Part shown: piece after piece, positions 1-52,382 of the stretch
How positions within the stretch are numbered: position 1 is the stretch's first letter
How the letters are laid out: every line of letters starts with the position of its first letter
Virus record (IMG/VR): IMGVR_UViG_3300034175_000204
Location: 1-52,382 of that record
DNA: 52,382 bases
Reading direction: 5' to 3' (one strand)
Source: a virus
Taxonomy: Duplodnaviria > Caudoviricetes
Position numbers and translations under genes: made by a program
The notes under the pieces: model-generated
Told to the model about the DNA's origin: nothing
What the model saw: only the letters and a program-made list of their open reading frames with translations
Database searches by the model: none

Positions 1-1344
1 TTATCCTGACATTCTTGCCTCCTGTCGCAGCGCGGTAGGAGAGCTGGCTCCGGTACGTTTCCGGTGCAGGGAGCCCGGAGCCAGCTTCTCGATCTCGTCC
101 AGGATGGATTGCAGCGCGCGTTGCACGCTCGGGAACTCGCCGATCGCGTAGACCTCGGTCTGACTGCCGGCGCGGTGTCCCATGAACCCTTCCAGATCCC
201 AGCGCTCGGCACCGCGGTTTCGGCAGAGCGTCGCGATGCTGTGGCGGAGCAGGTACGCACGCCACTCGCGGCCCTTCGGCAGATCGAGCTTACCGAGCAT
301 CGTGTCCCACGCGCGGTCGACGTCCTGAACGGGGCGGCCGTGGTAGTTCACCAGCCAGCCGCGGCCGACGCGCGCCTCGGGCGCAAGCGCGAGGTAATCG
401 TCCAGCTCGGCCTGCAGCCACGTCGCGAGCAGCGGCATCACCGGCACCATCGCGCGGTGCTTCTTGTTCTGCGCGCGCCCCCGCGGGTTGAGGTCGATCA
501 GCGGGGCGCCTGGCCACCACTGCTGGCGATCGGGCGCCACGTTGATGTCCACGACGGCACCCGGGCGGGCGATCGTGCAGAGCGATCCGACCAGGAACGC
601 GTGCAGGGATCCCCGCTGCTTTCCCGGCTCCGCCGCGTAGCGGACCATGGCCGCCAACTCCTCGACCCCGACGCGCGTCCGGCGCTTTCGCTGGACCTGC
701 GCCGGCGGCAGGGGCCGGTAGATCGGGCGCTTGTCCGACCGCGGAGGATCGGCGTTCGCAGCGTGGTTCAACACGGCGATGACCTGCGCGATCGACGCCT
801 CGGTTGCGGCGGGAGATCGCGGCCGACTGACTGTCACCTCTCCCTTGCCGTTCCGCCACACGACCGGCTGCAATCGCGACCAGGCGCGCAGCGCATTGGC
901 GAACACGGTCGTGCAGGCGGCCGCGCAGCTCGTCGCGATGCCGAATCGGCCCTCGTCGCCGCGCGCCTCCTCGGCATCGAGGAAGTCGATGACGTGGTTC
1001 AGCCGCGATTCGATCGTGTCGGCCGAGGCGCGGGTGCTTCCCCACTCGAGCTTGTAGTCCGCGATCGCGTCGGTGAGCAGGTACGCCTGTGCCTGGGCGA
1101 GCGGCTGCCCGCACGCGCCGCAGAACGCGGGCGCTTCGTCAGCATCGGCAAGGTAGCGGCGATCGAGCGCTAGGATGGCGTCGCCTTCATCGGCCGTGCC
1201 CGTGCTCGCGCTTCGCTCGCGTCGCGCGTCTGGGTCGTACCAGAAGATGGTGAGGTATGGGCTCCGGCGGGTTCCGTCCGCGCGCTCGTCCCACCCGAGC
1301 CAGTATTTCCCCCGACGATAGACCGGCGGCGTGCGTCGCGACAT
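1..1344 (-). CDS. int: Phage tyrosine recombinase/integrase
   Basis: Catalytic-type motifs TIARPG (R), NKKHR (K), YLLRH, FMGH, EVYA; sits at the prophage end. Confidence 0.85.
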   Translation of the reverse strand: MSRRTPPVYRRGKYWLGWDERADGTRRSPYLTIFWYDPDARRERSASTGTADEGDAILALDRRYLADADEAPAFCGACGQPLAQAQAYLLTDAIADYKLEWGSTRASADTIESRLNHVIDFLDAEEARGDEGRFGIATSCAAACTTVFANALRAWSRLQPVVWRNGKGEVTVSRPRSPAATEASIAQVIAVLNHAANADPPRSDKRPIYRPLPPAQVQRKRRTRVGVEELAAMVRYAAEPGKQRGSLHAFLVGSLCTIARPGAVVDINVAPDRQQWWPGAPLIDLNPRGRAQNKKHRAMVPVMPLLATWLQAELDDYLALAPEARVGRGWLVNYHGRPVQDVDRAWDTMLGKLDLPKGREWRAYLLRHSIATLCRNRGAERWDLEGFMGHRAGSQTEVYAIGEFPSVQRALQSILDEIEKLAPGSLHRKRTGASSPTALRQEARMSG

Positions 1345-1508
1345 GTCGACTGTTCCCTGATGTATTTGGCTTTTGCTTCGCCGGTGATGGTAAAGAGCCC
1401 GAGGGCGCCGAGCAGGTCTAGGTCGCCGGGCTCCAGACGCACGCCCTTGCCGATTTCGGCGGCGCGACTGAGCTTCTGATCGAGCTTGATGATGGAGGGG
1501 GCGTTCAA
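1170..1508 (-). CDS. Small hypothetical protein upstream of int (xis position)
   Basis: TTG start at 1508 coupled to the upstream stop, GGAGA RBS; overlaps the 5' end of int. Confidence 0.5.
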   Translation of the reverse strand: MNAPSIIKLDQKLSRAAEIGKGVRLEPGDLDLLGALGLFTITGEAKAKYIREQSTCRDARRRSIVGGNTGSGGTSARTEPAGAHTSPSSGTTQTRDASEARARARPMKATPS

Positions 1509-3046
1509 CTCGGGTCTCCCATGAGCCCAGGCGCGAGGCCCAGCTTCTTGTGGTGGTCGGAGATCAGCTCGGCCGCCTTTAGCTCGGCCACGCGGCCGCT
1601 GAAGGCACCGCCGGTCGGGACCATGTTGGCGAGTGCGGCGAGCTGCTGACGCGTGACAGGCCGCGGGTGGACGTCGGCCATGAGTTTGAGCAGCCGGCCG
1701 GCAGCGCCAAGGCGCTGGGCCCACCAAGCGACTAGCGCAGGGCCGGGCTCAGGCATTGACGGCACCGATCCGCCTGCCGCGGCGACGCCACTGTCAGTGG
1801 CGTACCAGCGGCCGTCGCGGCGCTCGATCCAGCCCGCTTCGACGAAGCGCCGACGACGGGCGTTCCACGCGCCGCCTTTGCGACTGTAGCCCGCACGTGC
1901 CGCCCATGCCGCCTCGGTCAAGCCGGCCGGGTGGATGGCCGCGAGGGTGCCGAGCGCGCCGAAATCGGAAGCGGACGCCCGAGCCGTCGCCCGGGCGTCC
2001 TCAACGGCGGACGTCGCCTCCGTGCCCTCCGCCGCTGTCCCGGAATCGGGTTCGGCACCCGAAACTGCATCGCTGGAATGCATGTTTGCATTCCCCGCCA
2101 GCGCCTCCTCGAGGCGCGCCACCCGCTCGAGCAACTGCTCCCATGCTCGAGGAGATGTGGCTTCTGCCTCGGCGATCGGATCGGCTGGCCCCTTTCCGGC
2201 GGCGAGGGCCTCCGCCAACGCGGCGAAGTCGACATCGGCGAGCGCCTGGGGCTCGGCTGCGTCGACGCCGGCGATCGGCGCGGCCGAGCTGTCGAAGGTC
2301 GTCAGCGCCGGAGAGCAGCCGCGCTCGAGCACGCTTTCGACCGGGCTGTAGACCCAGCGCTCGCCGCGCTTCAGCCCCGCAAGTGAGCCGAGGACCTGTT
2401 TGCGGGTCGCAGCATCCGCGTGGCTCTTCAGATATCGGTCGATCGGCGCCTGATCTTGCGGTGCGATCAGCCGGTGGATCACCATCGTCTGCGCCAGCGC
2501 GAGCACCGACTTGGCGATGTCGGCCGGCCGCTGGGTGATGACGGTCAGCACGAAGCCGCGGATGCGGCCGCGCTTCGCGATCCACGCGAGCGCCCGCCTC
2601 AGCTGGAACGCGTCGCTGTCTGGTACCAGCTCGGGCGCGAGCTCGTCGGCCTCATCGATGACGAGGTGCAGGTTGCCGATCGACTTGGTCCGCATTCGGG
2701 AGATGAAGGCGAGCGAAAAGGCGCGCTGCTCCTCCTCGTCCATCTCGCTGAGGTCGAGGATGGCCGAAACGCGCTGATCTATTAGCAGCTCGGCAACGCG
2801 CACGCCGTCGTCGGCGTCGATCGGCGCGTTCGCGTGCAGACCTCCGAAGATCGGGATGCGCACACCCGGGCCGTCGCCGGCGGCGTTCGACTGCATGCCC
2901 CACCACGCGCCGGTCGGATCGAGCACCACCACCTGGCGACCATCGACTAGCAGCTGCTCGACATAGCCCTTGCCGGTGACCGTCTTGCCGGCGCCAGTGG
3001 TGCCGACGATCGCCGTGTGCGTCTCGAGGAAGGCTGGGACGCTCAC
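1505..3046 (-). CDS. HerA/FtsK-like (DUF87) P-loop ATPase with C-terminal winged-helix-like repeats
   Basis: Walker A GTTGAGKT, VVLDPTG, Walker B LVIDEA, KRGRIRG, ITQRPA; GTG start at 3046 coupled to the upstream stop. Confidence 0.8.
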   Translation of the reverse strand: MSVPAFLETHTAIVGTTGAGKTVTGKGYVEQLLVDGRQVVVLDPTGAWWGMQSNAAGDGPGVRIPIFGGLHANAPIDADDGVRVAELLIDQRVSAILDLSEMDEEEQRAFSLAFISRMRTKSIGNLHLVIDEADELAPELVPDSDAFQLRRALAWIAKRGRIRGFVLTVITQRPADIAKSVLALAQTMVIHRLIAPQDQAPIDRYLKSHADAATRKQVLGSLAGLKRGERWVYSPVESVLERGCSPALTTFDSSAAPIAGVDAAEPQALADVDFAALAEALAAGKGPADPIAEAEATSPRAWEQLLERVARLEEALAGNANMHSSDAVSGAEPDSGTAAEGTEATSAVEDARATARASASDFGALGTLAAIHPAGLTEAAWAARAGYSRKGGAWNARRRRFVEAGWIERRDGRWYATDSGVAAAGGSVPSMPEPGPALVAWWAQRLGAAGRLLKLMADVHPRPVTRQQLAALANMVPTGGAFSGRVAELKAAELISDHHKKLGLAPGLMGDPS

Positions 3047-3261
3047 GCCAGGGCACCCGCGGCGATCATCGCCGATACCGTGATCTCGGCGGTCATGCGC
3101 GGGCGAACGTCGCCGGGCGCGCCGATTCCCACGACGCCAAGCACCTGCGGAGAGACGTCGACCTGGGTGAAGATCACTGGATCGATTTCGGACACCCATC
3201 GGCCGAGCAGATCGACCAGCGCGCGGCGGCGAAGATCCTGATACGTCTTGGCCGCGTTCAC
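3043..3261 (-). CDS. Hypothetical protein
   Basis: Translationally coupled ORF in the leftward operon. Confidence 0.55.
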   Translation of the reverse strand: MNAAKTYQDLRRRALVDLLGRWVSEIDPVIFTQVDVSPQVLGVVGIGAPGDVRPRMTAEITVSAMIAAGALA

Positions 3262-3542
3262 GCCCGCCGCCTCACGGCGAAGCCCAGGCGGCGGCGCGCT
3301 GCTCCATTCCGAAGGGTGCGGCCCCGAGGTCCAGCTTCACGATCGGACGCGGTGCCGCCGCCCCGGGGCTCGAGGCTCGGGGCTCGGGGCTCGGGGCTCG
3401 GGGCTCGGGGCTCGGGGCTCGGGGCTCGGGGCTCGGGGCTCGGCGGGGACGTCGCCGGTGGCGCGGCTGCGTCAAGCCCCAGCCGCCGGCGCTGCCACGG
3501 TGCGAGCTGGCGGCGCGCGATGCGGACGCGCAGCGCGCTCAC
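3258..3542 (-). CDS. Hypothetical protein containing a heptamer tandem repeat (SPEPRAP)n
   Basis: Start and stop coupled to its neighbours. Confidence 0.45.
   Translation of the reverse strand: MSALRVRIARRQLAPWQRRRLGLDAAAPPATSPPSPEPRAPSPEPRAPSPEPRAPSLEPRGGGTASDREAGPRGRTLRNGAARRRLGFAVRRRA
3364..3440. repeat. Tandem repeat (CGGGGCT)x11, unit 2 is CGAGGCT
   Basis: 77 bp read directly from the sequence. Confidence 0.95.
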
Positions 3543-3796
3543 AGCGCCAGCTCCGGCTCGTCGCCGAGCTCGGCGAATATGTGGCGAGGCACGCGATACG
3601 CGAGGACGTCGGTCCAGCGGATGTCGCCCGCCTCACGCGGCGGCTTCAGCTCGCAGGCGAGCGTGACAGTCTCGACCTCGACGTCGCGCTCGAGATTCGG
3701 CCACTCCCAAGCGTTCAGACGACGGAAGCCGCGCATGGCGAGGAAGCTGTCGAGCGGCCAATCGAGGCCGGCGGCGCGGATCGTGGCTGCGGTCAT
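3539..3796 (-). CDS. Hypothetical protein
   Basis: Coupled ORF with protein-like composition. Confidence 0.6.
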   Translation of the reverse strand: MTAATIRAAGLDWPLDSFLAMRGFRRLNAWEWPNLERDVEVETVTLACELKPPREAGDIRWTDVLAYRVPRHIFAELGDEPELAL

Positions 3797-4113
3797 GCCG
3801 CGCCCCGAGCGCTTGCGCGCTGCTGCTCGATTTCCGCGAGCGTCTTCAGATAGTCCGGCTTCAGCTCTCCGGCCTGCATTCGGATCAGGTCCGCGAAGGT
3901 GTCGAAGATCTCGGCCGGGTCAGTGTCCGGCTTCCTGATCTGCATCGCGACCATCACCGCGGCACCGAGCACGCCCGCGGCGATCTTCATCATTAGGACC
4001 GTCGTGTCGTGAGAGCCGAGGACGTGCTGGGCGAGCCTCATCTCGCGCTGGAGATCGTCCTGCAGCTTGCGCGTGATCTTGCGGCCGAGATCGGCGAGGA
4101 TCTGCTCGCTCAC
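3793..4113 (-). CDS. Hypothetical protein
   Basis: Coupled ORF, helical composition. Confidence 0.65.
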   Translation of the reverse strand: MSEQILADLGRKITRKLQDDLQREMRLAQHVLGSHDTTVLMMKIAAGVLGAAVMVAMQIRKPDTDPAEIFDTFADLIRMQAGELKPDYLKTLAEIEQQRASARGAA

Positions 4114-6047
4114 TCTGCCGCCTCGATCAGTTCGAGGACGACCGATTCATCGGCCGGGCCCGGATCGCCGACGCCGCCGCCCTCCTGAGGCGGGGTGAAC
4201 GCCAGCAGAGGGTGTACCCAATCGTCCGCCGCGGCGCGGCAGCGGCGGGGGACGGCGTGGCCGGCGCCGTTCAGCGCCTGGGCGAGCAGGATGGTAAGTT
4301 CATCCGCCTTCGCCTTGCTCCACCGCGCGAGGCTGCCGGCATCGATGAGCGGTTCGGCGATCGCGAGCTGCTGCGCCTTCGGGAAGAGCGCCAGAAACTC
4401 GGCCGTCGGCGACCAGAGCGTGCGGATCGTGGCGGGGGTGCCGCGCGTCATCGCCGCGACCGCGGCGTGCGCCCGATGATCGAACCCAGGCGCGGCGGCG
4501 CTCCGCTCCAGCAGCAGTCCGGCGAGCACCGCACCGGCCAAGCGGCGATGCTGCTCGCCGGCGTTCAGGAAGTTGATGAACGCCGCGTCGTGATCCGCCT
4601 CGGTCATGAAGGTCTCGGCTGCGAGATCCTTCACCGCTGCCGTCCAGACGCAATGCGCCTGCTGCTCCTCGACCCGCTCGCGCGCGAGCTCGAACCCTGC
4701 GGTGGTGGTGCCGACCTCGTGATCGCTCGGGTTCGCCGCGCGCAAGCCCACCTGCTGGCGGGTCAGCAGCGTGCGCAGCTGCGCCCAGACCGCGTAGCTG
4801 CGGCCGACCTCACCACCGCGCTGCGCGTCCTCGACGATCAGCGCGCGCAGGGTCTCGCGGCGGACCGCGCGGATGGCGAACAGCGCCTCGGCCGACACGC
4901 CGTGCTCCTCGCGCGCGGCCGCCTTGGCAGGCTGGCCGTAGGTGTACGGGTCAGTGAGCGCTGCCGCGCCCTCCGCCCTGGGCGCACTCGCCCTGGTCTC
5001 GGCCTTGCCGGCTGGGCTGCCGTGCTTGGCCTTGCGGCTTTCCCACCAGTAGCTGACCTGCGGCTCGCCGGATTCGGTGACGTCGACCCAGGCGACAACG
5101 CCGTCGGCGATCTCCAGGCCACCGCCGACCTTCGCCCTAACGCTGGCGCGCAGCGTCTCGTCGGTGCCGCCGTAGCCGTTGCGCGGGGGCGCATCGACGA
5201 AGCGCAGGTCGGGGCGGGTCGAAAGCCGCGTCTGCACCTTGACCTGCTCGAGCCGCTCCTGGGCGAGCTTGGCGAGCAGGCCCTCGTCGACGACGCGGCC
5301 ACGCTGCTCCGCCTCATCGGCGAACAGGTCCAACTCGAAGCGTCCGCCAGCGGCGCGGTAGGCATCATCGCCGACCAGGCGGAGCCGGCGAAGGCCCGCG
5401 CGATCGCCAATCTTCATCGCCGCGCGGATCTTCTCAGGCGTGCGCAGGTAGGGATCGAGGTTGCGCAGCTGCTCGAACGTGGCAAGCTGCAGCTGCTGGT
5501 CTGCCGTTGCGGCATAGGCCCGCGCGGCGTCGATCGACAACTCGCCCTGGCTCAGCGTCTCGAAGATCGGCGGCGCGAGCTGACCGACGCGCATCTGGCG
5601 CCGCACGCGGTCGAGCGGCTGGCCGAGTGCGATGGCGATCGCCTCCGCGCTCTCACCCTTGGCAGCGAGACTGGCGACCGCTGCGCACACCTCATAATCC
5701 TGAAGATCGCGGCGCTGGATGTTCTCGCCAAGCGACAGCTCGATGATCTCGATATCGCTGTAGCCGCGATAGACCTCGACGCGGACCGGCCAGTCGGCCG
5801 GCAGGTCGCCGCGCGCCACCAGGTTCTTGATCGAGCGCGCGCGACGGCCGCCGGCGAAGGCGCCGAATTTCTTCGAGCCAAGCATCGGGTGGACGTTCAG
5901 CGGCTGGATCAGGCCGCGGCCGAGGATCGACGCCTCCATCGCGCTGAGCTCGACGATGTCCTTGCGGTGTCGGCGCACGTTGAACCGACTGACCTCGATC
6001 TGGTCGATGGTCATGGTTTCGGAGGTTCTGGTCTGGGTGCTAGGCAT
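4110..6047 (-). CDS. ParB/RepB/Spo0J-family protein (long form)
   Basis: SILGRGLIQPLNV, AGGRR, SLGENIQRRDL, followed by an HTH. Confidence 0.85.
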   Translation of the reverse strand: MPSTQTRTSETMTIDQIEVSRFNVRRHRKDIVELSAMEASILGRGLIQPLNVHPMLGSKKFGAFAGGRRARSIKNLVARGDLPADWPVRVEVYRGYSDIEIIELSLGENIQRRDLQDYEVCAAVASLAAKGESAEAIAIALGQPLDRVRRQMRVGQLAPPIFETLSQGELSIDAARAYAATADQQLQLATFEQLRNLDPYLRTPEKIRAAMKIGDRAGLRRLRLVGDDAYRAAGGRFELDLFADEAEQRGRVVDEGLLAKLAQERLEQVKVQTRLSTRPDLRFVDAPPRNGYGGTDETLRASVRAKVGGGLEIADGVVAWVDVTESGEPQVSYWWESRKAKHGSPAGKAETRASAPRAEGAAALTDPYTYGQPAKAAAREEHGVSAEALFAIRAVRRETLRALIVEDAQRGGEVGRSYAVWAQLRTLLTRQQVGLRAANPSDHEVGTTTAGFELARERVEEQQAHCVWTAAVKDLAAETFMTEADHDAAFINFLNAGEQHRRLAGAVLAGLLLERSAAAPGFDHRAHAAVAAMTRGTPATIRTLWSPTAEFLALFPKAQQLAIAEPLIDAGSLARWSKAKADELTILLAQALNGAGHAVPRRCRAAADDWVHPLLAFTPPQEGGGVGDPGPADESVVLELIEAAE

Positions 6048-6429
6048 GGTTGGGCTCCGGCGTTTGGCCGCGAGCGCGTGTCTCGACTGGGCGGCTGTGA
6101 AGGGCGCTCACATCGGCGGCGGTAACCGCCGGTGCGTCGGATCGGGGAGCGGGGGCGCCATCCGGCCGCCCCCGCGAACTGGCGGAAGCGGTCAGCGCGA
6201 TCGCGTCCTCGATGTCGGTCTGGCGCGGATCAACGCCGGCGCGGCCGTAGCGGATCGACATGGCGATGTCGCACCAGGTCGGATGACCGGTCCGGTCGTG
6301 GTGCTGGGCCGCGAGCGCCTGCGCGTTGGCGGACGTCCAGCGCGCGTCGGCGCCGTGGCATACGAAGCACCCCGCCCGCAGATCGCGGACGTTCGAGGTT
6401 CGTCGCTGGAGAACGAGGGGCAGCTTCAT
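6040..6429 (-). CDS. Hypothetical protein, possible Zn-finger (CFVC...HH...H...C)
   Basis: ATG at 6429 coupled to the upstream stop. Confidence 0.55.
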   Translation of the reverse strand: MKLPLVLQRRTSNVRDLRAGCFVCHGADARWTSANAQALAAQHHDRTGHPTWCDIAMSIRYGRAGVDPRQTDIEDAIALTASASSRGRPDGAPAPRSDAPAVTAADVSALHSRPVETRARGQTPEPNHA

Positions 6430-6872
6430 GCCGGCCGTCCCAGCCATGCGAAATAGCGCACGAGCGATTCCGCTGTCGCGGGTGCGAGACGGATCAGCAC
6501 GCGGCGGTGATCGCTCCGGTCGTCCTCGCGGACGAGGACGCCGGCGTCGACCATTACCGCAATCCAGCGCAGCGCGGTCGTCGGCGGCACCGCGGCCGCG
6601 ACGCACAGGCTGCCGACCGACACGTCGGCGCCTCGGCCGGTGCGGTCGTGCAGGTCGAGCAGCATGTCCCAGCCCGGCTCGCCGAACAGGTCGGCGGAGA
6701 AGAAGCGGTCGCGGCCGCGGCGCGCGCGGAGGATCGATGCAGGATTGGGGGCGATGGGTGGCAGCTGGACGACCTGCTGCTCGATCACCCGAACCGCCGA
6801 GAGGCGCGTCTCCAGGACACGATCGAGCGCGTGAACGAAGCGACGCTCCATGTTTTCACAGCACACGCTCAT
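6426..6872 (-). CDS. MarR-like winged-helix protein
   Basis: RDRFFSADLFGEPGWDMLLDL...PPTTALRWI...DRSDHRR. Confidence 0.75.
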   Translation of the reverse strand: MSVCCENMERRFVHALDRVLETRLSAVRVIEQQVVQLPPIAPNPASILRARRGRDRFFSADLFGEPGWDMLLDLHDRTGRGADVSVGSLCVAAAVPPTTALRWIAVMVDAGVLVREDDRSDHRRVLIRLAPATAESLVRYFAWLGRPA

Positions 6873-7216
6873 GCCGCCTGCCGCCCGAGTTCGCTGCGGA
6901 TCTCGGTCCAGAGATCGCGGGCGCGGGGCAGCGCGAGCCGGGCGGCGTAAGCGGCGACGGTGAGCGTCGGTGCGCCGTCGGCCATCGCTTCGGCCAGCGC
7001 GGCCTTGTGCTGGCGGCGCAGCTGCGCGTTGCTGACGATCGGCCCTTCGCCGGCGACCGGCAGGCGCGGGTCGCCCCGCTGGCGCTGGCGGTGGACGACG
7101 CCGGCGACCTGGCTGCGGCTCAGCCCGAGAGCTTCGCCGGTCTGACCGAACGTGCGGCCTTGCGCGACCTGCTCGACGATCGCGTCGATGATTGCCGGGG
7201 CGAGTGGCTGGGGCAT
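6869..7216 (-). CDS. HTH protein resembling the GcrA N-terminus
   Basis: GRTFGQTGEALGLSRSQVAGVVHR. Confidence 0.5.
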   Translation of the reverse strand: MPQPLAPAIIDAIVEQVAQGRTFGQTGEALGLSRSQVAGVVHRQRQRGDPRLPVAGEGPIVSNAQLRRQHKAALAEAMADGAPTLTVAAYAARLALPRARDLWTEIRSELGRQAA

Positions 7217-7491
7217 CAGATCATGCCCAGCGCTTGCATGTACGTCTCGAGAATCGCCTCTTCTTCCTGGAACTCCTCCTTCTTTTTCTTGCGGATCGTC
7301 AGGATGCGGCGGATCGCCGTCGGGTCGTATCCGCGGCCCTTTGCCTCGGCCATCACGTCCTTGATATCGTCGGCGATGCCCTTCTTCTCTTCCTCGAGCC
7401 GCTCGGCGCGCTCAATGAGCAGGCGCAGTTCGTCGGCCGCGACCCTGCCGCCACCCATCCCCTCCGCGCGATCTTCAGCCACTGGCGCCAC
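7216..7491 (-). CDS. gapR: GapR/DUF2312 (UPF0335) nucleoid-associated protein
   Basis: [39 protein letters not shown]...[15 protein letters not shown]. Confidence 0.9.
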
Positions 7492-7801
7492 CGCGGAACA
7501 GGACGCCGACGAACTCCGCGACCGAACGATCGCTGATGTTCGCCATCGCCACGGCCATTGCGGTTTCGGGGTCGACGCGTTTGCGCTGCATGAGCCGGGC
7601 GGTGAGCTGCAGGGCGACGAAGCTGCCGATGTGTGCCAACGCCGACAGCGCGTCGTTCTCGCGCTCCGCTGCTACGCCCGGCAACGCGTCGATCCGGGCG
7701 AAGGCATCGTCCAACATCGGCTTGAGCTGGTCGACGACAGCCTGTCCGATCTCGGCGGCTTCGCCGAGCATCGGCGAGACAATTGGGCGCGCGTCGACCA
7801 T
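7475..7801 (-). CDS. Hypothetical protein
   Basis: Coupled ORF. Confidence 0.6.
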
Positions 7802-8061
7802 TACAGCCCCACGACCGACAGCAGCGCCGCGGCGGCGCCGGCGGGATCGATGATGAACGCGATTGCGGTGCCGACCAGCGCGCCGGCGCAGGCCAGCTTG
7901 CCCATCGCCGTGCCCTCGAGCGTGCCAGGGCTGACCGGCGCTGACTGCCGGCAGGGGCGGCAGCGACAGTCATTCGGGTGAAGCTCCAGCCGATAGGCGT
8001 CGAGGTCGTAGACGCGGCCGCCATATGCGCCGGTGTGGAAGCGTTGCTTCGGTCGGGTCAT
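7801..8061 (-). CDS. Hypothetical protein with CxCxxC and a C-terminal hydrophobic segment
   Basis: ATG at 8061 (MTRPKQR...) with GGAG RBS. Confidence 0.55.
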   Translation of the reverse strand: MTRPKQRFHTGAYGGRVYDLDAYRLELHPNDCRCRPCRQSAPVSPGTLEGTAMGKLACAGALVGTAIAFIIDPAGAAAALLSVVGL

Positions 8062-8231
8062 CGTGAGGTCTCCCGTGTGATGGAGCGCAGGCGCTCGAAG
8101 CTCCGGACGAGGAGCAGGACGGCCGCGGCGAGTGCGACGGCGGCGGTGCGGGGGCGGTCGAACAGCGCCAGGGTGGTCGCGGCGCCGGAAAGCGCCGTCG
8201 CGACCGCGTTGAGGAGGTAGATCGGCCTCAT
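8058..8231 (-). CDS. Small hydrophobic protein, 57 aa (MRPIYLLNAV...), below the ORF-track cutoff
   Basis: ATGA overlaps at both ends. Confidence 0.55.
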   Translation of the reverse strand: MRPIYLLNAVATALSGAATTLALFDRPRTAAVALAAAVLLLVRSFERLRSITRETSR

Positions 8232-8590
8232 GCCGCCGCGGCGTCCGGAACACAGGCGCTGCAGAGATCGGGCTCAGCCCAGGAGCAGCCGCTCGGGCAT
8301 GCTCGATCGTCGGTGCACCCACAGGTCCGGCAGATCTGCGGCACATCGGCCGGCCGATGGGCGTGCGCCTCGACAAGCTGGCCGAGGACGTCGAGGTCGA
8401 TCGAGATCGCGACGGCGAACACCAGCGCCATCGCCAGCGACACGGGCAGGATATCGGCCTCTATGGTCCTGATCAGCTCTGCGCGGGCGATGTGCTTGTC
8501 GGCTGGAACGCTGCCGATCATCAGCGCGAGGTCGTCGATCGAGAGGTCATCGGCCTGGCGGCGGAGGCGCAGATAGGTCCCGGGCGTCAC
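8228..8590 (-). CDS. XRE-like HTH protein with C-terminal Cys-rich Zn motif
   Basis: TPGTYLRLRRQADDLSIDDLA; CRTCGC...C...C...CSAC. Confidence 0.65.
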   Translation of the reverse strand: MTPGTYLRLRRQADDLSIDDLALMIGSVPADKHIARAELIRTIEADILPVSLAMALVFAVAISIDLDVLGQLVEAHAHRPADVPQICRTCGCTDDRACPSGCSWAEPDLCSACVPDAAAA

Positions 8591-8814
8591 AGCGCGATTC
8601 CGCGGGGTTCGGCCGCACCGGCCGGCGCCGGCGCATCGACGCGGTGTTGCAGCGCGGCGGCCAGCAGCTGCTCGGCCCCGCGGATCATGGCGCGCGCGCG
8701 GCCGATCTGCACGGCGGCGCTGATCGAGGGCGCCGCCTCCTGTACCGCCTTCAGCGGCTGGTCCGCGTCGCGCAGCTGGGCGCGGGCGGCGTTGAGATCG
8801 TCACGGTTGGACAT
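8587..8814 (-). CDS. Hypothetical protein
   Basis: ATG at 8814; coupled to the downstream gene. Confidence 0.5.
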   Translation of the reverse strand: MSNRDDLNAARAQLRDADQPLKAVQEAAPSISAAVQIGRARAMIRGAEQLLAAALQHRVDAPAPAGAAEPRGIAL

Positions 8815-8916
8815 CGGCGGGTTTCCGGGCACGCAAGGAGCCGTCTCCGCCGAACGAGGATCGGCAAAGCGGGCAGGGTGGTGAGGGTGTCGGGTCGGTG
8901 GCGTCCCGCCTGGGCG

Positions 8917-9384
8917 TCAGGGCGGGGGCTTGGGCGGCGGACCCTCCGCGAGCAGCGGCAGCGCTGCTTTCATCTCGAGGATCGCGTCTTCGACCTCGTG
9001 GCGCGCGGTGGCGCGATCGGCGGCGGTGGCGCCGGGCAGGATGGCGCGGACAAGCGCGCGTTCGGCTTCGGCGGCTTCCTTGATGACCGAGCAGGTCTGT
9101 TCGGCGAGCGCGAGCTGGTCACCGAAGGCGGCGGCCTGGGCATGGTCGACCAGCAGCGTGAAGGTCTCCAGCATCGGCCGGGCACCGCCGCCGCCGGCGA
9201 GGTAGGCGAGGTCGAGCGCCACCGCCGCGGTGACGGTGCACTGTCGGCCGGTGTCGGGATCGCTCCAGTCGCGAACGGTGCGTTCGGCCTGACCGGTTGC
9301 GGCGGCCATCGCGGGCCAGCCGATCTGGCCGGCGATCCGCGACAGCGCGTTGTCGAAGGTGACGGGGGCGCGGACCTTGGTCAT
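8917..9384 (-). CDS. CII-like phage regulatory protein
   Basis: HTH (AERTVRDWSDPD) and IKEAAEA...EVEDAI; located downstream of cro. Confidence 0.6.
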   Translation of the reverse strand: MTKVRAPVTFDNALSRIAGQIGWPAMAAATGQAERTVRDWSDPDTGRQCTVTAAVALDLAYLAGGGGARPMLETFTLLVDHAQAAAFGDQLALAEQTCSVIKEAAEAERALVRAILPGATAADRATARHEVEDAILEMKAALPLLAEGPPPKPPP

Positions 9385-9650
9385 CGCGCGGCGCTCCCCG
9401 CAAAACGCGGCGCCGACCGCAAACGACGATCGGCGCCAGGCGCGTTACCATCGAGGGAGTGGCAGACGATTGGGGACACGCACGACGTCCGGGGTTCGTG
9501 GTCGGGCGACGTGCGGGCTCCGGCCGGTCTGCCAGCGGCCGAAGGGGAATGGGATGGGCGGGGCCGGGTGTGGGAGCCTTTGGGGGAGCGGCTTGTGGCC
9601 GCTCCCCGTCCGGCTACAGTCGGCGTGCAACCAACGACTGGAGAGGATGA

Positions 9651-9959
9651 ATGGAAGACAGGGATTGGGCGCGCATTGCCGGCGCGCTCACTGCGCAGAC
9701 GCTGTTGGTCGAGCATCTTTACCGACTTTACGCCCTGCAGAACCCCGCGCCGGACGGGTGGAAGGGGCTGGGCGCCGTACAGATGGCGCTCCTCGATGAG
9801 CAGGCGCCGCTCTACGATGAGGACATGCCGCCGGAGGCCCGGTTCGCGATCAGCCAGCATGCGCTTGCTCATCTGGAGCAATTCTGGGCTCGGATGGGCC
9901 GTGCTCCCGCTCTTCCTCCGCAGCAGGACCTCGGACAGATTCCAAGAACCAGTTCATAG
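9651..9959 (+). CDS. Counter-oriented hypothetical protein (moron-like)
   Basis: Strong RBS GGAGAGG, protein-like composition. Confidence 0.55.
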   Translation: MEDRDWARIAGALTAQTLLVEHLYRLYALQNPAPDGWKGLGAVQMALLDEQAPLYDEDMPPEARFAISQHALAHLEQFWARMGRAPALPPQQDLGQIPRTSS

Positions 9960-10041
9960 TCGCGGTCGAGTGGGCAACGCGCTCTTCGACGATGATCTCG
10001 CGGATGCGAGCCTCTTGCTCGACGGTGAACCCTGCGCTCAT
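9850..10041 (-). CDS. Small hypothetical protein
   Basis: ATG coupled to the cro stop (MSAGFTVEQEARIREII). Confidence 0.45.
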   Translation of the reverse strand: MSAGFTVEQEARIREIIVEERVAHSTATMNWFLESVRGPAAEEEREHGPSEPRIAPDEQAHAG

Positions 10042-10295
10042 CGCACCGGGTCCATCGCGGGCTCGGCGGGCCGGTCGAGGTCGCGGGGGTACAGGTCGGG
10101 GCGGAGGTCGTGGCGCGAGATGCCAGTCGCTGCTTCGGCTTTGAGGACGTGCTCTGCAGGAAGTGGCTTGCAGTCCCGAAGCCACTTGAAGACGGCTTGC
10201 TGCGTCACGCCAATCAATCGGCCGAAAGCGGATTGCGAGCCGACAGCCGCAACCGCCTCTCTCAGCACCTGATTCGGGGAACGAGCCGTCTCCAT
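10038..10295 (-). CDS. cro: Cro/YdaS-like regulator
   Basis: GSQSAFGRLIGVTQQAVFKW...ATGISRHDLRPDLYP; divergent from the repressor. Confidence 0.85.
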   Translation of the reverse strand: METARSPNQVLREAVAAVGSQSAFGRLIGVTQQAVFKWLRDCKPLPAEHVLKAEAATGISRHDLRPDLYPRDLDRPAEPAMDPVR

Positions 10296-10375
10296 ACAAC
10301 CAACGTACAACCGCTGTTGTGGACTGGTCAAGTCGGAAATGGTGGTCGCAATCTACAACCGTTGTTTTAGCTAGT
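10295..10375. promoter_or_regulatory. cI/cro divergent promoter-operator region
   Basis: Three TACAACC repeats, palindrome ACAAC-CGCT-GTTGT (10307-10320), -35 TTGACC on the minus strand (10326-10331). Confidence 0.7.
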
Positions 10376-10379
10376 CGTT

Positions 10380-10868
10380 GTGCTCGACGCCGAACGCCTC
10401 CGCGCCCGCATGGCCGAACTGCGCATCTCGCAGTCGGAGTTGGCTCGTCGCATCGGTGTCAGTCAGCAAACGATCGCGCGCCTGGTTTCTGGCAACACCT
10501 ACGGGTCAAAACATCTACACCGAATTGCCCGAGAACTCCTGACTACCCCTGCCTACCTCGTCGGAGAAACTGACGATCCAGACGAGAACGCGCCGCTGCC
10601 TCCGCGGGCTTACCCTACGCTCCACCACGTCATGATGCCGGTCGCGCTGCCGAGCGAAAATGCGCTTTCTCGAATGTTCGAGGGGATGCTGGAGACGGTT
10701 GATCGGGAGGTTCCTCAGGCCGAACTCGCGCGTGAGCTCGCTCAGCTGCTGCCCACCGCGCTGCTGCAGCTTCGAGGGCGACTGTACGAGGTGCCCCTTG
10801 TAAAGGAGCCGTTCGAAGCAGCAGTTGCTGAAGCTCTGCCCACCGCCGATCGCGGATCGCGGCGATGA
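10380..10868 (+). CDS. CI-like XRE repressor with no recognisable S24 peptidase domain
   Basis: RLRARMAELRISQSELARRIGVSQQTIARL; divergent from cro. Confidence 0.85.
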   Translation: MLDAERLRARMAELRISQSELARRIGVSQQTIARLVSGNTYGSKHLHRIARELLTTPAYLVGETDDPDENAPLPPRAYPTLHHVMMPVALPSENALSRMFEGMLETVDREVPQAELARELAQLLPTALLQLRGRLYEVPLVKEPFEAAVAEALPTADRGSRR

Positions 10869-10958
10869 CGGCGCACTTCACTTCACACGCTGCGCAACCC
10901 TGGCCGCAGCCAGGCGTCGCGCGAAACACCAGTTCGCTCACGCCGACTCGGGCCTCCC

Positions 10959-10973
10959 GTTCTCTATGTGTTC
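10959..10973 (+). promoter_or_regulatory. Alphaproteobacterial LexA (SOS) box GTTC-N7-GTTC
   Basis: GTTCTCTATGTGTTC, perfect consensus, 30 bp upstream of ATG 11004. Confidence 0.65.
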
Positions 10974-11003
10974 TTATCAGGGTCTTGGCGGAGTAGCGAG
11001 TCG

Positions 11004-11543
11004 ATGAGGATTTGGGGCTACGTATTGGTGATCGTCGGGGCGGCGATTGCAGCCTGGGCGACGACGATCGAAACCTCCGTGCATAGGGAGGCGGCTTTTC
11101 AGTTCGGGTCGTATCAGCCGTCGTCAGACACTCTCAACATAGGGCTCCTACAGAACCAGACGCTCGCCTTCCACGCAGGCCTAGCAATGTTTGTCGCCGG
11201 GGCTGTGCTCGCGGGGGCCGGGCAGATTAATGACACGCTCCGACACACGCGAAGTCATCGCAGCACCGCAGGCGACGATCAGGGCGGTGTCAAATTCGAG
11301 GGTGACCCGGAGCTGCTTGCCGCGCGGGAGGTGGGTGCAGCGGCAAGAGCGGAAGGCGTCTCACTAAAGGCGGTGGCTGTCGCGCTTGCTGTCGGCCTGC
11401 TCTTCGTGTTCGCCGTGGTACAGTACGCGCCGCGGGGCGCCATCGACAACGCGAATGCCGATGCTCTTGCGGACAACCTTGAGATGCAGGCTGACAACTT
11501 AGAGGCAGCCGCCGAAGCAGCGGAGGAGGCCGCACGCCGATGA
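11004..11543 (+). CDS. Membrane protein (about 3 TM segments), accessory
   Basis: Hydrophobic segments; GGAG RBS. Confidence 0.65.
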   Translation: MRIWGYVLVIVGAAIAAWATTIETSVHREAAFQFGSYQPSSDTLNIGLLQNQTLAFHAGLAMFVAGAVLAGAGQINDTLRHTRSHRSTAGDDQGGVKFEGDPELLAAREVGAAARAEGVSLKAVAVALAVGLLFVFAVVQYAPRGAIDNANADALADNLEMQADNLEAAAEAAEEAARR

Positions 11544-11722
11544 TCTCCGACCGCGAGCTCTGGGCGTGCGCGGCCACGATCGAACGCCAGCACGGCGATC
11601 GTGCGCCGCTGATCGTTGCGGAGCGGATTGGCGCGCTGGCGCTGGCGGGCGATGCGGAAGGAGTGAGCGCCTGGCGCGCGATCGCGGTCAGGCTCGACCA
11701 GCTGCGCAGGCCAACGAGATGA
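11540..11722 (+). CDS. Small protein (DUF6961-like)
   Basis: DRELWACA...HGDRAP...AERIGALALAGD..G...WRAIA. Confidence 0.7.
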   Translation: MISDRELWACAATIERQHGDRAPLIVAERIGALALAGDAEGVSAWRAIAVRLDQLRRPTR

Positions 11723-11901
11723 TGAGGGACGACGACACCGTCCGCGCGGCGGCGGCCGCGATCGTCGCTACGCTCGACGCGCAGCTGGGCGACCTCGACG
11801 CGCAGGCGATCGTGCTGACCCGCGACGAGGCGCTGCTGGCGCTCGGCCTGGTCGGCAGCCTGCCGGGGTTGATCGCGCGCGATCAAGCGCGTGGCGGATG
11901 A
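11719..11901 (+). CDS. Small hypothetical protein
   Basis: Coupled ATGA overlap. Confidence 0.5.
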   Translation: MMRDDDTVRAAAAAIVATLDAQLGDLDAQAIVLTRDEALLALGLVGSLPGLIARDQARGG

Positions 11902-11953
11902 GCAATCCGCGCGACGCCGCGGCAGCCGATCGTGCCAACCGTAGGGGGACGAT

Positions 11954-12379
11954 CTGAACCCCAGTTCGGTTGCGGAATGGCTCCTTGTAGCCGATCGCCA
12001 CAGGATATCCGCGCTTCAGCTGCTGGCTGCGGGAAGCACCGACAGAGCTTGGTTCGACGCCGGCGTGGCAGTGGAGTGCACGCTAAAGGCTGCGATCATG
12101 AAGGTCGAGCGACTGAACCGCTGGCCCGACCGGGACCAGCGGAAGGAACTATATACGCATAACCTGGCGTGGCTGCTGCGACACCTGAACGTGGACGTGC
12201 TGCAGCTGGGATCAGACGCGATTTGCGCGCCGCTCAACGTGGTATTACTCTGGCGACGCGCGGAAGGATACAACCCGGCCGCGATGCCGGCGAGAGTCGC
12301 GCGCGACATGTGCGACGCTGCTCTTGGTGAGGACGGAGTTAACCGATGGATCGAGAATCGCTTCCAGCTGGTTCGATAG
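11954..12379 (+). CDS. HEPN-domain protein, probable CTG start
   Basis: VAEWL..A..H...A....AWFDAGVAVECTLKA...THNL; frame open back to a stop at 11942; AGGGGG RBS precedes CTG 11954. Confidence 0.65.
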   Translation: MNPSSVAEWLLVADRHRISALQLLAAGSTDRAWFDAGVAVECTLKAAIMKVERLNRWPDRDQRKELYTHNLAWLLRHLNVDVLQLGSDAICAPLNVVLLWRRAEGYNPAAMPARVARDMCDAALGEDGVNRWIENRFQLVR

Positions 12380-12837
12380 AGGCCGGCGAGGCCTTCGACA
12401 AAGCGCTGATCGCGCTTGGGCTGCGCGCGGACGGCCTCCTTTGGGCCTGGGATCATACGATCGGACATTTCGTGCTGGTGCTCGTCACGGAGCATTTCGA
12501 TCACGCCGGCCCGCTTGCAATCCAGCGGACGCTCTTCGCGGCTTATGACGCGTCGGCTACGCCAAAGGAGATCTCGCCGTTCGTCGTGCGTCTTCACAGC
12601 CCCAAGCAAACGGTGGTGGGCGCCATGATGATGGGACAATTGCTGACGGAGGATGAGGTGCCAATTCCTGATGCTGAATTCAGGGCGAACACCGCAGACC
12701 TCACTTACAACAGCGCCTGGGTCTATCGCTGGCCCGGTTACAACGGCGCGAAGTCCGGGTGGACACGGCGGGAACCGACGGCGCGCAACCGTGAGTGGCG
12801 CAGGTTCGCGAGCAACGTCGATCGACTAGCGGCCTGA
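12346..12837 (+). CDS. HEPN-associated partner protein (possible divergent nucleotidyltransferase-fold antitoxin)
   Basis: Overlaps the HEPN stop; IEAG...LW.W......VLVLV...D..GP pattern. Confidence 0.55.
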   Translation: MDRESLPAGSIEAGEAFDKALIALGLRADGLLWAWDHTIGHFVLVLVTEHFDHAGPLAIQRTLFAAYDASATPKEISPFVVRLHSPKQTVVGAMMMGQLLTEDEVPIPDAEFRANTADLTYNSAWVYRWPGYNGAKSGWTRREPTARNREWRRFASNVDRLAA

Positions 12838-13048
12838 CGCCGGTGTCTGCAGCGACGACCGTGCTTACCGGCAACGAAGCGCTGCTGGCGCTCAGCCTGG
12901 TAGGCATCCTGCCGGGTTGATCGAAGCCGGCGGGATGGACCGCGGCGGGACAATGCCGGTGATCCAAGAGGCTTGACTCCTCGCTGTCTGCCGGGCTTTC
13001 TGAGTGCCTTCGGCCGGGGGACGGGCGAAGCAATTGGGGGTCGATATC

Positions 13049-13696
13049 ATGAAGAGAATTCTCACCGCCACGGCGGCCGTCGTGCTGTGTGCATCCGCAG
13101 CGCAGGCTCAGGTTGCGCCGGTTCCACCTGTCGCACCCGCGGCATCCGCGGCATCGCCGGCCGCGGTCCTGCGGACTGGCACCAAGGTGCCGCTGAAGCT
13201 GTCGGAAGAGCTGACGACCAAGGGCAAGAAGCTGCGGGTCGGCCAGCGATTTCAGCTCGAGGTCGCCGAAGCGGTCTTCGTCGACGGGCAGATGGTCATC
13301 CCGGTCGGATCGCCTGCGGTCGGCGAAATCACCGAGGTTCGCAATAAGGGCATGTGGGGCAAGTCGGGTCACCTGACCGCTCAGGTGCTGTACGCCACCG
13401 TCAACGGCCGCCAGATCAGGCTGAACGCGACGTTCGACGACAAGGGGGTTACCGGCACCGCCGGGGTGATCGGCGCGATCGCGCTGGTGCCGATCGCCGG
13501 GTTCTTCATGACGGGCACGTCGGCGGTTGTGCCATTGGGGGCGCCGGTGACCGCCTTTGTCGGCGAGGACGTGACGTTGAGCTTTGCGGCGCCGGCGCCG
13601 ATGGTGGTGACGCCGACGCCGGTCGAGGTCCCGGTGGCGGCGCCGATCGCCGCGCCCGTGCAGGCGAAGATGACGACGGCTGTCGCGACCAAGTGA
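13049..13696 (+). CDS. Exported beta-rich hypothetical protein
   Basis: Signal peptide MKRILTATAAVVLCASAAQA. Confidence 0.75.
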   Translation: MKRILTATAAVVLCASAAQAQVAPVPPVAPAASAASPAAVLRTGTKVPLKLSEELTTKGKKLRVGQRFQLEVAEAVFVDGQMVIPVGSPAVGEITEVRNKGMWGKSGHLTAQVLYATVNGRQIRLNATFDDKGVTGTAGVIGAIALVPIAGFFMTGTSAVVPLGAPVTAFVGEDVTLSFAAPAPMVVTPTPVEVPVAAPIAAPVQAKMTTAVATK

Positions 13697-13854
13697 GCGA
13701 GCCGGCGCAGCGGCGAGGCGGCAGCCGTTCGCCGCTGCGCCCCGATCGCCAGGTGACGTTCCGGCTTGGCTGGGTGCATGTCGAGGCGGCCGCGCTGGGG
13801 CTGGCGATGCTCGCGTCGGCGATCGTCGCGGTCATGGGCTGGCTCGATGTGTAA
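13693..13854 (+). CDS. Small membrane protein
   Basis: GTGA overlap; C-terminal TM segment. Confidence 0.45.
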   Translation: MSEPAQRRGGSRSPLRPDRQVTFRLGWVHVEAAALGLAMLASAIVAVMGWLDV

Positions 13855-14464
13855 CCGCGCGCGCAACCGGGCCGAGCCGGAGACGCTGTTCGCGACCTTC
13901 GGCGGCGGGTGGCTGAGCGACAAGCCGATGGACAACCGGTTCAACCCGGTCGAGCTGGTGCCGCGCGGCCGGGCCTATGTCGTTCGGCGCGAGAGCGGGG
14001 CGATCGGCGTCGACGTCATGAGCTGGGATTTGCTCGGCGGCAGCGCGGCCTATCCCATCACCAACGTGCGCGACCTGAAGCGATGGCGGCCGCGGCTGGA
14101 GAAGCCGGAGGGCCGGTGCATCATTCCGCTCACCGAGTTCTGCGAGTGGACGCCGGATAAGCACGACATCGGCGGCGGCAAGCCGATCAAGGGCGAGATG
14201 TGGTTCGACGTCGTCGACCAGGACGTGTTCGCTGTTGCGGGCGTGTGGCAGCAGCTGGGCGACAAGCGCTGGTTCGCGATGCTGACGTGCGACGCGAACC
14301 CGCTGGTCGAGCCGATCCATCCGAAAGCGATGATCACGATCCTGGCGCCGGAGGATCACGAGCGTTGGCTGACCGGGAGCTACGACGACGTCCTGGCGCT
14401 GCAGCGGCCGTATCCGGCCGAGGCGATGACGGTGCGGGGGCCGGTGTTTCCGACGCGAGAATAA
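13847..14464 (+). CDS. SOS response-associated peptidase (SRAP/YedK/HMCES)
   Basis: N-terminal MCNR, RCIIPLTEFCEW, FAVAGVW, IHPKAMITIL. Confidence 0.9.
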   Translation: MCNRARNRAEPETLFATFGGGWLSDKPMDNRFNPVELVPRGRAYVVRRESGAIGVDVMSWDLLGGSAAYPITNVRDLKRWRPRLEKPEGRCIIPLTEFCEWTPDKHDIGGGKPIKGEMWFDVVDQDVFAVAGVWQQLGDKRWFAMLTCDANPLVEPIHPKAMITILAPEDHERWLTGSYDDVLALQRPYPAEAMTVRGPVFPTRE

Positions 14465-14489
14465 TCGACCCGCACGTTCGAAATAGCGC

Positions 14490-14546
14490 TTGCAAGGACC
14501 GGAAAGCGGTCTTATACAGTTCTCACGGCGGGCGACGGGCCCGCCG
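14490..14546 (+). promoter_or_regulatory. Sigma70 promoter with an inverted-repeat operator and a 5'UTR hairpin
   Basis: TTGCAA-N17-TATACA; GACCG-N5-CGGTC in the spacer; CGGCGGGC-GACGG-GCCCGCCG at 14526-14546. Confidence 0.65.
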
Positions 14547-14567
14547 ACCTCCAGATGGAGACGGACG

Positions 14568-14807
14568 ATGACGCAGACCGACACCACCACCATCGACTTT
14601 AACGCCATCGACTATGCAGCGACGGCAGCGGCGATCGCGCGGTATCTGACCGGCTTGGATGCTTGGGGCCAGGAGGGGCAGACGGGATCGCTGATGCGCG
14701 GCATCTGCGCCGACGTGCTGGCTGCCAAATATGTCCTGGATGCCGACGTGATCGGCAACAGCTTCGTGGGCTGGACACGGCACCGCGGTCTCTTGGTGGC
14801 GGCGTGA
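14568..14807 (+). CDS. Small hypothetical protein (candidate anti-defence)
   Basis: GGAG RBS; first gene after the promoter. Confidence 0.6.
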   Translation: MTQTDTTTIDFNAIDYAATAAAIARYLTGLDAWGQEGQTGSLMRGICADVLAAKYVLDADVIGNSFVGWTRHRGLLVAA

Positions 14808-15127
14808 TCCGCCGGAAAAGACCATATCGCCGGCTCGCTCTGAAGATTGCGCCGGATGCCATCGGCTGGACGCTGATGAACGCCACGCCCCCACCCCATG
14901 CGCTGACCCGCGCGGCGATCGATGGCGATCCCATTGAGGCACTGCTGGAGAAAGCGGCGCAGGGCCGGGCGGCAGGGGCGCGGAGCATCTTTCTGTACCG
15001 TTATTCGCGCGAGACGTTCGGGATGCGTCGCAACGGGATGACCTTCCACGAGCACGAGGCCCTGATCCCGCGCGCTGTAATCGCGCTTCATGATGCAGGT
15101 TACACGGTCGATTTCGAGGACGTATGA
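14804..15127 (+). CDS. Hypothetical protein resembling the C-terminal domain of the downstream Aca2/YdiL-like protein
   Basis: GTGA coupling; manual alignment. Confidence 0.6.
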   Translation: MIRRKRPYRRLALKIAPDAIGWTLMNATPPPHALTRAAIDGDPIEALLEKAAQGRAAGARSIFLYRYSRETFGMRRNGMTFHEHEALIPRAVIALHDAGYTVDFEDV

Positions 15128-15513
15128 TGACGCCAGCCGAACTCGACACGCGCCGCCGCATGCTCGGCTTGTCTGTGGACGAGACTGCGGCGCTTTGCGG
15201 GGTGCAGGATCGCCAGATCCGGCGGTGGCAGTCGGGAGCGCAGCCGATCGCGCGCGACGTGCCGGCGAGGCTGGAGGCGCTGGAGGAAGCGATGGAGCAC
15301 GCCGTCGAAGAGATCGTCGCACTTGCGACCGACAAGGTGCTGGATGGGCCTGTCACCCTGTGGCGATACCGCACGGCGGCGGACCAGGCGCAGAGTCCGA
15401 ACGCGCGCGGCATCCCGCTTGGCGCCCACGCGATGCTTACCGCCTGGGCGGCGGATGCGCTGGCAGCCGAAGGGATCGACGTGACCATCGAATGGGCAAG
15501 CGTCGATGCCTGA
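15124..15513 (+). CDS. Aca2/YdiL (DUF1870)-like HTH regulator
   Basis: MTPAELDTRRRMLGLSVDETAALCGVQDRQIRRWQSG..PI..DV...L; LWRY motif. Confidence 0.7.
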   Translation: MMTPAELDTRRRMLGLSVDETAALCGVQDRQIRRWQSGAQPIARDVPARLEALEEAMEHAVEEIVALATDKVLDGPVTLWRYRTAADQAQSPNARGIPLGAHAMLTAWAADALAAEGIDVTIEWASVDA

Positions 15514-15548
15514 TCATCGTCTAGCGTCCCGCGTGATGATACGGAACC

Positions 15549-15590
15549 TGTCGCGTGACACTTGACGAATAGGCGTTGCCGTGCGACACA
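15549..15590 (+). promoter_or_regulatory. higBA promoter/operator
   Basis: Palindrome TGTC-GCGT-GACA, related site TGCCGTGCGACA, -35 TTGACG. Confidence 0.55.
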
Positions 15591-15596
15591 AGGTGC

Positions 15597-15884
15597 ATGG
15601 AAATCGCGAGCATCACCCACAAGGCGCTCCGCCGATTCGCCGAGACAGGCTCGACCAAGGGCCTGCCTTCGGAGTTCGTCGGGCGTCTGACCGGCATGCT
15701 TGCGTTCCTTGCGGACGCGGGATCCATCGAGACGCTCAAGCTGCCGCCCAATTACGGGGCGCACGAGCTGAAGGGCGACCGGGCGGGCACATGGTCGCTG
15801 ATCGTCTCACGCAACTGGCGCATGACATTCGGCCTCGACGAGGTCGGAGCGATCGTCGATCTGGACTTGGAGGATTATCACTGA
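15597..15884 (+). CDS. higB: HigB (RelE/ParE-family) toxin
   Basis: I.SI.HKALRRF...H.LKGDRAGTWSLIVSRNWRMTF...DLEDYH. Confidence 0.9.
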   Translation: MEIASITHKALRRFAETGSTKGLPSEFVGRLTGMLAFLADAGSIETLKLPPNYGAHELKGDRAGTWSLIVSRNWRMTFGLDEVGAIVDLDLEDYH

Positions 15885-16186
15885 TGGGCATCACGCTTCA
15901 CTGGTCGATCGCGGTTCATCCCGGCGACTGGCTTAAGGCCGAGATCGTAGAGCCGCACGGCCTTAGCGTCACCGACGCGGCGGGGCTGCTCCATGTATCG
16001 CGCCAGGCGCTCAGCACGCTGCTGAACGGCCGCGCAGACTTGTCGCCCGCAATGGCGATCCGGTTCGAAAAGGTGTTCGGCATCGATGCCGACACGCTTT
16101 TGCGAATGCAGACCCGATGGGACATCAAGCAGGCGCGCGAGCACCAGGACGAGATCATCGTCGAGCGCTCGCTGGTTGCGGCGTGA
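15884..16186 (+). CDS. higA: HigA antitoxin
   Basis: HPGDWLKAEI...VSRQALSTLLNGRADLSPAMAIRF. Confidence 0.9.
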   Translation: MGITLHWSIAVHPGDWLKAEIVEPHGLSVTDAAGLLHVSRQALSTLLNGRADLSPAMAIRFEKVFGIDADTLLRMQTRWDIKQAREHQDEIIVERSLVAA

Positions 16187-16373
16187 TCGCACACGCCGAC
16201 GTAAGGTAAGCGGGTATCGGCGGGGTACCGGTGCCCGGACGCGCTGCCCGACCCACGCATTTCCGCGGCTCCACTCGACCGTGGCGGAGGGGTTATCCGC
16301 CGCGGTTGCATGGCCGCTTTCCTACAGTTCTCAATTCACGCTATGTTCCGATGCGGGGGTGTAGCGAAGACTG

Positions 16374-16751
16374 ATGGGAGCGCCTTTTCGTCCAGTAGCA
16401 CCAGCCGCACCGCTTCGCCGCGACGAGGTGCTCGCGTTCCTCGTCGAGCGGATCGCGCGAACCGGCATCTGCCCGACCATCGCGGACGTCGCCGCGGGAA
16501 TGGAGCTCAGCAACGCGCGTGTGCGCGAGCTCGTCGGGCAGCTGGTCGAGCGCGGCATCATCGAGAAGACGCCAGGAGCGCAGCGCAACCTGCGCGTGCG
16601 CGACGTCGCGCATTCGCGATCGATCGTCATGCAGACGATGCTGCGGCTTGGCTGGCCGATCGCTGAGCCGATGGGCGCGCTGCAGCAGCCCTGCCCGAAA
16701 GAGCAGCTACCGATCATGCCGCCGTTCGAGCATCTGCCCGACTTCGACTAG
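16374..16751 (+). CDS. LexA DNA-binding-domain protein without peptidase domain
   Basis: RRDEVLAFL...TGICPTIADVA....LVERGIIEKTPGAQRNL. Confidence 0.75.
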   Translation: MGAPFRPVAPAAPLRRDEVLAFLVERIARTGICPTIADVAAGMELSNARVRELVGQLVERGIIEKTPGAQRNLRVRDVAHSRSIVMQTMLRLGWPIAEPMGALQQPCPKEQLPIMPPFEHLPDFD

Positions 16752-16765
16752 GACAGGACACTTCC

Positions 16766-17500
16766 ATGCCGTTGCTCAACCTCCCTCCCGACACCGCAGC
16801 CTTCTGCTCCCGCGTCCTGAAGGTCGCGCAGTCCGCGCAGAGGGATCACGTCGATCGCGAGCGCCAGCGATTCGAGCATCTCGTCCTAGGCCGACCGCGG
16901 CCAAAACCAGAACCGGCGGCCGCCCCGAAGCGCAAACGGGGATCGCGGCGAGTGGCGGTCCGGGGCGCCGCCGGCGAGCCGGCGGTGCTCGCGCCGGGCG
17001 TCGAGGAGCGGGTCGCACTGCGCGAGCGCTGGTCGCACAAGCGCGAGGGAACCCCGGAGACCCACGATCATGCCGAAAATGCGCGTGCTCGCCCCGGGTC
17101 GATCGCGCGGCTCTATGCGAGCGCGGCGATCGACGACGACCAGCTCGCCGCTGCGCATGAGATCGTCGAGGCATACCGTGCGATCACGGCCTGCGTAGCG
17201 ATCCGTACCGCCAGCCTGGAGGCCCGGGTCGACGGTGGCGCGCACGGCCGGGCGGAGACGCAGGCACTGGCCGCGATCCGCGCGGATTTCGCCTATGACT
17301 GGTGGCGAAGCGCCATCGGGAGTTCAGTCGAGGCACTCCTGGGAGTGATCGTCCACGACGTCGGGCTGACGATCGTCGCCAGGCGGCACGGGATGAGCAT
17401 GCCGCGGGCGCGGCGGATGCTGACCGAGGCGCTGGACCTCTGGTGGGTTGGCCGAGGGCGGACTCGGCGCGCAGCGATCGCCGCGCTCGGCGAGGGCTAG
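16766..17500 (+). CDS. Putative late regulator/antiterminator-like protein (DUF6456-type)
   Basis: LYAS.AIDDDQLAAA motif, C-terminal HTH, position upstream of late genes. Confidence 0.55.
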   Translation: MPLLNLPPDTAAFCSRVLKVAQSAQRDHVDRERQRFEHLVLGRPRPKPEPAAAPKRKRGSRRVAVRGAAGEPAVLAPGVEERVALRERWSHKREGTPETHDHAENARARPGSIARLYASAAIDDDQLAAAHEIVEAYRAITACVAIRTASLEARVDGGAHGRAETQALAAIRADFAYDWWRSAIGSSVEALLGVIVHDVGLTIVARRHGMSMPRARRMLTEALDLWWVGRGRTRRAAIAALGEG

Positions 17501-17642
17501 ACCCCGCACATTCGGGCACCGTTCGAAAGAGCATGGCGCAATATCGACACGCAAGCGGCAAAAACGACCTCGCCACAGCCGCGTTCGCCAGGCCCGCCCC
17601 GATCCGATCGGCGGCGGGCCTGCCGCGTTTCGGAGCATGCCG

Positions 17643-17867
17643 ATGCCGCAGCCGCAGTCCTTGTTGCTCGACGAACTGGAGCGCGTGAGCGCCGAGCTCG
17701 ACGTGCTCACTCGGGACATGCGCAGCGGCTGGCCGTCGCAGACCCGGCACGACGGCCACATCGACCAGGTGGAGCAGCTCGCGGCGCGCATGCGCCAGGC
17801 GGCTCGTGGTCCTGGTCGACCCGTCAACCCGCCGCTCGCCCGTGTCGGCAGCGGCTGTCTCTGGTGA
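17643..17867 (+). CDS. Hypothetical protein
   Basis: GGAG RBS. Confidence 0.5.
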   Translation: MPQPQSLLLDELERVSAELDVLTRDMRSGWPSQTRHDGHIDQVEQLAARMRQAARGPGRPVNPPLARVGSGCLW

Positions 17868-17871
17868 ACCG

Positions 17872-18057
17872 ATGATCAACGTCGCCCACGCCCGCGCCGC
17901 CATCGAAGCGGCGCCCGGCGATATCGTCGGCCTGAGCAAGGGCCAGTTGGCCCAGCTGTTCGCCGAGCTGGAGATCGGCCAGCGAGCCCGGCAAGCGCTC
18001 ACCAACCTCAAGACCATGACTGCGGTCGCTGCCAGCTCTGCAGGGGCGCCGCAGTGA
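17872..18057 (+). CDS. Hypothetical protein
   Basis: Coupled to gam. Confidence 0.55.
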   Translation: MINVAHARAAIEAAPGDIVGLSKGQLAQLFAELEIGQRARQALTNLKTMTAVAASSAGAPQ

Positions 18058-18572
18058 CCAAGCTCCGCGTCAACGCACCGGTCGAACAGGCCACGCCCTT
18101 CCTGGAGCGATTCGGCGCGCTGATCGCCCAGATCGCGCTGGTGCAGGCTGCTCGCGACGAGCGCATCGCCAACGCCAACGCCGATGCAGACCGCGCACTG
18201 CAGCCTCTGCTCGACGAGGCGGCCACGATCAAGCTGCAGCTGGAGCCCTGGTGGTTGCGGATGGGCAGCACGCTGCTGACCGGCAAGCGCAAGTCGGTCG
18301 AACTCGGCGGGTGCATGATCGGCAGCAAGACGGCCAAGAGCAGGCTGGCGTTCGCTGGCGGTGATGACCTCGCGGCGCTCGCTGCGCTCAAGGACAGCCG
18401 GTGGTCGAAGGCGTACATTCGGGTGACCGAGGCGGTCGACAAGGTCGCAACAGCTGCTGGCCTGACGGGCAAGCATGCGGCGGGGCTCAAGGAGCTCGGG
18501 TTCTCGATGTCCCCGGCAGCCGAGATGTTCATTCTCGAGCCCGTGAAGCAGAGCGGGACGCTGGCAGGCTGA
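18054..18572 (+). CDS. gam: Mu Gam-family host-nuclease inhibitor
   Basis: Coiled N-terminus, LLTGKRKSVELGGCMIG, E.VDK, E.F.LEP. Confidence 0.75.
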   Translation: MTKLRVNAPVEQATPFLERFGALIAQIALVQAARDERIANANADADRALQPLLDEAATIKLQLEPWWLRMGSTLLTGKRKSVELGGCMIGSKTAKSRLAFAGGDDLAALAALKDSRWSKAYIRVTEAVDKVATAAGLTGKHAAGLKELGFSMSPAAEMFILEPVKQSGTLAG

Positions 18573-18796
18573 TGCAACTCCGGCATGTCCACATGGCCGC
18601 GCGGGCGGTCACCGAGCGCAACACGCTCATCGAGCAACGCGACAAGGCGACGCTCGGTGTGACGATCAACAGCAAGTACCAGGACGAGCTCATGCTCGAG
18701 CTGGTCCGGCCGGTGGTCGCGGCCGAGCTGACCCGCCGCATAGGTGAGATCGAGGCGGACCTCCGCCAATGGGGCGTCGAGGTGCCCGTCGCCTGA
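18572..18796 (+). CDS. Hypothetical protein
   Basis: Coupled ORF. Confidence 0.55.
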   Translation: MQLRHVHMAARAVTERNTLIEQRDKATLGVTINSKYQDELMLELVRPVVAAELTRRIGEIEADLRQWGVEVPVA

Positions 18797-18826
18797 CCGG
18801 CGGACCCACGCACCCCCCCCACCCTT

Positions 18827-18869
18827 GGGTCCTTCCGGGCCGCCCTGCGCTGCGGGGCTCAGAGGCGCA
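18827..18869 (+). other. Putative cos site (cosQ GGGTCCT plus cosN-like TGCG-GGGCTCAGAGG-CGCA)
   Basis: Exact lambda cosQ heptamer followed by a dyad, just upstream of terS. Confidence 0.55.
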
Positions 18870-18925
18870 CTTCCGCGCTAGCTCCAGGCAATTTCGTCAC
18901 TTCATCATCATGGGGGGCGGAACAC

Positions 18926-19546
18926 ATGGATTTGGCGGGATACAGACCGACGCTGAGTGAAGTGGCGGCGCTCTTCGGCAAGTCGTCGCGCTGGATATCC
19001 GACCTGCGTGCCAAGGGTGAACTGCCCGGAGATGGTGGTTCGCTCGGCGAGTTCGTCGCGGCCTGGACGAGCCTGTCGGCGGGGTCCAGCGGCGGCAAGT
19101 CGATCGATCAGCACAAGGCGCGGCTCGCCGCGGCGAAGGCCGACCAGGCGGAGATGAAGAACGCGCAGACGCGCAGCGAACTGTTGCCGCGCACGCTGGT
19201 GACGCTTGCGGTCCAGAGCGCCTTCGCCCGGGTTCGCTCCAAGCTGCTCGCGATGCCGAGCCGGTGCGCCCCGCAGATCGTGTCGATGAAGTCGGCGGTC
19301 GCGATCGAGGCGAAGCTGACGGAGCTCGTCCATGAAGCGCTTGCCGAACTCGCGGCCACGACGGTCGGGGTTGAAGAAGCGGGCGCTGATCGCGGTAATC
19401 GCGATGCACCTGGTGGCGAGCCAGGAGCTGGCGGCGACGGCGACGGACTGGTGGCCGGTGATGACACCGCCGCCGCGGCTGACCGTGAGCCAGTGGGCGG
19501 ACGGGAACAGGATCCTAAGCCCGGAAGGCGCCGCCGAACCGGGTAA
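18926..19546 (+). CDS. terS: Terminase small subunit (Nu1-like)
   Basis: N-terminal wHTH, KARLAAAKADQAEMKN..EL, RSKLLAMP. Confidence 0.8.
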   Translation: MDLAGYRPTLSEVAALFGKSSRWISDLRAKGELPGDGGSLGEFVAAWTSLSAGSSGGKSIDQHKARLAAAKADQAEMKNAQTRSELLPRTLVTLAVQSAFARVRSKLLAMPSRCAPQIVSMKSAVAIEAKLTELVHEALAELAATTVGVEEAGADRGNRDAPGGEPGAGGDGDGLVAGDDTAAAADREPVGGREQDPKPGRRRRTG

Positions 19547-21377
19547 GTGGGATACCTCCCGCGCTGAGTATCAGCGCGGGATCATGGACGCGGTCGCCGA
19601 GCCGCTGAATGACGAAGTTGTCGTGATGAAGTCCGCCCAGGTCGGGTGGACCGAGATCATCGGCAACATTGTCGGCTATTTCGTCGACCAGGACCCGGCA
19701 TCGATCCTGGTCGTCCAGCCGACGCTCGACATGGCGGAGGCTTGGTCGAAGGACCGGCTGGCCCCGATGGTGCGCGACACCGCGTGTCTTACGAAGAAGA
19801 TCTCGGACGCCAAGTCGCGCGACAGCGGCAACACCGTCCTGCACAAGAAGTTCGCCGGCGGGCAGCTGACGATCGCCGGGGCGAACAGCCCGGCTAGCCT
19901 CGCGTCGCGGCCGATCCGTGTCGTGCTTGCGGACGAAGTCGGGCGCTACCCGGCGTCGGCTGGGACCGAGGGCGACCCGCTCACGCTGGCGTACAAGCGG
20001 ACGAACAATTTCTGGAACCGCCGCAAGCTGGCGGGGTCGACGCCGGGGATCGCGGGCGTCTGCCGGATCGAGGCGAAATACCTCGAGAGCGACCAGCGCC
20101 GCTTCTTCGTGCCATGCCACGCCTGCGGCGCGGTCCAGGTGCTCCGCTGGGACCGGGTTCGCTGGGAGAAGACGAAGGCCGGCGCACACCGGCCAGAGAC
20201 GGCGCGGTATCATTGCGAGCATTGCGAGGAGCCCTGGGACGACGCCGATCGCGGCGGCGCAGTTCGTCTAGGCGAGTGGCGTGCCACCGCACCGTTCAAG
20301 GGGATCGCGGGCTTCCACGTCTGGGAGGCCTATTCGCCCTGGGTAAAGCTCGGCGACACGGTGAAGGCATTCCTCGAAGCGAGGAAGTCGCCGGAGACGC
20401 ACAAGGTCTGGGTCAATACCGCGCTCGGCGAGACCTGGGTCGAAAAGGGCGAGGCGCCCGACTGGCAGCGGCTGTACGACCGGCGGGAGACGAGCATGGC
20501 GCTCGGGACACCACCGGACTGGGCGGCGCTGCTGGTCGCCTCGTGCGACGTGCAGCGCGGCGGCGGCGGGCGCATCGAGTGCGACATCTGGGCGTTCGGG
20601 GCCGGCCGCAAGCGGGCGCTGGTCGAGCATATCGAGATCGACGGTGCAATCGCCGAGGCGGTCACCTGGGCGCAGCTGGACACGGTGGTCGCGCGCGACT
20701 GGATCACGGCCGACGGCCGATCGCTGAAGCTGACCCGGGTCGGGGTCGATTCGGGCGATGGCGAGAACACCATGCACGTCTATGCCTGGTGCCGTCGCCA
20801 CACGGGCCTGGCGATGGCGCTGAAGGGGCGGGACACGCTGTCGGCGGCGCAGGCGATCGCCGGGCCGACCTGGGTCGACGTGACGCTCGCGGGGCGCAAG
20901 CTCCGCAAGGGCGTGCGGCTCTGGACGGTCGGCACGTCGATGCTGAAGACCGAGATCTACGGCGACCTGCAGCTGGAGCGCCCGGTCGACGGGGAGAGCT
21001 TTCCAGACGGTTACATCTTCCTGCCGGACGGCACGTCAGACGAGTGGGTCAAGCAGCTGGTCGCGGAGCAGCTGATCCTGGTGCGGAACAAGCGGACCGG
21101 GCGCACCCGACGCGAGTGGCAGCAGACGCGGCCGCGCAACGAAGCGCTCGACAATGCGGTGTACGCGCGGGCGATCGCGATCAGCCTGGGCGTCGACCGG
21201 TGGACCGAGGCGAAATGGGCGCAATTGCTCGGGGCGCGGCGGGTGGCGGCCGCGAGGCCGGTGCGGGTCCAACCGGAACCAGCCGAAGTGGTGGCGGCCG
21301 AAGCGGCGACCGCGGCCTCGGCCGCAAAGATCAATCGACTGACGGGCCGCGCACGCGGCTCGTTCCTGAGGAGGTAG
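19404..21377 (+). CDS. terL: Terminase large subunit (lambda gpA family); start approximate
   Basis: PPRLTVSQWAD, KSAQVGWTE, LADEV, STP, SDQRRFFVPC, RNEALD. Confidence 0.95.
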   Translation: MHLVASQELAATATDWWPVMTPPPRLTVSQWADGNRILSPEGAAEPGKWDTSRAEYQRGIMDAVAEPLNDEVVVMKSAQVGWTEIIGNIVGYFVDQDPASILVVQPTLDMAEAWSKDRLAPMVRDTACLTKKISDAKSRDSGNTVLHKKFAGGQLTIAGANSPASLASRPIRVVLADEVGRYPASAGTEGDPLTLAYKRTNNFWNRRKLAGSTPGIAGVCRIEAKYLESDQRRFFVPCHACGAVQVLRWDRVRWEKTKAGAHRPETARYHCEHCEEPWDDADRGGAVRLGEWRATAPFKGIAGFHVWEAYSPWVKLGDTVKAFLEARKSPETHKVWVNTALGETWVEKGEAPDWQRLYDRRETSMALGTPPDWAALLVASCDVQRGGGGRIECDIWAFGAGRKRALVEHIEIDGAIAEAVTWAQLDTVVARDWITADGRSLKLTRVGVDSGDGENTMHVYAWCRRHTGLAMALKGRDTLSAAQAIAGPTWVDVTLAGRKLRKGVRLWTVGTSMLKTEIYGDLQLERPVDGESFPDGYIFLPDGTSDEWVKQLVAEQLILVRNKRTGRTRREWQQTRPRNEALDNAVYARAIAISLGVDRWTEAKWAQLLGARRVAAARPVRVQPEPAEVVAAEAATAASAAKINRLTGRARGSFLRR

Positions 21378-21378
21378 C

Positions 21379-21597
21379 ATGGCGACCTACACCGCTGCCG
21401 ACCTCGCCAAGATCCGCGCGTGCATCGCCTCTGGCGTCATGCGCACCCGCTTCGCCGACGGCCGGGAAGTGGCATACCAGAGCCTGGACCAGTTGCTCGC
21501 GGCCGAGAAGGTGATCGCGGCGCAGGTCGAGGTCGCCGCGACAGCGACCAGCGGCATCGTCCGGCGCAAGTTCGGCGCGTTCCGGAGCGGGTGCTGA
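21379..21597 (+). CDS. gpW-like head-tail joining protein
   Basis: IASGV...FADGREVAYQSLDQL; between terL and portal. Confidence 0.8.
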   Translation: MATYTAADLAKIRACIASGVMRTRFADGREVAYQSLDQLLAAEKVIAAQVEVAATATSGIVRRKFGAFRSGC

Positions 21598-23069
21598 TGG
21601 CCAAGCGACCGCTGCTCGACCGCGCGATCGGCGCGCTCGCTCCAGGCTGGGCGCTCGAGCGCGAGCGCGCTCGCTTCAAGCTGACCCGGGTGGAGAAGGC
21701 GCGCGCCGAATATGACGGGGCGACGAAGGGGCGGCGCGCCGAGGGCTGGCGGCGACGCGGGACCGACGCCAACAGCGAGATCGGCCGCGCCCAGAAGACG
21801 CTGCGGGATACCGCGCGCGATATGGTGCGGAACAACGGCTACGCCTCGCGCGCCGTTGCGGTGCTGGCGGCGAACACGATCGGCACCGGCATCACCTTTC
21901 AGGTGAAGCGTAACGGCAAGGTCGACGAGCGGCTGCAGGCGATTGCCAAGGCGCACCTCGAGTCGACCGCCATCGATGCGGACGGCCGCAGCGACCTCTA
22001 CGGGCTGCAGCTGATCGCCTTCCGCGCGGTGGTCGAGAGCGGGGCGGCGATCGTGCGGTATCGCCAGCGCCGGACGTCGGACGGGCTGACGCTGCCGTTC
22101 CAGCTCCAGGTTCTGGAGCCGGATTACCTGGACGATCGAAAGCACGGCAAGACGTCGGGCGGATCGTATATCTACGGGGTCGAGTTCGACGGGATCGGGC
22201 GCCGGAACGCCTATTGGCTCTTCACCGACCACCCGGGTAGCTCGATCGCCACGACAATCGGATCGAAGCCGACGCCGGCGCGCGACGTCATCCACGTGTT
22301 TCGCGGCGACCGGCCTGGTCAGCAGCACGGCGTCACCTGGTTCGCGCCAGTCATCCTGCGCGCGCGGGACTTCGCGGACTTCGAGGATGCGGAACTCATC
22401 CGGCAGAAGCTCGCTGCCTGCCACGTAGGCGTCGTCCACGGCGAGACCGACGCGGAGGTCGGCAGCGAGCCGTTCGATGTCATGGAGCCGGGCGCGATCT
22501 GGCACGCGCCGGACGGGCGCGACGTCACCTTCAACTCGCCGCCGCAGAACAACAGCTACGGCGAGTTCACCAAGGTTTCGCTGCGGGCGATGTCGGTTGG
22601 CATGAACGTGGCGGCGCACTCGCTGACCGGCGATCTCTCCGACCTCAACTTCTCCTCCGGCCGGCTCGGCTGGCAAGACGACCAGCGCCAGATCAACAGC
22701 TGGCAGTGGCAGATGTTCATGCCGCAGTTTTGCGGCGGCGTCGGCGGCTGGCTGATCCGCAATTTCGAGCTGACGGGCGAGAATGTCGACGGCGTCACCG
22801 TGGACTGGACGCCGCCACGCCGCGAGATGCTCAACCCGCCCGAGGACGTCAAGGCGAACCGCGACGCGATCCGCTCCGGCCAGAAGAGCTGGAGCCAGGT
22901 CATTCGCGAGGGCGGCGACGATCCGGACCAGGTGGCGGCCGAACTGGCGGGCGATCTCGAACGCTTCGACGAGCTCGGGCTCATCCTCGACTGCGACCCG
23001 CGCCGGGTGACCTCGGTCGGCAATCCGACCGATCCGACCGGCGGCGACGCCTCCAACAAGGACGCCTGA
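21597..23069 (+). CDS. Lambda-family portal protein
   Basis: ARDMVRNN, QLQVLEPDYL, GVEFD, RPGQ, LTGDLS..NFSSGR. Confidence 0.95.
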   Translation: MAKRPLLDRAIGALAPGWALERERARFKLTRVEKARAEYDGATKGRRAEGWRRRGTDANSEIGRAQKTLRDTARDMVRNNGYASRAVAVLAANTIGTGITFQVKRNGKVDERLQAIAKAHLESTAIDADGRSDLYGLQLIAFRAVVESGAAIVRYRQRRTSDGLTLPFQLQVLEPDYLDDRKHGKTSGGSYIYGVEFDGIGRRNAYWLFTDHPGSSIATTIGSKPTPARDVIHVFRGDRPGQQHGVTWFAPVILRARDFADFEDAELIRQKLAACHVGVVHGETDAEVGSEPFDVMEPGAIWHAPDGRDVTFNSPPQNNSYGEFTKVSLRAMSVGMNVAAHSLTGDLSDLNFSSGRLGWQDDQRQINSWQWQMFMPQFCGGVGGWLIRNFELTGENVDGVTVDWTPPRREMLNPPEDVKANRDAIRSGQKSWSQVIREGGDDPDQVAAELAGDLERFDELGLILDCDPRRVTSVGNPTDPTGGDASNKDA

Positions 23070-25133
23070 ATGGCTGAACTCCTGATCTACGGGATCGTCG
23101 GCGACAGCTGGGACGGTCTCGACGCGGCGACGCTCGTGCCCGCGATCGCGGCGGTCGACGGCGACCTCGACGTACGCATCAACTCGCCGGGCGGTTACGT
23201 CATGGACGGGCTGGCGATCGTCAACGCGCTCGCACGGCACAAGGCGAAGGGTCATAAGGTCACCTGCCACGTCGACGGGCTTGCCGCGTCGATGGCGTCC
23301 GTGCTCGCCGTCGTCGGCACCGACGTCGTCATGGCCGACAACGCGCTGATGATGATCCACAACCCGTGGACCTGCGCGTGCGGCGACGCCGCCGAGCTGC
23401 GCCAGGAGGCCGACAAGCTCGACCTGCTGCGCGACCAGATCGTCAAGCTCTACACCGCGCGAACAGGTCTGACGGCCGAACAGCTGCAGCCGATGCTCGA
23501 GGCCGAGACCTGGCTGACGTCGGAGCAAGCGCTCGCGCAGAAGTTCGTAACCGCGATCGCGCAGGCGCTGCCGGCGGTCGCCGCCTCGTTCGTGAAGCCC
23601 TTCGGGTTCCGCAAGGCCCCCGAGACCCCGTTGATCTCGCCGGTGGCGATGTCGCGGACCCCCAGGACGGCCGACGCCGCTCCGCCCACTCGCCAGGAGA
23701 ATTCCATGTCCCAGGAAACCCCGGGCGGCGGCAATCCGACGCCGCCGACCACGCCGACCTCGCCGACCAACGCGCCCGACGCCCAGGCAATCGCCACCCA
23801 GGCCGTCGCAGCGGAGCGCACGCGCGCTGCCAGCATCCGGACGGCCGTGAACAAGGCGGGTCTGCGCACCGATTTCGCCGAGGAGATGGTCAATGCCGGC
23901 ACCTCGATCGAGGATGCGCGCGCCAAGATCATCGACAAGCTGGCGGACGCGAATGACGCGACCACTCCGCGCAACCAGGCGCCGATCGCGGTCGGCACCG
24001 AGGCGCGCGAGAAGATGCTCGTCGGCGCGCGCAACGCGCTTCTCGCCCGCGCCGGGCTGACTGGCCTGGTCGCGGCGGCGGCGTCGAAGAAGAAGGAGAC
24101 GATCGACCTGGATCCCGGCGAGTTCCGCGGCATCCGCAACGTCGAGCTCGCACGCATGTCGCTGGAGATGGCGGGGATCTCGTGCCGGAGCTATGACCGC
24201 GACAAGATCGTCGGGGATGCACTGACCGCGCGCAACGCGATCACGCAGACGACCAGCGACTTCCCGCTGCTGCTCGAGAACGTGATGCACAAGGTGCTGC
24301 AGGCCGCCTATGCGCTGGCGCCCGACACCTGGTCGCGCGTCTGCGGCATCGGCTCGGTGAACGATTTCCGCCCGCACAACCGCTATCTGCGGGGCACGTT
24401 CGGCGCGCTCGACCGGGTCAACGAGGCCGGCGAGTTCAAGAACAAGCCGATTCCGGACGCCGCCAAGGAGCTGATCTCGGCGCTGACGAAGGGCAACATC
24501 ATCGCGCTTTCGCGCCAGGCGATCGTGAACGACGACATGGACGCCTTCTCGGGGCTGACCGTCGACCTCGGCCGCGCGGCGAAGCTGTCGATCGAGATCG
24601 ACTTCTACGCGCTGCTGGCGCTCAACGCGGGGCTGGGCCCGGTGATGAACGACGGCAAGACGTTCTTCCATGCGGATCATGGCAATATCGCGGTCGCCGG
24701 GGCACCTTCGGTCGCGGCGTTCGACGCACTTCGCGTTCTGATGGCACGTCAGAAGGACGTGAGCGGCAACGAGTTCCTCGACATCCGGCCGGCCGTCGGC
24801 CTGTTCCCCGTCGAGTTGGGCGGCGCCGCGCGCACGATCAACGACGCGCAGTATGACCCCGACACGGTCAACAAGCTGCAGCGGCCGAACATGGTGCGCG
24901 GCATGTTCTCCGACATCGTCGACACGCCGCGGCTTTCCGGGGCGCCCTGGTACGGCTTTGCCGACCCGGACGTCGCGCCAGCGGTCGAGGTCGTGTTCCT
25001 CAACGGGGAGCAGGAGCCGTTCCTGGACACGCAGGAGGGCTGGCGCGTCGACGGGACCGAGATGAAGGTCCGCCATGATTACGGCGTCGGCGCGGTCAAC
25101 TCGCGCTCCGCCGCGCGCAACGCGGGCGGGTAA
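23070..25133 (+). CDS. ClpP-like prohead protease/major capsid fusion
   Basis: INSPGG, GLAASMAS, MIHNPW; TTSDFP.LL, SRQAIVNDD. Confidence 0.92.
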   Translation: MAELLIYGIVGDSWDGLDAATLVPAIAAVDGDLDVRINSPGGYVMDGLAIVNALARHKAKGHKVTCHVDGLAASMASVLAVVGTDVVMADNALMMIHNPWTCACGDAAELRQEADKLDLLRDQIVKLYTARTGLTAEQLQPMLEAETWLTSEQALAQKFVTAIAQALPAVAASFVKPFGFRKAPETPLISPVAMSRTPRTADAAPPTRQENSMSQETPGGGNPTPPTTPTSPTNAPDAQAIATQAVAAERTRAASIRTAVNKAGLRTDFAEEMVNAGTSIEDARAKIIDKLADANDATTPRNQAPIAVGTEAREKMLVGARNALLARAGLTGLVAAAASKKKETIDLDPGEFRGIRNVELARMSLEMAGISCRSYDRDKIVGDALTARNAITQTTSDFPLLLENVMHKVLQAAYALAPDTWSRVCGIGSVNDFRPHNRYLRGTFGALDRVNEAGEFKNKPIPDAAKELISALTKGNIIALSRQAIVNDDMDAFSGLTVDLGRAAKLSIEIDFYALLALNAGLGPVMNDGKTFFHADHGNIAVAGAPSVAAFDALRVLMARQKDVSGNEFLDIRPAVGLFPVELGGAARTINDAQYDPDTVNKLQRPNMVRGMFSDIVDTPRLSGAPWYGFADPDVAPAVEVVFLNGEQEPFLDTQEGWRVDGTEMKVRHDYGVGAVNSRSAARNAGG

Positions 25134-25160
25134 CCTCCACCATCACCATCATCCTGACGA

Positions 25161-25184
25161 ACGGGCGGCCGATGTGCCGCCCGT
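25161..25184 (+). terminator. Hairpin after the capsid gene (terminator or mRNA stabiliser)
   Basis: ACGGGCGGC-N6-GCCGCCCGT. Confidence 0.45.
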
Positions 25185-25205
25185 CGTCGTTTCGGGAGCA
25201 CGACC

Positions 25206-25544
25206 ATGAACAATTTCATCCATCCGGGCGAGGTCAACACCTACACCGCGCCCTATGCCGTCGCCTCCGGTGGCGGGTTTCAGGTGGGCAGCGACTTCGC
25301 GGTCGCCGCCGGCGCCGCGGCTCAGGGAGCGGCGGTCGAGGGTCGCGTCGTGGGCGTCTTCGACCTGCCCAAGAGCACGGCGGGGGGCTCGGGCGGAGCA
25401 CAGGGGCTGAAGGTCTATTGGGACAATGCGGCCAAGCTGGTGACCAAGACGGCGGCGGCCAACCTGCTGATCGGCACGCTGCGGCGTGACGCCGCCGATG
25501 CCGACCTGACGTTCCGGGTTCGGGTGACCGGGCAGGTTTCCTGA
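25206..25544 (+). CDS. DUF2190 capsid cement/decoration protein
   Basis: MNNFIHPG...TAPYAVASG...GVFDLPK...KVYWD. Confidence 0.85.
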   Translation: MNNFIHPGEVNTYTAPYAVASGGGFQVGSDFAVAAGAAAQGAAVEGRVVGVFDLPKSTAGGSGGAQGLKVYWDNAAKLVTKTAAANLLIGTLRRDAADADLTFRVRVTGQVS

Positions 25545-25575
25545 TCCACCAACCGGTCGCGGCGGGAGGAAGAGC

Positions 25576-25890
25576 ATGAGCGATCCTTTCGCCGCGGCGA
25601 TGGACGCGATGTTCCAGGCGCCTGGTTCGGAGAACGCGACGTACATCCCGTCCTCCGGCCCGGCGGTGCCGATCCGCGTGATCCGCAGCCGTCCGGATGG
25701 CCTCGCGCGGTTCGGTGACGCGCTGATCCTGCCGGCCGCAGATGCGTTCGAGATCCGGCGCTCGGACGTCGCGGCGCCCGCGGTCGGTGACGTCGTGGCG
25801 ATCGCCGCGGGTGGCTTCGCAATCTCGATCGAGCCGATCGGCGACGTCGAAGGGCTCACCTGGACGTGCGGTGCGGAGCCGGTGACGTGA
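25576..25890 (+). CDS. Head-tail joining protein (FII-like)
   Basis: DPFAAA.DA.F...VIRSRPD...RSDV..P..GD. Confidence 0.7.
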   Translation: MSDPFAAAMDAMFQAPGSENATYIPSSGPAVPIRVIRSRPDGLARFGDALILPAADAFEIRRSDVAAPAVGDVVAIAAGGFAISIEPIGDVEGLTWTCGAEPVT

Positions 25891-26315
25891 CGACGAAGTT
25901 CGGGGCGTCGGGCTTCAAGGAGATGCAGGCGGCGCTCGCGCGGCTCGCAGCGGGGGTTCCTGAGGAGAAGCTGCGCGCAGCGCTCCGCGAGGGCGGCGAG
26001 TTGATCGCCGAGGAAGCGCGGCGACTCGTGCCGATCGACACCGGCCAGCTGCACGACAGCATCGCCGTCGTCGACGAGCGCGATATGCGCATCTACGGCA
26101 AGATCAATGGCGGCGACGTGTCGCTCTACGTCGGCCCGGTCGGATCGGCCGAGGACGGCGACGTCTTCTATGCGCGGTTCGTCGAGTTCGGCTCGCTCCG
26201 CAGCGAGGCGCAGCCGTTCATGCGTCCTGCGATCGCGGCGAAGCAGGCGGATGCGGAAAAGCTGGTCGCGGCGCGGCTGGCCGCGGACGTCGCGGACCTC
26301 GCGCGTGACGCTTAG
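25887..26315 (+). CDS. HK97 gp10-family neck protein
   Basis: PIDTGQLHDSI, FVEFG, AQPFMRPA. Confidence 0.85.
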   Translation: MTTKFGASGFKEMQAALARLAAGVPEEKLRAALREGGELIAEEARRLVPIDTGQLHDSIAVVDERDMRIYGKINGGDVSLYVGPVGSAEDGDVFYARFVEFGSLRSEAQPFMRPAIAAKQADAEKLVAARLAADVADLARDA

Positions 26316-26715
26316 CGCCGCGCTGAAGGCGCGACTTCTAGCAGGGGCCACGATTGCGGCCATCACGCAGGGTCGCGTTGGTCGGGGCAAGCAGCTGCAG
26401 GCCGTGCCCGCGATCACGCTGCAGATAATTGCCGATCCGCGGCCGCAGCACTTCAAAGGGTTCCAGCGGGTGCGCCCGACGTCGGTGCAGATCGATGTCT
26501 GGGCGGCGGACGAGGCCACCGCGGAGGTCCTTCGCGAACATGTCATCGCCGTGCTCGTACCGGCGGACGCATCGACCGACGTCCGTTTTCAGCGGGCAAT
26601 GATCACGAACATTCGCAGCGGTGCCGAGAGCCAGCAGGCCGCGCCCGGCCAGCGCATCCGCGCCGAGCTCCACCGCGAGTCGATCGACTTCATCTTCACG
26701 CACAACGGCACCTGA
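26305..26715 (+). CDS. Tail completion/terminator protein (DUF3168-like)
   Basis: ALKARLL, PAITLQII, VQIDVWA. Confidence 0.75.
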   Translation: MTLSAALKARLLAGATIAAITQGRVGRGKQLQAVPAITLQIIADPRPQHFKGFQRVRPTSVQIDVWAADEATAEVLREHVIAVLVPADASTDVRFQRAMITNIRSGAESQQAAPGQRIRAELHRESIDFIFTHNGT

Positions 26716-26725
26716 GGAGGCGCAC

Positions 26726-27193
26726 ATGGACGCAAACGGCAACAGCGAAGCACTGATTGGCCACGGCACCGGGTTCTTCCTGACCGTGGGCGGCACCAAG
26801 ATCGAAATCGATGAGGTGACCAAGGTTCCGTTCGCCGAGGAGATGGCGGACGATGTCGACGTCACGCACTTCAAATCTCCAAACAGGCGAAAGGAAACCC
26901 GGAACGGCCTCATTGAGCCTGGCTCGGACTCGCTGGAGCTGAACTACATCCCGGGGAGCCCTACGGACGTTGCAATCCGGACGGCGCACAACACCGGCGA
27001 GGTCTGCCCCTTTGAGACGTACCTCCCCGCACCGGATGACAAGTGGTGGAAGGTGAGCGGCTTCCTCATCGTGAAGTCGCGCGGGCGCAGCGTGGAGATC
27101 GGGGGCCGGATGCAGCAGAACGTCACCGTCCGCTTTACTGGTGATAGCGGCGAAGCCATCGCGACCGCGCAGCCTGTTTTGGGCGCCGATTGA
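26726..27193 (+). CDS. Major tail tube protein
   Basis: DVDVTHFKSP..KE...GLIEPG....LNYIPGS. Confidence 0.85.
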   Translation: MDANGNSEALIGHGTGFFLTVGGTKIEIDEVTKVPFAEEMADDVDVTHFKSPNRRKETRNGLIEPGSDSLELNYIPGSPTDVAIRTAHNTGEVCPFETYLPAPDDKWWKVSGFLIVKSRGRSVEIGGRMQQNVTVRFTGDSGEAIATAQPVLGAD

Positions 27194-27687
27194 TGATCGG
27201 CGAGCAGGTCTTCGACGCGGCCGGCCAGCGCTGGACGCTTTTCCTCGGCAACGCCGCCCAGTGTGCCGTCGAAGCGCATTACGACAAGGGGTTCTTCGCC
27301 GTCGTCAGCGACGCGATGCCCCACGTCGACGCGCAGACCGCAATGGCGGTTGCCCAGGCGATGTCCGCCGGCACGGATCTGCCGGCCGACGTCGCGGATC
27401 GGGCGGCGACGGCGATGCGCGGCATGCGGCTGTCGGTGCTCCGTGACCTGGCATATTACGGGCTGCAGCGCCGCCATCCGGGGACGCAATTGGGTGTCGT
27501 CAGCGACATCATCGATGAGCTGGGCCATGAGCGGTTCGGGGAGATCATCGGTGCCGCGATCGCGGCGGCACAGGGCAAGCGCGACGACGGGGAGGGGGGC
27601 GGCGATGCCGCCCCGGGAAAGTCCGCGACCCGCGCGAGCGGACGGACTGGGAAGCGCTCGTCCAGCAATGGGCGACGTTCGACCTAG
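27193..27687 (+). CDS. Tail assembly chaperone (gpG-like)
   Basis: Between tail tube and tape measure; carries the GGGAAAG slippery site. Confidence 0.75.
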   Translation: MIGEQVFDAAGQRWTLFLGNAAQCAVEAHYDKGFFAVVSDAMPHVDAQTAMAVAQAMSAGTDLPADVADRAATAMRGMRLSVLRDLAYYGLQRRHPGTQLGVVSDIIDELGHERFGEIIGAAIAAAQGKRDDGEGGGDAAPGKSATRASGRTGKRSSSNGRRST

Positions 27688-27971
27688 ACCCTGCCGCCTT
27701 CTGGCAGGAATGCCCCGCGACCTTCGGTGCCGCGTTGCGCGGCCGGATCGCGGCGCGGCACGACGGCTATGAGCTCGCGCTGTACGGCGCCTGGCAGAGT
27801 GAGCGCTTTGCGCGTGTCGACAAGCTCAAGCCGCTGTCGAGCTATCTGAAAGAGACGCGGAAGAAGCCGGTGGGCCGGGTCGGCGATCGGCAGACGCCCC
27901 AAGAAATGCTCGCGGCGCTTCAGAACATCGCGGGCACTGGCGTGGCGCTCAAGATCGAAAGGATCCGCTAG
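27615..27971 (+). CDS. -1 frameshift extension (gpGT-like) starting at GGGAAAG 27615-27621
   Basis: -1 frame open from the slippery site: ...DWEALVQQW..LDPAAFWQECPATF... Confidence 0.8.
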   Translation, partial: GKVRDPRERTDWEALVQQWATFDLDPAAFWQECPATFGAALRGRIAARHDGYELALYGAWQSERFARVDKLKPLSSYLKETRKKPVGRVGDRQTPQEMLAALQNIAGTGVALKIERIR

Positions 27972-30900
27972 ATGCAAGCATTGCTGGCATCGCTCGTCTT
28001 TTCGATGAGCGTGAAGGACGAGGCGTTCAAGGCCGGCATGGCGCAGGCGCGCGTCGAGGCGAAGAAGACCGACCAGGACTTCGAGCGGTCGGGTAAAGGA
28101 ATGGCGGCGTCGATCCAGCACGCCGCACGTGTCGTCGACCAGGCGGCGGTGGGGATCGTGGACAGTCTGGCAAACGTCGGCCGCCAGGTCCGCAACGCGG
28201 GCCTGGCGCTCACTGTCGGGCTGACGGTGCCGCTCGGACTAATCGGCAAGGGTGCGAAGGACACCGCGTCGGACTTTCAATCGGCGATGGGCAAGGTCAA
28301 CGCGGCGATGGTGAATGCCAGCCCAGCGCAGATAGAGAAGCTGCGCGCCGCGGCGCTGGAGCTGGGCCCGGCGTTCGGCAAGAGTGCTATCGACGCAGCC
28401 GGCGCGATCGAATCGCTCGCCAAGAACGGCATGAGCGCCGCCGACATTCTGAGCGGCGGGCTGACCAGCGCTCTGAAGCTGGCCATCGTAGGTGAGACGG
28501 ATCTCGGTTCTGCGGCGGACGCTACGACGGATATCATCGCGCAGTTTGGCAAATCGGCTAGTGATCTGCCTCGGATCGTCGATCGCGTCACCGGCGCGCT
28601 TGGCGAGTCCAAGCTGTCGATGGACGATTATCGGCTGGCATTAGGGCAGGCTGGAGGAACGACCGGCAATCTCGGTTACAGCTTCGAGGATCTGAACGTG
28701 GCGCTCGCCGCCACGGCGTCCAGCTTCGAAGGTGGATCGCAGGCCGCCACTTCCTTCCGATCCTTTCTGACCTCCCTGGCGGGGAAGTCGGAGGCATCTG
28801 TCCGGACGATGAACCAGCTGGGACTGTCTTTCTACAAAGCCAATGGCAGTGCACGCGGACTGACCGACATTGCGGAGCAACTGCGTACCAAACTTGGTCA
28901 GCTCAATGACGAAAGCCTTCAGGATGCCGTCAACAACATGTTCGGCACCGACGGCGGGCAGACTGCGCTGGCCTTGATGAGCGAAGGTGCCGAAGGCATC
29001 GAGAAGATGCGCGCCGCGATCGACAAGGTCACCGCGGACGAGAAGATGAAGATCCTGCTCGACGGCGAGGCGCACGCGACGCAGCGGCTGGCGAGCGCGT
29101 GGGAGCGCCTGGGGATCGCGATCGGCGACGCCGGCCTGATCCAAGTGATGACGGCAATCAAGCAAGCCACCGCGTCGGTCATCGAGACGATCGCCAAAGC
29201 GCCACCGGCGTTGTTCTATATGGTGGTGGCCCTTGGCGCCGTAGCGGGTTCGATCGGGCCGGTGATCCTCGGTCTGGCCGCGATCGTCGGAGCGGCGGCA
29301 CCGTTTCTGGTCGGCATGACCAGACTGGGTGTCGCCGCCCGGGTGCTGATTGGCGCGCTTGGCACGCTGGTCAATCCGATCGGCATGGTTGGGCGGATGC
29401 TGGCGCAGATGGCGATCGCGGCGGGCGGCGCGATGATCATCGGACGCCTCGGCACGGCGATGCTCGGACTTGCTGGACCGATCGGGCTGGCGATCACCGC
29501 ACTGACCATCCTCGTTCCTTGGATCACCCGCGCCGGGCAAGCATCCGACGCTGCCCGGGAAGCGGTCGAGCAGGGTCGTGACGCCGAAATGAAGGCGGTC
29601 GACGCGAAGAACCAACTGGCGACCGCGACAGGCAAGCTGCGGGTGCAACTGCTCGCCAAGGCGAAGGCCGATCAGGTTGCCGCACACGCAGCGATGAGGG
29701 CGGCTCAGGCCGACATGCAGGCGGCTCGCGCCACGTACGAGCGGGCGAAGGCCAATTCCGCTACCAAACCGCGCCTGGCGGCGGCGACGGTGGTGTCGAC
29801 GGCACTGATCGCGGGCGGGCTCGACCCGGCAAACGCCATCGGAAACTCGGAGCAGCTCAGAAATCGCCAAGTCGCCGACGCGACGGCCGATTTCCAGACG
29901 CGCATCGATGCGCTCGATGGCCGCATTAAGACGCTCGCTGCATGGAATGCCGCCGTGTCTGCTCCCGCGCCGGCAGCCAAGATCGACATGAACTTCGCCG
30001 ACCCGGCGAAAACCAAGCCGTCCAAAGGCCGCGACAGATCGCAGGACGAGTCGAACTACCTCGACGAACTGGGCCGCAGCCGCGTGGCGCAGTTGCAAGC
30101 GCAGGCCGAGGAGACCCAGGGCATTCAGGCGCGGTATCGCGCCGAAATGACAGAGCTCGACGAAGAGCGGGCATCGTATCAACGCGGCCTTGCCGCCGAC
30201 GAGGGCCTGACCGCAGCCAGGCGCGCGACGCTGCTTGCCGAAAAGGACAAGGAACTCGTCATCCGCCGCGGCATCGCGGAGGATACGCGGTTCGATGCCG
30301 ACGCGCAGCGCGACTACGACCTCGCGCGCGCCACCAACGATGCGCAGCAGGACATCCTTCGCGCGACGCTCGACCTCGCGGACAACCTCAGCGACCGACG
30401 CGTCGGCGAACTGCGGCTGATCGCGCTCCAGCGCCGGCAGGAAGAGGCCGACCTTGAGCTGATCCTGGCGACCAAGGCAACCAGCTCGGCCGAGTGGCAA
30501 AATGCCGCTGACCGCAAGCGCGATCTTGACGGCGTCTATGCCGCCAAGCGCGTCGACGCCGTTCGCAGGACCGAGACGCCGGTGGAGAGCTACATGCGCA
30601 CGCTCAACCGTTCCGCGACCGCGATCTCGGAGGATGTCCAGAGCATCGGCGTCTCGGCGCTCCAAGACATGAACAGCCAGCTGACCGATGCGGTCATGAA
30701 CGCAAAGTCGTTGGGCGACGCCTTTGCGAACATGGGCAAGCGGATCATCGCGTCGCTGATCGACATCGCGATTCAGCAGGCGGTGATCAAGCCGCTGGCC
30801 AACGCCTTGTTCGGCGCGGCCGACGCGGACGGCAATCGCAGCGGGGGATCGCTGACCTCGCTCGCGGCGTCGATCGGCAGGGCATTCGGCGGGGGCAAAG

Positions 30901-31184
30901 CTCTCGGCGGCCCGGTGAGCGCCAGCGAATGGTACGTCGTCGGCGAGCGCGGGCCCGAGGTGTTCGCGCCGGGGGTGAGCGGGACGATCATTCCGAACGG
31001 CGGGCGCGGGGCCGGGCCAGCGAGCGGCGGCATCGCGACCATCGTGCCTTCCCCGTATTTCGATGTCGTCGTCGACCGCCGGGTTGTGCGCGGTGCCGGG
31101 CCGATCGCCGAGGCCTCGACCGGTCGCGGGATCGGCAGCGTTCAACGGGCCAATGCGCTGCGCGGACGCCAGGCGCTGGCATGA
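27972..31184 (+). CDS. Tail tape measure protein (TP901-like core)
   Basis: 1070 aa, Ala-rich; ALGGPV..YVVGERGPEVF C-terminus. Confidence 0.92.
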   Translation: MQALLASLVFSMSVKDEAFKAGMAQARVEAKKTDQDFERSGKGMAASIQHAARVVDQAAVGIVDSLANVGRQVRNAGLALTVGLTVPLGLIGKGAKDTASDFQSAMGKVNAAMVNASPAQIEKLRAAALELGPAFGKSAIDAAGAIESLAKNGMSAADILSGGLTSALKLAIVGETDLGSAADATTDIIAQFGKSASDLPRIVDRVTGALGESKLSMDDYRLALGQAGGTTGNLGYSFEDLNVALAATASSFEGGSQAATSFRSFLTSLAGKSEASVRTMNQLGLSFYKANGSARGLTDIAEQLRTKLGQLNDESLQDAVNNMFGTDGGQTALALMSEGAEGIEKMRAAIDKVTADEKMKILLDGEAHATQRLASAWERLGIAIGDAGLIQVMTAIKQATASVIETIAKAPPALFYMVVALGAVAGSIGPVILGLAAIVGAAAPFLVGMTRLGVAARVLIGALGTLVNPIGMVGRMLAQMAIAAGGAMIIGRLGTAMLGLAGPIGLAITALTILVPWITRAGQASDAAREAVEQGRDAEMKAVDAKNQLATATGKLRVQLLAKAKADQVAAHAAMRAAQADMQAARATYERAKANSATKPRLAAATVVSTALIAGGLDPANAIGNSEQLRNRQVADATADFQTRIDALDGRIKTLAAWNAAVSAPAPAAKIDMNFADPAKTKPSKGRDRSQDESNYLDELGRSRVAQLQAQAEETQGIQARYRAEMTELDEERASYQRGLAADEGLTAARRATLLAEKDKELVIRRGIAEDTRFDADAQRDYDLARATNDAQQDILRATLDLADNLSDRRVGELRLIALQRRQEEADLELILATKATSSAEWQNAADRKRDLDGVYAAKRVDAVRRTETPVESYMRTLNRSATAISEDVQSIGVSALQDMNSQLTDAVMNAKSLGDAFANMGKRIIASLIDIAIQQAVIKPLANALFGAADADGNRSGGSLTSLAASIGRAFGGGKALGGPVSASEWYVVGERGPEVFAPGVSGTIIPNGGRGAGPASGGIATIVPSPYFDVVVDRRVVRGAGPIAEASTGRGIGSVQRANALRGRQALA

Positions 31185-31777
31185 TCGAATTGCCGCCCCT
31201 TCCCGCGCCGAACGGCGCGACGCCCGCGTTGATCGATTACGGTGGCACGCTCCGCTCGCCGCTCGGCGGGCCTGCACTCCGGGTCAACCGCCCAGGCAGC
31301 CGCTACCGCCTCGCGTTCACGTTTCCGCCCTGCGCGAGTGCAAACGAGGGGCGGGTGTTCGTGTCCCGACTGATCCGCGCCAAAAGGGTCGGGCTGCGGA
31401 TGCCGTATCCGCTGCTGAGCGCGCATCAGCCGGTGGCAGGCGACCCGGTGGTCGATGGCGCGGGGCAGTCGGGTCTCACACTGGCGGTTCGCGGGCTGCA
31501 ACCTGGCACGACGGTTCGCGAAGGCTTTTGGCTGTCGATCGAGAACACGACCGGACAGCACTATCTCCACAACGTCGCCGCGAGCGTCATGGCTGGGTCG
31601 GATGGCAAGGCCACGCTGACGATCGAGCCGATGTTGCGGCGCCCGTTCGCCGACGGATGCCGCATACACCTCGCGCGCCCGATGATCGAGGGGTTCGTCG
31701 AGGGCGATGAGTGGCAATGGTCGCTCTACCTCGATCACAACATCGGCATCGAAGTCGCGATCGAGGAGGCCGGATGA
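31181..31777 (+). CDS. Distal tail-like protein
   Basis: Position after TMP; RVNRPGSRY. Confidence 0.6.
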   Translation: MIELPPLPAPNGATPALIDYGGTLRSPLGGPALRVNRPGSRYRLAFTFPPCASANEGRVFVSRLIRAKRVGLRMPYPLLSAHQPVAGDPVVDGAGQSGLTLAVRGLQPGTTVREGFWLSIENTTGQHYLHNVAASVMAGSDGKATLTIEPMLRRPFADGCRIHLARPMIEGFVEGDEWQWSLYLDHNIGIEVAIEEAG

Positions 31778-32346
31778 TGAACCGCGTCATGCTCACCGGT
31801 CTTGTCGAGATCGTGCTTCCAAGCCGCACGATCCGCCTTTGCGACGGCGGCTTCGTCATCTGGGGAGAGAACACTTTCTCGTCCTCGGACGACGAATTCG
31901 GGACGCTCGGCGGGTTCGAGGCGCTGAGCGAGGGCGTCGGCGACGAAGCACCCGCCGGCACCCTGACGATGCTTCCGGCGTCCACGGCAGCGGCCGCGGT
32001 GCTGTCGCAGCCGGGCTATCAGGGATCGCCCGTCCGCCTCTGGATCGCCGAGGTCGATGAAGAGACTGGTCACGTCGTGGAGACGCCCGATCAGCAAGGC
32101 GACTGGCAACTGGACCGCACGACACTCAGGATCGGTCGCGGCACGCGGGCGCTGGAGATGGGCTGCGTCACCCGCGCGCAGCGGCTGCTCGCGCGCAACG
32201 AGGGCAACGTGCTGTCGAGTGCCTTCCACAGCCGCATCTTCCCGGGCGAGCGCGGGCATGACAATGCGGTCGGGCTGCAGGCGAACTTCGCGTGGGGCGT
32301 CGCCTCGCCCCCGCGCGGCGTCGTCGCGAGCGGCACCGTTGGCTGA
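31774..32346 (+). CDS. Minor tail protein
   Basis: Coupled; IRLCDGG, FPGERG. Confidence 0.6.
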   Translation: MMNRVMLTGLVEIVLPSRTIRLCDGGFVIWGENTFSSSDDEFGTLGGFEALSEGVGDEAPAGTLTMLPASTAAAAVLSQPGYQGSPVRLWIAEVDEETGHVVETPDQQGDWQLDRTTLRIGRGTRALEMGCVTRAQRLLARNEGNVLSSAFHSRIFPGERGHDNAVGLQANFAWGVASPPRGVVASGTVG

Positions 32347-32752
32347 CCTGGCCGCGCGGGTCGCCGCGACCGAGCGAGTGGTTGCACGGTTCCGCAACAA
32401 GCCGTTCGACTGGCGCGCAGCTGCGACGTGCGTCCATCTCGCGCGCGCGCAGATGCGGGCCTTGGGACATCGTCCGCCCACGATCCCGCCGTTCCGTTCG
32501 GCGCCGGGTGCGCTGCGGGCTCTGCGGGCGGCGGGCTTTGCGGACGTGGCGGCGATGCTCGACAGCCTGCTCCCGCGCATCGCGCCCGCGGCGATGTGGC
32601 CCGGCGACCTGGCGGTGATCGAAGGTGAGCCGCCATTCGACGCGATCGTCATCGGCGCAGGCGGCAAGGTTCTGGGCTGGCACGGCTCGATGCTCGACCG
32701 CGGGCTGGTGCCGATCGTCGACGCGCCGATCAAGGCGGCGTGGCGGCTGTGA
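32339..32752 (+). CDS. NlpC/P60-like (DUF6950) tail-associated protein
   Basis: PFDW...TCVHLA...GD motif. Confidence 0.65.
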   Translation: MADLAARVAATERVVARFRNKPFDWRAAATCVHLARAQMRALGHRPPTIPPFRSAPGALRALRAAGFADVAAMLDSLLPRIAPAAMWPGDLAVIEGEPPFDAIVIGAGGKVLGWHGSMLDRGLVPIVDAPIKAAWRL

Positions 32753-34635
32753 GCGGCGTCCTGAAAACGATCGGCAAGGTCGCAGGCATCGTCGCCACGG
32801 TGGCGGCTTTCATTCCCGGCGGGCAGCCGATCGCCGCGGCAGCGGCTGCCGTGGCGGCGGTCGCCAACGTCGGCGCGGCGATCACGGCCAAGCCACCACC
32901 GGCTCGCGGTTCGGTCAACGGCATCACGATCGGGACGGATCAGCCGAGCCCGTACATGATCGGCCGCACCTACTTCGGCGGCGCGCGCCAGCAGCAGGTG
33001 GGCTACGGTCCGACGACGAACGACGTGCCGAACCCCTATGCGCTCGCGGTCGATGTCTACTCGGCCGCGGGCCCGATCGACGGGTACGAGGGGTTCTACG
33101 GAGACTTCGCGAGCCTGCCGATGAGCGGTGGAGCGGCGACGGGCTATGCCAGCGGCTTCCTGTGGACCGCGTCGCAGTTGGGGCTCGTTCCCGAGGCCGC
33201 AGCCCTGTCCCCGCACTTCGCAGGCGCTCCGGGCTGGGGCGCGGACTACAAGCTCTCCGGCAAGGCGGCGGTCGCATGGTCGTTCAGGTTCGACCGCAAG
33301 GGCAAGGTGTTCGCCAGCGGCTTGCCGCAGACCGGCGTCGTCGCGCGCGGGGTGAAGGTCTACGATCCCCGCCTGGACGACACCTATCCCGGCGGCCTGG
33401 GGCCGCAGCGGATCACCAGCGAGGCGACCTGGACCTGGTCGGAGAACCCGGGCCTGCATGGCCTGGCCTACGCCTACGGCCGCTATCACATGGGCATGAA
33501 GGTCTTCGGCGTCGGTATCCCGGTCGATGGCTTGCGCGTCGCCGATTTCGTCCACCTGGCGAACGTCTGCGACGCCAACGGCTGGAAGGTCGGCGGCGTC
33601 CTTTTCGAGCCGGGCAACAAGTGGAATAACCTGAAGGATATCCTCGCCGCGGCTGCGGCCGAGCCGTGCTTCGTCGGTGGCAGGTTGGGGGTGCGGGTCA
33701 GTGCGCCGCGGATCGCGCTCGACACGATCACCATCGACGATCTGGCCGATGGCGAGGTCGCGGTCGGTGCGATGCAGGGCTGGGAGGATCGGCTCAACAC
33801 CCTGATCCCGAAATATCGGTCCGAGCCGCACAAATGGGAATACGTGCAATCGACCGTCCCGGTGACGATCGCGAGCTACGTCGTCGAAGATGGCGAGGTG
33901 AAGCAGGAGGAGCGGCAGATAAACCTGGTCCAGGACAAGGATCAGGCTTCGCAACTCTGCGCCTACGAACTGCTCGACGGCCGCGAACTCGGCGACATCG
34001 ACCTTCCGTGCAAGCCGCGGCTGCGGCGCTATGGGCCGGGCGATCTGCTGATCGTCGACTTGCCCGAAGCCGGGCTTGAGGCGCAACCGTGCATCGTGAT
34101 GAAGCGCAGCGTCGATCCCGCGACGATGGCGGTGCGGCTGATCCTGCGTAGCGAGACGATGGACAAACACGCGTTCGCGCTAAGCCGAACGGGCATCGCG
34201 CCGGCCACCCCATCGCTGCTGTCGACCCAGGACCGCGACGTCGTGACCGCCGGCGCGACAGCCGGCGTCCGCGGCGCGTACACGATCCTCGGCGGACAGA
34301 CCGTCGATTATCCCGTGACGAGTACCGCCGACAGTTTCAGCATCGTCGCGTTCGACGCCGTCGTCGACGACGGCACGGCGTTGAGCTTCCCGGCCGGATC
34401 CGTGTCCGGGCTGACGAGCTCGACGGTCTACGTGCTGTTCTACTCGCGCGGGACCGCGAGCTACCTTGCCGAAACCTACCCGGCCAGCGTGGCGACGGCA
34501 TCGTCGGACAATGTTCGTATCGAGATACGGTCGACGTCCGACGGCGCCGGTTCGTACCCCGAGAGCGACCCGCCCCCGCCCGGCTACGGCGGCGGCGGCG
34601 GCGGTGGCCGCTATGAGCGCGTCAACCTGGTCTGA
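32749..34635 (+). CDS. Tail tip/hub protein (gpJ-like attachment domain)
   Basis: GVKVYDPR, WSENP, ANVCD. Confidence 0.75.
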   Translation: MSGVLKTIGKVAGIVATVAAFIPGGQPIAAAAAAVAAVANVGAAITAKPPPARGSVNGITIGTDQPSPYMIGRTYFGGARQQQVGYGPTTNDVPNPYALAVDVYSAAGPIDGYEGFYGDFASLPMSGGAATGYASGFLWTASQLGLVPEAAALSPHFAGAPGWGADYKLSGKAAVAWSFRFDRKGKVFASGLPQTGVVARGVKVYDPRLDDTYPGGLGPQRITSEATWTWSENPGLHGLAYAYGRYHMGMKVFGVGIPVDGLRVADFVHLANVCDANGWKVGGVLFEPGNKWNNLKDILAAAAAEPCFVGGRLGVRVSAPRIALDTITIDDLADGEVAVGAMQGWEDRLNTLIPKYRSEPHKWEYVQSTVPVTIASYVVEDGEVKQEERQINLVQDKDQASQLCAYELLDGRELGDIDLPCKPRLRRYGPGDLLIVDLPEAGLEAQPCIVMKRSVDPATMAVRLILRSETMDKHAFALSRTGIAPATPSLLSTQDRDVVTAGATAGVRGAYTILGGQTVDYPVTSTADSFSIVAFDAVVDDGTALSFPAGSVSGLTSSTVYVLFYSRGTASYLAETYPASVATASSDNVRIEIRSTSDGAGSYPESDPPPPGYGGGGGGGRYERVNLV

Positions 34636-34661
34636 GCAGACCACTGACTTGAGGATCATCA

Positions 34662-37382
34662 ATGGCCGATACTGCCGCTCGCCTCGCGCTTACCGCGCGG
34701 CGCAATGAAGTCTGCCGCTTCACGATTACCGTGACCGGGATCAACCTGACCGGCGTCGTCATGGCGATGCAGGTCAGGCTCGGCCGCGACGTGCCCGGAG
34801 TGCCGCTGATCCAGCTTGCGACGGTGTCGACGCTGGCGGCGGAAGGCCTGAAGCTGGACAGCGTGACGACGACCGGCGGCATCCCGACCAGCGTCATCAA
34901 GGGCAGGATCAATCAGGCGACGATGGCGGATGCCACCAAGGTGCCGTACGCCGGCGAGGTCGGCGACGACACGGTGCTCGCTTATGCGATGGTGTGGACG
35001 CTGGACGGGGACACGCGGACGCGGCTGCATGGCGATTTCATCGTGCAGGCGTCGGCCTATAATTCCGACGACGCGCCGACGAACCGGCCGCTCGGCTATG
35101 GGGCGCCGCGGGTCCTGACCGGATCGAGCGGCGGCGCGCTGACCTTCGGCGACCAGATCGTCAAGGTGTCGATCGGCGGCGTCGAGGAACTCGCTCCCGT
35201 GATTGCCGAGTCAGCGGCGGCGGCGGCGGCAGCGACCGCGGCGGCTGAGACGCTTTCGGATGCGGCAGTGGCAGTGCTGAGGTTCGACAAAGCGCGGCTC
35301 TACGGCGGCGGCTCCGCACCTGCCTGGCTGCGGCTGCTCTGGCTCGCGCAGGATGACGGCTGGGCCCACCTCTACGACCCGACGAACCCGGAGACACGGA
35401 TCACCGCGACCGACGCGGACGGGGTCACGGCCATTTCGTCGGTCGGTGATGGCATGGGGACCTGGATGGCGGCGGTGCAGGCGAACGGAGCCGCGCAGCC
35501 GCAATTGTGGGAAGGCTATTTCGGAGGGCTGTCGGCGCTCGGGTTCACGGCGATTGATAACGACGAGGACGTGCCCCACTTCCTGAAAACCGCCAGCAAC
35601 ACCGGCGTCAACTATCCGTTTTTCGTCATGATCGTCGGCCAGTATGCGGGGACGCAGACCAGCGCAATCGCGGCCAATGGACAAGGCGCGTTTCGCTATC
35701 TGTTCGACGGGCGCAGCCCGACCGGCACGCTTAACTCGGCGTTTCTAACCGCTGGCAACAATGTACCCGCGGTGATGAACGCGCGGGGCGGGCAGGACTT
35801 CAGCGCTCGCGCGGACCTTCCCGCCTTGGGGACGCCAATCGACCACGACGCGCATGTCTGGGGTATCCTATACGGCGGCGCGGCCTCCAAAATCTATCAG
35901 GACGGAGTTGTGGTTTATGAGGGCGACCTCGGCAATTACGCACTGACCGGGTTCACCTTGGGCGCACCCGCCAATGCCGCGACGCGAGAAAAGCAATGGC
36001 ATGGCGCGATCGGAGCCGCTGCGCTCTACGTCGGCACTCCGCCGGACGCCAAGATCGCGCGCATGACGGCGCTGCTACGCTCGATGATCCGCAAGACGAA
36101 CTTCGGCGTCCAGTTATGGATGGGCGGCGGCGAAACGGACGCTTACACCCTGCGCGCCAGCGTCGGGGTGAATGTGACCGATGGCACATATCGGCTGGCG
36201 GCATCGCGCTATCCCGACATGCGCGATCCGATCATCGGCGAGCCGGGGGTGCTGGCTGCTGGTGCCGACGCATTCCTGTCTAGCGGTTACGCGCAAATGA
36301 CCGTGACCGGCCTGCGGCCCGGCACGCAATATTACACCGCGGTTCATGCCGAGGGACAACTCCAGCCCTGGCCCCGCGGCAAAGCACGAACGCCAGCGCT
36401 ACCGGGCACCTCGTTCTCCTGCGCTTTCGGAAGCTGCGAAGAAACCGCTTCCAACCATGCCGTGTTCGACGCCATCGGCACGATGGCGGACACCCGGCCG
36501 CTGCAATTCTTCATGCATCTGGGTGACCACGGCTACCGCGACTACAGCTCGCCGTCTGAAACGTCCTACCTTTTCAATCTGGCGGCGCAGCACCACCATT
36601 TGCGGCAGGCCCGGCTGATCCGCAACATGCGGATGCACTACATCCCCGACGATCACGACAGCGACAAGCAAGGCTCGCTTACCACCAACGCTGACCCGAA
36701 CCGGCCCCACAGGCTTGCACTGCTCAGCGCGCTCAAGAAACGTGTGCCGCTCGGGCTTGCCGACGCCAGCGCCTTCTCCGGCTTCTATTCGTCATGGCAG
36801 GAGGGCCGCGTGCTTTTCGTCGCGACCGACTGCCGCACGATCCGCACCGCGGAAGCCACGATCGACAACTCGTCCAAGTCGATGCTCGGTGCGGTGCAAA
36901 AGGCGTGGCTCAAGGCCCGGTTCGGCTATGCCAAGGCGCAAAAGCTGGCGGTCGTCTGGTTCAACGGGTGCGCGCTGCACTCTCCCCAAAACGATAGCTG
37001 GAACGTATACCAGACCGAGCGCCGCGAGATCGTCGATTACATCAAGGCGCTCGGCATGGTCGGACGGGTCGCCTACGTCGCTGGCGACCTTCACAACAGC
37101 GGCATCGACAGCGGCGTAAACGGTGACTTCGCGACCGGCGGCGGGTGCCCTATTCCGCAGTTCATCGCCTCGCCGCTCGACAAGGCCACCAACGCGCTTG
37201 GTCCGACTGTTTTCAGCGAGGGCGCGGTGGGCGGGGTCAACGGCCAATTCGGCGTCATGGATGTGGCCGATGATGGCGGCAGCACGCTCGGCATCCAGTG
37301 GACTGCCTATCGCACGACCAGCGCGAGCGATCCGACTCTGATCCAGACCCTGTCCTACGCTTTCACGATGACGCTGCCATGA
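34662..37382 (+). CDS. Tail fibre/receptor-binding-position protein with LamG-like and C-terminal PhoD-like metallophosphatase domains
   Basis: GLRPGTQY, FGSC, HLGDHGY, DDHD, DCR, MLGAVQKAWL, DSW, GDLH. Confidence 0.75.
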   Translation: MADTAARLALTARRNEVCRFTITVTGINLTGVVMAMQVRLGRDVPGVPLIQLATVSTLAAEGLKLDSVTTTGGIPTSVIKGRINQATMADATKVPYAGEVGDDTVLAYAMVWTLDGDTRTRLHGDFIVQASAYNSDDAPTNRPLGYGAPRVLTGSSGGALTFGDQIVKVSIGGVEELAPVIAESAAAAAAATAAAETLSDAAVAVLRFDKARLYGGGSAPAWLRLLWLAQDDGWAHLYDPTNPETRITATDADGVTAISSVGDGMGTWMAAVQANGAAQPQLWEGYFGGLSALGFTAIDNDEDVPHFLKTASNTGVNYPFFVMIVGQYAGTQTSAIAANGQGAFRYLFDGRSPTGTLNSAFLTAGNNVPAVMNARGGQDFSARADLPALGTPIDHDAHVWGILYGGAASKIYQDGVVVYEGDLGNYALTGFTLGAPANAATREKQWHGAIGAAALYVGTPPDAKIARMTALLRSMIRKTNFGVQLWMGGGETDAYTLRASVGVNVTDGTYRLAASRYPDMRDPIIGEPGVLAAGADAFLSSGYAQMTVTGLRPGTQYYTAVHAEGQLQPWPRGKARTPALPGTSFSCAFGSCEETASNHAVFDAIGTMADTRPLQFFMHLGDHGYRDYSSPSETSYLFNLAAQHHHLRQARLIRNMRMHYIPDDHDSDKQGSLTTNADPNRPHRLALLSALKKRVPLGLADASAFSGFYSSWQEGRVLFVATDCRTIRTAEATIDNSSKSMLGAVQKAWLKARFGYAKAQKLAVVWFNGCALHSPQNDSWNVYQTERREIVDYIKALGMVGRVAYVAGDLHNSGIDSGVNGDFATGGGCPIPQFIASPLDKATNALGPTVFSEGAVGGVNGQFGVMDVADDGGSTLGIQWTAYRTTSASDPTLIQTLSYAFTMTLP

Positions 37383-37413
37383 TCCGCGGCACCCGCGGTC
37401 ACTGGGGGCGCGG

Positions 37414-37539
37414 TCAAACGAGCAGGTACAGCGCCAACCAGCCGGCGCTCGTGACCAGCAGAGCCCAGGCGATTCCACCGCCAGCCGGCATCGGCGAGTG
37501 GTTCTCGTCTTCAGGCGTCGCGTGAATGATCGTCTGCAT
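37414..37539 (-). CDS. Possible 41-aa membrane peptide (MQTIIHATPEDEN...WLALYLLV)
   Basis: AGGAGG RBS upstream; single TM segment. Confidence 0.45.
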   Translation of the reverse strand: MQTIIHATPEDENHSPMPAGGGIAWALLVTSAGWLALYLLV

Positions 37540-37664
37540 GATGCATCCTCCTGCGGATGACGTTCCGTATCGCCGGCGAGTTGCGGCGCTGTGGCACCGG
37601 GAAGGCAGTTTCATGACCAACGGCAGCTGGTCGTGATCGAACTCGCAGGAATGAAGGGTCAACG

Positions 37665-37940
37665 ATGAGCAACCCACCGACTCCTCGATCCGCGCCTCCG
37701 CTCGCGGTGCTGTTCGGTAGTCTGGGGACGATCGGCATGATCCTGGGCCTGTTCCTGACGATCGGCGGGTGGCGCACCGCGGTCGACCTGAAGATCGAGG
37801 ATCACGAGAAGCGACTGGTCGCGGCGGAGGCGAACCAGCGGACGTATATTCCGGTCCTGGTCGGAATGCAGAAGGACGTGTCCTACCTGGCCGAGCGCGC
37901 GCGACGCGACGATGACCGGCGCGATCGGATGCAACCATGA
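37665..37940 (+). CDS. Small membrane/coiled-coil protein in the lysis region
   Basis: N-terminal TM followed by a coiled coil. Confidence 0.6.
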   Translation: MSNPPTPRSAPPLAVLFGSLGTIGMILGLFLTIGGWRTAVDLKIEDHEKRLVAAEANQRTYIPVLVGMQKDVSYLAERARRDDDRRDRMQP

Positions 37941-38125
37941 CCGAGCTGATCGGGGGCGCGCTGGTGCTGGTCGGCGGCGGGCTGCTGTCAGGCGCCTCGC
38001 TCACGCTCCTGCGGCGCTCCCCGCCGTGCTCGCCGCTCGGCGAACCGTATGCCGCGCTGCCGCTGCCGACAGACCTGCCGCCCGAGCTGGCGGCGCTGAT
38101 GGAGACGCTGGAACGCGTCCACTGA
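37937..38125 (+). CDS. Small membrane protein
   Basis: Coupled; N-terminal TM. Confidence 0.5.
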   Translation: MTELIGGALVLVGGGLLSGASLTLLRRSPPCSPLGEPYAALPLPTDLPPELAALMETLERVH

Positions 38126-38166
38126 GTTTCGCCCCGCTCCGGGGCTCACGACCGAGAGGTACACCC

Positions 38167-38415
38167 ATGAAACTGATCTCCGACTGGCGCCAGGCCTGGC
38201 GCTTGTGGTCGGTGCGCGCCACCGCGATCGGGGCGGTTGTGACCGCGACCGCGGCCGCATCGCCCGACGCGCTGCTGACCGCCTGGAATGCGCTGCCCGA
38301 CGAACTGCGCACGCTCGTTCCCGAGGACGTCGACCGTTGGGTGGCGCCGCTGCTGTTCGCGGTCTCGCTCGCGGTGCGCATCCTGCGGCAGAGGAGCGCG
38401 CGCGATGGCAAATGA
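38167..38415 (+). CDS. Putative holin
   Basis: MKLISDWRQAWRLWSVR; 2 TM segments; precedes the endolysin. Confidence 0.75.
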   Translation: MKLISDWRQAWRLWSVRATAIGAVVTATAAASPDALLTAWNALPDELRTLVPEDVDRWVAPLLFAVSLAVRILRQRSARDGK

Positions 38416-38911
38416 GGCGCAGCGCCGGCCGGGCGCAAAGACGCTGGCGGCGGTGATCGGGCTCGCCTGTGCCACGATCGTCACGCCGTTCGTCTCGGGC
38501 TGGGAGAGTGGGGGAAAGAAGCACCTGCGCGCCTATCAGGACATCGTTGGCGTCTGGACGATCTGCGACGGGATCACGAAGGGCGTGCGTCGCGGCCAGA
38601 CCGAGACCACTGCCGGCTGCCTGGCGCGGCAGGAGCAGGAGCTGATCGCCCACGCGGCGCCGGTGCTGGCGTGCACGCCCGGCCTCCGAGGCCGGCCGCA
38701 CCAGCTCGCGGCGGCGGTATCGCTGGCGTACAATATCGGGGCGCGCGGCTATTGCCGGTCGACGATCGCGCGGCGGTTCAACGCGGGCGAGTGGCGCCGC
38801 GGCTGCGACGCCTTCCTCGCCTGGAACAAGGCGGGTGGCCGCGTGATCCGTGGCCTGGCCAACCGGCGCGCGGCCGAGCGCGCGCTGTGCCGCAAGGGTC
38901 TTTCCGCATGA
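38405..38911 (+). CDS. GH24 lysozyme (SAR-type endolysin)
   Basis: WE..., AYQDIVGVWTICDGIT, SLAYNIG, GLANRR. Confidence 0.92.
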   Translation: MANEAQRRPGAKTLAAVIGLACATIVTPFVSGWESGGKKHLRAYQDIVGVWTICDGITKGVRRGQTETTAGCLARQEQELIAHAAPVLACTPGLRGRPHQLAAAVSLAYNIGARGYCRSTIARRFNAGEWRRGCDAFLAWNKAGGRVIRGLANRRAAERALCRKGLSA

Positions 38912-39303
38912 CGCGGGTCCGCATCCTGGCGGTGCTGGCGGTTGTCGCCGCGCTCGCGACCATCGTCTTCATCATCCACCGCGCCGGCGTTCGCGATGGT
39001 GTCGCCAAGGTCACCGCCACGGTCCAGCGACAGCACGCCAAGGATCTGGCGGAGGTGCGCGCGGACCAGACCCGCGCCGCGGTCGTCGGCACCGCGATCG
39101 CGGCCGGGGTCGGCCGTGCCGACGCCGAAGTCGACGACCAGGTCCAATCCACGCTCGAGGAGATGCGCGATGCGCTTGCTGCCGTCCATGCCGCGCCTGA
39201 TAGCGCCGATCTGCCTGCTGCTCCTGTCGAGCGGCTGCGCGACCAGCTCAACGCGAGCATCGCTCGCGCGAACCGAGCGGCCGATCCTCCCGCCGCTCGA
39301 TAG
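38908..39303 (+). CDS. i-spanin (Rz-like)
   Basis: N-terminal TM plus coiled coil, after the endolysin. Confidence 0.65.
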   Translation: MTRVRILAVLAVVAALATIVFIIHRAGVRDGVAKVTATVQRQHAKDLAEVRADQTRAAVVGTAIAAGVGRADAEVDDQVQSTLEEMRDALAAVHAAPDSADLPAAPVERLRDQLNASIARANRAADPPAAR

Positions 39304-39526
39304 CGCGCTCACCCAGGCCGAACGCCTGGCGCCGCTGGCGGCCGAGCCGAGCGGCGAACTGGTGTCGATCGACAAGGGCGTCCTCGGCGAGCTGGTCGCG
39401 CGCCTGGCCGAGGCGATCGGCGCGGTCGAGCGCGCGAACGGCCGCGCCACAGCGGTGCTCCTGGAGCGGCGCTGCACCGCCGCCATCCTGTCGACCGGCG
39501 CCGCGCCGGCCGGCTGCCCCCGCTGA
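39170..39526 (+). CDS. o-spanin lipoprotein (Rz1-like)
   Basis: Overlapping frame; lipobox LLSSGC. Confidence 0.65.
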   Translation: MRLLPSMPRLIAPICLLLLSSGCATSSTRASLARTERPILPPLDSALTQAERLAPLAAEPSGELVSIDKGVLGELVARLAEAIGAVERANGRATAVLLERRCTAAILSTGAAPAGCPR

Positions 39527-39536
39527 AGGACACACC

Positions 39537-42422
39537 ATGAAGACCATCCTGCTTTGGGATCCCCGGTTTCCCGACCGTAAGCCCGCGCGGCTGACGCTCG
39601 CGGACGCGCTCGCATCCGCTGCGGTCCGCGCCGGCGTCGCCGCTGCGGCCGACCCTGCCGACCAGGGCGCGTTGGCGACCGGGGGCGCGCTTGATCCCGG
39701 GCTGCTGACCGAGGTCGTAGTGGAGCATGGCTATCGCCAGCAACTCGCGCGAGTGGTGCTGCCGTACGCGGTGGTGCTGATCGGGGCGGGGTTGGGAGTC
39801 TTGGCGAGTGTCGGGTCGCCGGTCGCGGGTGTTGCGACGCCGCCGATCGCGAGCGGCAATGCCGCAATGCTGGCGGCGTTGGCGAGCAAGAGTGGCCCAG
39901 TCAACGTCGGCGTGTTGGGCAGTTCCAAGATGCGTCAGCACGCGATCGTTCCTGCCAAAGCAGCGCGCTCGATGCCGTCCGGACCGCTCACGATCGCGCA
40001 GACACGCACTCGGCGCTGGCGGCTCAACTTCTGGTTCGATACCATCAACCCGACTTTCGATAGCGGCAACAACGGCATGTCGGGCCACATCTTTGCTGGC
40101 GACGGACAGACGTTCGGCAACATGTATCAGCGCATTCCGATGATACTGGCCTCGCGCGCAGACGTCATCGTCGTGCAGAGGACTGCCAACAGCGTCCAAA
40201 TCGACAATACGGATATTTACGGCAACCTGCTCGGCACCCCGTTTTCCGGCGAAGGCTATAATGCGCTGGAGCGGCTGGTCCTCAACGCCATCATCACCGG
40301 CATGGGCGGGCGCTTTGCCGGCAAGCCCGTGATCGTCGAAGAACTGATCCCACGCCGCACGGATGCCGGCTCGTTGCCCCCACAGTTCGCGGCCGGAGCG
40401 CCTGCACGCGCGCAAATCCCCGCGTGCAACAGCCTCGGCAACGAATGGTGCGCCGCAAACGGCATCCCGGTCATCCACAACTATGACGTGGTGGTTCCGG
40501 CGAGTGACCCGAACGGCAACCCAGAGCTCATGTACCTGCGCGCGGATCGTATCCACCGCAGCCTGGCCGGAGCGTTCGCGGAGAGTTTCACGTGGCAGAA
40601 CGTGATCGACCCGCTGTGCCCGGTCATTGGCGACCCCGATCCTCTCGCGGCGGGCAACCTCGTCATCAACCCACGCATGTCCGGCGCTGGGCCGATTGCC
40701 ACCGGTTACACGCGCACGCGGCATGGATCGACCGGGACGGGAACGCCGAGCATCGTCACGGTCGACGGCAAGCCGTGGCAGCAGATTTCCACCGATCTCA
40801 CCACCGTTGCGGACGGGGTGCAAGAGGCGGATACTTTCGTCGTGCCGCTAAATGCTACGGCCGGTTCGGGTTGGGCGCGCGCGCGCTTTCGGGTGCACGT
40901 TGAGGCGAGCGCCAGCTGGTACGGCACGCCGACCATGATCGCCAGCGCTGGCCCCGAGCCGGCGACCACGATTGCAGGGATGGACGGAGGCGGCTCCGGC
41001 GTCACCGACCCGACCAGCCTTAGCATCGAGCCGGGCATTCCTGTCGCCAATGGCGGGCTGTACGAGACACCGCCGTTCCGCGTCAGTCTCACCGCGGGCA
41101 GTCTGTCCATCCGCGGGCCGTCGTTTCGGCGCGGGGTCGGTATGGCGACGTGGCGGTTTACCGACGTCGAGTTCGTGCCCGTCGCCGATCCGCGATCGCT
41201 GATGTACGACGCCAGCTTGCCGCTCGGCACGACGATTAGCGGCGGCGCGAGTGCAGCCTACAGCTTCGTCGGCGATGGCGTGACCGCGCGCTCGCTGACC
41301 TTCCTGGCATCCAAGCCGGGCACCTGGTCAATCGGCGGAGCAGATGCGGCGCTTTGGACGATCGATCAATGGGGTCTCGCCAAGCGCGCCGGACCGCTGA
41401 ATTTCGGTGCGCCCGACGATACCGACGCAGACGGCGTGGACAGCTTTACGGTGACGCTGACACCGTTCGATATCCGCGATGCGGCGGTCAGCCAGGCCGT
41501 TACCGTCACCGCAACCTTCGCCTACACCGGCTTTTCCGATCGGATGAACCAAGCGGCGGGCGACATCACGACCAATCCGGGCTGGACCGCCATGCCCGGC
41601 TATGTCGCTGGCGCCATCGCGTACACCGGCGCGAACAACTTCGCGATCGGCTACAGCAACGTCTCGGGGGGCGGCGTGTTCGCGCCGCAGCAAGGCGATA
41701 CGGTCGAGCAACGGGTGACCGCCGAACAGCGGTTTTCGGTCACCAATAACGGCACGGTCGCCGTTCTGGCGCTCGACGCGGCCAATTGGCTCGGTCTCAC
41801 CAACGTGTTGACGACCGGAATCCAGTTCCGCACCAGCCAGGCGGGCACGCTTATGGTCCTGGGGACGTTCACGCCGGACCTTCCGCCCGCGCAGGGTGAC
41901 GTGCTGTCGTTTCAGGTGCGCGAGCAGGGGGCGGGCGTCTACAAGCTGGAGGTGTACCAGAACGGCGTGCGCCTCGTCCTTGGCAGCGGCACCGACGACG
42001 TGACCAATTTCGTCACCGGGGCGGGGTTCCTGGCGACTGCGCGGCGCTCGGGGCTGATTACGCGCACGGGCGGGCTGTCCATCTGGCTTCGCAACTGGAA
42101 CAACATTACCGCGTCGGCACGCACGACGCTGCGCTCGGTCAAACCGCTGGTGTGGAAGACGCCGAACGCCACGACGATCGCAGTCGCGGCCGGAGGCGGC
42201 GCAGGCGCGGCGGACATCGACCGGCGCACGGCTGGCAGCACGATCAGTTTGGGAACGGTCACCAAGCCCGCCGGCAACGCCGCCGAGTTCCTGGCGGATG
42301 GCGACACGATCCGCTGGTCCGGGTCGCTCGTCGCGGGAACATACACGGTCAATGTCATCGAGACGCTCGATGGTGCGGTGAAGTCCCCGCGCACGACCGC
42401 GCTGACGATCACGGTGGCATGA
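39537..42422 (+). CDS. Large multidomain protein with an SGNH-hydrolase-like domain and beta-sandwich domains
   Basis: VGVLGSS (block I), RTANS (block III), DRIH (block V). Confidence 0.6.
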   Translation: MKTILLWDPRFPDRKPARLTLADALASAAVRAGVAAAADPADQGALATGGALDPGLLTEVVVEHGYRQQLARVVLPYAVVLIGAGLGVLASVGSPVAGVATPPIASGNAAMLAALASKSGPVNVGVLGSSKMRQHAIVPAKAARSMPSGPLTIAQTRTRRWRLNFWFDTINPTFDSGNNGMSGHIFAGDGQTFGNMYQRIPMILASRADVIVVQRTANSVQIDNTDIYGNLLGTPFSGEGYNALERLVLNAIITGMGGRFAGKPVIVEELIPRRTDAGSLPPQFAAGAPARAQIPACNSLGNEWCAANGIPVIHNYDVVVPASDPNGNPELMYLRADRIHRSLAGAFAESFTWQNVIDPLCPVIGDPDPLAAGNLVINPRMSGAGPIATGYTRTRHGSTGTGTPSIVTVDGKPWQQISTDLTTVADGVQEADTFVVPLNATAGSGWARARFRVHVEASASWYGTPTMIASAGPEPATTIAGMDGGGSGVTDPTSLSIEPGIPVANGGLYETPPFRVSLTAGSLSIRGPSFRRGVGMATWRFTDVEFVPVADPRSLMYDASLPLGTTISGGASAAYSFVGDGVTARSLTFLASKPGTWSIGGADAALWTIDQWGLAKRAGPLNFGAPDDTDADGVDSFTVTLTPFDIRDAAVSQAVTVTATFAYTGFSDRMNQAAGDITTNPGWTAMPGYVAGAIAYTGANNFAIGYSNVSGGGVFAPQQGDTVEQRVTAEQRFSVTNNGTVAVLALDAANWLGLTNVLTTGIQFRTSQAGTLMVLGTFTPDLPPAQGDVLSFQVREQGAGVYKLEVYQNGVRLVLGSGTDDVTNFVTGAGFLATARRSGLITRTGGLSIWLRNWNNITASARTTLRSVKPLVWKTPNATTIAVAAGGGAGAADIDRRTAGSTISLGTVTKPAGNAAEFLADGDTIRWSGSLVAGTYTVNVIETLDGAVKSPRTTALTITVA

Positions 42423-43408
42423 TGCGCGCGCTCATCCTCCCGCTCCTCCTCCTCCTCCTCGGCCTCCTCACCGCGCCGGCACTTGCGCAGACGGTGACCA
42501 CCACGGCGCCGCTGCCGGACGGCGACCGCGATGGTCGCGTGCGGGTCGTCGCCCAGGCAGCGGCGCTGGGGGTCCCGCGGGGTACGATACTGACGCTCTG
42601 TCCGGCCACGACCTGGACCTATCGCTACGGCTCGGGCGAATGCACCGTCGCGCTCGATGTGCCCGGCAAGATCGGTCCGGTACCGCTGGCCAGCTCCGGG
42701 CGGGTCGTCACGCGGGCGTGGCAGGTTGTCGAGACTTGGCCGAAGACGGACTATACGGGCCAGGTCAACGCGGGCCTGGTCGCCACCGAGATCGGCCGGG
42801 TTGGCATCCGGCTGAAGGGCAGGGTCGACGGGGTGACGATCCGCGACTTCCGGCTGGAGCATTCCGCCGTGGAGAACGTCTCGCCGCACCTGCCCGTCGC
42901 GATCGCGGTCGAGAACGGCCGCGACATACTGATCCAGGATGGGCGCGCGAGCGGCTTCCAAATGACATACGTCGCCGGCAAGTACCGGAACGGCGACGTC
43001 TACTCGACCGAGCGGCTTGTCGACCGCATCACCTTCCGCCGCGTCGCGGCGCGCAATGCCAGCGACGGGTGCTTCGACCTGAAGTCGACGAATACGATCC
43101 TCGACCAGACGACCGGCGGCAAATGCGGGATCATCTATCGGCTGTGGGGCAGCGGCTTCGCCACGACGATCGTCAGCGAGGATCCGCGCAAGTACCACGT
43201 CGCCTTCTATACGGGTGCCGACTGGCACATCGGCCACCTGACCGCGCGCGCGGCGACGACGGCGCCGATCCTGTTCTTCGAAGGTCTGACCACGGGCGCA
43301 CGGGTGGTCATCGATGGGTGCACGATCGCGGTGCCGCGCGGCACTAGGCTGTTCCTCGGCAAGCCTCCGAAGACGCTCATCCTGGGCCCGGGATGCGCGG
43401 TGCCGTAG
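42422..43408 (+). CDS. Secreted beta-rich (parallel beta-helix-like) protein
   Basis: Signal peptide with a (CTC)6 Leu run; NGD, DGCFDLKS. Confidence 0.6.
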   Translation: MRALILPLLLLLLGLLTAPALAQTVTTTAPLPDGDRDGRVRVVAQAAALGVPRGTILTLCPATTWTYRYGSGECTVALDVPGKIGPVPLASSGRVVTRAWQVVETWPKTDYTGQVNAGLVATEIGRVGIRLKGRVDGVTIRDFRLEHSAVENVSPHLPVAIAVENGRDILIQDGRASGFQMTYVAGKYRNGDVYSTERLVDRITFRRVAARNASDGCFDLKSTNTILDQTTGGKCGIIYRLWGSGFATTIVSEDPRKYHVAFYTGADWHIGHLTARAATTAPILFFEGLTTGARVVIDGCTIAVPRGTRLFLGKPPKTLILGPGCAVP

Positions 43409-43764
43409 CCGCAGCGTCTCGACGCTCGTGGCCGCACGTGGCATATCTTTCACCGCCGACCCGAGCGTAGCCGCAAGGGTCGGCCCGCGCGCGCGGTTTG
43501 CTCCCGGGTTCCGGTTCGCCGGGTGGCCCGCGGAATAGAAGACCCTCCGGGGAAATACGCGGGGCGTAGATCCCTGGGAGCCTGCGCGGCTAACCACCCG
43601 GTCCGTCGGGCTGGTCGGCCGCGCAGGCACTCCCCCCTGATATTCGCGGTGATCGCCGCGCCACTCATCCCGCGGCCGATCGGCCGGGGCCCCGCCGATC
43701 GCGTCGATCGGCGGCCACTCAGCGCGCGTAGCCGACGTGCTCCTCACCCGAGAGCTGAGACTGA

Positions 43765-44560
43765 ATGCCTTCGTCCACCACCGCCCGACCCCCCTGCGCC
43801 GTATCTTGGGGGCAAGCGCAACCTGGCCAAACGCCTGTGCGCCATCATCGATACGATCCCCCACCGGACCTATGTTGAGCCGTTTGTCGGCATGGGCGGC
43901 GTGTTCCTGCGCCGGCCCGCGCCGGCGCCTGTCGAGGTCATCAACGATCTCGCCGGCGACGTCGCCAACCTGTTCCGGGTCGTGCGGCGGCATTACGAGC
44001 CGTTCGTCGACGAGCTGCGCTGGCTGATCGCGAGCCGGGCCGAGTTCGAACGGCAGCGCGACCTGGAGCCGCGGCTGCTGACCGACATCGAGCGCGCGGT
44101 CCGCTTCCTCTACCTCCAGCGCCTGGCGTTCGGCGGCAAGATCGTCGGCCGCACTTTCGGAGTACGACGCGACCAGGACTCGCGCTTCAACCTCGCGCGC
44201 CTGCGCGCCGAACTGAAGGCGCTGCGCGATCGCCTGGCGTCGGTCACGATCGAGCAGCTGGACTATGCGGACGTGATCCGTCGCTATGACGGCGCGGGCA
44301 CGCTGTTCTATCTGGACCCGCCCTACGACGAGACCACGGGCTATGGCACGGGGTTCGGCCGCGACGACTATGTCGCGATGGCCGAGCAGCTCGCCCGCAT
44401 CGCTGGTCAGTTCGTCCTGTCGATCAACGCGACCGACTTCATCCGCGAGACCTTCGCGGCCTTCTCGATCGAGGAAGTCGAGACGACCTGGACGGTTTCG
44501 ACGGGGGCAACCGGCCGGGGCACGCGCGTGACCGAGCTGATCATCAGCAACCCGCGCTGA
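43765..44560 (+). CDS. Dam-family (D12) DNA adenine methyltransferase; the nearest ATG is out of frame across a C6 run
   Basis: PYLGGK, YVEPFVGMGGV, EVINDL, FYLDPPY. Confidence 0.8.
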
Positions 44561-44762
44561 TGCCTTTGCAGAGAGCGGGTATCGCACCCGTTCTCTGCGG
44601 GTATCGGGGGCCCTCACAGGCGCAGAATTGCGCCACCACGGCGGATCGGACCTCCGCCGCGCTCCACATTAAATCATGTGTTCCGCGCCGATCGCCACGG
44701 CCGGCGCGGCCTGGCTCGGGTCGATCGACGCGGGGCGCCTCCTCTCACAAACCGAGGTTAAC

Positions 44763-45986
44763 ATGCTCACCAACGCCGACCTCAAGAGAGTGCGGACGCG
44801 TGATCGCGCCTACAAGCTGGCCGACGCCGGCGGCCTCCATCTCTACGTCGCACCGACAGGGCTGAGGTCCTGGCGGTGGCGCTTCCGCCTCGGCGGAAAG
44901 GAGCAGCTGCTGACGATCGGCGGCTTTCCGGACGTCTCCCTCGACGCAGCCCGGGCCCAGCGTGATCGCGCGCGTGAGCAGCTCGGCCGCGGCGAGGATC
45001 CGCGCGCGGCTGCGAGCTCCGACGATTCGCGAGTTCGTGCTTTCGAGTATGTCGCCCGGGGCTGGCTAGCGCACATGCGCCCGCGCTGGACCGAGGTGCA
45101 TGCGGCCGACGTGCTCGCCAGCCTCGAGCGCGACGTCTTCCCCGCGATCGGCGCCATGCCGATGGGCGCCATCACCACGCCGGTGGTGCTGAACGCCCTG
45201 CGCTCAGTCGAGCAGCGCGGCCGCCTCGAGACGGCCCGACGCGTGCGTCAGCGGATCTCGGCCGTGTTCGCCTTGGCGATCGCCCAGGGTCTGGTCGAGC
45301 ATGATCCAGCGGCGATCGTCGGCAAGGCGCTGATGCCGCCGGCACCACCGCAGCATCATGCCGCGCTCCTCGACGTCGATGACGCGCGCGAGCTGCTCGC
45401 GGCGGCCGAGCTGGTCGACGCGGCGCCTGTGATCAAGCGGGCGTCACGCTTCCTGGCCCTCACGGCCGTGCGCCTCGCGGCGGTCCGCGGCGCGTGCTGG
45501 TCCGAGATCGAGGACCTCGACGGCCTAGCGCCGCTGTGGCGCGTGCCTGCCGCGCGCATGAAGCTGAAGGCGGCGAAGAAGCTCGATTCGAGCAACGACC
45601 ACCTGGTACCGCTGTCGCGCCAGGCGGCCGAGCTGCTGCGCGAGATCCGCGACGAACACGTTGCCGGCGCCGGCAACCTGTTCTTCCCGGGTCGCCTCGC
45701 CGGCCGGCCGATCGGTGAGGCGGCGATCGGCGACCTCTACGATCGCGCGGGCTTCGCCGGCCGTCACGTGCCGCACGGCTGGCGCGCGACCTTCTCGACG
45801 ATCCTCAACGAGCGCTTCCCGGACCAGCGAGGCCAGATCGACCGCGCGCTAGCCCACGCCAGCGGCGCCCGGGACAAGGTGGAGGAGGGCATCAACGCGA
45901 AGGTGGAGGGCGCGTACAACCGCAGCCAGCAGCTGGCACCGCGGCGCGAGCTCTTCCAGGCCTGGGCAGACGCGCTGGTCGGGTGA
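44763..45986 (+). CDS. Second tyrosine integrase (P4-like, with arm-binding domain)
   Basis: YKLADAGGLHLYV...G.FPDVSL; TAVR, RMK, HGWR, LAH, GAYN. Confidence 0.9.
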   Translation: MLTNADLKRVRTRDRAYKLADAGGLHLYVAPTGLRSWRWRFRLGGKEQLLTIGGFPDVSLDAARAQRDRAREQLGRGEDPRAAASSDDSRVRAFEYVARGWLAHMRPRWTEVHAADVLASLERDVFPAIGAMPMGAITTPVVLNALRSVEQRGRLETARRVRQRISAVFALAIAQGLVEHDPAAIVGKALMPPAPPQHHAALLDVDDARELLAAAELVDAAPVIKRASRFLALTAVRLAAVRGACWSEIEDLDGLAPLWRVPAARMKLKAAKKLDSSNDHLVPLSRQAAELLREIRDEHVAGAGNLFFPGRLAGRPIGEAAIGDLYDRAGFAGRHVPHGWRATFSTILNERFPDQRGQIDRALAHASGARDKVEEGINAKVEGAYNRSQQLAPRRELFQAWADALVG

Positions 45987-46644
45987 GGGTGGGGCAGGGC
46001 ACCCGACCAACCTGGGGTCCGCCCCAGGTTGCCGAGGGGCTCGCCCCACCCCCGGAGGGTCAAAAGTCGGGGCAGTCGCCCCCCGGACACCGCATGGTGC
46101 CGCCGTGCGCACTGCGAGGAGATCCAGACCAAAAAGTTCGTCACCGCGGCACAGGCTCCGCAGGGAGAGGGTTGGCGGAAAAGCCGGCCCTCCAGCGCTT
46201 GCGACCTTCGGCCAGCCACGCAGCGGCCATCGCCCTCGCGTGATCGTGGGCAGCCTCGTTATTTTGCGACATGAGCACGCAGTACCGAATTTGCGTGATC
46301 GCGGAGGGTCTCAGCCTGCGGCTTGCGGGAGAGTATCCAGCGTCGAAGAAGGGAGCTGCGCGCTCCAAGGCATCGAGGATCGTATCGGTCTCGCCGCGCA
46401 TCGAAAACTCCAGAAGGTAGAGCGCCGCATGCGCGACGCCGGGGGAGGGGGGCACGCTTCGCGCCGGGTCCCCCTCGACAGCCCGGGGCGGCGCAAGCCG
46501 CCACGTTCCGACAGCCTGGTCTTGGCTGTCGGGTGCGTGTGTCGGTCCGTTGCCGCCGTGGGGGACTACAAACTAGCGCCGACCTCGCGTTCAGCGAGGT
46601 CGTTCCTCATCATTCTAAAGACCTGTCGTTGGATAGCGGTCGTT

Positions 46645-47487
46645 TCACGGACTCACGCTTGTGAGCGTGGCGCCAACCCTGGCGAGGACGGCACGGAGCT
46701 CCGGATCGTGGACCTCGGCGGCCGTCGGCTCGCCCGGCCTGACTGTCGCTGGGATCGCACCCAGGCGGCGGAGCCGCACCGTCAGAAGCTGCTTGAAGCG
46801 CGACCAGGTGCGCTGCGCCATCTTGGTTTGTAGTGGAAACAGGTAGGCGTTGGACGTCTGCTCGCGCTGCGGGGCGAACTCGCCCTTGGCGTCCGTCCGG
46901 ATGCTTCGCCTCACCCAATCGACGAGGCCGTTCGCCTTCAGCCGCGCGATCCCCTCCTTGGCCGCCGTGAGGCTGACCCCGGCGGTGGCGGCGATCGTCT
47001 CGTAAGTCGGGAACAGTTGGCCCGTCGCGAAGTCCAGAAAGTGGACCAGCCCGCGCAGCACGACGATGTCGATTCGCCGGAGCGCGCGGCGCGCTCTAAC
47101 GATCAGCGCGTCGATCGCCTGCAGCTCCAGCCTCAGCGCCGCGCGTGCGCCTGGCGGCGAGTCGGCGGCCGCTTCGTGGCGCTCCAACTCGCCCGCGATC
47201 AGCGGCCGCTTGCCTTCAGCCGCGCGCACTTCGGCAGGCGGGAGCTCGCGCCACTGCTGATGGCGGAGTTCGTCGGCGGCCTGGACGAGCGCGTCGCGGA
47301 ACGCGAGACCCTGACCGGCCGAGCCGTCGCCGATCGGCTTCCAAGGTTTGGCCTTGGGATCGTCAACGTCGTAGCTTTCGCGGCGCACGTGGGGGTCTGG
47401 GCCGCGTTGGCGGCCCGTCAAGTGGGCTGTGAACTGCCGGGTCAGCAGCCGCGCCTGGCGCGCGATCGGTCTGGAGGTATGCGACAT
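46645..47487 (-). CDS. HTH replication-initiator-like protein
   Basis: FLDFATGQLFPTYETIA...RLKANGLVDWVRR...QTSNAY. Confidence 0.65.
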   Translation of the reverse strand: MSHTSRPIARQARLLTRQFTAHLTGRQRGPDPHVRRESYDVDDPKAKPWKPIGDGSAGQGLAFRDALVQAADELRHQQWRELPPAEVRAAEGKRPLIAGELERHEAAADSPPGARAALRLELQAIDALIVRARRALRRIDIVVLRGLVHFLDFATGQLFPTYETIAATAGVSLTAAKEGIARLKANGLVDWVRRSIRTDAKGEFAPQREQTSNAYLFPLQTKMAQRTWSRFKQLLTVRLRRLGAIPATVRPGEPTAAEVHDPELRAVLARVGATLTSVSP

Positions 47488-47705
47488 CGTGTCGGCTCCC
47501 GATGGGAAGTCGATGGGCGCACGAAAGCGCCGGCTGAACTGGCGTGTTCAGCCGCGCGCTTTGCGTGGTGGCGATGCGCTCCTCGCGGAGCGCCGATGTC
47601 GGTGAATGGCCGTTCGACGGCAGTCCGGTGCGGCTCCGGTGTTAGCCGAAGATCGCGATGGAAAACTGCGGCTTTCGCCCCCGGCCTAGCTGGCTAAAAC
47701 GTCAC

Positions 47706-47725
47706 GAAAACCGCGGAAAACCGCG
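47706..47725. repeat. Tandem GAAAACCGCG x2 beside att (variant GAAAACTGCG at 47661)
   Basis: Direct read; candidate integrase arm or accessory-factor sites. Confidence 0.5.
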
Positions 47726-47737
47726 CTGTCCGTTTCG

Positions 47738-47782
47738 TTCGTAATGCGGGGGTCACAGGTTCGAGTCCTGTAAGCGGCACCA
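47738..47782 (+). other. attR: 3' half of tRNA-Thr(CGT), anticodon loop through CCA
   Basis: TTCGTAA-TGCGG-GGGTC-ACAGG-TTCGAGT-CCTGT-AAGCGGC-ACCA; no 5' half upstream. Confidence 0.8.
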
Positions 47783-48124
47783 CACTCGTGACATTGCACC
47801 CGATAAAGACTGATAGAGAACAAAAGCGGGCACCTCAGCGAGGTGCCGAGCACGATGGCAGCCGAAACTGCGGCTTGCCTTGTCGAAGGATGTTGCTGAA
47901 AAAGTGTTCTTGCCACGTAGTGGCGGGGCAGCATGATCACCGGCTTTAGCACCGCCGCCTCCGCCAAGAGCCTCGCGTGAAGGATGGCGACAGGAAGCTG
48001 CGCAACGCCCCCGGGAGTTCTGCGGTGAGGGGGAGTACATGACCAAGCTGGCCGGGATCGCTCAACCTGCAGGCCCAGGACGCCTGGCCCGTCCTGCCGC
48101 GGGCCGAAACATCGCGGGCGCCTG

Positions 48125-49666
48125 TCAGCCGGGCAAGGGTCCGAAATGACGTCCCATGCGCTCCATCCACCCCGCGGACTCCGCCACCGTTGCGGACGGC
48201 GCGGGCGCCTGGACGAAGAGGTCGCGCGCCTCCGGATAGAGGCGCACCAGCAGTTCGGCACCGCAATCGGTCAGTAACGCCTCGATGCGGGACACCACGC
48301 GATCGGACGCGTCTTCCTTTCCGCTGTCCCAGATCGCGCGCAGCTGCCCGCGCCGTCTGCCCGCCACCTCCGCCACCGCGGCCTGCCAGAATGCCGGATG
48401 TTCGCCCTGGGCGAAGTCCCCGCGCCCGCGCCCGAAGTGCGCGACCGCCAGATAGCGCAACAGCGCCGACTGGATGAGCTGCGCGAAGAACTCCTCCGAC
48501 CACCGCACCGCCGCGCCCTCCTCGCCGCGGGCCATGTTGTAGCCACGCGCGAGTCCGCCGGCACCGATCGCCCCCAGCAGCCCGCCGACGATCATGCCGC
48601 CGCCGAGCGTCAGGCCGCCCGCGGCTAGGTCGGCCGCCAGCCCGCCGACTGCCCCCGACATCAGGCCGCCGAGCATCGCCGAATAGCCCTCCTTGGCCGG
48701 TGCCGAGCTGGCGTAGTCGTCGCGCAGACGCTGCAGCACCTCGCGCACCGCATTGCCGGTCAGACCGTGCACGTCGATCAGCTGCTCGGTCGACGACCGC
48801 GTTCCGGCTTCCAGGCGGTTGGCGAGGCTCGCCATGGCGCGCCGCGCCTCCGCCGGCGCCTCCTGGCGCAGGCCGCCCAGCGCGTCGCCGACCTTGTCGC
48901 GCCAGTTGCGGTCGGAAACCGGCTCGCGGTCGGCAACCGCGGCGGCGAGCGGCGTGGCGAGAATGTGCATCGCCGCGTGGAAGCGCGCGAGGTTCCTCTC
49001 GCGCCACGCCAGCGTCAGCCGATCGAGCGTGGCCTGCTTCTCCGGCGGCAGCAGCGGGCCGACGGTGTCGAGGAGCGTCGCCTCCTGCACCCAGCAGCGT
49101 GCGAAGGCGTCGAGCGGCAGGGCGCCGGCGACCACGCCGCTCGACGCGAGATGGGTCCGCCAGCGCTCGACCTCTTCGTTCGCGTCGGCGCGCGGTGGCC
49201 CCATCTGGTTGAGCAGCAGGATCACCGGCTTCCCGATCCAGGCAAGAAGCTCCATCTCCAGCGGTACGTACGCCGCGCCGGCGGGGTCCTCCGCTGCGTT
49301 GACCAGGTATAGGACGACATCGGCGTGGTCGCGTGCGTTGCGCACCGCCTGCTGACTCGACCAGAGCGGTCGCTCGCGGAACCGGTCCCACACCTGGGTG
49401 AGCAGCCAGCCGATGGGATTGCCCGAGATCCTGAGCCGCTTCAGCAGCCGCCCGGTATCGCCGAACCCCGGCGTGTCCCACAGCATCAGCGTATCGGCAC
49501 CGGACTGCACCAGGACGTAGCCGGTCGCCTGATCGGTGACGTGCGCGGCGTCGCGCACCTCGCCGACATCCTGCCCGAGCAGCGTGCGAACCAGCGTCGT
49601 CTTGCCGGCGTTGGTGTGCGACACCAGGCTGAGGTTGACCGTGGCGGTGTAGGGGTTGTCGCTCAT
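48125..49666 (-). CDS. GTPase-domain/DUF3482 protein (host)
   Basis: SHTNAGKTT, WDTPG; paired with a DUF2868-type gene. Confidence 0.8.
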   Translation of the reverse strand: MSDNPYTATVNLSLVSHTNAGKTTLVRTLLGQDVGEVRDAAHVTDQATGYVLVQSGADTLMLWDTPGFGDTGRLLKRLRISGNPIGWLLTQVWDRFRERPLWSSQQAVRNARDHADVVLYLVNAAEDPAGAAYVPLEMELLAWIGKPVILLLNQMGPPRADANEEVERWRTHLASSGVVAGALPLDAFARCWVQEATLLDTVGPLLPPEKQATLDRLTLAWRERNLARFHAAMHILATPLAAAVADREPVSDRNWRDKVGDALGGLRQEAPAEARRAMASLANRLEAGTRSSTEQLIDVHGLTGNAVREVLQRLRDDYASSAPAKEGYSAMLGGLMSGAVGGLAADLAAGGLTLGGGMIVGGLLGAIGAGGLARGYNMARGEEGAAVRWSEEFFAQLIQSALLRYLAVAHFGRGRGDFAQGEHPAFWQAAVAEVAGRRRGQLRAIWDSGKEDASDRVVSRIEALLTDCGAELLVRLYPEARDLFVQAPAPSATVAESAGWMERMGRHFGPLPG

Positions 49667-51177
49667 GCGCCGGCTCCCGCGAGCACCGGGCCACGCAGCA
49701 GCGCCGCCTCCAGTCGGCGCGACTGCTCGGGCGACTCCCCGGCGCCGAGGTGAACCGCGATCGGCCTGACGGCCATCGGCGCCATCATCCTCTCCCAGGC
49801 CGTGCGGCGCGTCTCGATGCGGCCGTCGGCCCCAGCCTGCCCACCGAGACGCGCGCGATATGCGGTCTCGTCCAGCAACGCGGCGAGCGCCGTGCCGCTT
49901 CGTTGCGCGTCCATGAGACGCCTGATGCCGGCCAGGAGTTCGCCGTGGTTCTCCGCCTCGGGCGTGGCGGCCAGGTTGAACAGCGCCACGAGATAGTCGT
50001 CGTCCTCCCGCAGTCGCAGCCCGGCCAGCCATTCCTCTTCGCCGGCATACGCGATCGCGGGCTCCGTCTCGATCACGGTGTCGTCCCCGAAGGTGCCTCT
50101 CAGCAGGCGCTCGAGCACTCGCCGGTGCGCATCGGGGAAGGCGAATCCGTAGGGGACTATCCTCACCCTGGTCCCGCCACCCCGGCCGTCACGCAAGACG
50201 CGCCGCACGTAGAAGTCCTCCCGACCCGGCACCTTGAAGAAGCGGCGCAGCCGTGCGGCCGACAGCGCGCTCCACGCGGCGAGCGCGAGCCGCGGAAGGA
50301 CGACGAACAGCATGGCGGTGGTCGCATAGAGGTGGATCCAGGGTCCGGCGTTCTCGCCATTGGCGGGCATGCCCCAGCGGAGCGCAGCCAGCAGCTCCAC
50401 GCCGGGCAGCGCGATCCCGGTCAGCATGCTCGCCGGCGCCAGCACCCAGCCCAGCAGGCGCTGCAGCGTTGCGGCACCGATGAACGTGCTTTCCCAGCCA
50501 GCGCGGTATTCGACGCCGAGCGCACGCAGGTACATGCCCGCGACGACGCCGATCGCCAGCGCCGCGGCCGAGAGGTGGAGCAGGCGCGCTGCGCGCGCGT
50601 AGGTCAGCGCGCCGGCATGGCTCGCCCAATCGCGCGCGAACCGGGCGATGGCGCGACCGACCGGATGGTGCGGGTCCTGATCACGGCGCGCTATGCCGCT
50701 CGCCCAGCTAACAGCCCGCGCGGTCCACGGCGCCTTGTCATGCGGATCGCGGCGACGGAACGGTGCGCCTGCGGCATGCGCCGCGATCAGCAGGTAGACG
50801 GCGAGGTTCCAGAGGAGGATGCCGAACAGCGGGAAGGCGATGATATTCAACCGCTGCCCGCCAGCGAGCTCGTTGGTGGCGACGCCAAGCGCGACCGCGG
50901 CGAGGGGAAGTGCCCAGTCGAGCCAGCCCGGCCAACGCGTTGCCCGCGCCGCACGTCCGATCGCCGGATGCCGCGCCGTGAGGCGCGACAGGGCGAACGC
51001 CGCGCGGCTTGAGAGGAAGCGCTGATCCGCCCGCCGCCCGCTCGCGTTGCCCGGTTCCGCCGACAACGCCGATGCCGTGGCCGCCTGACGGTCGTCCCGC
51101 GTCAGCAGTGCCTGGGCGGCGTCCTCCGTCTCGACGGCCCGGATCAGCAGCAGGGTTCGGGCGTCGTCCTCGTTCAT
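49663..51177 (-). CDS. DUF2868 membrane protein (host)
   Basis: Multiple TM segments; Y.AGWESTF; LPRL. Confidence 0.75.
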   Translation of the reverse strand: MNEDDARTLLLIRAVETEDAAQALLTRDDRQAATASALSAEPGNASGRRADQRFLSSRAAFALSRLTARHPAIGRAARATRWPGWLDWALPLAAVALGVATNELAGGQRLNIIAFPLFGILLWNLAVYLLIAAHAAGAPFRRRDPHDKAPWTARAVSWASGIARRDQDPHHPVGRAIARFARDWASHAGALTYARAARLLHLSAAALAIGVVAGMYLRALGVEYRAGWESTFIGAATLQRLLGWVLAPASMLTGIALPGVELLAALRWGMPANGENAGPWIHLYATTAMLFVVLPRLALAAWSALSAARLRRFFKVPGREDFYVRRVLRDGRGGGTRVRIVPYGFAFPDAHRRVLERLLRGTFGDDTVIETEPAIAYAGEEEWLAGLRLREDDDYLVALFNLAATPEAENHGELLAGIRRLMDAQRSGTALAALLDETAYRARLGGQAGADGRIETRRTAWERMMAPMAVRPIAVHLGAGESPEQSRRLEAALLRGPVLAGAGA

Positions 51178-51584
51178 GTCGCAGCGGTTACCATGTATGC
51201 GTCGATTGGCGCGAAGTTCAGTTCTCCCGTCGGGTTACCGTATGGAGGCGTAGAGCGCCCGACGTGGATGGGTAACGTATGACCACAGGCCGAGTGCCTG
51301 CACTGGTCGTCGAGGTCGACACGGACAAGCTCCAGGACCGCGTTCAGGAAGGCGCGCGGCGGTGGGCTGCAGCCTGCACACGATTGTCGAGTATGGAGCG
51401 CTCTCCAGCGGGTTGCCGGGCAGCACGATCCGGATCCGGGACTTGGCAGCATGAGCAGGGTCGGGGCGCCGGCTGTTTGGTTCGCGCGGCCTCGGCGCGC
51501 CGTTCCTTGCGGTTCATGCGATCGCCCGCCGCTGCCGCGTTGCGCCCCCGGGGCGCGGCAACGCGCGCGGTCCTGCCCACGGGT

Positions 51585-51824
51585 TCACTTGCCAATCTCG
51601 CGCCAGCTCTTCTCGCTGACCTCGACACCGAACTTCTTCGCGGCCGCCACGATCCGCTTCCATGCGTCATCGCGCTCTTCGTCCGACACGTTCTTCACCT
51701 GGTTGAACCGGGAGATCGCGTTGCGGACATGGCTAGCATTCTCGATCGGTTCCTTCCGTTGCTTCGGGAATGCGAACGACCCTTTGCCGAGTTCATCGCG
51801 GTCCTCCGTGCTGAGCTTCGTCAT
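51585..51824 (-). CDS. Small conserved protein (DUF6582-like)
   Basis: FAFPKQRKEPIENASHVRNAISRFNQV. Confidence 0.75.
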   Translation of the reverse strand: MTKLSTEDRDELGKGSFAFPKQRKEPIENASHVRNAISRFNQVKNVSDEERDDAWKRIVAAAKKFGVEVSEKSWREIGK

Positions 51825-52382
51825 CGTCGCCTCCATCTGCCTGCCGTCCAACGTTTCCAGAGGTCGGATGGTTCAGGGTAGCCACGAGGCGATCAAGCGA
51901 CGGCGCTTGGCTCGGCAGGATGTGCCGACATGCGTCGTCCGGAGCGACCACCGCGCCTCGTCGATCTCGGGTATCGGCGCCAGCTCCACCGCGGGCTCTA
52001 CGGCCTCGCGCAGGATACGCGCTTCGGCGGCGGCGAACGGCAAAAGGGGGGTGTCGCCGAGGCCCTTAGCGTCCCATACCCCACTAGGGTCGAGGCGACG
52101 ATCGCCGAAGTGGCGGAAATGGCCGAATGCGCGCGATCGGCGTGCTCGGCTACGCTGGCCGAAGTCGGCCGGACGTTGGTCATCACGGCCGCGGGGATCG
52201 CCTCCGCTCCTGGGGATGGCCTGTCTCCGACCGCGCTATCGACGACGACACGTTCGTCATGCATGTCGAAGCCAGCCATGCGCACCGTTTGGAAAGCTGG
52301 TTCGCGGACGCTGCGATTGAACTTCGTATCGAGGATAGTGCCCGGTGTTGCCCCGATTCATCCTGACGATCCGCTGTCCTGA

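Follow-up and report, generated by a model that had tools for sequence, protein, structure and literature searches.

The window analysed here, the whole stretch of 52,382 bases that makes up one provirus record of IMG/VR (G+C content 68%), carries as phage genes a gpA-type large terminase and a tyrosine integrase, together with a lambda-type portal, a ClpP-protease/capsid fusion, a tape-measure protein, a Dam-type methyltransferase, a Mu Gam-like protein and a LexA-DNA-binding-domain protein. It is best explained as a temperate, siphovirus-like prophage of a high-GC, alphaproteobacterium-like or sphingomonad-like soil bacterium. In an early or accessory region of this prophage, a compact plus-strand cassette (14490-15513) is placed between an SRAP gene and higB, and comprises three overlapping genes (orfA, orfB and orfC) preceded by a leader with two hairpins and by a promoter-like site whose spacer contains an inverted repeat. 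The features are:

13928-14464: SRAP gene, upstream flank of the cassette
14490-14495, plus strand: -35-like hexamer TTGCAA
14497-14511, unstranded: candidate operator GACCG-N5-CGGTC (arms 14497-14501 and 14507-14511), within the promoter spacer
14513-14518, plus strand: -10-like hexamer TATACA
14526-14546, plus strand: 5'UTR hairpin 1, a perfect 8-bp stem (14526-14533/14539-14546) with a 5-nt loop, from sequence and predicted fold
14549-14560, plus strand: 5'UTR hairpin 2, CUCC-AGAU-GGAG (14549-14552/14557-14560), whose 3' arm is the ribosome-binding GGAG
14568-14807, plus strand: orfA, 79 aa, acidic (pI 4.6), candidate anti-defence cargo
14804-15127, plus strand: orfB, 107 aa from GTG at 14804 or 83 aa from ATG at 14876, overlapping orfA through GTGA, second candidate cargo
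15124-15513, plus strand: orfC, 129-aa Aca2/YdiL-family helix-turn-helix protein, presumed autorepressor, overlapping orfB through ATGA
15597-16186: canonical HigB-HigA pair, downstream flank of the cassette, higB starting at 15597
19332-21377: gpA-type large terminase
44676-45986: tyrosine integrase

A first-pass annotation of this DNA had described a promoter-like site, a repeat in its spacer, an 8-bp leader stem and three coupled genes, all of which are present at these positions. Hairpin 2 did not figure in that description.

The product of orfC belongs to the Aca2/YdiL family. It matches Pfam PF08965 (Aca2_YdiL, DUF1870) with an E value of 2e-7 and 31.6 bits (cut-off 23.8), residues 2-105 lying on profile positions 1-105 of 118. 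Among 5.8 billion proteins, a word-indexed search yielded 91 candidates, 13 of which reached E <= 0.001, the window's own protein included; the 12 others are 56-74% identical to it, and one is annotated from Sphingomonadales genomes. Among the 13 aligned members of this close family, 12 match PF08965 at E <= 0.001. The closeness of the family to solved Aca2 structures was judged by sequence profile: searched against the PDB, a profile of the 13 relatives found Aca2 7ezy (1.5e-7), Aca2 of Pectobacterium phage ZF40 (8w35 and 7vjo, 3.7e-5) and 7b5j (1.4e-4), followed by YdiL 1s4k (2e-3) and SO3848 (0.011). With a Pfam match above cut-off and solved Aca2 as the best PDB matches of the family profile, the first-pass assignment of the helix-turn-helix gene to Aca2/YdiL is upheld.

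Residues Arg30, Trp35 and Gly38 of orfC are invariant in the 13 aligned sequences, and Arg30 aligns with Arg30 of ZF40 Aca2. According to the available text of two studies, mutation of the latter abolishes both repression and DNA binding (PMC6765145, PMC8633003), and the DNA-contact residues of ZF40 Aca2 are Arg30, Tyr34 and Arg39 (PMC8633003, same portion). Tyr34 is replaced by an invariant Arg in the orfC family, and Arg39 by Ala in orfC and by variable residues in its relatives. These substitutions at positions 34 and 39 appear to be in step with a changed half-site in the putative operator, which has a CCG core and a 5-nt spacer.

Three loci display the region upstream of the regulator: the window, a viral contig (L026), which is the sole one recovered with an orfC relative, and a metagenome-assembled genome, G001 (locus L002). 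In a fourth, L027, the upstream gene is represented by its end alone; this locus is one of at least two further relatives on 1-kb metagenome contigs (L027 and L028). The regulators of the compared loci are mutually 48-66% identical. Within the taxonomy of G001, a full-length orfC relative was found in at least 1 of 401 genomes at the level of the order, at least 1 of 400 at that of the family and at least 2 of 401 at that of the class (G001 and one distant genome), these counts being floors, as only 10 candidates were scored in many genomes. Scans of viral contigs with orfC, the orfA alignment and the homologues P0021 and P0015 yielded no loci, nor did the initial scan of genome contigs. A tblastn search of phage GenBank records with orfC gave no match, and plasmids contributed only DUF1870 genes of Actinobacteria at 36-42% identity, with no place covering at least 80% of the query. 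The orfC family is thus rare in the collections searched. When viral contigs were scanned for the leader pattern, two places matched: the L026 contig and L034. The latter falls within a methyltransferase-like gene without an aca gene in its vicinity, and was set aside as a chance match. Four DNA sequencing runs contributed only short contig pieces (151-281 nt); many of them were identical to the window sequence, and none represented a variant cassette.

The surroundings of the cassette differ from locus to locus. SRAP and HigBA genes flank it in the window; in L026 it is flanked by an integrase and a 649-aa glycine-rich ORF that by eye is a putative tail fibre, and in L002 it lies near an ORF that by eye resembles a lysozyme.

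In the window, the two promoter hexamers are separated by 17 nt, and the repeat within this spacer extends as imperfect 7-bp arms over 14495-14513. A consensus promoter scan did not call the site, which by our own count agrees with the consensus at 8 of 12 positions (the tool requires a minimum of 9); the second hexamer ends in A, not T. The extended form GGACCG-N5-CGGTC has a single exact copy in the whole window, at the cassette promoter. With up to two mismatches allowed, the window contains 57 matches to the motif versus 60.3 expected, hence no enrichment, and the motif is absent before the other window genes, giving no sign of a regulon. Perfect 5+5+5 repeats are present at 134 of the 52,382 window positions, equivalent to a chance of about 0.8% for a given 17-nt spacer, and DNA this rich in G+C has about 0.5 perfect 8-bp hairpins per kb. 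Taken alone, the promoter, repeat and hairpin signals are modest.

The decisive argument that the promoter repeat is more than chance is the conservation of its position in the two other loci. When the 140 bases preceding the first gene were aligned among the window, L026 and L002, the three matched from just 5' of the -35 hexamer to the start codon, with a mean column identity of 72%. TTGCAA of the window aligns with TTGGCA in L026 and TTGACA in L002, and TATACA with TAGAAG and TACATT, respectively. The repeat keeps its place in all three, reading GACCG-N5-CGGTC in the window, GTCCG-N5-CGGAC in L026 and TTCCG-N5-CGGAA in L002. In this alignment of three sequences, 3 of the 7 arm pairs are altered on both sides with symmetry kept, and 95% of cells are paired, compared with 30-51% when the partner is slid by 1-3 columns. 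The covariation score for the three proposed helices in these three sequences was matched or beaten by 18 of 500 shuffles. The pattern is suggestive of a DNA site bound by a dimer, with three sequences behind the covariation. Transcription would probably start near 14524-14526; the repeat ends 11-15 nt before this putative start, at which hairpin 1 begins.

Downstream of that point, the window leader (14524-14570) is predicted to fold at -24.5 kcal/mol (z -4.07), and none of 200 shuffled sequences folded as well; the leaders of L026 and L002 fold no better than their shuffles (z -0.80 and -0.72). Both hairpins are seen at the same places in L026 and L002. Hairpin 1 is conserved there in sequence and is weaker, with 1-2 unpaired positions; 87.5% of cells are paired, and the three loci contain no compensatory (two-sided) change in this stem. 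The equivalents of hairpin 2 are CUCC-ACU-GGAG in L026 and CUCU-GAG-GGAG in L002, so that all four pairs are kept in all three loci, one of them via G-U. The shared leader ends in GGAGAC, five bases and then ATGAC. The leader hairpins thus seem to be conserved mainly as sequence. A search of 14300-15700 against Rfam gave no match.

Between this constant promoter-leader and the regulator gene, the loci carry different genes. The five upstream genes or gene ends available (orfA, orfB, a 64-aa gene in L026, an 81-aa gene in L002 and the 58-aa C-terminal end in L027) give no pair in BLASTP at E <= 10. In L026, the 64-aa gene is a homologue of AcrIC5: it matches Pfam PF22147 at E 2.8e-16 (59.8 bits, cut-off 27) and the solved AcrIC5 structure 7yhr over its whole length (E 9e-9). 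The regulator that follows it, 66% identical to orfC, starts 30 nt after the AcrIC5 homologue. AcrIC5 is a validated inhibitor of type I-C CRISPR-Cas that was first found beside aca1 in Pseudomonas aeruginosa, according to the available portion of PMC7913775, and it is described as acidic and predicted to block Cas8c in the accessible part of a preprint (bioRxiv 10.1101/2025.06.06.658234). With an AcrIC5 homologue in its cargo slot, the sister cassette is therefore a bona fide acr-aca operon. The first-pass expectation that homologous loci would carry variable small genes next to the regulator is borne out by these comparisons, one such gene being a member of the AcrIC5 family.

In the window the slot is filled by orfA and orfB, which match no family in Pfam, PHROGs, NCBIfam or PADLOC (for orfA, Pfam was inspected to E <= 0.1). 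Across 1.84 billion representative proteins, orfA has three homologues of 71-74 aa with 39-44% identity (E 5.6e-5 to 4.2e-4), and an AlphaFold2 model built with them displays three helices at a pLDDT of 88.6 and a pTM of 0.78. Because it has three distant homologues and a confident three-helix model, orfA is a real gene. Foldseek searches with this model found nothing at E <= 0.001 (best 2.2 in the PDB and 1.1 in BFVD), and the best VIA-align scores (Z 6.1) were to helical repeat proteins, below the level common for helical bundles. No BLASTP alignment was obtained between orfA and the AcrIC5 homologue of L026 at E <= 100, and an Atlas search with orfA and orfB gave no usable match. A 931-aa repeat protein (P0018) was rejected as an orfA homologue: its nine matches involve residues 4-33 only and were judged to represent a short repeated motif.

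Information on orfB is sparser. It has no homologue, its sole match in the protein collection being itself as an 83-aa form. The coordinates given for orfA and orfC in the first-pass annotation stand; the 107-aa start proposed there for orfB is uncertain, and the public protein collection holds the shorter version. A single-sequence model of orfB has a pLDDT of 61.5 and an alpha/beta core, with residues 1-38 mostly below 50; the predicted disorder of these first 38 residues would mildly favour the 83-aa start. Third-position G+C (GC3) is highest in the frames of orfA (0.81), orfB (0.74) and orfC (0.82) in turn.

Since the layout is conserved, the cargo genes are unrelated and the sister element encodes AcrIC5, we read the window locus as an acr-aca2-type cassette with swapped cargo. 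We consider it probable that this is an anti-defence cassette of this kind, carried by a temperate siphovirus-like prophage of a sphingomonad-like soil bacterium. By their association with it, orfA and orfB are most likely inhibitors of host defence, whether of CRISPR-Cas or of another system, and would occupy the slot in which the relative has AcrIC5. On infection, the promoter at 14490-14518 would fire and yield one coupled transcript for orfA, orfB and the Aca2-family protein. As the regulator accumulates, it would bind as a dimer to the repeat in the promoter spacer and switch transcription off. More tentatively, the protein may act on the leader RNA as well: binding to both hairpins, of which hairpin 2 includes the ribosome-binding site, would block translation in the manner described for ZF40 Aca2. 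This burst-then-off reading is put forward because the layout matches that of described acr-aca2 operons, in which, according to the available text of PMC13551039, a DNA motif lies over the promoter, transcription starts 10-15 nt later, an RNA motif begins at the start site and the distance to the acr start codon is fixed.

A different reading retains the regulator and the layout as proposed and gives the cargo another task under the same burst-then-off switch: superinfection exclusion, host takeover or a lysogeny-related function. It draws on the searches described above, in which neither orfA nor orfB showed an anti-defence family or fold, and on what is reported for similar regulators. Aca2/YdiL-like proteins are also found outside anti-defence loci, in diverse contexts (PMC8434428, available portion). 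A 2026 survey scanned RefSeq and IMG/VR for Aca1/Aca2 motifs and, as far as its accessible text goes, listed 450 genes under predicted Aca1/Aca2 control, fewer than half of which were assigned a function (PMC13551039); the window record may already figure in its supplementary tables. Set against this reading, L026 has AcrIC5 in the same slot behind the same promoter, and fast turnover of unrelated small genes beside a conserved regulator is the described pattern of acr loci. We regard a cargo unrelated to anti-defence as unlikely.

The other readings concern the genes themselves. If orfB, or orfA together with orfB, were a toxin and the helix-turn-helix protein its antitoxin and autorepressor, the locus would be a module of the MqsRA or HigBA type. 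The ATGA coupling of orfB to orfC is compatible with such a module, as are the similarity of orfC to the MqsA family TIGR03830 (E 0.0025; 17.6 bits, below the cut-off of 61.8) and weak PDB matches to MbcA (E 0.11) and an Xre antitoxin (E 0.15). A toxin, however, would be conserved together with its antitoxin, whereas the upstream genes are unrelated in all four loci that show them, one being an anti-CRISPR; searches of Pfam, PHROGs, NCBIfam and PADLOC also placed orfA and orfB in no toxin family, and a separate canonical HigB-HigA pair directly adjoins at 15597-16186. With a partner gene that differs between loci and no match to a toxin family, a toxin-antitoxin module is very unlikely. It is likewise highly improbable that one or both cargo frames are not genes and that the helix-turn-helix protein is a stand-alone regulator with a long leader. 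What speaks for this is confined to orfB, with its missing homologues, modest GC3 and weak model, but for orfA there are three homologues of matching size and a confidently modelled fold, GC3 peaks in the three frames in turn, neighbouring genes overlap at their stop and start codons as is usual in coupled operons, and the conserved leader and ribosome-binding site stand directly before orfA as they do before the cargo of L026 and L002. Non-gene status is accordingly unlikely for orfA and possible for orfB.

Within the preferred reading of an acr-aca2-type cassette, a more far-reaching combination of claims is possible, and we advance it with considerable reserve. In it, orfA and its three metagenomic homologues would found a new anti-CRISPR or anti-defence family in phages of high-GC soil Alphaproteobacteria; orfB would be a second, unrelated inhibitor or a helper; the regulator would represent a branch of Aca2 that has a distinct operator (CCG-N5-CGG core) and a leader in which the ribosome-binding site is concealed; and the promoter-leader and the aca gene would be the constant arms around swapped cargo. 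Genes adjacent to aca regulators are the richest source of new anti-CRISPR and anti-defence proteins, and to our knowledge few such proteins come from Alphaproteobacteria or soil phages. The link is unusually direct in this case: a known anti-CRISPR of the sister element is under the same promoter, leader and regulator, which makes orfA and orfB well-justified candidates. The three operators also constitute a small natural experiment on the joint change of an Aca2-type protein and its DNA site.

MqsA/HigA-type helix-turn-helix antitoxins resemble orfC in being small autorepressors that act on promoter palindromes and whose gene is coupled to a partner, but the similarities of orfC to them are all below family cut-offs and its partner is not conserved. 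YdiL of Salmonella and SO3848 of Shewanella have the Aca2 fold and belong to the same Pfam family as orfC. In the available text of PMC8434428 they are chromosomal rather than prophage-borne and stand alone or beside a conserved gene, whereas orfC resides in a provirus and follows variable cargo.

The acrIF8-aca2 operon of Pectobacterium phage ZF40 has several features in common with the window: the regulator is of the same Pfam family and has Arg30, its gene comes last in a short operon and follows small cargo, an inverted repeat lies in the promoter between the two hexamers, and the leader has structure, predicted in the window, beside the ribosome-binding site. The half-sites are similar (GTTCG in ZF40, GTCCG in L026, TTCCG in L002 and GACCG in the window), with the ZF40 sequence taken from the accessible portions of PMC6765145 and PMC8633003, and they also resemble those of Shewanella and Vibrio Aca2, which have a GGTC core in the available part of PMC8633003. 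The two systems differ in several respects. A HMMER alignment with ZF40 Aca2 contains few identities, and the profile match (E 3.7e-5) covers only the N-terminal 62 positions; Tyr34 and Arg39 of ZF40 are replaced in orfC. The repeat of the window has a CCG/CGG core with a 5-nt spacer, that of ZF40 TTCG-N6. The second repeat of ZF40 contains the TTCG core of its first, whereas the leader hairpins of the window are free of operator sequence. The window further departs from ZF40 in its cargo, two genes of no known family, and in its high-GC, alphaproteobacterium-like host.

The AcrIC5 homologue of L026 and orfA are both small and acidic (pI 4.1 and 4.6, respectively). AcrIC5 itself is described together with aca1 in the available text of PMC7913775; the L026 homologue, in contrast, is paired with an Aca2-family gene. 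To the known acr-aca kind, these loci would thus add the cargo proteins and, as smaller additions, an operator variant and the pairing of AcrIC5 with an Aca2-family gene.

The cassette promoter is immediately preceded by a gene for an SOS-response-associated peptidase (SRAP), and a HigB-HigA pair lies 84 nt 3' of the aca-like gene orfC, with the higB-like gene overlapping the start of the HigA-type antitoxin gene. A 125-aa protein encoded nearby carries a LexA-type DNA-binding domain alone, without a peptidase domain, and may be the prophage repressor. Other genes annotated in the window include structural and tail-region genes. The left end of the record encodes a HerA/DUF87-type ATPase and a ParB/HTH protein, which may be of phage, plasmid-like or host-defence type.

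Annotated features of the window
1505-6047, - strand: 564-aa HerA/DUF87-type ATPase and 645-aa protein combining a ParB N-terminal domain with an HTH domain
13928-14464: SRAP gene (PF02586, phrog_1599)
15597-16186: canonical HigB-like toxin gene (PF05015, E 1.4e-10 for the toxin, Pfam) and HigA-type HTH antitoxin gene
16374-16751: 125-aa protein with LexA-type DNA-binding domain (PF01726, E 1.7e-7)
23070-25133: 687-aa ORF, fused ClpP-type protease (residues 30-164) and major capsid (residues 388-683)
34662-37382: 906-aa tail-region protein with PhoD-like phosphatase domain (PF09423, E 1.1e-9)

Across 13800-16500, the consensus scan listed a sole promoter-like site, GTTACA-18-TATGAT (15099-15128). 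Because this site spans the orfB/orfC junction and ends past the orfC start codon, it is probably a chance occurrence. For orfA, the homologue search retrieved P0018, a long metagenomic repeat protein of 931 aa in which nine stretches match orfA residues 4-33 (E 1.2e-11), and within which a short motif around IDF..NY is repeated.

Short contig pieces identical to parts of window 13700-16700, including portions of orfA and orfB, were found in four other sequencing runs from biocrust and soil metagenomes (X2-X5, 2020). These matches suggest a low-depth presence of the element in several samples, which possibly derive from one campaign.

In L027, a metagenome contig of ~1 kb with an aca-like relative, a 96-aa gene overlaps the 3' end of the aca-like gene; its product has no Pfam match and bears a weak likeness to phage resolvase and endonuclease families. 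In L002, the related cassette of metagenome-assembled genome G001, the gene immediately upstream of the promoter encodes a 64-aa cysteine-rich protein.

Annotated features of related loci
L027 554-844: 96-aa gene (phrog_9019, E 0.013)
L002 3530-3724: 64-aa cysteine-rich protein (EsV-1-7 motif, E 2.3e-5, slightly below the Pfam cut-off; phrog_29777, E 1.5e-13)
L037 (contig C71 of G001) 7557-11846: 1104-aa Cas9 with RuvC_III, HNH and REC domains, followed by Cas1

Since Cas9 and Cas1 are encoded in G001, the genome of the L002 cassette, the 81-aa cargo protein of L002 would make a candidate for a type II inhibitor.

Follow-up and report, generated by a model that had tools for sequence, protein, structure and literature searches.

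What does a small protein do that resembles only the tail of a repressor, and whose gene stands directly in front of that repressor's own? The question is raised by a viral genome record of 52,382 nucleotides (IMGVR_UViG_3300034175_000204; this whole stretch is called the window below), in which a 107-aa protein, here termed U, is encoded upstream of an Aca2-like regulator. A preliminary description had taken U for a paralogue of the regulator's C-terminal domain that lacks a helix-turn-helix (HTH), and had proposed that such a dimerisation-domain-only protein could heterodimerise with the repressor and act as a dominant-negative tuner.

The coordinates and sequences given there for the two reading frames are right (Table 1), and U indeed lies directly upstream of the repressor gene. 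What was missed is the context: U is the middle gene of a three-gene prophage operon of the acr-aca type, which leads from an acidic 79-aa orphan through U to an Aca2/YdiL-type HTH repressor. Four-nucleotide overlaps of start and stop codons flank U on both sides, its GTG start overlapping the stop of the preceding gene (GTGA, 14804-14807) and its stop overlapping the ATG of the next (ATGA, 15124-15127), and U is translationally coupled to its neighbours on either side. U is a real gene: its GC content by codon position (0.68/0.50/0.74) is typical of coding sequence, and the GTG start is backed by N-terminal conservation in homologues (RLALKIAPD..AIGW) and by a public 107-aa call (P0022). Contigs from four DNA runs yielded fragments identical to the window, with zero variants.

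Table 1. Features of the operon and its leader, in window positions
Feature	Position	Strand	Description
Promoter-like site	14490..14518	+	TTGCAA 14490-14495, 17-nt spacer, TATACA 14513-14518; read from the sequence, putative function
Operator-like palindrome, in promoter spacer	14495..14513	.	AGGACCG-N5-CGGTCTT, 6/7 complementary, GACCG/CGGTC core perfect
5'-UTR hairpin 1	14526..14546	+	CGGCGGGC / GCCCGCCG, 8 bp, 5-nt loop; inverted repeat and RNA fold
5'-UTR hairpin 2	14549..14560	+	CUCC-AGAU-GGAG; pairs the Shine-Dalgarno GGAG 14557-14560; RNA fold
First operon gene, 79-aa acidic orphan	14568..14807	+	ORF; pI 4.6
U	14804..15127	+	107-aa basic protein, pI 9.85, GTG start
Aca2/YdiL-type HTH repressor	15124..15513	+	129 aa (128 aa from second ATG); acidic, pI 4.6

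The last gene of the operon encodes a member of the Aca2/YdiL family. Its product matches Pfam PF08965 (Aca2_YdiL) over residues 2-105 (E 2e-7; score 31.6, gathering cut-off 23.8 bits), and a profile of 13 relatives matched Aca2 7ezy (E 1.5e-7), ZF40 Aca2 (3.7e-5) and YdiL (2e-3) in the PDB. The AlphaFold model of the repressor (pLDDT 93) presents an HTH and a long helix followed by a C-terminal strand-helix-helix-strand module; over its full length it matched SO3848 (Z 15.8, 129 residues aligned), ZF40 Aca2 (Z 13.5, 115 aligned), Aca2 7ezy (Z 13.1) and YdiL (Z 12.6), well ahead of HTH-only matches at Z 10.5 or below. Twelve relatives are 54-74% identical to it, and the pI is at most 5.92 in all 13 repressors. 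Searching with the repressor by tblastn returned nothing in phages and, on plasmids, only distant actinobacterial DUF1870 genes with no adjoining U.

The acrIF8-aca2 operon of Pectobacterium phage ZF40 (Aca2, PDB 7b5j/7vjo) shares with the window a repressor of the same Pfam family and fold, encoded last in a short phage operon. As described in the available portions of PMC8434428 and PMC13551039, Aca2 controls both transcription and translation, via DNA and 5'-UTR hairpins, and the ZF40 operon, like the window, combines a promoter palindrome with hairpins of the 5' UTR at the site of ribosome binding. The two differ in that the window repressor has diverged to 20-25% identity with solved Aca2 and in that those portions describe no repressor-tail paralogue.

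Two further loci bear on the window operon. In one, a viral contig (L004), the gene of a 66%-identical repressor directly follows that of an AcrIC5 homologue (PF22147, E 2.8e-16), and U is absent; in the other, a distant metagenomic locus (L006), a small acidic gene abuts a U gene whose product is 34% identical to the window's and whose stop codon shares an ATGA with the start of an HTH_3 regulator. The mark of an Aca, a place downstream of a validated acr family, is thus borne by the L004 relative; the upstream genes of the window match no such family. All three operons begin with a small acidic gene (pI 4.1-4.6). The 79-aa product of the window shows no similarity to the AcrIC5 homologue at the same position in L004, matches nothing in Pfam (AcrIC5 and other Acr families included), PHROGs, NCBIfam or PADLOC, and has no usable match in the ESM Atlas. 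Its gene has codon-position GC values of 0.60/0.51/0.82, and judged by its position the protein is a candidate anti-defence protein.

The L004 leader is homologous to the window leader (an alignment score reached by 0 of 2000 shuffles), and the first-hexamer TTG of the putative window promoter has its counterpart in TTGGCA of L004 and TTGACA of L006 when the leaders are aligned. The promoter consensus scan demands that the second hexamer end in T at position 6, so that this site was not called; its one match in 13800-16800 (0.4 expected) lies at 15099-15128, just 5' of the repressor start, and, if real, this promoter would give separate expression to the repressor, not to U. The pattern of the operator-like palindrome matches 14496-14512 on both strands, the sole zero-mismatch copy in the window, and palindromes stand at the equivalent place in L004 (ATGTCCG-N5-CGGACAT) and, after the TTGACA, in L006 (ATGTACG-N7-CGTACAT). 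By analogy with Aca2, as far as its biology is set out in the available portions of PMC8434428 and PMC13551039, we infer that the repressor binds at the window palindrome. Downstream of it, the RNA of 14522-14575 folds at -25 kcal/mol (z -2.68), and 2 of 200 shuffles gave an equally good fold. Hairpin 1 is kept in part in the L004 leader, and the anti-Shine-Dalgarno pairing of hairpin 2, whose GGAG ends 7 nt 5' of the ATG at 14568, recurs in both L004 (CUCC-ACU-GGAG) and L006 (CTCCATC...GATGGAG). A pattern scan found no extra copies of the palindrome or of hairpin 2 elsewhere in the window. Rfam 15, which is without a model of the published 'proteo' RNA motif, reported no family in 14300-15600, and a scan of viral contigs with the leader pattern returned 12 loci, among which only the L004 contig is related.

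Is U a relative of the repressor beside which it is made? The similarity is significant at the level of profiles that include the relatives, and not between the two proteins taken as a pair. BLASTP of the two window proteins gave no alignment at E<=100; Smith-Waterman alignment scored 26 for the full proteins, a score reached by 1210 of 2000 shuffles, and 25 for the C-terminal pieces alone, reached by 105 of 2000. The manual alignment of the preliminary description therefore stands in part: its pairwise score falls within the range of shuffles, but profile comparison by hhalign pairs the same stretch. With 7 U sequences against 13 Aca2-like ones, hhalign gave a probability of 97.1 (E 7.2e-11), and with 9 against 13 it gave 96.6 (E 6e-10), pairing U 58-107 with repressor 73-128. 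In a six-frame translation of the 52-kb record, a U-family HMM matched only U and the repressor C-terminus (15304-15498, E 7.3e-8; 1.5e-8 in a second record). When the HMM was rebuilt without the window row and compared against 2613 shuffled or reversed sequences, the 13 Aca2-like proteins scored 9.5-33.7 bits (29.9 for the window repressor), and at least 12 of the 13 exceeded all controls (maximum 8.9 bits). In the reverse direction, with a repressor profile against U, 6 of the 9 U proteins scored above the control maximum of 8.6 bits; the window U, at 5.2 bits, fell below it and is among the least repressor-like members.

The predicted structures follow the same order. In the U model, elements H43-56, E59-66, H69-72, H81-97 and E102-106 succeed one another as do H46-71, E77-81, H85-89, H99-115 and E120-124 in the repressor model, each reading helix, strand, short helix, long helix, strand. 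Taken together, these results demonstrate that U ends in ~50 residues (strand, helix, strand) which are anciently paralogous to the C-terminal module of the repressor, as had been proposed. The residues in common are only G, H, L and G; the alpha6 invariants of the repressor, A101, A103, M104 and W108, are absent from U. The U profile matches 13 of 13 alphaproteobacterial-type Aca2-like proteins and not the actinobacterial DUF1870 proteins (L009, L010), so by these sequence matches U appears closest to the alphaproteobacterial-type clade. A likeness of the U N-terminus to the HTH or to alpha1, seen by hhalign with 7 sequences, was gone with 9, and the HMMER matches cover the C-terminal part only; we do not count it as established.

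Searches of 1.84 and 5.8 billion proteins brought the U family to nine sequences, eight homologues and the window protein. All nine are intact (107-143 aa), with conserved columns along the whole protein and invariant positions at M1, G21, P29, L64, F72, G78, H84, L95 and G99. The pI is at least 7.96 in 7 of the 9, and the first 30 residues are Arg/Lys-rich and net-positive in every member. U matched nothing in Pfam (AcrIC5 and other Acr families included), PHROGs, NCBIfam or PADLOC; tblastn found nothing in phages and one chance match on plasmids (E 0.5), and the ESM Atlas held no usable match. PADLOC likewise gives no support to a reading of U and the repressor as a toxin-antitoxin or defence pair.

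The absence of a recognisable HTH from U holds throughout the family: none of the nine members matches an HTH family or PF08965 at E<=10, the U profile matches no solved Aca2 or YdiL chain at that threshold, and the model places strands where the repressor has its HTH. For these reasons we do not file U in the Aca2/YdiL family and call it a paralogue of the C-terminal module only. It is nonetheless more than a dimerisation domain, as the preliminary description had it, since it also carries a conserved basic N-terminal region of ~40 residues, predicted to add three strands, as a meander, that complete a sheet of RNase H-like type. The model behind this prediction, built from nine sequences, has a pLDDT of 80 (56-80 in the N-terminal third) and the topology beta-beta-beta-alpha-beta-alpha-beta. 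RNase H-like proteins are its top matches in three libraries, at moderate model confidence and with a best Z of 8.6: the Foldseek PDB top ten include YqgF/RuvX, RuvC and ribosomal uS11 (E 3e-4 upward, TMq 0.43-0.59), the VIA matches are YqgF at Z 8.6 and 8.1, where Z ~8 is common for unrelated models according to the tool, and the BFVD matches are RuvC-like resolvases. The predicted topology of U fits that of YqgF/RuvX and RuvC, at borderline Z scores; U has no sequence similarity to them and none of their catalytic acids, and is not a member of either; there is no D or E among the invariant columns of the nine-member alignment, and this absence of conserved acidic residues ruled out a nuclease reading.

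In both genomic contexts seen (the window and L006), U adjoins an HTH regulator. The C-terminus of the L006 regulator bears no detectable likeness to U (-0.2 bits with the U HMM), and the protein scores 10.6 bits with the Aca2-like profile (shuffle maximum 8.5), a match that covers only the HTH and the long helix. Profile searches with a U sub-alignment found no more contexts in genome, viral or metagenome contigs, and the repressor alignment found no relatives in genome contigs. Searching metagenome contigs with P0020 returned L006 along with two loci that lack a U HMM match, L007 and L008, and searching viral contigs with P0017, P0024 and P0021 returned L023-L025, short spurious matches in unrelated proteins without an HMM match.

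A known circuit offers a precedent for such a pair. In Bacillus subtilis, sinI lies just upstream of sinR and SinI expression is under its own signal control; SlrA and SlrR form a similar pair, and the phage proteins AimX and AimC are alike in action without homology. According to bioRxiv 10.1101/2025.11.23.689978, SinI is a mimic of the SinR oligomerisation domain and blocks SinR via a heterocomplex, so the earlier statement that no circuit like this is known was wrong in logic. Like SinI, U is a small HTH-less protein, without a DNA-binding domain, that is homologous to a module of the adjacent HTH repressor, in SinR's case the oligomerisation module. Unlike SinI, it is not expressed separately from the repressor, being joined to it by the ATGA overlap in one operon and co-translated with its presumed target. 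SinI, moreover, is a short helical peptide mimicking a helical hook, whereas U is an alpha/beta protein that carries a further conserved region at its N-terminus, and the SinR fold is not of the Aca2/YdiL type. Our literature search found no SinI-like partner and no repressor-tail paralogue of any Aca protein. AcrIF24 and AcrIE10, bifunctional Acr-Aca proteins, unite regulator and anti-defence functions in one evolutionary unit at acr loci; as far as the available accounts go, they are fusions that keep the HTH and inhibit Cas complexes, whereas U is a separate protein without one.

Our best reading, a tentative one held with some reserve, makes U a partner of the repressor or a protein that titrates it. 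U would not read DNA itself; with its shared module and its basic N-terminus it would contact the repressor protein, either titrating it as SinI does SinR or entering a mixed complex. In favour are the homology of the tail and the matching order of its elements, the closeness of U to this clade of repressors, the overlaps on both sides of U, the same layout in L006, the complementary charges of basic U and the acidic repressors, and the SinI precedent. Both proteins come from one message, autorepressed and translationally coupled, so that shut-off of the operon would have to wait until the repressor exceeds U, and the U:repressor balance would set the threshold or the delay of the shut-off of the upstream anti-defence gene(s), with U either relieving or reinforcing repression. 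A narrower form, an acr-aca operon that carries its own Aca-repressor decoy, with U binding and titrating the repressor and so delaying or thresholding shut-off, we consider possible though unlikely.

Several observations count against a partner. In the solved ZF40 Aca2 dimer (PMC8434428), most of the interface arises where alpha6, in the C-terminal domain of one subunit, stacks on alpha1, in the N-terminal domain of the other, and by analogy a protein with the C-terminal module only would supply at most half of this contact; a simple dominant-negative heterodimer is therefore not implied by the homology. U has no robust homology to alpha1, the other side of this contact, and the N-terminal strands of its model lie against the shared module, where they could occupy the partner surface. 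The loss of the alpha6 invariants from U, the low score of the window U and the unlikeness between U and the C-terminus of the L006 regulator weigh on the same side, as does the small number of contexts, two. The 66%-identical repressor of L004 works without U, and a decoy made at a fixed ratio is a less obvious regulatory device than a separately controlled SinI. Complex prediction with the repressor and U families at 1:1 scored 0.00 in two runs without controls, a result that speaks neither for nor against binding.

Since the operon is of the acr-aca type, a serious rival, and the main one, is that U is itself anti-defence cargo, an Acr-like inhibitor or counter-defence protein under repressor control, whose tail likeness reflects ancestry only, a duplicated piece of the regulator having been recruited as a scaffold. 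U occupies the position of an acr gene, in a prophage and ahead of a repressor of aca type, and in L004, behind a homologous leader, the gene upstream of the 66%-identical repressor is an AcrIC5 homologue; U is small, its family is tiny and patchy, and PMC13551039 takes uncharacterised genes as candidates for anti-defence roles when they fall under predicted Aca1 or Aca2 control. However, none of the known Acr, PHROG or PADLOC families matches U, which, being basic, suits such a role less well than the small acidic first genes of the three operons. Cargo genes normally shuffle between aca genes, yet U stays abutting an HTH regulator in two loci even though the two U proteins have diverged to 34% identity. 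The homology to the regulator's own module would also be left without explanation. We regard cargo as a rather doubtful, if real, contender.

The same properties could instead mark U as a nucleic-acid-binding accessory, basic and of an RNase H-like fold without a catalytic site, that binds leader RNA, DNA or another nucleic acid, alone or jointly with the acidic repressor. Its model topology, the consistency of RNase H-like nucleic-acid proteins among its top matches and the positive N-terminus of all nine members are in favour, as are the hairpins of the window leader, given that Aca2 control uses DNA and 5'-UTR hairpins (PMC13551039, in the part available). We judge it improbable nevertheless: a common fold is no proof of function, matches of Z ~8 are common between unrelated models by the tool's own description, the model itself derives from few sequences and is least certain in its N-terminal third, and the invariant residues include no acidic or basic one that might serve a binding or active site. 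Least probable by far is that U is what is left of a repressor gene after duplication, decaying or without function, or that the similarity is due to chance. The lack of significant pairwise similarity and the very small family would fit, but the profile-level similarity stands far above the controls, nine members are intact with conserved columns throughout, the codon-position GC is coding-like, and synteny and coupling are kept in L006.

The U family is very rare, which limits the generality of the finding. With proteins of 107 and 129 aa and a leader of about 100 bp, the idea is small enough in scale to be tested directly. Should U be cargo, it would represent a new anti-defence candidate family of unusual origin, with the 79-aa first gene as a second candidate. 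Aca repressors are understood as simple autorepressors that turn anti-CRISPR genes off after an initial burst, to which Aca2 adds translational control at the 5'-UTR. If U acts on the repressor, its descent from that repressor's dimerisation module and its place in the same operon would provide a layer of control at the protein level unreported for any Aca family, and a natural case of a regulator that, once duplicated and stripped of its DNA-reading head, has become a source of its own modulator. In the decoy form, no anti-Aca or Aca-partner protein would precede U, which would superimpose a SinI-like layer on the control of anti-CRISPR genes.

The preliminary description had proposed, from a manual alignment, that U, a 107-aa protein, is an HTH-less paralog of the C-terminal domain of the repressor, the 129-aa Aca2/YdiL-type HTH protein encoded directly 3' of it. 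Both quoted sequences were found at their positions in the window. When the two window proteins were compared alone, BLASTP gave no alignment at E ≤ 100, and the Smith-Waterman score was equalled or beaten by 1210/2000 shuffles over the full length and reached by 105/2000 with the C-terminal pieces; judged without relatives, the reader's alignment could have been chance. Searching 1.84 billion representatives exhaustively with HMMER returned eight proteins at E ≤ 0.001 (U itself, six proteins of 110-126 aa, and a 453-aa repeat protein dropped as spurious) and a profile search of a 5.8-billion protein set added two homologues, which makes a family of nine, all in one alignment; a single-sequence word search of the latter set with U yielded nothing beyond U itself.

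The C-termini of several family members visibly resemble that of the repressor. Aligning the two families with hhalign gave a probability of 97.1 (E 7.2e-11), and a second run gave 96.6 (E 6e-10, 55 columns), with U 58-107 paired to repressor 73-128, i.e., the register originally proposed; a pairing of the U N-terminus with the first repressor helix, present in the first run, was gone with the larger alignment. In a six-frame translation of the whole record, the U-family HMM matched only U and the repressor C-terminus (E 7.3e-8), and in a second viral record, contig L004, it matched the repressor homologue (E 1.5e-8). With the window's row left out, the 13 repressor-family proteins all scored between 9.5 and 33.7 bits with this HMM, 12 of them above the maximum of 2613 shuffled or reversed controls (8.9 bits). 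In the reverse direction, six of the nine U proteins scored above the highest control (8.6 bits); the window's U (5.2 bits), P0020 (4.1) and P0024 (7.1), both U homologues, fell below it, and the window's U is one of the family's more diverged copies. On profile scores above controls, the claimed paralogy is real at the family level (hhalign and the leave-one-out HMM), but the window pair alone does not reveal it. The U profile did not reach actinobacterial DUF1870 proteins or the solved Aca2 or YdiL chains, so this one clade of Aca2-like proteins appears to be where U originated.

The repressor itself is a genuine Aca2/YdiL family member: its PF08965 match lies above the Pfam cut-off, a profile of it and 12 relatives matches solved Aca2 proteins and YdiL, and its model (pLDDT 93) matches SO3848, ZF40 Aca2, Aca2 7ezy and YdiL over the full length (Z 12.6-15.8), compared with Z ≤ 10.5 for HTH-only proteins. 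The model comprises helix 46-71, strand 77-81, helix 85-89, helix 99-115 and strand 120-124.

As for U, we place its start at the GTG at 14804, because the 24 N-terminal residues omitted from a public 83-aa call (P0001, ATG 14877) are conserved (RLALKIAPD...AIGW in U, RLAIKMAPD...ALGW in homologue P0019) and one public source calls the 107-aa form (P0022). The shorter call loses the conserved basic N-terminus. The AlphaFold model of U (nine sequences, pLDDT 80, pTM 0.71) consists of strands 9-15, 19-26 and 35-38, helix 43-56, strand 59-66, short helix 69-72, helix 81-97 and strand 102-106. The element order from helix 43 to the C-terminus is that of the repressor model, and it repeats the alpha4-beta1-alpha5-alpha6-beta2 order described for ZF40 Aca2 in the accessible text of PMC8434428. 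None of the nine members matches an HTH family or PF08965 and the modelled N-terminus is made of strands, in agreement with the earlier remark that U has no recognisable HTH. Owing to the three extra strands, the whole model has an RNase H-like order: top Foldseek matches in the PDB were YqgF/RuvX, RuvC and uS11 (E 3e-4 upward), VIA-align against 48,161 chains gave YqgF at Z 8.6 and 8.1, in the range (~8) that it describes as common and for a model of moderate confidence, and the top BFVD matches were RuvC-like resolvases. We take this likeness as one of predicted topology, not family membership. A nuclease reading was rejected: the nine-member alignment holds no invariant acidic residue, so such an activity seems unlikely.

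Features of the prophage in and around the U operon
Feature	Position	Strand	Remarks
SRAP-domain gene (SOS-response-associated peptidase, YedK-like)	13925-14464	+	just upstream of operon promoter, within prophage
Promoter-like site TTGCAA-17 nt-TATACA	14490-14518	+	upstream of 79-aa gene; read from sequence
Operator-like palindrome AGGACCG-N5-CGGTCTT	14495-14513		within promoter spacer
79-aa orphan	14568-14807	+	first operon gene
U	14804-15127	+	middle operon gene
Aca2/YdiL-like repressor	15124-15513	+	last operon gene
HigB-like toxin	15597-15884	+	PF05015, E 1.4e-10
HigA-like HTH antitoxin	15884-16186	+	HTH_3, E 6e-9
Protein with LexA-type DNA-binding domain	16374-16751	+	125 aa, E 1.7e-7
gpA-type large terminase	19332-21377		
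Lambda-family portal	21420-23069		
ClpP-protease/major-capsid fusion ORF	23070-25133		687 aa
Tape measure protein	27972-31184		

The record is a provirus in IMG/VR (52,382 bp, ~68% G+C), with a lambda-like morphogenesis block occupying its right half; the three-gene U operon lies to the left of this block, in the accessory region. A PhoD-like phosphatase domain (E 1e-9) is present in a 906-aa tail-region protein (34662-37382). Within the operon, U shares four bases with each neighbour: GTGA, where its start codon overlaps the 79-aa gene's stop, and ATGA, where its stop codon overlaps the repressor ATG. The HigB/HigA-like pair follows immediately after an 83-nt gap, its stop and start having one base in common (TGATG, A at 15884). 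The LexA-type product is too short for a LexA peptidase domain and may be a prophage regulator. The 79-aa product is acidic (pI 4.6), gave a poor Atlas model (pTM 0.28) and found no family match; its position makes it the window's best anti-CRISPR or anti-defence candidate.

The 5'-UTR is predicted to form two hairpins (-25 kcal/mol, z -2.68); in the second, CUCC pairs with the Shine-Dalgarno GGAG, which lies 7 nt ahead of the ATG. Aca2 represses at a promoter palindrome and binds 5'-UTR hairpins, blocking the ribosome-binding site, according to the accessible text of PMC13551039 and PMC8434428, and the window leader matches this layout at the sequence level. The A at the end of its second hexamer kept the promoter-like site from being called in a sigma-70 consensus scan. 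The sole match of the scan in 13800-16800 (GTTACA-18-TATGAT, 15099-15128) spans the 3' end of U to the repressor start codon and may be a chance match (1 found vs 0.4 expected) or an internal repressor promoter.

Two further loci place this operon in context. L004, an IMG/VR contig, encodes a repressor homologue (3001-3378) 66% identical to the window's, and the two leaders are, by local alignment, homologous (score 30; shuffles 8.1 ± 1.4, 0/2000 reaching it). The lone gene between the L004 leader and repressor encodes an acidic 64-aa AcrIC5 homologue (2777-2971; PF22147, E 2.8e-16), and the U-family HMM found no U there. Judging from these genes, the repressor clade has an anti-CRISPR association in at least one relative, and different cargo genes can stand between leader and repressor. 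Since AcrIC5 was first described beside aca1, L004 appears to hold a pairing of AcrIC5 with an Aca2-type regulator. Inhibition of type I-C systems by AcrIC5 has been validated, and its orthologues are widespread (accessible text of PMC7913775).

L006, a 4.1-kb metagenome contig, carries P0020, 34% identical to U. Here, the last base of a 63-aa acidic gene directly precedes the U-homologue ATG, and the U-homologue stop codon shares ATGA with the start of the gene for a 132-aa HTH_3 protein. The L006 leader contains TTGACA followed by ATGTACG-N7-CGTACAT, as well as a CTCCATC/GATGGAG pairing around the ribosome-binding site; it is weakly similar to the window leader (9/2000 shuffles reach the score) and shows no similarity to that of L004 (841/2000). 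In the L006 regulator, only the HTH and the long helix match the Aca2-like profile (10.6 bits; shuffle maximum 8.5), and the C-terminus bears no detectable likeness to U. Thus, U lies next to an HTH regulator in both contexts seen, but its paralogy with the neighbour's tail is demonstrated for the window's clade only. Just upstream, L006:2277-2876 is an IS1595-family transposase fragment (zinc ribbon and start of the DDE domain), placing the second U operon in mobile DNA as well.

What might U do? As a partner or titrator, it would contact the repressor protein and would change the amount of active repressor dimer on hand. Pointing this way are the C-terminal module homology, the missing HTH, the tight coupling in an Aca2-type operon, the conserved order of U then regulator, and the opposite charges of the two families (pI ≥ 7.96 in 7/9 U proteins; pI ≤ 5.92 in 13/13 repressor-family proteins). 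Against it, the ZF40 Aca2 dimer interface consists mostly of alpha6 set against the partner subunit's alpha1 (accessible text of PMC8434428), of which U could at best supply the alpha6 side. Moreover, U has not retained the repressor-invariant alpha6 residues A101, A103, M104 and W108, in its model the shared module is covered by the protein's own N-terminal strands, and the close repressor relative in L004 functions without U. Given these points, we hold the partner or titrator reading, the likeliest of those considered, tentatively, as possible rather than probable.

Alternatively, U might be anti-defence cargo, as its place between leader and repressor is the one that AcrIC5 occupies in L004; we consider this reading somewhat unlikely. 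A role as a nucleic-acid-binding accessory, which the net positive charge of residues 1-30 in all nine U proteins would suit, is less likely still. It is very improbable that U is a functionless remnant or its similarity to the repressor fortuitous: its codon-position GC (0.68/0.50/0.74) is that of a typical coding sequence.

If U is a partner of the repressor, the circuit would be less novel than the preliminary description supposed, as its repressor-antagonist logic is that of SinI/SinR; AimX, a small phage antirepressor, has the same mode of action without homology (both in the accessible text of bioRxiv 10.1101/2025.11.23.689978). In the openly accessible main texts searched, neither an HTH-less partner derived from an Aca nor an anti-repressor of any Aca is reported, and the words paralog, truncated and antirepressor do not occur in the accessible text of PMC13551039. 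What would be new, in a family as tiny as this one, is an HTH-less partner derived from an Aca protein, and its pairing with the repressor is easily testable.
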